From positions 20,012,642 to 20,076,641 of the forward strand of contig CP154954.1 in assembly GCA_039621445.1 (NCBI GenBank): a DNA stretch of 64,000 nucleotides, in the 5' to 3' direction. This stretch comes from Euglena gracilis. Lineage: Eukaryota. Position numbers and translations under genes: made by a program. Of the stretch, positions 1 to 64,000 are shown piece by piece (position 1 is the first letter of the stretch; every line of letters starts with the position of its first letter). The notes beneath the pieces are model-generated. The model worked only from the letters and a program-made list of their open reading frames with translations, ran no database searches and had not been told where the DNA came from.

Positions 1-16
1 ATTCCCTGATGCATGG

Positions 17-55
<39 letters not shown>

Positions 56-97
56 TTGTGTGTGTGTGTGTGATGTGTTGGTGTGTGTGTGTGTGTG

Positions 98-131
<34 letters not shown>

Positions 132-160
132 TGTTGTTTTTTGTGTTGTGGTGTGTGTGG
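17..160. repeat. (TG)n microsatellite, imperfect
   Basis: Seen directly in the sequence. Confidence 0.95.
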
Positions 161-343
161 CGCCGCGCGCGGGCGCGCGCGCGCATTCGTGCCAGTGTGT
201 CTCTCTAGGCATGGTTGAAAGTTCGATTGTGCATAAATACACACACATACATCATATAACATGCATGCACATATGTTTATATCTTATATACATATATATA
301 TATATATATATATGTATAATTGAACCTTCAACCATGCAATTAT

Positions 344-387
<44 letters not shown>

Positions 388-475
388 TCAACTCTACATG
401 TAATTCAATTGTATATTTTATTGCAGGCACATTATTCACACCTCGGGTTGGGTTGGAATTTCCTTCAGCTGAATA

Positions 476-9621
<9,146 letters not shown>

Positions 9622-10336
9622 CGGGACTGTGACAGTTCCGCGGGTGTTCGATGCAACCACGCGGTCTGTGTGTCGGTTTGCGTGGCGCACGGGGTGGAAG
9701 GACCCCAGCCTGACTTCGCATCGACGGTGTTCGAGCTGCTGGGTTGCGGAACTCAGGGTTGCAAGAACCACAGGCACCATCCAACTGCTCCGCCTTTTCC
9801 TCGTGGAAGTGACCGGTTGTTGTTCATTCCCAACATGTTGGGGAAGCGGGAGTCAGAATTCCTGAACTGAGCCAAGGTGATCCTGATCAGGGAACTGATT
9901 GGCTGGTAAGCACAATGAAGAAGAAAGTGGATACCCCAACCCAACAGTCATCATGTAATGGCCTCTGTGATTTTTCCATTGTGCTGACGTGAGGAGAAGC
10001 CCACATTTGTGTATTTTCATTCCCAAGTCATTTGATAAAGCTGGGTTTAGGAGAGAGCTTGGATCCAAGGTGTATGATGGGAAATGCTATTGTTTACACA
10101 CATCTGATGCTGTCCGTATGTTTGTTTGGGGAAACAGAAGAATGGTTTTTTGGCTCACGGGCAATCCACCCATCCATAATAAAAACCCTAATGTCACACT
10201 GTGCCCCATACATCATTGGGCAGCCGAGAAACCTGTTTCTTGCTGGAGCGCACCACCCCACCCCCATCAAACCCACCGACCCGATAAAAATCCCCACCCA
10301 CCCATCTCCTTCCGCAGTTCCCGCTCTCCTTGCGTA

Positions 10337-12830
10337 ATGGTGTCCAGTGAGGCAATGTCTCCCCACGAGCTGGCGACCCTGTTGGACCTGGTCAAGGCGA
10401 AACGGTCCGCCCCAGCCAGCCATGGAGGGGTTGGGGCGGTCTCGGGAGACCCCGGCCAGTGCGCGCGCGCATGTGCGCGTGCACGCGCGACACATTCTGG
10501 TTTAGAGTTGTGGCGCATGTGCCCGGGGGCTTCGGTCCGCATTTGCGTTGCATGCGTCGGCGTTGGTGTGTTGGCGTGGAGGTTGCGCTCGACTTGACTT
10601 GAAACGGGGGTGGATTGTTTCAAAGCAGACAGTCGTCCCACGTAGATGTTGGGAGGGGGGTCCGGACACCTCACTTCCCCTCCTCGGCTGGTTCCAAAAA
10701 TAGCAAAAGGTTTTCTTCCGGTGCACAGCGCTGGAAAATGAGCAAACAACGCTCATTTTTGAGCATATTGCCCATTTTTTGAATGTTTTGGTGTTTTCCC
10801 CGTAGAATATGTGCAAAAAAATTCAAGAAATCAGCACTTTTGGAATCATTTTCAAAAAAAAGCGATCAGGGATTTTTGGCCAATTTTGGCTTGGTTTCCG
10901 GGCCTTTGCCGGTCCATAAAACCAAAAATTTTCCCGGTCCCCTTCAGTTTCGAGGGGGGAGTCCGACCCCCCCCCCCCACTACCTCCTTGTTGAGAGGGG
11001 GGTCCGGACCCCCCCCCCAGTGCACATTTTGGCGACGACTGCTCGAACATCCCTCACTGCCCCCCTCCCCCCACGCCCAACCCTGGGGCCAGTCTGACGG
11101 CGGAGGAGGCGACCCAGCACTGGCTGGACATGGCGGTGGAGGAGGTGAACACGCAGGCCCTCGCCGCGGAGGCCAGGCTGAATTTTGAGACGAGGCTGAC
11201 CCTGAGGCGGGGGGGGGGGGGGCTGCCTGCGTGTAATGGAATTACACCAGAGTTGCTCACTTGGCCCAAAATCAGCAACACAAGAGCACGGGTGTAAGGG
11301 GTCCCTGGCCACGCACCACACAAACTGGGCCAGAAGCGAAGTTAGTGCCGGCCATAAACAGACAAGAACCCTTAGTGCAACCAAGGGGGGGGGGGTGCCT
11401 GCGTGCCTGGGTATGCCAAGTCACCCAATCGACCCCCCTTGAGGGCAGGGGGGGGGGCACATTCCAGCGCCAAAGGCACTGGAAGCCCAGAAATGGTCTG
11501 TTTCGGGCACCTTTTTCCGGCCCACGCCCAGGCAGACACAACCCCCTGGGGGGGGTGCCTGCCTGCCTGCCTGCCCAGGCCCTCCCCCCCCCCCGGTTGG
11601 CCAAATCCAGCCTGTCGGAGGCGGAGGTGGAGAGGCTGCGGAAGGAGCTCGCAGCGACAGCAACAAAATGGGGCCGATGTGGCGGCCAACCTGAGTGTGA
11701 GGCGGCACCAACCCCACAGGGGGGGGGGGGGGGCTGCCTCGGCGTGGGCCGGAAGTAGCCCAAAAAATGGATTTTTCCCGAGTTCAAGGCACTTGTGGCC
11801 ATGTGCCCAACCCGAGGTGCTATTGAGTTCCTGCCCCCCCCCCCAGTTTGGAGTTTGGGTGGGCTCCAGGGCACTCCGAGACCCCCCTCCAGGTGGCAGT
11901 GTTGGTCGGAGCCCCCCTCTTGTGTGGGAAGCATTCTGTTGACTGAAAGAGGTGTATATATTTGGTTTGAGCTTCCATTTTCTGCAAGTGCATATTTTTT
12001 GTTCTCAACCACGTTGGATTGGAAAGCAATGAAACAGATAAATTCTCGAGACGTGCTGTTCCATCAATGGGCTGAAACTGTGGGAGTGTGCAATGTAAAT
12101 CAGCTTCCCGTTTGATCATTTTGTCATCTCAGACCCTTCACCGAAATGTGAGAGGAAATCACACAATACTAACACACAGTATTGAAAGGAAGTTGGTGTG
12201 AGCGTTCCTGGGTTGCTGTCTTTTCTTCGCATTTTTTTGTGTTTTTTTCTCAATTAGTTTTTGTCATTGCATAGACAACGCCTTGGTCACAGACTCATCG
12301 CATCACATCATCACACCTCTGCCGGGGGGCTTTTATGGGACGAAGCCAGCTGCGCATCGCAGCAACGACAAAAGAGGGAGGGACCGGGAATGGATCGCCT
12401 ACCTTGTTGCCCTGAACGAGGTCCAAGGCACTCCATACCTCTGATTGGCTGACCCTCGGCCAAGGCAGCGGCTTCCATCGTTTTTGCCTATTTTTGTTTC
12501 GCTTGACAAAAGCGCCTTTCTCTTCAGCACATCCCCACTCAATAAGATAAATTGCAACGCAGTCTTGAAGCAAAACTGGCCGGATACCCATTTTCTTTCA
12601 ATCCAATCAATGAAGATTCCGGATCAGCTTGCGATTGCTCTTGTAACAAACCAACGGTTTGCATTTGATGGGTGGGTTTATGTCTGGCCAGGACAGCCGC
12701 CAGGCCGGAAACGAGGAGCTCCTTGCCAGATGACATGACACAGCATGTGGAGCGGCGGCGCACCGAAATTCTGGAGTTGGAGAAGGAGGTTGCGGAACTG
12801 GAAGCGAATATCAACCATCCTGTCGCTTGA
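10337..12830 (+). CDS. Small multi-exon coiled-coil protein of unknown function
   Basis: Exons 10337-10404 (MVSSEAMSPHELATLLDLVKAK), GT-AG intron, 11093-11170 (LTAEEATQHWLDMAVEEVNTQALAAE), non-conventional intron 11171-11619, 11620-~11654 (AEVERLRKELA), ~12730-12830 (DDMTQHVERRRTEILELEKEVAELEANINHPVA*). A pyrimidine tract plus AG lies just upstream of the ATG. The last junction is uncertain. Confidence 0.6.
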
Positions 12831-15812
12831 AACCACCAGATGATGACCAAAGGAGCTCAGGAATTTCCGATAATTGCGCCGGATTCTTTTCCAATCGGTC
12901 AAGATGTCTAAACTCACAGATGGCAGAACCCGCATGAGGGTAGAGGGGGTAGGGCAAGAAGGCGGTGTGGAAGGGGGATTCTCCAATTTTGGGGGCATGG
13001 TGCAGAATAAGGTTTAGGTTTGGTTTTAGGGTCAGCATTCGGGCTTGGGTTATGAACAGATTTTGTCCATGAAACCAGCAAACAAAGCACAACACCTGAA
13101 TTGAGCTTGGGTTCGCTTTGTTGTTGTTGTTTTTTTCGTTCAAAGTTGTGTGTCTATACTCCATCAGAAAACAATGTTTTTAGTGAAACCCCCCGGAGGG
13201 TCTGTTTTGGGTCCTGTTGTTGCATTTCAACCTCTTGTTGAGTTTCGGCAATGTGCTCAATTTAATGGGAATTGGACGCATAGGGTGGGGGTTGGGGCAA
13301 AAAGCCCATCACCCCCAACTCCGAGGTGGAGGGGTCAAGGTCTGGGCTGCAGCTACGGATGAGAGGGGGCAACCAACCCACTAGGGCTCCGGCCACGAAT
13401 GAGCAGGAGGACAGAAAGATCTTGAGGGCATTTCGGGGGGATTAAGGTTGATGAGAAGGTGGATTGTTTTCTGTTACCCCCGGTTTGGGCCCGCAGGATG
13501 GCATGGGCTCCCAGGGCTGAGGGTGGCTCGGGGGGCTGCTCGTTGCTGCCAACCCGCTCCGCACTCCCTGCACCCCTCACCAGGAGCTGCTCAGAAGCGT
13601 TTTGTCCAAACCATTATTGTGTGTGTGTGTTCCAGCCCACCACCCCCAGGGGAGGGGGTGACTTGCTTTTTTTCTCTTCGAAAGTGACCCCCCAGACCGA
13701 CCAGGGGGTGGCACTCAGGATCCCACAAAGGGTTTCCTCCCGGCACCAAAATTTTTGGCATTTTTTTGAAAAGTTTTTGCGACGTGCCATTTTGGGTCGA
13801 TGGAGGTCTGGAGACTCCGGAACAAAATCGGTAATTTTGTCTTTCCGCTGTTCAGGGGGTCAGACCCCCCAGGTGACCTGCGGTCCCCTAACACTGGGCC
13901 ATCCATGCATCCATGCAGCCCTTTTGGCCCCCCCCAATCAAAATTGGTATATTTTAAATGCAGAGCAGACCCCACCAACATTGTGCCACTCTGTTGGAAC
14001 CAATCTGGTTCAGACGTTCATCCCGGCCTTGTTGTTTGCGATGGTAAACCCTCAAGTTTTTACTTGGCAAAGGTCTCTCGGGGGGGGGGGGATATGCTGA
14101 GCACATATTTTGCGTATATTTTGCATATTTAGTGCATATTCAGGGCATATTCTGAGGGTTTCAGGATTTTCCCACTGCATATTTTGCTCGTTCCCGCTTA
14201 TTTTTTTTAAATGTTTTCTTCATCTTATTCGGGCCGTCATGAATTGCTTCCAACCATTTCAGGCCATTTACTTCCATTTCGGGGACGGATTTTCGGCCTT
14301 TTTTTTTTTTGCGATTCCGGACCTTTTTTTGCCATTTTGGCCAAAAATTGGTCAAAAACTGGTCTAAAACGGCCCCAAAATGGCGAAAATGGTGGGAAAT
14401 GGTCCGAAAACGGCGGATCGTGGCTGGGTTTGGGCTGAAATGGCCCTAAATGGCTTGAAATGACCTGCCATTTGGGTCACCTGAATATTTCCAGTTCCGG
14501 AAGAATTGCATACTTTCTGCATATTTAGCGCACATTCCCACATATCTAAACGCATATTTGGGGGGCTTTTGGCACATATTTCCCCTGCCCTGTTATCTGT
14601 CGCAGAAGGCTGTCAGCTTTGCTCTCAGCCTTTCGAACCGGATTTCCTTTTCCTTTTTTTTTTTTGCATTTGCAACCAACACCATGCAGAAGATCAATGG
14701 GGACACAGTTATGTATGCCCATGAACCAATCCGTCGTATAAAATCATGGCAAGTTCTATTTGTGTGCGGTTTCAATGTGGCAATCCGTGCCCCAATCCAA
14801 AAAACATTTTCAGCAGCAAGCAACCAAACCCATTGAAGGCCCAGCAGTGGGTAAGAAGACAGACGACAACAGAATACCATTCCGTTGTCATCTTCCAAAA
14901 AACCCAATAAATTTCAGGTTTGCCCCCCCCCCTTGTCTAAGCACCACCCTTGTCTAAGCACCACCCCCCCGGTTCTTACCCATCTTTTTAAAGGTCATCG
15001 TCACGGGGAGGTTTATTTTGTGTGCATTTTTAAGGGAAATTTCTCAAAAATTTCGAAATTTCTGCAACTTCTGAGACCTGATTTGGTGAGGTATTGTTGA
15101 TTTCTGCATCCAAATGTGTGTAAGTTCAACAGCGGACCTCCAAAATAAGGGGAATTTTTCCTTTTCGGCGCGAAGCGCCGGATTTTTTTTGCAGTCAAAA
15201 TTTTACCCCTTGTCTAAGCACCACCCCCCTGGTTCTTACCCATATTTTAGCAAAATAAGCACCACCCCCCCGGTTCTTACCCATCTTTTCCGGTGCTTAG
15301 ACAAGGGGGGGGGGAGGTAAAAAAAATCCCCAAGCATGGCAAGCCCAGCCCGCAACGCGAAGGCCGCTTGCATGTCCAGATGAAATCAGTGGCAAGGGCC
15401 AGCAGAAAACAGGCATTGGAAAGCCAGGACTGCACCCAGGGGCCAGGACTGCACTTCCAGGGCCACGCCGGACGGGGGGGAGAAAGATACCAGGCCAGGA
15501 GGGCACAAGAAGACCCAGGCGGCGCAAGTTCCCCAAAAATCTTGACTCCTGGCGGGACAAAAGGGACGACACCTCGGGCTCCGCACTTTGCCCTTGTGAG
15601 GCCATGCCTTGCTCGCCGGCGGTGTTGTGTGATTGTTCGTTGCGCTGGGTTAGGAGTCCCTGCTTAGTGCCTTTTTTCGCCGGAGTTGGCTGATTCTTAA
15701 TTTGCCCTTCGACACCCAGAAGAAAGGAACAGAGTCTCGAACGAAGGAGAACCAAGAGGAGAAGTCGACAGAATAAGAATATCCAGAAAGACACGAACCT
15801 GACGAGTGTCAA

Positions 15813-16961
15813 TTGACAAGCCAATTATCAATTTCAAATCTGACTTCAATGAACCATGCTGTGGAGAAGAAATTGGCATCAAACACTCGACGTGGACTAC
15901 CTGGAGCAGCAGTCGCCGCAGCAGCTGGAGAAACTGGAGATGCGGACAGAACGTGGCGAACCGTGGCCGTCCCTTCCCCCCAGATCCCTTCATCAAAAAA
16001 TTCCCAGAAAAAACCCCCACCCAGTGACGGCCACGGACTGTGGACCACAGTGGTCAGAAAGACCAGAACGAGGAAGGAACCACCAGCCCAATACGGGCAG
16101 AAACATCTGGGCATTGGGGCCCCAAAATCAAGCCAGATGGGACAACAGAAACCCAAAGGATTCCAGGGGCATGTCCCACAAGCCCAACCAGCTGCCAGGA
16201 GATGGAATCAAGGACAAGGTGGTGGCCATGGAGGCCAATTCCACAAGCATCTCCCCACAGTAATGGGTGTAAAGGTCTGTCAAATCCCCCCAATTTTTCT
16301 AACACAACAACCCCTCCCAAGGGGAAGCAGGGGGGGCACAGCAGCCCCCCCAGATTTCCAGTGGAGCTGGAGACCAAGGTCAAGAACAGCCCCATGGAGG
16401 GGAGACCAAGGCCATATGGGCCAGAATTTTGTTCAATTTCATGTGCACGGCCATGGTGGCCAAGAAGTGCAGGGCCATGGTGGCCAGTTTTCACAGGGCC
16501 AGGGCGGCCAATTTTCACAGGGCCAGGGCGGCCAGTTTTCACAGGGCCATGGAGGCCAGCATTTATCAGGCCAGGGAGGCCAATTGCATCAACAAGGCCA
16601 TGGGGGCCAAAGGGGTGGACCAGAAATGGCCCCCCAGAAGCTAAGGTGCAAACCTTATATAAATCAACTACAGCAGCCCCAGGAGGATGCCCCCACAGGG
16701 GCAGTGGAGGACAAGGGGGCAACCCCCCCTCACATTTCTTGTTCAATGCCCATGGCAGGGGCAAGTCAAAACAAGGGGGATACCCAAAAAGGGGCCCCTA
16801 TGGTATGTCAAATGACAACACCAATGACAAAGTGGAGGAACAGAGAGCCTGTGAGAAGAGCATGCACACCCCCCAGCATCCCTTACAGAATGTTCAATCC
16901 CCAGGGGCACCAGGGGTGCAATGTCCAACACCCACCACCCAACCCCCAGAAAACAAATTGA
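15813..16961 (+). CDS. DIRS ORF1 (Gag-like), G/Q-rich
   Basis: Position 5' of pol; homologous to the ORF at 32511+; 24-bp tandem repeats encoding GQGGQFSQ; start uncertain. Confidence 0.65.
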   Translation: MTSQLSISNLTSMNHAVEKKLASNTRRGLPGAAVAAAAGETGDADRTWRTVAVPSPQIPSSKNSQKKPPPSDGHGLWTTVVRKTRTRKEPPAQYGQKHLGIGAPKSSQMGQQKPKGFQGHVPQAQPAARRWNQGQGGGHGGQFHKHLPTVMGVKVCQIPPIFLTQQPLPRGSRGGTAAPPDFQWSWRPRSRTAPWRGDQGHMGQNFVQFHVHGHGGQEVQGHGGQFSQGQGGQFSQGQGGQFSQGHGGQHLSGQGGQLHQQGHGGQRGGPEMAPQKLRCKPYINQLQQPQEDAPTGAVEDKGATPPHISCSMPMAGASQNKGDTQKGAPMVCQMTTPMTKWRNREPVRRACTPPSIPYRMFNPQGHQGCNVQHPPPNPQKTN

Positions 16962-16979
16962 TTGGGGAAATAAATTCCA

Positions 16980-18934
16980 TGGAGGAAAAATGGGGAGACA
17001 CCCCCCTACACCAGAGACTGCAAAAAAGTATAAAATGGTGGCAGAAAAATGCCCCCCTAGCAACCTGCCAACTTATAAAAAATGGCATTCAACCCCCTTG
17101 GGTCAACCCCCCAAAATTGTCCACGCATCCAAAAACCAGAGCCAACCTGGACCTGAACCAGGCAGAAAAAATCCTGACGGATTACGAAAAATCAGGGTCC
17201 ATAAAGAGGGTTCAGGATTCAGGAACCCAGCATCTAATTCCCTGGTTCGTAAGTTAAAAACCAGGGGGGGGGCAAACGAAGTGGAGATTCATAAGCGACT
17301 GCAGGGAAATAAACCAAAAATTCCCTGTGAAAGCCTTCAAATTAGATCACATTCAAAACATTTTCCCAGTTTTGGAGAAAGGCCAATGGGCAGCCAAAAT
17401 CGACCTGAAAGACGCATATTTTCATATTCCCGTGAACCCAACCTTAAAACCCTTTCTGAGGCATCAGGTGGGGGGACAAACTTGGGAGTTCCAAGCAGGC
17501 TGTTTTGGCCTAAATGTGATGCCACAAATTTTTATGTCAGTCATGAAGACATTCGAAAAACGTTGGAGGAAAAAAGGAATCCAGGTTTTTATTTACCTGG
17601 ACGACATTTTATTGGTTGCCCCCACCAAAAATATTTTGCAAAAACATCTGAACAAGGTTGTCAGAGACCTAATCGATTCAGGGTTCAAAATAAATGTCAA
17701 AAAATCAGCCCTAGAACCCACACAAGTTGTAAACCATTTGGGCTTCCAGTTAAATTTCCAAGAGGGAAAATTGCAAATTCCCCCCCAGAAGGTGAAAACA
17801 ATAAAAAAGGAGCTGGGAAAAATAGTGAAAAAAGATTTCATGTCGAAAAGGCAGTTAGCTGCCATTTTGGGCCAAATCAGGTGCAACCTCATGGCCCTGC
17901 CCTTCTTAAGGGCTTTCACAGACTCCCTAACAAAATTTTTGGTCACCAAATCTGCAGCCCCATGGGATTCAAAGCATGCTATTTCAAAGGACATAAAAGC
18001 CCAACTGAGGGAAATAAAAAATCTGTTGGACACCTGGGGGGGCAGACAGTTCCCCCAAAATGCAACAAGGGAGTTGCATTCAGACAGCAGCACCCATGCC
18101 TGGGGGGGGCTGGACATCCACACAGGAGAAATTGTCCAGGAGTTTTGGAGAGAAAACTCCATTTTGCATATCAACGTAAAAGAATTACGTGCAGCCATCA
18201 ACACAGTGAAAAGTCTCAGCAGACCTGGGGAAACAGTGTCCCTTTCAGTGGACAATCAGGTAATCTATTATTACCTGACAAAAGGGGGGGGCAGAAAGGA
18301 CCCTTTCAACAGCCTTCTAAGGCCATTTTTCAAATGGTGCATAGAAAAAAGTTTGAATCTACAAGTAAATTGGGTTCCTTCACAGGAATGCTTGGCAGAC
18401 CCCATAAGCAGATGGGAGTCAGACAGGGGGGATTACTCACTGGACCCCCAGCTCTTTCAATGGCTAAGGCAGCATTTCAAAGGTTTCATAAATTTGGAAA
18501 CAGACTTATTTGCCTCCCCAGGCAACAAAAAACTGCCCAATTTTGTGGCCAGGTGGCCCCACTGGGAGGCCAGGGCAGTGGATGCCCTCCAATGTCCCCT
18601 GGACAACATGGGGGGACTTTATGCAAACCCCCCTTGGTCAATCATTCAGAAATTTCTCCCACGATTGAGAATGTTTCCCCAGACCAAAGTTTTGATGGTC
18701 ACCCCCTTTTGGGATTCTGCCACATGGTGGCCCCAATTAATAAAGATGAAAGTGCCAGGGACCCCCTGCCTGAAAATCACCCCTTACAAGGGCATGTTCA
18801 CCAATTGCAGGGGGGAAAAAATGCCACCCCCCAGATGGCCCCTCCTTTGCATGATTTGCTCAGGAAAATATTGGAGGGGAAACAAATACAGAATAAATCC
18901 ATTGAGGATTTCCTGGGGAGAAACCCCAGTTTAA
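16980..18934 (+). CDS. DIRS Pol: reverse transcriptase - RNase H - N6-adenine methyltransferase (one in-frame TAA at 17255)
   Basis: KIDLKDAYFHIPV, FGL, YLDD (RT); LHSDSS..AWGG, HINVKEL, VDN, LADPISR (RNase H); DLFAS, YANPPW (MTase). Confidence 0.95.
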
Positions 18935-20059
18935 AGCGGTACCAGAGTTCCTTTGCATTATTATGGGTTATTCTGGACAAAATGGGGATACCCCCCCCTC
19001 AAGCCACAACTGACCAAGTGGCTGACGCTTTAGTACAGTTATTTCAGTTTTCCAAGGCCCAGGCACGTAATGCCTACAGTGCTATGCTTTTAATTCCTGG
19101 GTTTGGTGGTTTGAGATTCCACACCATGTTGGCCCCTTACAAGAGGCTTTGGAATCAAAATCTGGAAAAATATGGCGCTTTTTGGGATCCCCTCCCAATC
19201 CTCCTGGGGCTGGCCCAAGCCCCCTTTCCATCTGATGTATGCACATTGCGCACACAGCTGATTTTTTGCTCCAGAATTCTCTGTTTATATCGGTCTTCTG
19301 ATTTGGAGAGAATCAAACGAACCACCAGTGTGTTGGGCAAGGCGCCCTACATTAAAATTAAGCGTAAAGGCCAGAAATTCCATAAATGGGAGAGAGTTGT
19401 TTCACTTCCAAAGTGCCCACAGATAAGTCCCTTTCATTTAATGATGGCTTATGTGGCTGCAACCCGATTTAACGTAAAGCCTGGGGGTCCCCTTCTGATT
19501 TCACTAAAACCCCCCTTCAAAGCCATAAGTGCTGATACCATTGCTTCAATAACCAAAAAATTTTTATCTCAACATGGGGTACCCCCGCAGGTGTGGGGGG
19601 CACACTCCACCAGAGGGGCTGGAGTTGGTTTGCTCAAAAAAATTGGGCCTTTCTGCCCAAGAAGTTTGTGAAATTGGCCAGTGGAGGGGGGTGGAGGCTT
19701 TTACAGCCCACTATCAACGACTTGGTGCCCAAGGTACCCTGGAAAATGCCCTGGCCCCCCTAATTTCAGTGCACAATCTGGCCTCACAAGGGCAAAGTGC
19801 GGAGCCCGAGGTGTCTCGTACTCCCTCGAGGAAAACCGACCAGGGAGGAAGGGACACCGAGGGCGAAGCACAAAGACCTTGTGAGCCCGACCCCCCCACC
19901 CGTAAAAGAAAATTTGTCTTCAAAAGCCCTCGGTCAGAAAATGGGGGCCAGGGGGGGCAGAGGGGGGGGACACCCCCCAGGGACAAGAAGCCACGTCGCC
20001 AAGTCGGAGCAGCATCGTCAGCCAACTCCGGCGAGGCGGCACTAAGCAGGGACTCCTAA
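18835..20059 (+). CDS. DIRS tyrosine recombinase (frameshift in A-run ~19640); its frame is open upstream from 16921
   Basis: LYRSSDL (R), HSTRGAG (HxxR), GQW, AHY catalytic motifs. Confidence 0.9.
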
Positions 20060-20561
20060 CCCAGCGCAACGAACAATCACACAACACCGCCGGCGAGCAA
20101 GGCATGGCCTCACAAGGTCTTTGTGCTTCGCCCTCGGTGTCCCTTCCTCCCTGGTCGGTTTTCCTCGAGGGAGTACGAAAAATTGCACAGTGGAAAGGAA
20201 TGGTTTCCTCAAAAGACCATTCGGGCTTTGCACACTCCTGCTTTGTGTGCCAGCTGTTTTGTTGTCTTTGTGTTCTTCTTGGCGGGGTGCTTCTTACTGC
20301 TTTTTGGTGCCGGAGTTGGCCGATAACGTCCTTCGAAAACATCAGGTGGCCACGCACGCAGAGAAACTGACATCCGAGGATGAAGCTGTATTCAACAATT
20401 TGTTGAGAGAGTTGTTCTTCAACGAGGGCAATTCGGACTCCCACGACAGAGGAAGGGGGAGGAAGGGACCAAGAGGGCGAAGCACAAGCAGATGGTGAGG
20501 TCCTGCTCTCCTTGCCGGCTGTTCTGTTCTGGTGTGTTTGTGCGTGCGCGGGGGGTGCTTC

Positions 20562-21870
20562 TTACTGCGCCTTTGTTGCCGGAGTTGGCGATGATGAGGC
20601 CGCGTCCGGCACCTTGGCGAAGCTGAACCGTCGTGGCCCCGCCCCCCCCCTCTCCCATGGTCGCTTGGTGGGGGGCCCCCCCCTCGATGGGGATGGTGGT
20701 CTCTTTCTGGTGTGTTTCTGGGTGGGTGGTTGGGGCTGCTTGGTCGGGGGTCCCCTTTCTGGTTGGGATGTCTTTCTTTTTCTGCTGATTTTTTGGGTGG
20801 GAGGGTTGGGCTCACCATCTTCTTGTGCTTCGCCCTCTTGGTCCCTTCCTCCCCCTTCCTCTGTCGTGGGAGTCCGAGACCATTCGGGCTCCGCACTGCG
20901 AGATGGTGAGGTACTGTGCACCCCCCTTTGAGACATAATTGTTTGAATTTTTGATACGACACCCAGTCTCAAATAATGAGCTTGGAAGGCCCCAAAATTT
21001 TTCCACTGACCCAGTTGCTGGACTTCTTCCACTTGCAAACCAGCATTTTTCCACCATAAAACCCCAGCCCCTCTGGTGCTGTGGGGTTTCCAGTGGGTGG
21101 TGTCCACCCCCCCCTCTTGCAGAATTTCTTTGGTAAGGGAATTCACCTTTCTGATGTCAAAGGTCTTTTACCATCCAAAGACCATAACAAATTATTTTTG
21201 TTCCCAACCATGTGGGCTGTCCTTTCCACATACTCTTTCAATAAATGCCAGGGGCTGATGAGGGGGGTGTGTGGCAAATTCAAAACTTCTTCCCATCTTG
21301 GGAATTGCCAGCCTTTCCTTTGCAATAAAATGAAAATTTTTTCTCCCACGAAACTGATTTTTCGCTGTGTCCTGGCTAGATCAACCCCCCTGTGGAGGGC
21401 CAAAAGCCTCCAACAGATGATGAGTCTGTTTCTGAGATCTTTCACAGACAGGTCTGAGAGGGGTGTTGAATTCCTCAAGATGTTTTCTAGGAAATCAGTG
21501 GGGTCCCAAAAATGGGCATACTTGCAGACATTGGCATTCCATTTCCTTTTCAATGGAGCCAGAAGGGGTGAAAATCTCAATGACCCAAACCCTGGGAGTA
21601 ACAAGGCTGCTGCATAGGCATTTCGCGCAGTATTGATGCTGTGAACAGCAAGGTCAAGGATGGCTTCAGCCATCCTGTGGACTGTACAGTCCTGCAGGGG
21701 CACCCCCTTGTGCAATAACTGGCCCACCAATGCCCTGAAGGCTGAGTCATATCTTTTGACATTTCCCAGATTTTTTATGTAAGTGTCGATACTGGACATC
21801 GAAACTTCCTGGGATTGTAATATTTGCCTGACACAATCAAGCAGGCCAACTTCCACCTTGGGGGGGGCAT
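20562..21870 (-). pseudogene. Element 2 tyrosine recombinase (frameshift ~21145)
   Basis: LHRGVDL, HSTRGAG, LGQW, AHYLRLG. Confidence 0.88.
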
Positions 21871-23700
21871 CTCCTCCCCCCAGCAGTTGGTGAACAGACC
21901 CCATTGGGGGGGTACCAGCAAAACTTTGCTGCCTGGCTGCCTGATTGACATTAATTGGCGCCACCATGATGTCGAAGCCCAGTGGGGTACGATCAACAGA
22001 CATGTTAGGTCTGGGTTTAACATTAATCTCTGAACCCATTGGGGAATGATGCTCCAGGGAGGGTTTGCATAAACTGGGGGGAGGCCCCTCAAGTCTGCCC
22101 TCAAGGCATCCACCAGCAGGGCTCCTTGGTGGGGGTATCGACAAACGAACTTGGGGAATTTTTTGTTGCTGGGGGTGCAAAACATGTCCACCTCTGGGGT
22201 TATGTCGCTTCTGAAGAATTGAAGAATTTGATGAAAGATGTTCAGGTTTAGAGTATAATCCCCTGGGTCCTTTTGCTCCCTGGTCAGGGAGTCTGCCAAT
22301 TGTTCTTTTGTGGGAACCCAAACCACCTGCAAATTGATTTGTTTTTCCTGACAATGATACAACAGGGGTTTTAGGATGGAATTTAGGTATGGCTTTTTGC
22401 CTCCCCATTTTGTCAAATAACTGACAGCCACCTGGCTGTCCACATGAAGCACAATTGTTTGCTTTGGTTTGGCCAAAGATCTTACAGTTTCCACTGCAGC
22501 CTGCAACTCTTTTTGATTGATATGAAGGACATGCAGGTCCCTCCAAAAAATCTGCACCTTTTGGCCTGAATCTTTGTCCAGCCCCCCCCATTGCCAGGTG
22601 CTGCTGTCTGAGAACAGTTCCTGAGAGGCCTGGAATTGAAATGCTCTGCCCACACCTGGCTGCAAAAATGCCTTTAACTCCACAATTTGATCTTTGACCC
22701 CCTGGGGAATGGTCAAGGTGTGGTCCCAACCCCACTTGGTGTGCAAATCCACCATTTTGCAAAGTTGATCTGTCAGGATTCTGAGGAAAGGCATTGAAAC
22801 TAAATAGCTTCTTACCTGCCCTACGATAGAGCTGGGTTTTCTGCAGCTCATTTTTTGTGCTGTCAGCACCTTTCCTAATTCCTTTCTTAAGGATTTTAGT
22901 TTTTCCTGTGGAATTTCCAGTTGGCCTTTTTTCAGATTGATCCACTGGCCCAAATGCTTTATTTATTGTGTTGGTTCCAGACATGATTTGGGGAGGTTTA
23001 TTCTGAAACCTGCCAGTAAGAGATCTTTTTTCATTTCTGCCAAATGTTGGGCTGCTGTCTTTTGCTGGGGGCTAACAACAAAATGTCGTCCAGTTAGATG
23101 AAAACTACCTTTCCTTCCTTTCTCCATTTTCTTTCCCAGACTCTCATGAGAGTCATAAACTTTTGGGGCAGGCTGCTTATACCAAAGCAAGCAGCTTTAA
23201 ATTGCCACGTTTCCCCCCCACCTGCATGCAAACATGTTTTCCCAGGCTGCTGTGCAGCTTTAAGTGGAAATAAGCATCTTTCAGATCAATTTTTCCACAG
23301 AACCAACCTTTTCTGAGATATGGGAAGATGTTTCCCATGTGTTCCAATCTGAACTTCTGGGGGGTGAAATGGAGATTTAACTGTCGACAATCTGAAATTA
23401 GTCTTTCCTTTGTCTTTCCCCATTCCTTTTTGGAAATGATAAAATAAGGGACAAAATGTTTTGCCTCCTCTGGGGTGATTTGTCTGGTTGCCCCTGCACA
23501 TTCGTATTCCCTCAGAATTTTCTGGGCAGTCATTATTTCTTGGGGAGTTTTGAAGGGCACTTTTAAGGACATCTGAGGGGGGAGGGGAAGATCTGCCCTG
23601 ACCCCTTCCCTTATTAAGTTTAATACCTCTGTGCTGGCTCCTGCCTTGACCCAATGGGGAATGCTGGCCTGCAGGGCTTTGTATGGGGGCACCCCTGGGT
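21775..23700 (-). pseudogene. Element 2 Pol (RT-RNaseH-MTase), disrupted
   Basis: KIDLKDAYFHL; YLDD mutated to *LDD; LFSDSS, HINQKEL, LADSLTR, DMFC, YANPPW; frameshifts. Confidence 0.9.
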
Positions 23701-26399
23701 GTAATGTGTCTGGGGATTCCACAGGCCCCATCACTGGGGTCCTATCCCCTGGCTGCCCCATCACTGGGGTCTTCCCTGGCTGCCCCATCACTGGGGTCAC
23801 CTCTTGCCCTGCCATAGGGCTGCTCCAAGACAGGCTTTCCCCCTGAATTTGAAAGGTTGGGGAAAGTCTGTGTCTGCAATGGGGAGGTACATATATAGCT
23901 GGGGGGCTGGTTACCTTCTGGGGGGGCCCTGGTGTAGCCAATCTTGGGCCTCCCCCCCAAGGGCTGATATCTTGAATGCACTGAATTTGCTTGAAATGGC
24001 CTCCATTGGCCTTGATATCTTGATTGTGATGGCCTCCATTGGCCTTCAGGGCCATCTGGCCTTCTTGGTCTCCATTGACCTTCTCTCCAGCACTTTTCTT
24101 GTGCCTTCTTTTTCCCTCTTGGTTCCCCAGATGAGCCACCATGGCTGCATTTCCCTTTGGGATTTGATGCCACCTGTCTTGGCTGTGGCTTGCTTCCCCT
24201 GGGGGGAATTATTTTAAGGGTGCTGGGGGGATAGTTGGACATACCTCTCCCCACTGGGGTCCCCGGCTGGGATTCAGGGTTCTGTGTCCTTGAAAATGGG
24301 CACCATGCCATTTTGAATGATGGCTGCCTTGGAGATGGGCCCAAGGCCCTGTAGATAGATGGCCGCCATGGCCATTTTGAGGAGGGTATACACCTTCCTG
24401 ACTTGAACCCTTTGAACTTGTCTTATTTCCCCTGCCATAGGGGTGGGGATGAGAAAAGTGATGGGTAGTCTGCCAGACCTGTTTTTCCCTCTCCTGACAA
24501 TGTTTCCTTGATTGATGACTGTGATGGGTCCCCATGACCCAATGAGCCTTCCCCTGGATGGCTTCTCCGTCGCTTTGCTCTGACCACAAGTGTCCAGGGT
24601 CCATGGCCGTCACAAAAGCTTTGCTGAAAACAGGAAATTTCTGACGAACTGGGGGGTGGAAGGGTTGCGACGGCCACGGACGGACGTGTTGGCCCTGCTC
24701 CATCAGGTGCTCCAGCGCCTGCAGCCCCTCGGTGTTTTCCAGCTTCAGCTGTCTGTCTTGGACTTCCTTGTGCTCCCACTTCTTCTCGACAGCATGAAAT
24801 TTTTTCCAACACATCTTTCATTGAATTCCGTTGAACACGTGTTTTGATTTTTGAATGTCTTTGTCTTCCGTCTTGACCTCACTCGTAGAGTTGAAAGTCT
24901 TTCTCCTTGAGGTCGAAGGGCAGAATTAGGAATCAGCCAACTCCGGCAACAAAAAGCAGTAAGAAGCACCCCCCGCGCACGCACAAACACACCAGAACAG
25001 AACAGCCGGCAAGGAAAGCAGGACCTCACAATCTCGCAGTGCGGAGCCCGAATGGTCGTGGCGAAATTATTGGCAGAATCGTCCCCGGAATCCCTCGTTG
25101 CCGTCACCGAGGCCGGGCAAAAAAGGCTTGGCGGCGGATGGCACACGACGAAGCGTCCAAAGAAGGTCTACGAGCTGACACAGGTGGCGATGGTCTCCAT
25201 TCAGGTCGGAGACTACAGAAATTCGTTCTTGTACTCGGTGGCGTTATCAGGCAGCGTGGAGGTACCAGTGATCGACTTGGGGCAGACGGCAGCGGAGGTG
25301 GCGTTCAAGTTTGCTGAGCGCTGGCTGGAAGAGAGTTCGAAGAAAGACAAGGGGATGACGCAGAGAGCGGAACGGTCCTCGATGGAGGAGGACGCCGGAG
25401 ACGACGAGGAGGACAACGAAAACGACGAGGCGGACGAACGGCTCCCCTGGCAGGAGGAACTGGCGCCGGCGCCAGAGCTGGCAGCGTGCCTTCGGCACGC
25501 CGAAAAGGAGATCGACTACCGTGGAAAATGGTGCTGAGGGAGCCCCCAAGGAATCAGGGGATAAAAGTAAGAGCGGAAGATAATAATCATGGTTCAGATG
25601 GAAAAGGGGCCTGGGAAAAGCAGCTGAAGGCATGGCAGAAAAAGATGTTGCACCTGGAGAGGATGGTGGCATTCCTGTATGGAAGTGTTGATACAGATTA
25701 TCAAGTATTGGCACAAAAACTGTTTTTTTGCTGTGGCAGAGCTGGAGCAGACGCTGCTGAAGGAGAGGAAGAAATGCAGCATTCCTGGGGAAAACCCAAG
25801 TACAAACAACGGGCTGTTCTCCAAGGAAGATTTGGCAGTTGACAAAGCCCAATGGGCTCTGAATCAAGCAGGCTTGGCACCAGCCTTCTCCAGATATTCC
25901 ACGTCTCATTTTCCCATTCCCTCAGGGAACAAAGGATTTTAGTTCAAACTTTGGAAAGGAAAAGGCTATGGCAGCCAATTACAATCTGGGATTGGAAAGG
26001 GCTATGGCAGCCAGTGGAGACCAGGGTGGTCCAAAGGGTCTGAATCCTCTCTGGGAAATTTCCTCTCCCCCCTCATATTCTCAGGAAAGGCAGTGGCAAG
26101 GCCTGAAGAATCAAAAGCCCCAGGGGGGGGGGTGAAACCAACAAAGCCAATCCCAGAAGGAATCAGGGCCAGCAGGCCCCACCTGCCCATGAAGGGCAAG
26201 CCAGAACCAAGATTGATCTGGGGAGAGAACCCCCAGCTGATCCCAAGGGGGTGTGTAATCCCCCTGCTGACCCCTTCCCAGATGCCATCTCCAGCCTGGC
26301 AAGGGCTCCTGGAAGGAGGAACATGGCCCACACCACACTCCCACCCGGAGGAGTGGGAGAAGGGAATAATTCAAGGGCTGGAATTTAGAGAAAGGGCAT

Positions 26400-28328
26400 G
26401 GCTGAGGTGCCATTGTTTCTTAGACTGAGGAAATATCTGCCATGGTGGCAGAAAAATGCAAACCAGTGGGTAGTATCACTAATTGAAAAATGAGGTGCAC
26501 CCAGATCACCCTTTACCCCAGTTTCTGTCAAAAAGACAGCAGCAAAAGTCAGCACAGGAAATCAGCCTGGCTTCAGAAATCCTGAGGGAGTACCAAGAAA
26601 GTGGGGCAACCAAAAAACTGGGAAATGCCACAGGAACTCACCTGGTACCCTGGTTTGTGTTGTCAAAATCATAAGGGGAGGGGGTCAAGCATCGACTTAT
26701 CACAGATTGTCGAGATCTAAATCCATTTTGCTGTCCAGAAAAGTTCACTTTGGAAAACATGTCCACCATTTTCCCCACCCTGAAAAAAGGGGATTGGGCA
26801 GTCAAAATGGGCTTGAAAGATGCCTTCTTTTGTCTGGGTCTGGAAAAAGATTTCAAAAAATTTGTCAGAATTCAGGTGGGACCAGACCTGTGGGAGTTTC
26901 AGGGGGCATGTTTTGGCCTAAGCACCCTCCCAAAATTGTTCATGTCCCCAATGAAAGTCCTGCTAAAGCTGTGGCGATCAAAGGGATTGCAGGTGTTCGT
27001 CTATTTGGACGACATCATTCTGTTTGTTTCAACAGAAAATTCGGTCAAAAAACATTTGTTGACCATGTTGAACACATTAGGGGAGGCTGGGTTCAAAGTC
27101 AGCGAGAGAAAGTCTGTGTTTACTCCCACCCAAAGGCTGCAACACTTGGGGTTCATCATCAATCTGGAAAAAGGTCAACTGGAGGTGCCCCCCTACGAAT
27201 TAAAAACCACAGAAAGGAACTGGGCAAGGTGGTACTGGCCCAGAAATTGAGTTGCAGAAAGATTTCCAGCATTCTGGGACAAATCAGAAGTTACCTTCCT
27301 GCTCTGGCATTTCTGAGATTGGTAACCCAGGAGCCGTAAAAGTTCAGCCAGCTGCATCAGGAAAAGGGCTGGGATTTTTGCATCGACATCCCAGAAAGTT
27401 CTGAAGGATGAAATGAAAGTTTTAAAGGTATACCTGCAACCAGGTCCGGGCAGGCCCTTTTTCCAACAAGCAAAAATGGTGCCCCGTTCAGACTCCTACA
27501 CATGGGCATGGGGGGGGGGGGGTGCACTCCTCCCAAAATCAAATAATCCAAGAATTTTGGAGGGAGAAACATTGTTTACATATAAATGTGAAAGAGCTGA
27601 TGGCAGCAGTACAGACAATAAAAGTCTTTTCCCAGCAAGGAGAAGCCGTGCTGCTAAACGTAGACAATCAAGTGGCACTGAGTTATGTCACCAAATGTGG
27701 TGGCAGAAAACAGCACCGGAATCAGTTTAAGGAACCTCTGTTTCACTGGTGTTGGGAAAACCAAGTTCAACTGCAGGTCCAGTGGGTTCCTTCATCAGAA
27801 ATGTTGGCAGACCCCCTCACAAGGTGGGACCAGGACAAGGGAGATTTTACACTGTGCCCAGACCTGTTCACCCAAATTCTGCAGCCTTTCAGAAAGGAGA
27901 TTGCTCCAGACACAGACATGTTTGCATCTCCAGCAAATGCAAAATTCCAAAACTTTGTGGCCAGATGGCCCCACCACCAAGCTTCTCTGGTGGATGCATT
28001 GAAATGCGATCTGGATTCAGTCAGAGATGTTTGTGCCAACCCACCCCTGGAAAGTGATTTTTCCTTGGCTCATCAGGCTGAGACTGAACAAGCCGGTGAA
28101 ATGCCTTTTGGTGACACCCATGTGGGTTTCGAGTCCACGGGGCCCCTATTAATCAAAATGTCAAAACCAGGGACAATAAAATTGGTCATACCCCCCAGGG
28201 AGGGAATGTTCAAGAATTGTTGGGGGCAATCAATGCCAAGACCAAATTGGCCCCTGGCTTGCACAGTGGTATCAGGTTCCTTTTGGAACAGCAAAAGGTG
28301 CCACATCAAGACATTGAAAATGTCCTGA
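26400..28328 (+). pseudogene. Element 3 Pol (RT-RNaseH-MTase), disrupted
   Basis: MGLKDA, FGLS, YLDD, HINVKEL, LADPLTR, DMFAS, CANPP; stops and frameshifts. Confidence 0.9.
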
Positions 28329-29592
28329 GGACTTTGGGAACCCTGAAGCGTTATGACAGTGTCTTCAGAAAACTGTTTGTTAGTTTGCAACAGAAAGGAT
28401 TGGAGCCCTTGCAAGTCTCCAGGATGGAGCTGGCCACTGCCCTGTTGGACCTACACAAACTTTCACAGGCTGATGCTCGATGTGCATATGCCTCTCTCCA
28501 GTACTTACCTGGGTTGGAGTCCATTCGATTTCACCCTTTAATTACAAAAGTGAAAAAGGAATGGAATCGTTCAGTTCAGAGGTATGCTGCCTTTTGGGAC
28601 CCATTGCCCAATTTGAAAAAACTGCAGAGCACAGAAAGGGTTTCTGACATGTCACTTGTGGAGCTGAGGTGGAGAATCATGCTGTCCTTCAGACTGTTCT
28701 CACTTCACAGAGGGGTGAAGCTGGCAAGAACCCAAAGGACCATTTCAGTGGTTGGGGTAAAAAAAATTTTTTCATTTTGGTCACAAGAAAGGGTTTGCCT
28801 TCACTAAAGTGTGAGCAAGTGTTGGAGATTGATTCACTACCATCTTTGAGTCCATATCGTTTGATGACAGAATATGTGAAAATAACATCTTTCATTCCCA
28901 AGGGTGCCCCTCTGATGTGGAGTTGGATGAGGAAAAACCCTTGACTTCCAATAGGATCAACTCTTTGACAAAGGAGTTGTTGGAAACCTTTGACATTCCA
29001 ATTTCCCACTGGAAAGCCCACAGCACCAGGGGGCTGGGGTTTTGATGCACAAAAAATTGGGGTTGTCCAGTGAGGAGGTGTGTGAATCTGGTCAGTGGAA
29101 AAATCACACAGCCTTTTCAGCTCATTATTTACGGTTGGGGGCGGTGGATTCAGCAAAGATAAAATTTGAAAAGGTGTCGTGCACAACGTCTCACCCCCAG
29201 AGTGTGCGAAGCCCGAATGGTCGAGTACTCCAAGGAAGTCTGACCAGGGAGGAAGTGACCATGAGGGCGGAGCACAAGAGGGGGGTGAGCCCACCACACC
29301 CAACCGGAAAAGGAAAGCATCCCCATCGAGGGGGGGGGGAGCAAAAACGGGCCCACATACTTCGAAAGGCCGGGGAGCCACTGAGGTTGACCTTCGGCAA
29401 GTCGGTGTCGGAGAGCACATCATCGCCAACTCCGGCACCAAAGTCGAAGTAAGAAGCACCCCGCCAAGAAGAACACAAAAACAACAAAACAGCCGGCACA
29501 CAAAGCAGGATCTCACCCCCCTCTTGTGCTCAGCCCGCGTGGTCACTTCCTCCCTGGTCAGACTTCCCGGGAGAAAACCCCCCCCCAAATAA
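28230..29592 (+). pseudogene. Element 3 tyrosine recombinase, disrupted
   Basis: RYAAFWDP, LHRGV, HSTRG, GQW, AHYLRLG across several frames. Confidence 0.85.
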
Positions 29593-29722
29593 CACAACCC
29601 CCCCCGTTGTGCTACTTGGGCACCCGAACTGGAGGTCCAGGGGGGGGGTGTTATTTGGGGGGGGGGTGTTTTTCGGGAACCACTCCCTGAACAGGTTCTT
29701 CCCAAACAATGTCTGATATCAG

Positions 29723-30489
29723 TGTCGAGGATACCTTGTCCAGGAGTGCATCCCTGGTATCTGGGTCCTTGCGGAAGAATCGGAAAAAGAATTATTTTCG
29801 GAACCAACCAGTGTGCAAGAGGAGGAAGCAGAAAACCAAGGTTGTTCTGTTGCTGCCTCGCAAGCCGGAAAGCGTTGCAAAATGCGGTCAGCCCATTTGT
29901 GAAAAAAAGAGCAATTTTGGAGTACGAAGCAATTAATCCAAAGAGCATGTCGTTGAGAAGCAACGAGTTACCCTGGCACGCTTGCGCCGCAAAGCTCTGG
30001 AGATATGCCCAACATATGGTGTCCCAAAACGCAACTTGACAGCCAAGTGGTTCTCTGGCTTCCGTCGGAGGTTTTTTTTTGCAAGCAACGTCAGGGCTGA
30101 CAAAATTATTCTTTATAGTCACAAGATAGCCGACAACAAGGAGAAGCGCCTTCTCAAGATTTCGGAACAGGCAATGCTTGAAAGAGCTCAGGATTTCCAT
30201 GGCTATATGAGCAAAATCTGGGAGGTGTTCAGATTCCCAATCTCGCACGTGGCGAACATGGACGAACCCCCGTTGTCTTTCACGGGGTCTTCCAAGTCGC
30301 TTCGCAGCCTCACAATGAAAGGCATGGACAACGTTGTTGGTATGGATTTTTTCCATAAAAGACTTACAGTCTGTTTGTTTGCAGGACCTAACCCGTTCAC
30401 CGAGGCAGACCACCACAAAAAGAGTGCAACGTTGATCATCACTTTCTGCGCGAAAAGCCAGAAAATGAAACCAACGCCAAGGGGGCAGG
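29723..30489 (+). pseudogene. pogo/Tigger (CENP-B-like HTH + DDE_1) transposase fragment, copy 1
   Basis: LRRKALEI...KWFSGFRRRF (HTH_Tnp_Tc5-like), VANMDEPPL, KRLTVCLF. Confidence 0.75.
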
Positions 30490-31025
30490 TGTGTACCAGG
30501 CAGCATGAACACCATGACACTGTGCATAGCAGCAATCTGCAGAATGTACAGTGGCATGCCAGATAGTACCATTCCAGGTTCTGCAATACAAATTGCAGAA
30601 TTAGGAATGGCCTATCCTATCTCGGATCTGCGTTTCTCTTCACAGGTGGTATTATTTTATTCTTGTCATCAAAAGCCTGATCAAAGGCAATTTCAAGCGC
30701 AAATCTCCGATAGGAGAACATTTGTGGAACTAGTTTTCCAAAATCACACCTGGTTTGCATTGTGCTCTGCATAAGCCCAAAGGCATTAAAAACTAATAGT
30801 TAAGCGAAAGAATTTTACTTTTGTTACTCTCCTGGTTCTGTTCCCACGGGAGGGTTTAAGTAGGCCGACAGGCAGTGGGAATAGAGTCAGGGGACGTACA
30901 CTTGGTAGCAGATTCGGTTCCTTTCCTACGCCCCTTCTCCCCCCCATCTTAACAGGTGACTTCAAACAGTGAGTGGTGCTGAGCCTATAGGCTACAAAGC
31001 ATCCACGAGCTGTTTGGAGCCAACT

Positions 31026-31793
31026 TGTCGAGGATACCTTGTCCAGGAGTGCATCCCTGGTATCTGGGTCTTTGCGGAAGAATCGGAAAAAGAATTATTT
31101 TCGGAACCATCCAGTGTGCAAGAGGAGGAAGAAGAAAACCAAGGTTGTTCTGTGGCTGCCTCGCAAGCCGGAAAGCGTTGCAAAATGCGGTCAGCCCATT
31201 TGTGAAAAAAAGAGCAATGTTGGAGTACGAATCAATTAACCCAAAGAGCATGTCGTTGAGAAGCAACGAGTTACCCTGGCACGCTTGCGCCGCAAAGCTC
31301 TGGAGATATGCCCAACATATGGTGTCCCAAAACGCAACTTGACAGCCAAGTGGTTCTCTGGCTTCCGTCGGAGGTTTTTTTTTGCAAGCAACGTCAGGGC
31401 TGACAAAATTATTCTTTATAGGCACAAGATAGCCGACAACAAGGAGAAGCGCCTTCTCAAGATTTCGGAACAGGCAATGCTTGAAAGAGCTCAGGATTTC
31501 CATGGCTATATGAGCAAAATCTGGGAGGTGTTCAGATTCCCAATCTTGCACGTGGCGAACATGGACGAAACCCCGTTGTCTTTCACGGGGTCTTCCAAGT
31601 CGCTTCGTAGCCTCACAGTGAAAGGCATGGACAACGTTGTTGGTATGGATTTTTTTCCATAAAAGACTTACAGTCTGTTTGTTTGCAGGACCTAACCCGT
31701 TCACCGAGGCAGACCACCACAAAGAGAGTGCAACGTTGATCATCACTTTCCGCGCGAAAAGCCAGAAAATGAAACCAACGCCAAGGGGGCAGG
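31026..31793 (+). pseudogene. pogo/Tigger transposase fragment, copy 2
   Basis: Near-identical direct duplicate of copy 1; VANMDETPL. Confidence 0.75.
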
Positions 31794-32638
31794 GCACGTA
31801 AGTTTTTACATCTAATCCGCTATTAGCGCTCCCCACCATTCAGTTTCCCCTGACCCCCGCCAAGTGTGCCGCTAAAGCTCACATGGAACTTGAGGATCTC
31901 TTTTTACATCAGCTAACCACCCCTGCTCCAAAGCCTAAGCCCAAGGTCTTCCCTCAATCGGTTCTGACCTTCAAAAAATAACCAGGATGTGGACAGTGTC
32001 TGCTTCAGCACTCCTGGACAAGGAATCCATCTGCTTATGCACGTTGTGCACAGGGGGGGGGGGTGTTATTTGGGCCCTCGAAATCAGCCCCCAATGGGGG
32101 GGTGTTATTTGGCGGTGTTATTTGGGGGGGTTATTTGGGAGAGGGATTTACTCGAAATTGGCCAGATCTTTCATGTCGCCTTTTGAAGGAGCATGTGACA
32201 CTCAGAAAAGATGCTTACTGCCACCCGGGGCGACACCTCCGCACTTTGCACTTGTGAGGCCTTGTCTTGCCGGCGGTGTTTTTTGGACTGCGACGCGCTG
32301 GGTTAGGAGTCCCTGCTTAACGCCTTTTTTTTTTCGCCGGAGTTGGCTGATTCCTAATTTGCCCTTCGATGACCAGAAGAAAGGAGCCAAATTGAACATC
32401 GAAGAAGTTTTGACAAGAGCAAAAAATATCACATCAATATCCACAACGAAACGTAACAGACGAGCATCAATTGAAAAACCAATTATCGAAATTAATTTGG
32501 ACTTCAATGAGCAATGAATTATCAAAGAAATTGGAGTTACGCCGTCGGCGTGAAGGTGCAGAAGCGGCCGCGGCAGCTGGAGGACCTGAAGGTGCGGACG
32601 AGACGTGGCAAACCGTAGCCTCCCCTCCCCCCACCCTT

Positions 32639-32832
32639 TCGGACTCCCACGACACTGGAAGGGGGAGGAAGGGACCAAGAGGGCGAAGCGCAAGAAGATG
32701 GCGAGGTCCTGCTTTCCTTGCCGGATTTTCTGTTCTGGTGTGTTTGTGTGTGCGCGGGGGGTGCTTCTTACTGCGCCTTTGTTGCAAGAAAAGGAGTACC
32801 TCACCATCTCGCAGTGCGGATCCCGAATGGTC
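32639..32832 (-). mobile_element. 194-bp termini-only derivative of DIRS family B
   Basis: Both family B ends joined inside the ITRs; removal restores host gag PPPTL|STENS. Confidence 0.85.
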
Positions 32833-33558
32833 TCGACAGAAAATTCGTCCAATGAATCACCCAGTAACGGCCACTGTCTCTGGACCCTTGTGTCCCGAAA
32901 GCCCAGGCATCAGAAGCTACAGCAAGCCCCAGCCCCCAAAGGGCAACAGAAACTGGGGACTAATGTCAAATTGGCAAGGTGAGACAACCTGTGCAACCCG
33001 GCCACCAGGGCCAAGTCCCACTATGGCGACCCAGAGCAAGAACACAGCCATGCCAGAACAATTCCAGGCCAAGGGGGACTTCACTACAAGGGCCATGGGG
33101 CCAATTCTGCAAGCAGCTCCCCTCAGGAATGGGCAGAAAAGGTCTTACAACCCCCCCCCCCCAATTTTTCTAACACTACACCCCCTACCGAGGGCAAGGG
33201 GGGGCACTGCAGTCCCCCCCCCGGATTCAGCTGCAACTGGAGACCAACTTCAGGAAATGGGCGTCAGGGCCAGGGAGGGAGGCCAGAATAACACCCAAGG
33301 CCATGGAGGCCATGGATAGCTCAAGCGAGAGGCCAGATTCAACTGCAAGGCCATGGCAGCCAGGAATTTCAAGGCCATGGAGGCCATACACACCAGCGCA
33401 ATGGGGCCCAAAGGTGGTCAAGATTTGGCCCCCCAGAAGATAAGGTGCAGTCTCTATAAAAAAAAATCTAGAAGCCCGGGAGGAAGGTCCCGAGGGGCCA
33501 AAGCAGGACAGAGGGGCTAAACGCCCCAGAGCATTTATTTCAGCCCATGGAAGGGGAT

Positions 33559-36500
33559 GAGTACTCCCGGGAAGTCTGACCAGGGAGGAAGTGACCATGA
33601 TGGCGGAGCACAAGAGGGGGGTGAGATCCTGCTTTGTGTGCCGGCTGTTTTGTTGTTTTTGTGTTATTCTTGGCGGGGTGCTTCTTACTTCGACTTTGGT
33701 GCCGGAGTTGGCGATGATGTGCTCTCCGACACCGACTTGCCGAAGGTCAACCGCAGGGCTCCCCGGCCTGTGTGCAGGGGCGTTTTTGCCCCCCCCCCCC
33801 CTGGAGGAGGATGCTTTCCTTTTTTGGGTGGGTTGGGTGGGCTCACCCCCCTCTTGTGCTCCGCCCTCATGGTCACTCCCTCCCTGGTCAGACTTCCTGA
33901 GTGTACTCGACCATTCGGGCTTCGCACACTCTGGGGGTGAGACGTTGTGCACGACCCCCTTTTCAAATTTTCTCGTTGCGGAATCCACCGCTCCCAACCG
34001 TAAATAATGAGCTGAAAAGGCTGTGAAATTTTTCAACTGACCCAGTACACACCTCCTCACTGGACAGTCCCAATTTTTTGTGCATCAAAACCCCAGCCCC
34101 CTGTGCTGTGGGCTTTCCAGTGGGAAATTGGAATGTCAAAGGTTTCCAACAACTCCTTTGTCAAAGAGTTAATTCTGTTGGATGTCAAGGGCTTTTTGCC
34201 ATCCAAACTCCACAACAGGGGGCACCTTGGGGAATGAAAGATGTTCTTTTCACATATTCTCTCATCAAATGATATGGACTCAAAGATGGCAGTGAATCAA
34301 TCTTCAACACCTGCTCCCACTTTGGTGAAGGCCAACCCTTTCCCCATACCAAAATGAAAAACTTTTCCCCCACCACTGAAATGGTTCTTTGGGTTCTTGC
34401 GAGGTCTACCCCGCTGTGAAGAGCCAAAAGTCTGAAGGACAGAATGATTATCCACCTCAGCTCCATAAGGGACATGTCAGAAACCATTTCAGTGCTCTGC
34501 AATTTTCTCAAAATGGGTAATGGGTCCCAAAAGGCAGCATACCTCTGAACTGACCGATTCCATTCCTTTTTCACTTTTGTAAGTAAAGGGTGAAATCGAA
34601 TGGACTCCAACCCAGGTAAATATTGCAGGGACATATGCACATCGAGCATCAGCCTGTGAAAGTTTGTGTAGGTCCAACGGGGCAGTGGCCAGCTCCATCC
34701 TGGAGACTTGCAAGGGCTCCAATCCTTTCTGTTGCAAACTAACAAACAGTTTTCTGAAGACACTGTCATAACGCTTCAGGGTTCCCAAAGTCCTCAGGAC
34801 ATTTTCAATGTCTTGATGTGGCACCTTTTGCTGTTCCAAAAGGAACCTGATACCACTGTGCAAGCCAGGGACCAATTTGGTCTTGGCATTGATTGCCCCC
34901 AACAATTCTTGAACATTCCCTCCCTGGGGGGTATGACCAACATTCGTGTCCCTGGTTTTGACATTTTGATTAATAGGGGCCCCGTGGACTCGAAACCCAC
35001 ATGGGTGTCACCAAAAGGCATTTCACCGGCTTGTTCAGTCTCAGCCTGATGAGCCAAGGAAAAATCACTTTCCAGGGGTGGGTTGGCACAAACATCTCTG
35101 ACTGAATCCAGATCGCATTTCAATGCATCCACCAGAGAAGCTTAGTGGTGGGGCCATCTGGCCACAAATTTTTGGAATTTTGCATTTCCTGGAGATGCAA
35201 ACATGTCTGTGTCTGGAGCAATGTCGGTTCTGAAAAACTGCAGAATTTGGGTGAACAGGTTTGGGCACAGGGTAAAATCTCCCTTGTCCTGATCCCACCT
35301 TGTGAGTGCGTCTGCCAACATTTCTGCTGAAGGAACCCACTGGACCTGCAGTTGAACTTGGTTTTCCGAACACCAATGAAATAGAGGTTCCAAAACCTGA
35401 TTGAGGTGCTCATTTCTTCCCCCCCCACTTGGTCAGATAACTTAGTGCCACTTGACTGTTCTCGTTTAACAGCACAGTTTCACCAGGCTGGGTAAAGGGT
35501 TTTACTGTCTGTACTGCTGCCATCAGCTCTTTCACATTTATATGTAAACAATTTTTCTCCCTCCAAAATTCTTGGATTATTTGATTTTGGCAGGAGTCCA
35601 CCCCCCATGCCCATGTGTAGGAGTCTGAATGGAGCACCATTTTTGCCAGTTGTAGGAAAGGTCTGCCCAGACCAGGTTGCAGGGATGTCTTTAGGACTTT
35701 GATTTCCCCATTCAGGCTTTCTGGTATGTCGATGCAAAAATCCCAGCCCTTTTCCTGATGCAGCTGGCTGAACTTTAAGAGCTCCTGGGTTACCAATCTC
35801 AGAAATGGAAGAGCAGGGAGGTAACTTCTGATTTGTCCCAGAATGCTGGAAATCTTTCTGCAACTCAGTTTCTGGGCCAGAACCACCGTGCCCACTTCCT
35901 TTCTGTGGTTTTTAATTTGTGGGGGGGCACCTCCAGCTGATCTTTTTCCAGATTGATGATGAACCCCAAATGTTGCAGCCTTTGGGTGGGAGTAAACACA
36001 GATTTTTTCTCGCTGACTTTGAACCCAGCCTCCCCTAATGTGTTCAGCATTGTCAACAAATGTTTTTTCGCCAAATTTTCTGTTGAACAAAACAGAATGA
36101 TGTCGTCCAAATAGACGAACACCTGCAATCCCTTTGATCGCCACAGTTTTGGCAGGACTTTCATGGGGACATGAACAATTTTGGGAGGGTGCTTAGGCCA
36201 AAACATGCCCCCTGAAACTCCCACAGGTCTGGTCCCACCTGAATTCTGACAATTTTTTTGAAATCTTTTTCCAGACCCAGACGAAAGTAGGCATCTTTCA
36301 AGCCCATTTTGACTGCCCAATCCCCTTTTTTCAGGGTGGGGAAAATGGTGGACATGTTTTCCAAAGTGAACTTTTCTGGACAGCAAAATTGACTTAGATC
36401 TCGACAATCTGTGATAAGTCGATGCTTGACCCCCTCCCTTTCTGATTTGGACAACACAAACCAAGGTACTAGGTGAGCAGTGTCTGTGGCCGTTTCCAAT

Positions 36501-38226
36501 TTTTTGGTTGCCACACTTTCTTGGTACTCCCTGGGGTAGAGGGTGGTCTGGCTGCACACCATTTTAAATTAGTGAGACTACCCACTGGCTTGCATTTTTC
36601 TGCCACCATGGCAGACATTTTCTCAGTCTCTGAAACAGTGGTAACCCCAGCCATGCCCTTTTTCTGAAATCCAACCCTTGAAGGATACCTTTCTCCCATT
36701 CCTCTGCGGGAGACTGGTGTGGGCCAGGTTCCTGGTTCCAGGAGCCCTTGCCAGACTGGTGATGGCATCTGGGCAGGGGTCAGCAGGTGGATTACCCCCT
36801 CCTTGGAGATCAGCTGGGGGATCTCTCCCCCACTTCATCTTTGTTCTGGCTTGCCCATCATGGGCACCAGGGGCCTGTAAGCCCTGACTCCTTCTGTGCT
36901 TGGCTTTGTTGGTTTCACCCCCTCTTGGGGTCTTTGATTCTTCAGGCCTTCCCCTTGCCTTTCCCGAGGAAAATGGTGGGGAGACAGCGGATTACAGAGA
37001 TGATTCAGACCCTTTGGACCACCCTGGTCTCCACTGGCTGCCATAGCCCTTTCCTCTCCCAGACTTGAATTGGCTGCCATAGCCTTTGCCTTTGCCAAAC
37101 TTGAACTAAAATCCTTTGTTCCCTGTGGGAATGGGAAAATGAGACATAGAATGTCTGGAGAAGGCTGGTGCCAAGCCTGCTTGATTCAGAGCCCATTGGG
37201 CTTGGTCAACTGCCAAATCTTCCTTGGAGAACAGCCCGTTGTTTGCACTTGGGATTGCCCCTGGAGTGCTGCACTTCTTCCTCTCCTTCAGCAGCGTCTG
37301 CTCCAGCTCTGCTACAGCAAAAAACAGTTGTTGTGCTAATATTTGATAATCTGCTTCCACACTGCCATGAAGGCATGCCACCATCCTCTCCAGGTGCAAC
37401 ATCTTTTTCTGCCATGCCTTCAGCTGCTTTTCCCAGGCCCCTTTTCCATCTGAACCATAATTATTATCTTCCGCTCTTACTTTTATCCCCTGATTCCTTG
37501 GTAGCTCCCCCAGCACCATTTTCCACGGTAGTCGATCTCCTTTTTCGGCGTGCCGAAGGCACGCTGCCAGCTCTGGCGCCGGCGCCAGTTCCTCCTGCCA
37601 GGGGAGCCGTTCGTCCGCCTCGTCGTTGTCGTTGTACTCCTCGTCTTTTCCGTCCTCCTCCGTCGCGGACCGCTCCGCTCTATGCGTCATCCCCTTGTCT
37701 TTCTTCGAACTCTTCTCCAGCCAACTTCAACGCTCAGCCAACTTTAACGCCACGTCCGCTGCTGTCTGCCCCAAGTCGATCAGTGGTACTTCCACACTCC
37801 CTGCTAATGCCACCGAGTACAAGAACGAATTCCTGTAGTCTCCGACTTGGCTGGAGACCATCGCCACCTGTGTCAGCTCGTGGACCTTCTTTGCACGCTT
37901 CGTAGTGTGCCCTCCGCCGCCAAGCCAGTTTTGCCCGGACGCGATGACGGCGACGAGGGATTCCGGGGACGATTCTGCCAATAGTTTCGCCATGTTGCCC
38001 TCGTTGAAGAATAGCTCTCCCCACGAATTGTTGAATATGACTTCATCCTCGGATGTCAATTTCTCTGCGTACGTTGCCATCTGATGTTGTCGAAGGACGT
38101 TAATATCCGCCAACTCCGGCACCAAAAAGCAGTACGAAGCACCCCGCCAAAAAACAACACAAACAACAGGACAGCCGGCACACAAAGCAGGATCTCACCC
38201 CCAGAGTGTGCGAAGCCCGAATATTC
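33559..38226 (-). mobile_element. DIRS family C, full length, degenerate (element 4)
   Basis: Termini, ICR ~33842-33941, gag ~37100-38100, pol ~34800-36600, YR ~33700-34890; inverted homolog of element 3. Confidence 0.92.
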
Positions 38227-40080
38227 ATTCAAAGCAAGGGGGGACCCTCAGAGGGGTCATTTTTTTCCAGTTCGGGGGGCCCCCGGACCCCCCCCCCTGG
38301 GGGGAGGGGTCTAGCTAGTCCATTTTTTCCAGTGTCCAGCCGATTGGCTGACCAGTACCCCCCCGGGGTCCTTAAGCAAATGCCTGTCTGGGGTTTCTTT
38401 CTGGGGGGGGGGGCCAGCGAGAAACCAGATACAAGAACCAGAAACAAGAAGGTTTTTAATAGGTTTTGGGCGATTTTGTTCCAAAAATTCCCAAAAATGG
38501 TATTTTTGGGGGTTTAAAAAAAATTTCGGCGCTTCGCGCCGGACACCGGAAAAAAATTTCCACTAGCTCCCCGGGGGGGGTCTGCTAGAAATCCCACAAG
38601 CCAAATTTGGACTAGCTGCAGTCCAGCCCCCCGGGGGGGGTACTGCAACCCCTTAAGCACATGCCTGACCCAAGCAGCGCCCCCCAGCTCCTCAAGGTGC
38701 GCACTGACACTTTGTTGACCAAAAAAATGATCAAAAAAGTGACAAAATAAAAAGTCCCCTCCACCCCTCAGACACAAAATTTTATCCCCCAACACCCAAA
38801 ATTTTATCTCCCGAAAAAGGGGGGAACCGCATTTTTTCTGGTTTTTTTTGCATTTTTCCTTTTTGGCGAAATCGCTCTTCTGTGTTTTTTTCCCCAATGA
38901 TTTTTGAATCTCTTGCTGGAAAAATTTAGACTGAGAAAAATTCTGTCTTCTGACCCCTATTTCAACAGGCTAACTACCATCTATCCCCGACCGCATGCCT
39001 GCAAAGCAAAAACAAAACCGCAGCACCCACTCACATCAAAGCCAATCCAGGATGACAAACAGACTGCAATGACAGAATTTTGGAAGGGCGGGTGAGCCCA
39101 TCACTGCGCAGTCAGACACGTCAGCAGGAGCCAAGCCCGAGCGACTTGTCTACAGCAGAAGGATGGCAGCCTCTGTCGTGTGTTTTGGTTCCCAAAAAAC
39201 TCCGCTTCAGAGAAGGTAGAAGGGGGTGTTCCCTTTTCTAACATATTTTTTGAACCCTCCCAACGAGTTTTTTTTTTTAGCACCGGGCGCTCCGGACCAA
39301 CCACCACTGGCGCATCAACACCCACCCCCGAGGGGGGGCCACCCAAGAGGGGGGGGCCACCCAAGAGGGGGGGGGGCTTGGGGGATCCACTTTTGGGGGT
39401 TTCAATTTGGGGTCCAATTTTTAGGCACTTTCCACCAAAAATAGCCCCCCCCCCCCCTCCCGGGGCAGCCACTCTGCCCCCCTCTGGGGGGAGGGCAGAT
39501 CCACGCACCTCCGACCCCCCAGGTTTTGGGGTGGGCAGTGCTATGCCACATCCCCCGGCGGAGGTGGAAAAATGGCCAAAAAGGGTATTTTTAGGCACCG
39601 GGACCCAAAATTGACCCCCCCTTGGAGGGGGATGAGGCTGTTATGGGCAGGCACCCATGACAAGGCCCCCCGGTTGGTAAAAAGAATCCCATTTGTGTTG
39701 GAGTTTTTTTTTTTTTCGACTTTCCTTCAAAAGAAGCCGCACACCAAACAACCTGCCCACTCGAAACGCATGTGTTAACCTAATGTCAATGATTTGTTTG
39801 TAGATAAGGCAATAATGTGCAAACAATCAGAGGCCGGCATCGCCACAGAAACAAAGACCACAGAGGCAGAAAAAGCAACTGGTGCAGCCAAGGAATGCCA
39901 GCCATACAGGGGTTCAGCACTGCACCATTTCCAAACAAAAACGAACGAAAACAACGACGATGGGGCGGGGGGGAACCACCTCCAATTACCGACCACCCCA
40001 CAGTCAGGGGTTGAAGGGGACCAAGGAAAAATAGGGGTTTTTTGGCACCCCCCCCCCGGTCAGGGGTTGCAGGTCAGGCC

Positions 40081-40236
40081 CAGGGGTTTTTTTAAGACTG
40101 GGCACCCCCCACCCACCCCCCCCCTGGGGGGGGGGGTCCCGGGGGACCCACAAAAAAACGGGGGGGGGGCTCGGCCGGACCCACCCACCCTCCCCCCCCC
40201 TCCCCCCCGGGGGGTCCACGACTAAAAAAACCCCTG
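40081..40236. mobile_element. hAT-like MITE
   Basis: CAGGGGTTTTTT...AAAAAACCCCTG; perfect TSD GTCAGGCC. Confidence 0.9.
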
Positions 40237-40533
40237 GTCAGGCCCCCAGCTTTGGGGGGGTTGGACCAGGAGGCACCCAAAAGAAAACTCCGAAGGCGCC
40301 GAAGGAAAAATTTGACCTCAACATCGGCAACATCGGCGACCCCGGAAATACGGGAAAGCCTGGTGGGGGGGGGGGTCAGACCCCCCGACTACCACCCATA
40401 GGGTTGCAGGGATTCCCGTACAGCCCTCCCTTGTCGGGGTTGTCGGACCCAAACAAGAAATGCAAATTGCCAAGCCGGCCAAGGGGAAAGGAAGTGAAAG
40501 TTTCTCAACCCAGTTGGCGAAAAGACTGCCCAT

Positions 40534-40910
40534 CAGGCTTTTGCTTAAGGACCCCGGCGGGGGGGGGGGGGTACTGGCTAGCCAATCGGCTGGACACTGG
40601 AAAAAATGGACTAGCTAGACCCCTCCCCCCCCGGGGGGGGGGGTCTCGGGGGTCCCCCCAACTGGAAAAAAAATTTCTGCGCGCCGAGGTGGAAATGAGG
40701 TTTTTAATAGGTTTTTGGCTGATCTTGTTCCAAAAATTCCCAAAAATGGCCAAAAACGGGCATTTTTGGCCATTTTTGGGGGTCCCAAGAAAAATTCCGG
40801 CACTTCACGCCGGTCACTGGAAAAAAAATTTCCACTAGCTAGCTAGCTAGCTAGCCCTGCCAGCAGACCCCCTGGGGGGGGGGGACTGCAATCCCTTAAG
40901 CAGAACCCTG
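40534..40910. mobile_element. hAT-like MITE
   Basis: CAGGCTTTTGCTTAAGG...CCTTAAGCAGAACCCTG; perfect TSD CTGCCCAT; relatives at ~3600-3767, ~38260-38670, ~45790 and ~51400-51620. Confidence 0.9.
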
Positions 40911-41978
40911 CTGCCCATAGCTTCAGTTTGCAATCGGAATGTGGTTTTCAACATGTCACTCATTTTGAAATCATCCAAAGGTTGCCGGTGGAAAGGAAAA
41001 GAATGTTCTCATGTTGCCCATAAAGGTCTATGCATTTTGCAAATGTGAAGAACCAGGAGGATGGGGCTAATCATGTTGCTGCCGTTGGAATGTTGAATCG
41101 AATGCAAACTTTGTCCAGAAGTTGCAATTTGTGTATCCCCCGGGACAATCTTGCAGGGCTAGCACGTGGAAAAAATTTTCCTGTGACCAGCGCGAAGCAC
41201 CGAAATATTAAAAAAAAAAAATAAGGTAAAAGATAAAATTTCAGGACCCAAAACTGGCCAAAAATGCCCATTTTTGGCCCATTTTGGAACTTTTTTGGAA
41301 CAAAGTTAGCAAAATTTCCAATTGGGGGGGGGGGCAAACCTGGGGGGGGAGAAAATTTCTCAGACTGCAGAAATAAGCATTTTGTTAACCAAAAAGTGCC
41401 AAAAATGCCAAAATATTGACAAGATTTTTTGTCTCGGGGGGGAAAGAGGGCCAAAACGAGGAATATCAAAATATCCTCATCAAAATATTTATCCAGGAAA
41501 AAAACTCAAAAAAACACAAAAAACACAAATTTTGTCAAATTGAAAAACGAAAAAAAACGCGGTCGTTAGACAAGAGGGGTGGACCCCAGGCAGTCTTCTT
41601 TGACCCCCCCCATGCCCATTGACCAGACTGGGATCGGGAGAGTCTCCGACGTGTGACTTGGGGCTGCCACTCGATGTGTCGTTCTCCCTCTCCACAGTGT
41701 CGTTCTCTTTCTCTCGCGAAGCACAGAAAGAAGACAAAAACACTTGCTTTATGACTTGCGAGGAGAAAACATACAACAAACAAATTTTTTGGATGGAAAA
41801 TTTTTAAAAAAAACTTGCCGATGCACACCGATGCACAAGCCCTTTGATTTTGAGAAAGATGAGGAGAAAAGCAATGCCGAAATCTGGAAAATGCCCCCAC
41901 CTATTAACTCAAATGCCTCAAAAATGTTTGGAGATGATACCTCCCCCCGTCTAAGGATCAGAAAAGATGGGTAAGAAC

Positions 41979-42251
41979 CAGGCTTCTTTTTAAGACCCCC
42001 GGGGGGGGGGGGAGGGGGAGGGTCCCCCCACCCACCCAGGGTGGCGCGGGCCCCCCCCCCCGGGGGGGCGGGGACCCCCCCCCAAAATCGGGCCCGTTAA
42101 AAGCAATTTTCAAAATTTTTCGGCGCTTTGCGCCGAAAAGGTATACCCAGCGCCTCCGGCGCGGGACCCCCCCCCCGGGGGGGGGTCCGGCCCGGACCCA
42201 CCAACCCCCCCTCCCCCCAGGGGGGAGTCTGCTGACTCAAAAAGAAGCCTG
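41979..42251. mobile_element. hAT-like MITE
   Basis: CAGGCTTCTTTT...AAAAGAAGCCTG; perfect TSD GTAAGAAC. Confidence 0.9.
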
Positions 42252-43466
42252 GTAAGAACAAGGGGGTGGTGCTTAATTTGCCAAAACATGGGTAAGAAAC
42301 AGCGGGGGGGGGGGTGCTTAGACAAAGGGGAAAATGATTTGGCTCCCAAGAAAAATCCGTCACTTTGCGCCAAAGAAAAATCCACCTTATTTTGGATACC
42401 GGGGGGGAAAAAATCTGACCGGGAACAATTGCCGACGAGAAAAAATTCTGCCGGGAAAAATATTGGACGAATCCTTAAAATGCCGGGAAAAATCCTGAAC
42501 GCTCGCTGAAACCAGGTGGGAAAAAATATTGGACAGCTAAAAAAAAAACCGCAAAGGTTTTTCGCCGACCAGAATGAGAAAGCATGGCTGCGCTTGGTAA
42601 AAACCAAAAAAAAGTACATTCCGCTGGGGTAGTAAAACCGCCGTGTTGACAGACACGAAACGGTTTCTTGTGCACAACTTATACACAGGGTCTCTTTGGG
42701 GCGGAGTGCAACACCGATTCCCCAGAGGAAGAAATATTCCTGTTGCAAATCGGCACGCAGCGCCGAAGATTTTTTTGGGGGGGTCATTCACTGGAGGAAA
42801 TTGGACTTTCCTTAAATCTGCCGGGAAAAATCCTGGACGGATCCTTAAAAAGGTGGGAAAAATCCTGGACAAAATTTCGTCCAGAATTTTTCCCACAACA
42901 TTTTTTCCCGCACAAGTTTCCCCCCCCCCCCGGTATACAGTGTATAGGCATGTGTCCAGGAATGTACAGGCATTTATCTGTGGTGACCCCTGACATGCAA
43001 CCCCTGACCAGGGGGTGGTCGTATTGGTCGTATTCCCAAATGCCAAAAAAATCCGACTTTCCAAGGCCACCAACAACCCCTGACCACGAGGGGGGGGGGT
43101 CGTGCACACCCCCTGACGTGCAACCCCCGAATGGGTGGCAGTCGGGGAACACAGGTGGTCGGGGGCAAGTGGTGGGGGCGGGTGACGTAATGCCATCCTA
43201 TCCTTCAAAATCTGCTGGTGATGGAGCAGTGCAAGGACGTTGTGCTGATTGGCAAACCGCATCAAACCACCGTCATCGGCAACGGTGCGGGCAGCCGATG
43301 CGACGTGGCAAAGCCCTCAGACGCATCGGTCCATGCGCTGCATCATACGCATCGCAAGCCAACCAAGGCAGTGCCATACGTTGCCGGTAAACCCAGCCAG
43401 GGCTGCCGAGATGAACAACAGTCCTAAATGCACACTCCTCTATCGCAACAGTGAATGGGTTTGCAG

Positions 43467-43642
43467 CAGGGGTTTTTTAAGGCCGGGGGGAGGGGGTTCC
43501 CCCCCCCCACCCACCCACCCCCTGGGGGTCCCGGGGGGACCCACAAAAAATCGCGAAAAGTGCTGAAATAGTATATCCCAACAGACCCACCCACCCTGCC
43601 CCCCCTCCCCCCCCCGGGGGTCCACGACTAAAAAGATCCCTG
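43467..43642. mobile_element. hAT-like MITE
   Basis: CAGGGGTTTTTTAA...TAAAAAGATCCCTG; perfect TSD GTTTGCAG. Confidence 0.9.
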
Positions 43643-44609
43643 GTTTGCAGCCTCCCATGCAATTATACCCAGCCTATTTGTTTTGGGCAGCACCTCCCCT
43701 CCTTGTGGCCGCCAAGAGCGGAAAATCCCCTGAGAAAAATGTTTCTTTGGTGTATACTTTCCTCATCCACTTCTGCCATTGACAAGGCAGTGATTGGAAA
43801 AGGTAAAAAACCTGCAAGGTCTTGGTCTGGATCATTTTGAGGTGCTTCTACCAACTTTGAACAATTGTGAATTGCTGGCCAGAATCCCACTTAGGAATTC
43901 ACTTGACTTTACGCTAAAGAATTGAGAAACCCCACTGGGAGATTCTGGTTTGCCTCCCCTGTGACAAAAGAGCAGCAATCACCCCCCAAAAAAGTCCCCC
44001 CCAAAAAAACCCCTGGGCCAATCGAGCAAAATTCCAAAAATAAGACCCCCCATGAATATTTCGCCCCCCCCCCTCCTGACAGGTGAAACGTTTGCCCGAA
44101 AAATTACCAAAAACCTCAATTTCATGCACAAAATTATGAAGTTTTAAAATTGTCAGATTTTTGAAGTGCAAAAAAGCATAGGAAGTTTCAACATGTATCA
44201 ATTTACAAATGGCGCGAAGCGCTGGTGGAAAAATTTTACTGATTTGGGGAACTTCATAAAAGATGCTTTTTTTTTCATGTCCGGGTCTGTCAAGAAAAAA
44301 ATCAGAAATAAACCCCCCCAAAAATAAGACCCTGGAGGTTTCCAGCAACGGACCCCAAAACAAGCTGTGAGCAATTCCAATCTTTCATTTGGGGTGATAT
44401 TTTCCTTTAAAAAACCATGCAATGGAAAAATGCCAGTCAACAAAGACGGAGGCAGGGGGGCAGGTTCCCAATGAGTCCGAGCCAGAGGGGAAAAATCGAC
44501 ATTTATTGACCCAACAGCGACACAAGAGTCAAAACTTTCCTTGTATTTATCAGAAGCCAGGATGCTTTACAATTTGTCCCACCGTGGAAAATGAATCATT
44601 GAAAAAAAA

Positions 44610-45330
44610 TTCAAAATTTTCCGAAGAATGATTGAAAGGCAGGGTAGTAGGTAGGAGATCGTTTCCCAGAGCAGGTCAGCAAGTGCAAAGCATGGAGGAC
44701 ACGCGGGGAGGACATTGCGCGGTGTTCAAACCCTGGCCCAAAAAAAAATATGTCTGTGCAGCCCTGCACACCACCAACACTGCCAGCATCACCCCAAATG
44801 GAACGTACCAGGAGGTGGACAGCCGCCACCCCCAGGCAATGCCGTTTGCCAATGCCAAGGGGCACTCTATTGGGTCACGTCACCTCTTCCAAAAACCACT
44901 CAACTCCAGGGTTCAATGTGAGGGCAGGTGGGGGTCCTGGACCCCCCCCCTCTCTCAGGAGGGGTGACCACCACCCTCCCCCGAACACCCTCCTTACCCC
45001 GAACCCGACTCCTGTGGTGGAATGAGGGGAGAAAGGGCAGGGAATTTCTGAAAGAAAAATTCAAATTTTCCGAGAATGAGTTGAAAGGCAGGGTAGTGGT
45101 AGAGATCGTTCCCAGAGCAGGTCAGCAAGTGCCAAAGCATGGGAAAGCGGGGGAGACATTGCGCGGGTTTGTTCAAAACCCGGGCCCAAAAAAAATATGT
45201 CTGTGCAGCCCGCACCCCACCAACAACACTGCCAGACACCCCAAATGGAACGTACCAGGAGTGGACAGCCGCCACCCCCCAGGGGCATGCCGTTTGCCAA
45301 TGCCAAGGGGCACTCTATTGGGTCACGTCA
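44610..45330. repeat. Diverged direct duplication of ~270 bp (44610-44883 and 45060-45332)
   Basis: Colinear sequence from TTCAAAATTTTCCGA to GGGTCACGTCAC. Confidence 0.85.
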
Positions 45331-45374
45331 CTACAGCGCAATCCTAGCGGTGGGGGGGGGGGCAGTGCCTGCCC

Positions 45375-48300
45375 GAGAGGCATGGGCCGTCTGCATGTCG
45401 ATGAATCGGCTCAGGGCCTCCTCGAGGGCCGTGATGCGCGAGTCCACCACGGCCTGGAACCGTCGCTCCGCCGCCCCCACACGGGCCTGGAGCTTGTCAA
45501 ACATCACACCCCTGGGCCGTGTCGGCGGGAGTCAGCGGAAAAGCAACAACCTGTTCGCTTCGAGGGGGGGGGGGCGGCCATATTATGCCATGAATATGAA
45601 ACCCTTGAAATTTCCCAATTTGTATGTCTGGGTTTATTTGCGACGTTTCTGGAGAATTTGTCCTGGCCCTGGGAAAAATCCTAAAGCGGGCGCCTGCAGG
45701 GCTCCCAGTCTGGTCACCGCGGGGGTTGAGGTGAAAACTCCTCCGGTGCCGAAGGCACTGAAAATTCAGCGGACCTGGAAAAGGCGGGAAGCAGGCTTTT
45801 GCTTGAAAACCCCGTGGTACTCCACTAGCGAGCCATTTTGCTAGAAAAAGCCAATATCCAGGACCGCCCAGGGGGGGGGGGGGCAGGGTAACGCCAACTG
45901 GACAAAAAAGTTTTCCTCTGGCGCTGTGCACTGAGGTGAAAATCAGGTTTTTAATGGTTGGGAAAATGCTGTTGGCCAGGGCTCAGGAGGTGTCCCTGGC
46001 TCGCAACCGAAAACAGGCAAGAAAGCCAGATCCAGCTGGGTTGGATTTTGCAAGCCAGGTTTTTGGAGTGAAACCAAAACAAATCAAAAGGGGCCATCCT
46101 TTGGGAATTTTCGACCTTTTTCACGGTGTACCATTGCGGGGGGGTCACACCTTTCGGAGAGGCTTTGCTGCGATAACTTTCTTTCACTCGACTCCGGGGG
46201 GGGGGGGGGTCCGCAGCCTGATTGGGAACTGCTGGCTGGAAAAAAAGTGCTGGCTGGCTGGACGGTTGTTGTTGGGTCCCAGGTTGGGTCCCCTGCGTCA
46301 AACTCACCATTTACCATGCGCATATGAAGCATGGTCCCAAAAAGAGCTTGTACTCGGAACTGCACAGCCCAGAGCATGCCCTCAACGGTGGCCTCCAGCA
46401 CCCCCAAGCTTCCCTCCAGCTTGTGCCAGCTGTTGTGAGCAGGGCGGTCCACACAACGCATGAATCTCGGTGGAGGGGGGTGGGGGAAGGGTTCGATATA
46501 AAGAGAGGAGGGGGGGGTCTGCGGGCCAGGGGGGGGGGGGTGGGGGGACACCCCCCCACCTAAACCACGTACACCCTCCTTATATCGAACCCTGGGTGGG
46601 GGGACCCACCTTTCCGTAACTAGGGGGGTGGGGGGTTGGGGGAACCCCCCTCCTACCTCCAGTTTTCGGTCGCCGAAAATTTCGGCCATTTTTTGGGGTC
46701 AAAAATTCAATTCTTCGGCCTCCGAGGAGGCTCCGGGGAGGCTCCCCATGCGGCCCCCCTGGGGGCGCTCCGCGGTGGCAATGCGCTCCAGCAGGTGGCG
46801 GTTCTCCTCCGCCAGCGCCCCGGAGTTCAGCCGCTCGAGGGCCGCGAGGCGGTGGTCGAGGTCCGCCTCCAGCGTGGCGTGGAGGCGGTGCTCCAGGTGG
46901 TGGATCCGCCGCACACCGCTTTGCTCCCTTGGCGCACCAACCTCCCGGGCAGGGTTCGATATAGGCAGGAGGGGGGGTCAGACCAGACTTTCATTTAGTG
47001 CGCCGCGGCGAAGTTTGCCGCGGCGCAAAAAAAAATTTGAGCCGCAGTTACAAAATTTCCGGTGCCGCGGCGCAGAAAATTTTCTTTCCGCAGTGCACTA
47101 AATGAAAGTCTGGGTCGGACCCCCTGCAGTCTGCAGGGTTTCTCACAAATTCATGCTAGGGGCCCTCAATTCTGATTTGTGAATATTCGTGGCACGAATT
47201 GGTGGGAACCCTGCAGTGTGCAAGGGGGGGGATATCCCCAACTCCTGCACAGTGGCGCGGTCAGGGTGACTGAAATTCGGCCCGGAGCGAAGCACCGGGC
47301 CGAAAAAGTTTGCCCCCAAAATCGGCCAAATCTGCCATTTGGGGCACATTTTGGGGCAAAAGAATCGCCAAAAATACCAAAAAATTTTCTGCGGAAAGTG
47401 CCGGCAGAAAAAAAAATGACCTTTGGGGGGAGGGGTCGGGTATGCCCCCCCCGGGGTCGGCAGGCCTTTTTTAAGGCGTCTAAAAAAATCCTTAACCCGC
47501 CTCAAAATGCGCCTTAAATTTTTTTTGCCAAATTACCTGAAATTGCCTTAAAGTGCCTCGAAAATTGGGGGGTTGGGGAATTTTCTTCAACCAAGCAAAA
47601 ATGAAATGCGCAGAATCTCAGGAAAAAATGGTTTCTGGCATCGCTGGATCATTGCCCATCTAACCAAATCTCCAAAAAATGCATTTTTTTGACTTTTTTT
47701 TTTCGATTTTGGACCACATGCAAAATCGAAACCGTTGGTTCGATGCCGGGACAGCCCTTCAACTGCCCTGGGAAATAACGTCTTAAAAAGCCTTAAAATG
47801 CCTTAAAAGCCTTTTTTCTATTAAAAAAAAATGCCTTAATATGCCTCAACATTTGGGGAAAAAATAGCCTGAAAAATAACAATAATGATCCCTGGTGGTT
47901 TTTGGACCCCCCTTCTGGTCCAGGAGGGAGGGGGTGGAGGAACACCCCCCTCTGACCCGTACACCGTCCATGTATCAAACCCTGGGGTGAGGTTTGTTTT
48001 GAGATCAATAGAGCAACCCCCCAGAAAACTTTCAAATAACAACATGTTGTCCACGTTTGAGCCCTTTCTGCCAAAAGAATTTGTTGAGTCGCACCAATGT
48101 TTTTTCCAGCTCCCGACTGCACTGGGCTGGCCAAAAACTTTATTCCAACGGATCCTGGAGGGGGGGTCGGTAGGTAGCCTGGCTGGGAGCTGCTGACTGG
48201 GAAAAAAAAGGTGCTGGGCTGGACCCTGTGGTCTCCGAATATAAGAAAACCCCTCGCTGTCGCTCTGAGGTAAAAAAAAAAAGCCCAGGGAAAAAATTGG

Positions 48301-48925
48301 ACGGTTTTTCAAGGACATGAAAACTTTGGATGTTCATGGGACAAAAGCAGGAATTATGACTGTCAAATTGAACTGAAAATCAAATCAGGAGGTACCAACA
48401 CAAACATATGAATTTTCAGGCCTCGAAATTAGGAATCACCTCCAAATTGGCACCATTTTGTCAAAATGATGGAGAAAATGGGGAAAAATTTTTGGTGAAA
48501 ATGTGGTGAGTTTTGGAGGCCACAACTGAAAATACGGGGGGGGGGAGGTGGCGGAATTTTCCTTTGCCAATTTGTTCACCCCAATTTTGTGCGCCTCTGA
48601 TTTCCTCCCTGCAGGGGGGCTCCGAGGGACTCAAATAAGGGGGGACAATTTACGAACAAAAAACTGAAAATCGCAAAATCAGAAAGTCGGTGAAACAAAA
48701 AGAAAAACCCCTGCGGGGGGGGGGGGTTCGCATTTGACCCCTGAAGGGGGGTCAGTTGCAGGGCTGTATGGGAAGGCCGGGTGGGGGGCGGTTGACCCCC
48801 CCACCCACAGGGTTGCGGGGATTCCCATACAGCCCGGGTCAGGCCTTTTGGGCAAACCACGAAGCAAAGGTGTGGTCCGTTGCCGGGAGACCCGCTCCTC
48901 CTGCTGCACCTCCGTCAACATCCGT
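45375..48925 (-). CDS. Internal exons of a coiled-coil protein gene (partial model)
   Basis: Exons ~48924-48872 (DVDGGAAGGAGLPATDH), 46914-46765 (VRRIHHLEHRL...TAER), 46434-46378 (NSWHKLEGSLGVLEATVEG), 45504-45375 (MFDKLQARV...TAHAS), joined in frame by three stem-forming non-conventional introns; 5' and 3' exons not resolved. Confidence 0.7.
46984..47112. mobile_element. hAT-like MITE (same family as 3483-4280)
   Basis: TIR CAGACTTTCATTTAGTGC; TSD GGTCAGAC/GGTCGGAC (7/8). Confidence 0.88.
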
Positions 48926-50020
48926 CCCACCCAGGGAATGTCTCAAGCCCCCCCCCCCCCCGGATTTCTCAAGCCCAACCCAGCCGGCTGAAAAAAGGTC
49001 CTTGCTGGAAAAAAGGTGCTGGCTGGACCGCCCCAGGGGGTGGGGGGGCCGGGGGGGATTCCTACCGGCTCCCAGGCTGGACCTGGAGGGAACCCCCAAA
49101 ACCATCAAAAAAGCCTAAGTCCGGCTGGGTTGGATTCTTTTCAGCCAAAATTTGAGAATTCAAAAAAACAACCAAAACTGGACATCTTTGGCCATTTCGG
49201 ACCCCTTTTTTCAAAAATTTCGGATTTTTCTTTTCGTCCAGCCCGGCTTTGGCAGCTGCGAAAACTTTATTACTGCTCCACCCTGGTGGTCCGCAGTGCG
49301 GCTAGGAGGTGCTGGCTGGGGGAAAAAGCTTGCTGGCTGGATCCCCAGGGGGGGGGGGCGGGATGGAGGGGTCCAGCTTTTGAGATTCCCTGGCCCCACC
49401 TCCTCCTGGATTGGCCACGGGGCTTTGTTGCGACAAAAGGGTCGTCTAACGCTTCCCAAAAATAACCAAAAACCATAATCAACTTTCAATGACCTTGGGA
49501 ACCAATACCCCGCATCAACAGAAAAGAAATCAATTTGAAAAATTGAAGATTTCCATTCATCGGGAATCCAAATACCAATAACGAGCCATTTTTTTTCAAT
49601 TCCACTCAACAAAGTCCCAAATCCAATGAAATGATGCTCCCAATGGTTGATGAGGCTTTGTTCTGGAGTCTCTGGCGGAAAAAAATCCACATGGAATGCA
49701 AGAAAACACAGCATTGAAATTCATTGAGGGACAACAAACCAGAATTTTTTTTCAACCCTACAGGGGAGATTGTGCTATGGGGTGCCTGGACATTCACAGA
49801 TGGGCATGTGTTATTGAAAAAAATAATAGTAACAATAATCGGCCATCCTTTCCATGGAATTTTTTACCGACCCCGGGGGGGGGTCACTCCACTCTTCGGA
49901 AAACCAGTCAGTCACCTTTTTTGGGGGAAACCAGTCAGTCACTACCCCCGGGGGGGGGGGGGGTCGGCCACTCTGGAATCCAAAGGAAATTTGACCAAGA
50001 ACATGAAAGCGCCTTCGGCG

Positions 50021-50281
50021 CAGGGGTTTTTTTTTTAAGACCGGGGGGTCCCCCCCCCCACCCACCCACCCACCCCATGGGGGGGGGGGTCCTGGGGGAC
50101 CCACAAAAAAATGGCCGAAAATCACACAAAGTGCTAAAAATAGCATCCTTCCAAAATTTTTCGGCGCCGAAAAACATATCCACCCCCCTCCGGGGGGACC
50201 CCCCAGGGGGGGCTCGGCTGGACCCACGCACCCCACCCCCCCTCCCCCCTCCCCCGGGGGTCCACGACAAAAAAACCCCTG
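50021..50281. mobile_element. hAT-like MITE
   Basis: CAGGGGTTTTTT...AAAAAACCCCTG; perfect TSD CTTCGGCG. Confidence 0.9.
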
Positions 50282-50503
50282 CTTCGGCGCCGGGTCACTT
50301 TAGTGGTTTTTTGCCGACCCCCCCCCGGGGGTCCGGACCAAAAACCAGTCAGTCACTCTGAAAAAACTAGTCACCCACCCCCCCCGGGGGGGGGGGGGTC
50401 GGCCAGTGACTAAGTGATTGCATAATCCTTTCTTTCGCATGATGGAATTCCCCAAAAATTGGAGAGGAGAGATCACACGGGGAAGAATTCACTCAACACC
50501 AAT

Positions 50504-50726
50504 CAGGCTTCTTTTTAAGACCCCGGGGGGGGGGGGGGCGGGGACCCCCCCAAAATCGGGCCCGTTAAAGGCAATTTTCAAAAAATTTCGGCGCTTCGTG
50601 CCGAAAAGGTATACCCACCGCCTCCGGCGCGGGACCCCCTCCAGGGGGGGGGGGGTCCGGCCCGGACCCACCCACCCACCCCCCCTCCCCCCGGAGGGGG
50701 GGTCTTCTGACTTAAAAAGAAGCCTG
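50504..50726. mobile_element. hAT-like MITE (same family as 41979-42251)
   Basis: CAGGCTTCTTTTTAAG...CTTAAAAAGAAGCCTG; perfect TSD ACACCAAT. Confidence 0.9.
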
Positions 50727-53700
50727 ACACCAATTTGCACAAAAAAATTGGGTTGTGACCGTTGCATTTGCATTGCGAACACAATCCTGTCCTGGTGGAA
50801 TTTCCTTGAGGACGCTTGCAAAGAAGATATTTTCTTGAGATCCCATACACCAAGCCCCTCACCCCCCTCCCCGGGTCAACAACTTTTTCAAAATATCTGT
50901 TGCACAATGGATATTTCCCACACAGGGGTTCATGCCCACGATGCAAAGTATGGAAAGGCCCCGCAGCATGCAAAAAATCATCTGCTGTGACCATGGCCAC
51001 ATCGTGCGTGTCCGCCTTCGGCCCAGAACAGGCCATTTCTGTATGAAACTTCATAATCAACTTCCAGCAAAAAAAAGTTCAGAATTTCAGAGTCCAGCTG
51101 ATGGATTGAGGAACAGCCCGGTCCTGATATTGCCAGCAGCCCCACATGTGCAGCAGCCAGCCAACCCGCTGGCAGTGTGAAATCCTCATGTGTATGCACG
51201 AGGGCACAAGGCTGATACACACCCCGGCTCCAGGGGTCAACCTCTACAAGGGCGTGTTTCCAGGGCTGCCTTGGGCAATTGTAATGGGACTTGACAGTTG
51301 GCTGTTGCAATCAACCGGTGCAAAACTGGACCCCGACATTTGGGCACCTCGAGAGCAGATTTTTGCTGAAGGACCTGGGGGGTCACCGTCTAGACACTAG
51401 AGAAAAAAGCCACTGGCTTGGTCCAGGGGGCTCCCAACTGGATAAAAATTTCGGCCCTGCACGCCACGGTGGAAATGAGGTTTTACAACTGTTTTTGGCT
51501 GATTTCGTTCCCAAAAAAAATACCAAACATGGCCAAAAACGAGCATTGTGGCACGCATCAGGGCCCTCAAAAAAATTCGGCACTTCATGCTGGTCACTGG
51601 CAGGCTATTGCTCAAAGACTCGGGGGGGGGGGAGGTGCACTGGCTCGCCAGTTTGCTTGATAATGGATAAAAGGGACCAGCTTGACCCCCTCCCCAGAGC
51701 AGAACGGGAAAGCCTGGTGGGGGGGGGGGGTGGTCGACCCCCCCCCACCCGGGAGTTGGGGGGGGGGGTGGGTCGACCCCCCCCACCCACCACAGCATTT
51801 TCATCAATTTCGGCCAACGGGGACGTTGGCCGGGGGAAATTTTTGAATTTTTTTTGAAAAACGAACCCAAAATACATGATTTTTTTATGGAAAACCACAT
51901 TTTTCACAAAAAAAATCTCAAAATTTTCAGGTTGAAAATTGGTAGTTTTCAGGAGGGGGTTAAAAAAAAACAAAGCTCAAAAAAATAACAAAATTTTGGC
52001 ACAGTCCAATTTTACTGAGATTTTTTCTCTTGGAATTTTTCTGATTTTCAAAGGCTTTTTTTGCATCAAAAACCGCTCACAAGGTTGGGTTTTGTTTTTG
52101 TATTTTTGGGGGGGTCCCAAAATCGACCCAAAGATTTTGGGGGGGGGTACACAAAAATCAAAATTTTGGGTCTCCATTGACGATGAGAGAAAACCACGGG
52201 AAACAATGGTCAACATCCGCAAAGTCACAAAGGGGCTGTCGCTCAGAGTTGTCCTGAACACTCCCCGTCTGCTTGAAACAGTTTCTGGCGTTTTTTTCTC
52301 ATAGTCAGACCTTCTTAGTTTAGTTAGTACAGTTTTGGATCCTGAAATTTTTTTGGGGCCACAAGGCCTTTCAAAATGCCCCAAAATGCAAATTTTCTGT
52401 TCTAGACATGTAAAAACCCCCCAAACTGAAAATAATAGTCTGGATTCCAACGATCACCCCTTATCAGAATCCACAATTTTGTTGTACTATCCCCCCCGGT
52501 GTATAAACACCGGCCTTGTATAAGCACTGCCCCCCCCCCCCGGTGCGCTTCCATCCTTTTGGACGCGTTGGACAGGAATCCTGCATTGCATGTGGGGGTC
52601 GGTGGTTCGATTCCGGCTGCAGCCCCAGGGATTATTTAAGGCCGCACCCCCGGCGGGGAGGGGGGGTTGGGGTGGGTCCGGCCGGACCCCCCCCGGGGGG
52701 CCCAGAGGGGGGGTGAGATATACTTTTTGGCGCCGCAGGCGCAGAAAATTTTTAAAAGGCTTTTCTTGGCCAAAATCAGACTTTTTCAGGTGGTTAGGGG
52801 TTATGGGTTAAATTTTTCAAAGTGGGGATCCCAAAAATACAAATTTTGGGTGTTGTTGGGAAGGTACCCAAAAAACAAAAGTTTGGGGGGGACCCAAAAC
52901 CCAAAACCCAACCTTGCCGCTCAAAATCAAAATTTTGAGAAAATGTTGATATTTTGGAAGGTGTGAAAAAAATGGGGTTTTGGGGGGACCTCGTGTAAGG
53001 GTCCCAAAATGGGTCCCCAAAAAACACCCAGTGCCGAAGGTGCCGGGAAGAGGTGGTGGGGGGGGGTCGACCCCCCCACCCACCATGCAGGGGGTGGGGG
53101 GGAGGTCGACCCCCCCCCACCCACCACCCTGGCCGCGAGGCCGTTTCCCGTTCTGCCCCCCCGGGGGGGGGGGGGTTGTAAACCCCCCCCCAAAAATAAG
53201 ACCCGGGTCTTATTTTTGGGTCCGTTGCTGGAAACCTCCAGGGGGGGTCTTATTTTTGGGGGGGGTCTTATTTTTGGATTTTTGCTTGACAGACCCGGGC
53301 CCGAAAAAAAAAGTATTTTTTAGGTTCCCAAAAACACTAAAAATTTTCCTTCGGCGCTTCGCGCCATGTGCAAATTTGTGTAAGTTGACATTTAGCATGT
53401 TTTTTAAACTTCAAGAATCTGAAATTTTTTGAAATTTCATCATTTTTGTGTGTGAAATTTGGGTTTTTGGCAATTTCTCAGGGAAAATTTTCACCGTCCC
53501 CGGCGCTTCGCGCCGTCAGGGGGGGTCTTATTTATGGGGGGGGTCTTATTTTTGGGGGGGGTCTTATTTTTGGGGGGGGTCTTATTTTTGGGGGGGGGTT
53601 TATGGGAAGAGGAATGAAGGGGGGAGTCAGACCATTGACCCCCACCACCTGCCTCAATACAAACAGGCTTCCCAAAAAATACAAAAAAAAACACAAAAAA

Positions 53701-54778
53701 ATGCAAGTAGCATGTGGAGAGGACTTGGAGAGGAGCTTTCAGCTCCATCAGGAATTTTTTCATTTGCATAAAAATAAGCATTTTGTTGACCAAAAAATGC
53801 AAAAAAAATGGCAAAGAATTGACAAAATTTTGATCTCATGGGAAATCAGGGCCAAAACGAGGAATTTTTCAAAGTCCAAATTTTTTCCAGCAAAAACCCA
53901 AAAATCGCCAGAAAAAAACGCATTAAGCCACCTGAGGCTATGCGCAGTTTGGATATTTGTATGTGGAATTATTTGAAGTCGGAATGATTTCCCAGCAGAA
54001 GTTGCCAAATTTTGTCAAAATTTTTAAAAATTGGCAAAATTTGGCAAATAAAAAAAAAAAAAAACAAAAAGCACCTGGGTTCCCTTATGCACCGTTCAAG
54101 GAATGGCCGGAACTCATTTCGTCTTTCAGGTTCATGCGGAAAAAATTGCAGAAAGGGAGGAAACTGTGAGGAAATTGCGGGAAACTCGCGGGAAAATTGC
54201 TGAATATTGCAGAAAATTGTGGAAAATCGTGGAAACGGCGGGAAAATTGCGCACATCAATTTCCCCCTGCAAATGTCCCCATGTATTTAGGGACATAAAA
54301 GCATCTGATAGGGTGGGGTGAGAAATATTTTTGCCACTGTGTGTTTAAAAATCACTCTCAAACAAGATCCAATTAAGGCGTCGCTTAGCGACTCCTGGAG
54401 AGAAGTTCCAGCTCGAGGCTGGAAATTTTGCTCAAGCCAGCCCTGTGTGGGAGGCCAAGATGGCCAGCTTGACTGATGCCCACCGCACAACGTTGAATCC
54501 TTCTTGGTTGATAGCACGAATCAAAAACAGGTCATTGCTGTCATTCATGACCCCCCCCCGACCCATGAAACTTAGACCGCAAAAGACAATTTTGCTGAAA
54601 ATCCCGTCTGGGAGAACTGATTGAAAAAAAATCACAGTAAATGCTGAAATATGAAATAAAATCTATTGGCAGGTACGCCACAGGCTGTGTGCAGTAAGAA
54701 GAAATGCAACATGGACCCCCAAAGCAAAAAAAAATGAATGAAATTCTGGCTTTTGGAAGAAGTTCCAGAGACTTATGA

Positions 54779-55032
54779 GGCAGCCTCCAACTAAAGGGAC
54801 CCCCCCCCCGGGGGGCCTTTAATTGGATCAGGGGGAGGCAATTTTTTTTTGTGTTATTGAAGGAATAGGGTTAAGGGTACGACTTAGGGTTAGGATGAGG
54901 CCTAACTTACAGATTAGTGTACAAATTAGGCCGAATTTGTAACCCTGACCTCACTCCATCATTAACGCAAAAAAAATTGCCGCCCCCTGATCCAACTAAA
55001 GGCCCCCCCGGGGGGTCCCTTTGGAGGCTGCC
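54779..55032. mobile_element. MITE with GG...CC ends and 8-bp TSD (Merlin-like)
   Basis: TIR GGCAGCCTCCAA; TSD ACTTATGA; second copy, inverted, at ~57809-58030. Confidence 0.8.
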
Positions 55033-55778
55033 ACTTATGACTAGGTGCATTACTGCTCCAGAGCAGACCACAAAGCGGGAAGAAGTTATAGCTAACCTTA
55101 AAATTTTCCGCCTCCCAGCCAGGAACCTTTCGCCACCCAACCCCGCGACTTTTCCATACATTTTTGCACCTTGACCTGGTTTACTTTGGCATTGATCCCC
55201 GTCATTTCCGCCACATCTGGCCGTCACTCCCGGGACCCTTGGCAGTTGAAAATGGGGCACACCTTAAAGGCACTGGTGCTGCAATTCATGGGGGGGGCCC
55301 CACTCCGGTTCTCCAAAAATGGTCAAAAATCACGAAAATGCTGAAAATAGCACCCCTTTCAAAAATTTTCAGCGCCTTTATTGCCGACAAGCACATCCCA
55401 CCTCCCCCCTCGGGGGGGGGGGCTGGGCCAGACCCACCCACCCCGCCGGCGGTCCAAGGCTTTAAAAAAAAACCCTGGCATTCAGCAAATTGTGGTCACT
55501 CTCAACTAAGGTTGGACGAATACTGTTCGTTCAACCTCGTGGACGAATAAAACCGATTAATCTCCCCTATCCGACGAATAGTCGACTATTTTTCACCCTT
55601 GGAGTTTTCTCTGCTCCATCCCACTCTGTAAATAATACAATAAAAATGGTGAATAGATATATTCGTTAAATTCTATACCAGGTCGTATAACATTCATCAT
55701 TTACATGAAAACCTATTTTCTGGGCCCGACGCCTGTCTTGAAATTCTACTGACATTGACGGATTTCAGGCTGAAATTG

Positions 55779-55990
55779 TTTATGTCAGTCGATTTCCGTT
55801 CAGGCGCCCGTTGATGTCGGTCGATTTCCATTCAGGCACCCGTTTATGTCAGTTGATTTCCATTCAGGCACCCGTTTATGTCAGCCGATTTCCATTCAGG
55901 CGCCCGTTTATGTCAGTCGATTTCCATTCAGGCACCCGTTTATGTCGGTCGATTTCCATTCAGGCGCCCGTTTATGTCAGTCGATTTCCG
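55779..55990. repeat. 32-bp minisatellite (~6.5 units); second array at ~56630-56770
   Basis: Unit TTTATGTCAGTCGATTTCCATTCAGGC(A/G)CCCG, inside an element bounded by AACCTATTTTCTGGGCCCGACGCCTGTCTTG inverted repeats. Confidence 0.9.
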
Positions 55991-56867
55991 AAATCTGTTG
56001 CTGGTCAGATTGGGAATTTTTTAGTGACTTTTTGGACATTTTGGATTTCCCTTTTTTTCGACATTTTTGGTCCTATGGGGTTGTGGAGGCGTTATGGACC
56101 AGACAAAAACCAAATTTTGTGGTCAGGTGACAGCTGGCTGAACTTTGGATGGAACAGACGGAAGGACGGAACTTAAGATTATCATTTTCTGGAACTTCAG
56201 AAAAAGCCTGAACCAGTTGTCATCACTGGTCATCTGAAAGAAAAGCTTTCGGGTGAGGAGTGATTTGGCAATGCTAAACCTATTTTCTGGGCTCGACGCC
56301 TGTATTGCAATTCTATTCTATTGCAAGGCTGTGTTCATAGCAACATGGCTTTGGTCAAAATCTGTGTTTCTAAAAAAACGCAGACTCTGACCTGAGTCTG
56401 TGTTTCGAAACGCTGAGTCTGTTTCTGCATTTCGAAACGCAGACTCAGGTCAGAGTCTGTGTTTAAGACACAATTCTTCATAGAGATTGTTTCTTTCAAA
56501 ATGGAAGAAAAAAGCATTCCGAAAAAAAAGGAGACAAAAGGTTGGTCGACATTAACGGATTTCAGGCTGAAACTTACAATGTCCCAAAACGGAACAAAAA
56601 GGACAAAAATTCTACTGACATTGACGGATTTCAGGCGCCCGTTTATGTCATTCGATTTCCGTTCAGGCGCCCGTTTATGTCAATCAATTTCCATTCAGGC
56701 GCCCGTTTATGTCAGTCGATTTCCATTCAGGCGCCGTTTATGACAGTCGATTTCCATTCAGGCGCCCGTTAATGGGCCAAAAAACCCTTTTTTGACCATT
56801 TCCGTCTAGGCGGTTCGGTCGAATGAATATCAAGACAGGCGTCGGGCCCAGACAAAATAGGTTTTAG

Positions 56868-56971
56868 AAAAATCGACCGACACTAACAGATTCAGCAGGG
56901 GCGCCGGGCGCGAGCGAGCGAAGCGAGCCGCCCGGCGCCCCTGCTGAATCTGTTAGTGTCGGTCGATTTTT
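56868..56971. repeat. Perfect 43-bp-stem inverted repeat
   Basis: AAAAATCGACCGACACTAACAGATTCAGCAGGGGCGCCGGGCG, 18-nt loop, exact reverse complement. Confidence 0.95.
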
Positions 56972-57763
56972 TGTGTAATAATATACACTAAAATAGGTAT
57001 ATTAATATGTATTGTGGTCATGTACCTGCTTATCCTTTTCGACCAGATACCTTTATTATTAGTTGATCTATAACAAAATATCAGTGTTATAATAAAATAG
57101 GTAAAATAGGTATAGGTATAGATCCATCATTTATTACCCATTTTATTATATACATTAACTAATAATTATTTTATACAAAAATCGACTGCCACTGGGGTGA
57201 AAGGGTGCATGCCCCTAGCAGGCACAACCCCGGGGGGGGGTCCAGGGGGGGCCCAGAAAATTTTCATTGAAAATGGCCTTTTTCGGGCCCCCGGCGCCTT
57301 TGGCACCGGACCCCCCAAAAACCCGACCCCCCCCCCCGGCGGTGGGGGTTCGGATGGGGTGCTCTTGGGTGCCCGCCCCTCCGTGGGGTAGGCACCCGAC
57401 TGAAGGAAAAAAAAGCCTGCCCCCCCCCACAAAGTGTCCCCCCCCCCCGGCCACTTTGAGGGGGAGTGAGGGTATGTGTGCACTTTTCTTTTCTTTTTGA
57501 GGACTGTCTTGAAAACCGTTTATTTGGAACGGCGCCCATGCTAGAACCTGTTAATGTCAGTCGATTTGCAAGACAGGCGTCGGGCCCTGGAAATAGGGTT
57601 TAAGTTTTTTATTTAATAATTTTTATACATTAATGAAAATAGAATACCATACATTATTATTAGGACCAATTCTATGGACTTTTATATAACATATGAATTG
57701 TTAAGTTTTGTTACATATAGATATAGATATAGATATAGATATATATATATATGTTTATGTAAT

Positions 57764-57798
<35 letters not shown>

Positions 57799-58601
57799 AT
57801 ATTTTTACGGCAGCCTCCAACTAAAAGGGTCCCCCCAGGGGGCCTTTTAGTTGGAGGTTGCCATAGGCTGCATAAAGGCTGAACTTGTGCACCCAACCCT
57901 AATCTATAAGTTAGGCCGAACCCTGACCCCAACTCTTAACCCTAACCCTATCCCATCAATAACGCAAAAAAAGATTTTGACCCCTGATCCAACTAAAGTC
58001 CCCGGGGGGGCCCTTGAGTTGGAGGCTGCCATACATACATACACACACATATATATTATATATAATATATATAGGGGGGGGGGTGATCCCCGTGTCCCCC
58101 CCCCCCCCGATCCCCCGTGGCCCACACTTGACCCCCCCCCCTGGGGGGTTGCTGTATCCTGGGGGGGGGGGGAAGTGGGGGTCGACCGAGAGCGACCATG
58201 GTCGCTCTCGGTCGCTCTCTGTCGTGGGCCTGTGAATGTCAAAAAGTGTTTAACCGGGCAAATTGCCGCAACGTACAAGCAAAAGGCGTTACACACACAA
58301 GGGATTTTGTTATTTTAGGGCCCTGGAACAGTTGCCTACGCCGCTACATGGCAAAAAAGGTGGAAAAAAATCCCGGTAGGAATCACCCATAGCGACCGAG
58401 AGCGACCATGGTCGACCCCCACTACCCCCCCAAGGCCAGAACCGGGAGCCCCCCCCCCTGACGTTCACAGCTGCGCTATCGCAAACCCAAATCCTTTCAC
58501 TTCTCCTTTCTCCTTTGCATTCCAACTCGCAGCATTCTGGCAGCAACTCGGCCCCAAAGGTCCATGTTCCCCCCGTGTCCCCCCCGGTGTCCTGCCCCAC
58601 C

Positions 58602-58645
<44 letters not shown>

Positions 58646-60283
58646 TACATACATACATATATATACATATATATACACAATTTATATATGTATATATATG
58701 TATATATTTCTTATAATAGGATAATAAACATAATAAAAGTAATGGTCGAATAAAATAGATTATCTTATCAAATAATATATTTTATTTATATCAATACCTT
58801 TGTATTAGTAGGTCTAAATCTATTACCCCCCCCCCCATATTGTCCCACCGACCTCTCCCCAGGAGGCCCGCCGGGACAATATGGGGGGGGACAACATGGG
58901 GGTACCAAAGGAAATTTCATTGACCGAGCCAAAAAAAATGCCCAAAAATGACCTGCAGAACACAGTTTTGAAAAAATGATGCATCTGAAACCCCCCCCCC
59001 CAAAATGCCCCAAACGCCCCCCAAACCCCATTTTTTTTGGCCACTTTGAACACAGTTTTTCAAAAATTTTCGGCGCCGAAAAAATTTGGGCTGGACCCCC
59101 ACGGCTAGCTGGGCTAGCAGCACCCCCCCCCTCGGGGGGGTGCTGCTGCGGCTGGGCTGGGCCCAAATCGGGGCTGGCTGCAGCCGCCCCCTCCCCGGGG
59201 GGGGGGGGTTCGCAAAACCTTAGAGAGATGTATGAATCCAATACATGCTTTATTTGGGCTTCGGGTAGAGGTTTTAGAGGTAATATATAAAAGGTAAATC
59301 TGACATGTATGGCAATTATAAGGTAAATTTGTTAAAATTAAAACATCTTCAAAAAACAAGAACTAAAAAAAAACTTTAAAAAAATCCCTTGTGGCAGCCA
59401 TTTTTTTGCATGTAATTTGGCTTCTGTGCCCCCAAGAATGACCCCTGAATGTTCTGCACCAGTCCAATTTTGTAAGAGGCAAATTCGTTCACGACTATTC
59501 TTTTTGGGCATGAACGATTAATCCTGTTCGGGGGTCCCGAACGAATAATCGATCAATCATCAAAACATTGACCTGGGTATGGTACGGCAACTTCCTGCAA
59601 CTGTGGTCAGCCCTGCTTCGCTTCATTCATTTCAGTTTACCAGTCATTGATTTCGATGCTTGAGCCCTGGAAAGGTCGTTGTTAGCCGGCCCTTCGGCCT
59701 GAGGGCGGGCATTCCTTAGTCAAAAAAACCCTGACCCATAATTTGGATTTGGAAAAGTCCCTTCGGTGGCAAAGGAAAATTTTGACCTAAAAATCGGAGC
59801 CCCCGGAAAGACAGGAAAGCCAGCGGCACCAAAACGCCGCTTTCAGAAAGTGGTGGCGAACGCCGGTTCTGTCGTGAACCCGGCGTCCCGGACACCGGGT
59901 TCACGACAGAACCACGCCTCCCTTCTTGATATAAAGGGGGGTGTTCCCCCCGTGACCCCCCCGTGACCCCCCCCCGTGACCCCCCCCGTGACCCCCCCCG
60001 TGACCCCCCCGTGACCCGAACCACCCCCAAGGTTCCATTGCGTCAAAAAAAAGCTGCCGCGTTGGATTAAAATGCTGATAGTGTTTTCCCAGGCATGCAA
60101 AAGATGTAACACAAGGGATACTTCCATTTTGGGGCCCTCAGACAGCAAAAAAAAAATCATTGGATTGCCTAAAATCAATGGATTTGCCAAAACTCCCAAA
60201 AATTCTGGCACCTTTGTCGGTTTTTGGCCCATCTGGAGCCAAAACCAGTCAGTCACGCCAAAAAAGGCCGTTAGTCACCCTGG

Positions 60284-60456
60284 GTCGGAACTTGAAACAA
60301 GCCTGTCCTTCACAACATCACTGCCTTGGTTGATGACAATGGTCACCTGATGTGCGTTGGACCCGTCCTCCACAGGCGAAAAGCTGACTCCCAGCCCAAT
60401 GAAGTTGGACGTAAATCCAAAGTTGTCACCTGCTACGAAAAATGGGTTCCCTGTTG
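60284..60456 (-). CDS. Possible isolated exon of unknown protein
   Basis: Open frame GNPFFVAGDNFGFTSNFIGLGVSFSPVEDGSNAHQVTIVINQGSDVVKDRLVSSS, flanked by CTGnnnnn| and |nnnCAG. Confidence 0.3.
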
Positions 60457-60700
60457 CCAGGGCTTGGGATGAAAATCAAATAAACCGCCATCACTAGCAG
60501 ACAAAAAAGCACCTCAGTCTCCCAAGTTGTTCAAACGGTCAAATCAAACCCTGTTTGTCACCCACAATGAAAACACACCACTTGTCGAAGGTGCATCACC
60601 ACTAATCCCACACCATGTGTTGCATTTTCAGCAGGACTGGGCTACCATGGTGTTTGGGTTAGCATTTGGGGGGGGGCTTAATTAATTTGGAACAAAAAAG

Positions 60701-60929
60701 GGTACTTATCTGTTATCGCACGACACCTTATTTTGGTTATCGCACGACGCCCTTTTTTTTGGGTTAATATGGGGTTATTGAAGGAGTAGGGTTAGGTGCG
60801 CACAGGCCATGTTGCGCTAAATGGCCTGTGCGCACCTAACCCTACTCCTTAAATAACCCCATAGGACTAAAAATAAGGTGTCGTGCGATAACCAAAAAAT
60901 AAGGTGTCGTGCGATAACAGATAAGTACC
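60701..60929. mobile_element. Near-fully palindromic MITE, GG...CC ends (Merlin-like)
   Basis: TIR GGTACTTATCTGTTATCGCACGACACCTTATTTT; TSD CAAAAAAG. Confidence 0.85.
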
Positions 60930-63900
60930 CAAAAAAGTACAGTGTCACCCAATCTCTCACAGCACAACCTAAAATTGACCAAAAATTGGCTGGTGGAGGG
61001 AGGTGGAAGTGGAATTACCATTCTGAAGCTGCTTTTTTTTAAACCTACCCCAGGGGGAGCCCCTTCGGGATTTCGGCCTAGCTCAGGAACTTTCCTCAGA
61101 AAACAGGCCATTTTCCTTGAAAACGGGCCTTTTTTGAGCCTTCCAGCGCCAAAGGCACTGGAGTGCCAAGTGTCCTACCCTACCAGGCACCCCCCCCCCC
61201 CGGGGTGGGGTCGGCACCCGACTTTAATACAGCCTGATTCTGAACGCAAACAGGTGAAAAGGCTTAAACTTCACAACGAACAATTACAGTAACCCTGTAC
61301 AGACACTAGAAGTGGAAAAGAGGGCGTGGCAGGATAACCGAAAGGGGGGTCTGCAAAGGACAACAGATGGGGGGGTGTTGGGGTCACAGGGGGGCTCGCG
61401 GGCGGGGGGGAACAGGTTTTATATCATGGGGGTGTTGGGGACGCGGGGGGGGGGGACGCGGGGGCACCACCATTCTGGGTACCGTGATCTGGCTCATTGT
61501 GGGAAGTTGGTGATGGATTTTTTGGTGGTCACCAGTGATTAGTCGCCAGCGACTGGTGACGGCAAATTGACCCCCAAATGTGGGTTTTCAAAGGCATTTG
61601 GGTGGGTCGAGTCATTTTCCTCCATGAAACTCATGGTCCTCAATGGTCGGCAGTAACATCTAAATGGGAAGAAATTTTCATCCATATTGGCATTGCACAC
61701 AACCATCCATCTTCCTTGAAGAAGTGTTCCCAACTCCGGGACTCCTTCAGACCCCCAATTAGCCCATTAGGGGTGGGGGGACAACTGGGGGGGGGGGAGT
61801 TTTTTCTGGCGAATTTAAAAATTTTCGAAACAGACGTTTTTGGAGGTTTCCTGAGCCCTTCGCGACCTTGCAGAAATTGGCCAGTCAAAAAGGTCTAAAA
61901 ATCCCTGTGTGGTTAAGTTCGGACGGGGTTCTGCTGTAGGGTTCTGATGTTCCCGGTGCCTGGGCTCCCCAACAAAATTTCGTTTGTCCAGACCCCGGAC
62001 CCCTCAAACTCGACCGGTCAGGTTGAGTTCGCAACTTGACAGGGGGTCCCGCAGGACCCCCACCCCCTGTGCCTGGGCTCCATGGGGGGGGGTCGCTCTC
62101 CCAACGCCCCGTTTTTGGCCTGAAACCCATGAACTTTGGGTTGTTTTAAGCCCATGTACCCCCTCCCTGGATTTGGAAAAAGCCCGTGGACCCCTACATA
62201 GGAGGCTAGGCGCGCCGCTCGGGGGGTCCGGGACCCCCCCCTCCCCCCCCCCCGCGCGGCCCCTGCGCGGCCGCCCGCGCGGCGGCCCGCCCCCCCCCCC
62301 CTGGACCCCCCCCCCTCCCCCCCTGTGCCTAGCATAGCCAAGAAAAAAAATGTTGGTGAAAAAATCGCGATTTTTTGAGGCCCAAAAATGACCAAAAATG
62401 ACCATTTTCGGACACAAAATGGCAAATTTGGGGGCCGCGCGCTCTGCGCGGCCAAAAAAGCACTTTTTTGGTCAAAAATGGCCCAAAAATGGCAAAAAAT
62501 GACCACTTTTTGGACCAGAAAATCACCGATTTACCGATGCGTTTCGCCCGCGCGCCCGCCGTCGACCCCCCCGCCCCCCGCCACCCCCCCGCGCGGCCGC
62601 CCGCGCGGCCGCTCGCCCCCCCCCCAGCCCCCCCCCCCCCCCGCTGTGCCTAGCCTCCATAGGGCTCAGGACAAAGCCCGTGTTACCCCCCCCACCAATT
62701 TTGATAGGGTCAAAAACAGCGAAAAAAACCGAAAACTTTTCTGTTGCCCAAAACGGATCTCTTAACATTTCAGGAATAACTGCAAGTTCCCGTAAATTGC
62801 AGGTGCTTAATTTGTAAATCATAAATTATGCGAAATTTGCAATGCTCATCTTGGCCGTCCATTACATGCAACTCTCATAAAGAGCTCAGTACTTTTCAAA
62901 ACCTGGTCAAATAGAGAGGGGGTGAGGGTAACAAAAATTTGATTAACCATGGTTAATTGTCCTCCACAAGCGAATAACCATTTTTCGATCAACCATCCTG
63001 CCTTTTTCTCCCCACTTCTTTTTCTGTGTTCCATCGAGCATGTCGGGACATTGCAGAAAAGCCTCCTCAAAAAAAAAAGGACACCAAGCCACTTGGTGGG
63101 GACGCGGGGGGGGGGGGCGGCGCGGGGGGGACGCGGGGGGGGGGGGCGGGGGGACGCGGGGGCTCAACCTCCCATGTCATGCGTGACTTGCATGATGTCA
63201 TTTTTTCCTACATTTTCAGACCCCAGTAAGAATTTGCCAGCCATTTTTTGGTCCAAAAACAGGTGCAGAACTTGCCACAAAATCTTTTGTGGTTTGCTTG
63301 ACTGCGACATTCCTATGATAGTGATTTTTTTATCATTTTTGGAAGCCCGAATTGGGTTCAGACTGGAGACGGGGGTCGTCTGAGGGGCGTCGCAGAAGGG
63401 GTGTCTATTTGGAGGTTCGGATGGGGCTTTTGATGAGGGGTGGGGGTGGGTTTGAAAAACTTGCCCCAATGACAAGGCCACACATGACCTTATTCTCGAA
63501 ATAATCGTCACCTCAGTGGTGTTGAGGTTGTGCTGGGACCACAACCACCCTGGCGACTGCGAAGTTTTGGATGTGAGACGAATGAATCGTCGATGTACTT
63601 TTGCTCCTCCGCCAAAGTTCCAGCCATGAATGAGCCGCATGCCATCATCATCCAATTCATCAAAAGGTGGCGATAGCGAAAGAGAAGCGGAATGCGAAGA
63701 ACTTGAAACAAGAATGAATGCAAAGGAAACCAAAAAGCACAAGCACATCACTGCTTCTGTGGGAAAAAAATTATGATGAACATGAGCGGATAGAACTGTT
63801 TTAACCAGACCGTGTCCAGGACAGGGATATGTCTGTATGAACATGAATGATGAATATGTGATGATGAAAAATTTGAACGGGCGTCGCGCAACACAAGTAA

Positions 63901-64000
63901 GCAACACCAAAATGCGGACCAGGTATTCCTAATTCATGGTTGTCACGTTGAACCCCACTGAGTCCGCAAGGGACGACGTGGAATGTATATTTCAAACTCG

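Follow-up and report, generated by a model that had tools for sequence, protein, structure and literature searches.

A 64,000-nt stretch of Euglena gracilis DNA (the window) carries a set of short elements that begin with CAG, end with CTG and are flanked by 8-bp duplications, and an element of this kind taken together with one copy of its duplication has the anatomy of a euglenid non-conventional intron. We propose that the elements are hAT-like, non-autonomous cut-and-paste MITEs present in very many copies, and that the non-conventional introns are probably old insertions of such elements. The elements are good candidates for the source of these introns.

A preliminary description had named eight CAG...CTG MITEs with inverted-repeat ends, six with perfect 8-bp duplications and two at 7/8. 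All eight were recovered by a scan that required a CAG and a CTG spaced by 60-1500 bp, no fewer than 9/12 terminal inverted-repeat matches and at most one mismatch between the flanking 8-mers (Table 1, marked "named"). The scan returned 11 elements from the window, three of them beyond the eight; one scan match, at 4904-4992, has poly-C flanks and is doubtful. The eight measure 129-798 bp, six of them within 129-377 bp, and the perfect inverted-repeat run at the tips reaches 18 bp. Eleven elements, counted with the AAG-ended one described next, have 11 different 8-mers as duplications, seven perfect and four at 7/8. A twelfth element with AAG...CTG ends, 46487-46594, was spotted by eye and then checked, and CAG stands at 23 of the 24 ends of the twelve, the remaining end being AAG. 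The count lies far above that in shuffled sequence: over 100 third-order Markov shuffles, matches averaged 0.34 per window (maximum 3) and those with a perfect duplication 0.03, and the scan with shifted flanks gave 0-2 elements. A second control relaxed the inverted-repeat rule and covered 1323 CAG...CTG pairs in the window; 11 pairs had 7/8 or 8/8 flank identity in the true register, compared with 0-3 at 7/8 and 0 at 8/8 when the flanks were moved outward by 8-32 bases or the register was slid by 1-3, and the window showed no excess of pairs with 5-6/8 identity. Additionally, the element ends at 46984 and 50726 are confirmed by reads and contigs that match to the last element base and then diverge.

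Table 1. Elements, lectin-gene exon blocks and introns in the 64,000-nt window.
Feature	Position	Strand	Details
family D element, 798 bp (named)	3483..4280	.	ends CAGACATTCATTTAGTG; duplication AGGGAGAC/AGGCAGAC 7/8
added CAG...CTG element, 441 bp	11174..11614	.	duplication GCGGAGGC/TCGGAGGC 7/8; absent from earlier list
family A MITE, 156 bp (named)	40081..40236	.	14-bp perfect terminal repeat CAGGGGTTTTTTTA; duplication GTCAGGCC 8/8
family C MITE, 377 bp (named)	40534..40910	.	duplication CTGCCCAT 8/8
family B MITE, 273 bp (named)	41979..42251	.	duplication GTAAGAAC 8/8
family A MITE, 176 bp (named)	43467..43642	.	duplication GTTTGCAG 8/8; nested in lectin-gene intron J9
family E MITE, 108 bp	46487..46594	.	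AAG...CTG ends, repeat GGGTTCGATATA; duplication GGTGGGGG 8/8; nested in intron J6
family E element, 1035 bp	46950..47984	.	both family ends; flank duplication absent (2/8)
family D MITE, 129 bp (named)	46984..47112	.	18-bp perfect terminal repeat; duplication GGTCAGAC/GGTCGGAC 7/8; nested in family E element
low-copy CAG...CTG element, 461 bp (added)	48932..49392	.	duplication GTCCCACC/GCCCCACC 7/8; candidate intron J5a
family A MITE, 261 bp (named)	50021..50281	.	duplication CTTCGGCG 8/8; inside a lectin-gene intron
family B MITE, 223 bp (named)	50504..50726	.	16-bp perfect terminal repeat; duplication ACACCAAT 8/8
L-type (ERGIC-53/VIP36-like) lectin gene, ~20 kb	43320..63748	-	coiled coil and C-terminal membrane anchor
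lectin exon blocks, first five	63748-63489, ~60606-60557, 60452-60303, 51259-51124, 51023-~50981	-	colinear with homologues
lectin exon blocks, next six	49705-~49619, 46944-46765, 46434-46376, 45505-45375, 44827-44770, 43392-43320	-	colinear with homologues
non-conventional intron I2, 104 nt	60453..60556	-	AAA-CAG...CTG-GCAAC/A junction; 9-bp stem; flank repeat 4/8
non-conventional intron J3, 100 nt	51024..51123	-	GAC-CGG...CTG-TTCTG/G junction; 9-bp stem; flank repeat 5/8
candidate intron J5b, 1938 nt	46945..48882	-	CAA-CGG...CTG-CCCGG/G junction; flank repeat CCCGGCAA/CCCGGGAG 6/8
non-conventional intron J6, 330 nt	46435..46764	-	CCC-CAG...CTG-CTCAC/A junction; flank repeat 3/8
non-conventional intron J7, 870 nt	45506..46375	-	GCT-CTG...CAG-GGGTGT/G junction (6-nt spacer); 10-bp stem; flank repeat 2/8
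non-conventional intron J8, 547 nt	44828..45374	-	GGG-CAG...CTG-GGGGT/G junction; flank repeat 2/8
non-conventional intron J9, 1377 nt	43393..44769	-	GTG-CAG...CTG-GCTGG/G junction; 9-bp perfect stem CAGGGCTGC/GCAGCCCTG; flank repeat 4/8

BLAST within the window sorts the eight named elements into four families, the number that had been estimated: A (40081, 43467, 50021), B (41979, 50504), C (40534) and D (3483, 46984). A family C fragment is nested in element 3483-4280 at about 3595-3768. The tips read CAGGG in families A and E, CAGGC in B and C, and CAGAC in D. The elements are short and non-coding, with terminal inverted repeats and duplications of fixed length that differ from copy to copy, which places them in the MITE class, and no Pfam family was found in the ORFs that overlie them. 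Each family has 2-3 copies within the 64 kb. Word depth in a DNA run is about 100,000 over element-rich bins versus 20-42 on unique contigs, an uncalibrated value that is not a copy number and that fits a very high copy number of the elements. Duplications of 8 bp are not confined to CAG elements, since two further MITE families in the window, with GG...CC ends, have them too.

In euglenid non-conventional introns, a CAG at positions +4 to +6 is paired with a CTG at positions -8 to -6 (Milanowski, Nomura), and the code tested by Nomura et al. in 2025 reads N3-CAG...CTG-N5(6), then a purine, plus a stem next to the motifs (PMC12501133). Specifically, E. gracilis correctly spliced out fully artificial 50-bp inserts that combined CAG/CTG, 3- and 5-nt spacers, a 12-bp stem and a purine as the first base of the following exon, and a 1-nt change of the 5' spacer abolished their splicing (PMC12501133). 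Because the spacers of the tested code are 3 nt and 5 nt long, the predicted removed unit is an element plus one 8-bp duplication. When the code was applied in the form 5'-N3-CDG ... CH'G-N5-6, then R, element plus duplication conformed in 8/11 cases read on the + strand and in 5/11 on the - strand; those that do not conform carry a pyrimidine at duplication position 6 or an AAG/CTT end. The RNA fold of 50489-50741, around a family B element, contains a 17-bp stem that starts from the C of CAG (CAG/CUG) and leaves the flanks unpaired, with a z-score of -5.4. The interpretation put forward in the preliminary description is supported in part: it is right as regards element anatomy and intron geometry, and its seamless 3 + 5 = 8 removal is what the code predicts, but no member of families A-D was identified as an intron in the window.

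Published introns can be read against the same register. In E. agilis, 8-nt direct repeats accompany a gapC intron that is strain-specific and of recent gain (PMC4770533), and 84.4% of the introns of this species are described as "slidable" through short direct repeats (PMC12501133). One tubulin intron is reported to have "as many as nine positions" (PMC3935182), which is the number that an 8-nt repeat gives. Under our model both junctions are one duplication cut at one place, and their logos should therefore be identical; the published logo has a pyrimidine then a purine at both junctions, and C as the third nucleotide of the downstream exon (PMC3935182). Among the elements, duplication position 8 is C in 6/11, and G at position 1 pooled with C at position 8 reaches 13/22 (p = 0.0008, from 11 sites only). 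Unlike the intron logo, duplication position 5 is a pyrimidine in only 3/11.

The elements lie in and around a lectin gene that has non-conventional introns of its own. Homology fixes six of these, four by a gapless 162-residue alignment to P0004, and all six follow the N3-CAG...CTG-N5(6) geometry, then a purine. The earlier account of host introns as nnn-CAG...CTG-nnnnn with a terminal stem agrees with the published, tested code. Each of the 12 intron ends reads C[A/G/T]GG[G/C], a pattern also seen at the element tips in families A, B, C and E. The 8-mer identity that had been predicted at intron ends is weak in these six, with only 20/48 matching positions, whereas twelve shifted registers gave 13-17 (p about 0.07), and the older lectin introns keep the flank repeat weakly at most. 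For candidate intron J5b, a conventional GT-AG intron at 46942-49582 is a possible alternative.

With respect to the lectin gene, four of the eight named elements are nested in its larger introns, three lie 1.1-3.2 kb past the stop codon and one is about 40 kb away, so that exon-interrupting copies number 0/8 in the window. In three RNA runs, 35701-55700 was almost uncovered outside repeat and poly-G pieces, and no splice junction was seen. Three leads connect elements with introns. First, taking out 48927-49395 on the minus strand, with element 48932-49392, joins two ORFs in frame, which makes this element a candidate intron from its sequence. Second, the low-coordinate CAG of the family E element 46950-47984 (CTG on the gene strand) precedes by 5 nt the exon start that homology places at 46944. 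Third, the 5' tip of intron I2, CAGGGTTTGAT, equals the right end of the same element; the common tip is 11 nt long, a length reached by 4/726 background 16-mers. This family E element, which provides the best link to a splice site, has no duplication (2/8).

We propose the following course of events. An element copy would be transcribed inside a pre-mRNA, and its inverted repeats would fold to a stem beginning at CAG/CUG, bringing the two duplication copies side by side. The non-conventional splicing machinery would then cut 3 nt upstream of CAG and 5 nt downstream of CUG, removing the element with exactly one duplication copy and restoring the original exon, the sole extra requirement being a purine at duplication position 6. 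The 3 + 5 spacer rule would in this way be a record of an 8-bp staggered cut. The young copies in this window would have landed in existing introns and intergenic DNA, whereas the lectin gene's own non-conventional introns would be older, with intron-side duplication copies mostly decayed. In a wider form, for which we see about even chances, most Euglena introns (~70% are non-conventional in E. agilis) derive from one hAT-like MITE class, and splicing acts as an RNA-level eraser of insertions. If so, the stem would be a ruler, the 3/5 cuts would be set by the transposase's 8-bp staggered cut, and spliceable insertions would leave no scar. The excised circular RNA would have exactly one duplication copy between CUG and CAG, and "slidable" introns would be insertions with surviving duplications.

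The link to introns may hold for elements of another, possibly undescribed, superfamily with 8-bp duplications, which we regard as somewhat unlikely. Ac/Ds ends read C/TAGGGATGAAA with 8-bp duplications (PMC3260210), and Hermes prefers nTnnnnAn targets (PMC10368747). The elements share with these hAT systems the 8-bp duplications, C/TAG-type tips and, in a small sample, an nTnnnnAn-like target: T occupies duplication position 2 in 6/11 and A position 7 in 6/11, pooled 12/22 (p = 0.0026, 11 sites only). In favour of a different superfamily, the fifth tip base is G in some families only, the GG...CC-ended families also have 8-bp duplications, and the window yielded no transposase from any DNA-transposon family. 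In particular, the cognate hAT transposase with matching terminal repeats that the preliminary description proposed to look for did not appear: the 396 ORFs of at least 80 aa in the 64-kb window include no match at E <= 0.001 to a hAT transposase (BED finger, dimerisation domain).

It is unlikely, in our judgement, that the resemblance is a coincidence, in which ordinary hAT-like MITEs pile up in introns and intergenic DNA and non-conventional introns have another origin, such as double-strand-break repair or conversion of conventional introns, with the CAG/CTG stem and the 3/5 spacing reflecting needs of the machinery only. In favour of coincidence, Milanowski et al. in 2016 explained the 8-nt repeats at the young gapC intron by break repair (PMC4770533), CAG tips with 8-bp duplications are common among hAT elements anywhere (PMC10368747, PMC3260210), no clear repeat is kept at the older lectin introns, and all eight named elements lie outside exons. 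However, chance would then have to account for 8 = 3 + 5, for the C[A]GG[G/C] tips common to elements and introns, for the same pyrimidine-purine logos at both junctions with exon +3 C matching duplication position 8, for young introns with 8-nt repeats, and for the tip common to I2 and family E. That several independent agreements all need chance argues against coincidence. The reverse direction, in which the repeats are copies of excised circular intron RNAs returned to the genome by reverse splicing or reverse transcription, accords with the release of non-conventional introns as full-length circles (PMC11282704) and with reverse-transcriptase ORFs in the window, but is very improbable, since a re-inserted intron would bring its parent's 3 + 5 flanking bases whereas here there are 11 different 8-mers, and every copy is bordered on either side by a flank sequence of its own, as a staggered cut of the target DNA would leave it.

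A MITE-like origin of euglenid non-conventional introns has already been proposed in print (Milanowski et al.; Nomura et al. 2025), and both the general MITE idea and "duplication-like repeats" at these introns are published; Milanowski et al. (2014) wrote that euglenids had as yet yielded no identified transposable element. The 3 + 5 = 8-bp link, the hAT-like assignment and concrete element families were not found in full-text searches of the literature, a result on which the supplementary repeat-length data of Nomura et al. and junction tables of Milanowski et al. may bear. Published accounts, including PMC11282704, describe the origin of non-conventional introns and of the 3/5 spacer rule as unknown. 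Should the 3 + 5 spacing go back to an 8-bp target-site duplication, the spacer rule would have a simple historical cause, which would also explain the one logo at both junctions, the "slidable" majority of introns and the harmless intake of huge numbers of insertions within genes, and would offer concrete element families for knock-in in the existing system.

The elements share with euglenid non-conventional introns the CAG/CTG pairing, the terminal stem, the 3- and 5(6)-nt spacers, the next-exon purine and the junction direct repeats; unlike those introns, they are probably high-copy, have intact 8-bp duplications and lie outside exons, and their spliceability is predicted from the code. They resemble Ac/Ds in 8-bp duplications and, in part, in its C/TAGGG... 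tips (PMC3260210), and Hermes in 8-bp duplications and the nTnnnnAn preference (PMC10368747). They differ from both in that three families have CAGGC or CAGAC tips and in that G at target position 1 and C at position 8 are also favoured. Introners of Micromonas and other algae are likewise MITE-like DNA transposons whose duplication enables exact RNA removal and intron gain on a genome scale (PMC11282704). They rely on the spliceosome, the element supplying one splice site and a 3-nt duplication the other (PMC11282704), whereas for the elements described here we propose a stem-guided, non-GT-AG removal whose register is set by the whole 8-bp duplication. Non-canonical introns with inverted-repeat ends and duplication-like repeats, thought to be MITE-derived, are also described from Fritillaria, Amoebophrya and diplonemids; in the first two, removal is thought to be by an adapted spliceosome, and the diplonemid study offers several possible mechanisms. 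Amoebophrya duplications are 3-5 nt long, and, as these systems are described, the fixed 3/5 ruler is particular to Euglena.

A script scan of the window, which is repeat-rich nuclear DNA of approximately 50% G+C, detected 11 elements that run from CAG to CTG, end in inverted repeats and are bordered by 8-base flanks that match. The scan recovered all eight MITEs with CAG...CTG ends and 8-bp target-site duplications (TSDs) that the preliminary description had listed, with six perfect duplications and two matching at 7/8, and BLAST within the window sorted these eight into families A, B, C and D, in agreement with the earlier count of about four families. Two additional elements, 11174-11614 and 48932-49392, each carry a duplication matching at 7/8, and one scan match in poly-C is a doubtful element. 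A twelfth element, 46487-46594, has a perfect duplication and one end mutated to AAG; BLAST groups it with 46950-47984 as family E, with ends CAGGGTTCGATATA. Positions are collected in the table.

Elements, lectin-gene introns and other features (positions in the window)
Feature	Position	Detail
MITE, family A	40081	past lectin stop codon
MITE, family A	43467	in lectin-gene intron
MITE, family A	50021	in lectin-gene intron
MITE, family B	41979	past lectin stop codon
MITE, family B	50504-50726	in lectin-gene intron
MITE, family C	40534	past lectin stop codon
MITE, family D	3483	far from lectin gene
MITE, family D	46984	in lectin-gene intron
Element, family E	46487-46594	
Element, family E	46950-47984	
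Element	11174-11614	
Element	48932-49392	
GG...CC-ended MITE-like family	54779-55032	ends GGCAG...CTGCC
GG...CC-ended MITE-like family	60701-60929	ends GGTAC...GTACC
Lectin gene	43320-63748	minus strand
Intron I1	~60602-63488	GT-AG, read by eye
Intron I2	60453-60556	non-conventional, fixed
Intron J3	51024-51123	non-conventional, fixed
Candidate intron J5a	48927-49395	
Candidate intron J5b	46945-48882	
Intron J6	46435-46764	non-conventional, fixed
Intron J7	45506-46375	non-conventional, fixed
Intron J8	44828-45374	non-conventional, fixed
Intron J9	43393-44769	non-conventional, fixed
Tandem duplication	~44600-44900, ~45030-45330	few hundred bases
Tandem-repeat array, 32 bp	55778-55989	6.6 copies
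Tandem-repeat array, 32 bp	56630-56774	4.6 copies
Long ORF	16855-19671	938 aa, no Pfam family
Long ORF	21143-23071	no Pfam family
Long ORF	28689-30611	no Pfam family

The elements are not a product of chance. Markov shuffles gave 0.34 matches per window, and among 1323 looser CAG...CTG pairs 11 showed 7-8/8 flank identity at the true register, whereas the control registers (six outward shifts and six slid) gave 0-3 pairs at 7/8 and none at 8/8. The 1323 pairs show no excess at 5-6/8, and the recognisable copies are therefore young. The duplication is exactly 8 bp at 40534, 50504, 11174 and 48932, where neighbouring bases do not extend the repeat. A G precedes the left duplication in 5/11 elements and a C follows the right one in 5/11, so that the repeat there can be read as 9-10 bp. 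Within the duplications (positions numbered 1-8), G is favoured at position 1 and C at position 8 (13/22, p = 0.0008); taken with the outer G/C, this points to a palindromic target preference that extends beyond 8 bp. Additionally, T is favoured at position 2 and A at position 7 (12/22, p = 0.0026), the preference reported for Hermes (PMC10368747). In a DNA run, word depth is near 100,000 over element-rich bins vs 20-42 on unique contigs, a depth that is not a calibrated copy number, and many contigs match until base 50726 and then diverge; very many genomic copies of the elements would fit these data. Metagenome scans with the family B end and the family C core each returned 0 matches.

Overall, the elements are real, young MITEs, and their membership of hAT is probable. 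The cognate hAT transposase named earlier as something to look for was not found in the window, which counts against the intron interpretation: a Pfam search of all 396 stop-to-stop ORFs of at least 80 aa returned no DNA transposase, only reverse transcriptase (3 ORFs), weak GTPase and C1_4 matches and one legume-like lectin. Separate Pfam runs on the ten longest ORFs and a further ten likewise gave no transposase. The three reverse-transcriptase ORFs, noted for the stretch 1-43500, match RVT_1 (best E-values 6.7e-22 and 6e-18).

In E. agilis, 71.8% of introns are non-conventional, and the published code is 5'-N3CDG-/-CH'GN5-6|R (Nomura et al. 2025, PMC12501133). In that work, changing the 5' spacer by 1 nt abolished splicing, wholly artificial 50-bp inserts were spliced correctly given the code features and a 12-bp stem, and 'slidable' introns, from short direct repeats, amounted to 84.4% and were set aside in that analysis. 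CAG...CTG tips with a stem of at least 12 bp and an 8-bp duplication are base for base the published sufficiency requirement, with one added condition, a purine at duplication position 6. The proposed match in geometry between the elements and non-conventional introns is correct, and the published sufficiency experiments strengthen it. In all, 8/11 elements carry the full code on the plus strand and 5/11 on the minus strand, and RNA folding of element 50504-50726 predicts a 17-bp stem starting at the C of CAG with unpaired flanks (z-score -5.4). Under the published rule, with cuts 3 nt before CAG and 5 nt after CTG (the 3/5 rule), removal of N3, element and N5 would delete 8 nt along with the element and restore the target. 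Duplication position 8 corresponds to base three of the downstream exon, at which the published logo shows C. Position 5 is a pyrimidine in only 3/11 elements and is not pyrimidine-rich, which speaks against the interpretation.

Two other MITE-like families, at 54779-55032 and 60701-60929, have perfect terminal repeats (12/12) and perfect 8-bp duplications, ACTTATGA and CAAAAAAG, respectively. In 54779-55032 the CAG lies 2 nt inside the tip, and the 3/5 rule would therefore leave 4 extra bases. For such GG...CC-ended families with 8-bp duplications the rule would not yield scarless removal, and this counts against the intron interpretation. Each CAG...CTG copy is flanked on both sides by a sequence specific to that copy, which argues for DNA transposition and against the re-insertion of excised intron RNA.

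The host of several elements is a lectin gene. Its ORF 63167-63928 (minus strand) has 69 relatives, and tblastn together with a profile from 21 full-length relatives, run against the window, placed exon blocks in colinear order along the minus strand, starting at 63748 and ending at 43320. The gene encodes a lectin of the ERGIC-53/VIP36-like type that also has a coiled coil and a membrane anchor. For profile positions 163-199 (~37), no exon was found between 60303 and 51259; as to a transcript-derived protein, exon 1 matches only the unspliced genomic ORF P0001 and the coiled-coil exon matches nothing. Four of the eight elements lie inside its introns, three lie 1.1-3.2 kb past its stop codon, and none (0/8) interrupts an exon block of this gene. 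A second membrane-anchor exon, now degenerate, forms part of the tandem duplication in the table; it reads SWYVPFGV in the minus-strand ORF 44997-45314 and falls within intron J8. Both 32-bp arrays lie in the large intron of the gene.

Introns were placed by listing frame-keeping splice choices and comparing each product with relatives. Removing four rule-obeying non-conventional introns to join five C-terminal exons gives a gapless 162-residue alignment to the matched sequence P0004, through its last residue. Introns I2 and J3 are fixed by alignments gapless at the junction, in J3 against P0020, vs a one-residue gap beside the junction against P0004. All six fixed introns have the form N3-C[A/G/T]G ... 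C[T/A]G-N5, with N6 instead of N5 in one; each is followed by a purine and has a stem of 5-10 bp. Their motif pairs, CAG-CTG in four, CGG-CTG in one and CTG-CAG in one, are all functional in published work (PMC12501133). The nnn-CAG...CTG-nnnnn geometry ascribed to host introns thus holds in the window at 6/6 homology-fixed introns, these variants included. In addition, 12/12 ends of these introns read C[A/G/T]GG[G/C], resembling the element tips in families A, B, C and E. Against the interpretation, the flank identities of the six introns total 20/48 vs 13-17 at twelve shifted registers, the top of 13 registers but only at p ~0.07. Alongside six or more non-conventional introns, the gene appears to contain at least one conventional GT-AG intron, I1. 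Because a gene in the window has introns of the euglenid non-conventional type, the DNA is taken to be euglenid.

Three leads, none of them settled, link elements to splice sites. First, the copy number of element 48932-49392 is low, with a contig at unique depth spanning its end, and its rule-based removal as J5a joins two ORFs in frame. Second, the terminal CTG of element 46950-47984, whose lack of a duplication counts against the interpretation, lies 5 nt before a homology-defined exon start, a purine; the flank repeat at its candidate donor 48882 is 6/8 (CCCGGCAA/CCCGGGAG), a match that is not independent because the donor was found by repeat search. Between exon 49705-49619 and the exon at 46944, the frame is kept both by J5a plus J5b and by a conventional GT-AG intron, 46942-49582. 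Third, the first 11 bases at the 5' end of I2 equal the right end of element 46950-47984, a link that is suggestive only: 4/726 background CAGG 16-mers share 11 bases with any element end, and 12 intron ends were tested.

For the interval 35701-55700, reads were mapped from three raw RNA runs and from one DNA run. RNA depth was nil over this interval and no splice junction was seen, which counts against the interpretation; the RNA reads fitting only in part (1357/1368, 764/770 and 168/173) consisted largely of repeat fragments and poly-G tails. Just one RNA joint was listed, from 42022 to 50525; it connects two copies of family B and was rejected as a splice. At G-runs inside elements (42001, 46529-46547, 50525-50543), long poly-G tails terminate hundreds of RNA reads, probably a sequencing artefact that inflates RNA depth over elements. 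Among the DNA-run joints listed, none matched an empty site missing the element and 8 bp.

A MITE-like origin of non-conventional introns was proposed by Milanowski et al. 2014 (PMC3935182), who stated that no euglenid transposable element had been identified as of then. In their data most junctions carry direct repeats, the two junctions of an intron both read pyrimidine|purine, base three of the exon is C, and one intron could be placed at nine positions. A strain-specific new gapC intron has eight-nucleotide direct repeats, for which break repair was suggested (Milanowski et al. 2016, PMC4770533), and a 2024 review calls CAG/CTG inverted repeats and the repeats 'TSD-like' (PMC11282704). In the main-text passages and full-text searches covered, we found no link between 3 + 5 and an 8-bp duplication, no hAT name and no element families. 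We propose that the elements generate non-conventional introns, a plausible reading towards which the balance tilts modestly. Transposon-based intron gain aided by target-site duplication is a process of a known kind; the route here would be the non-spliceosomal euglenid code.
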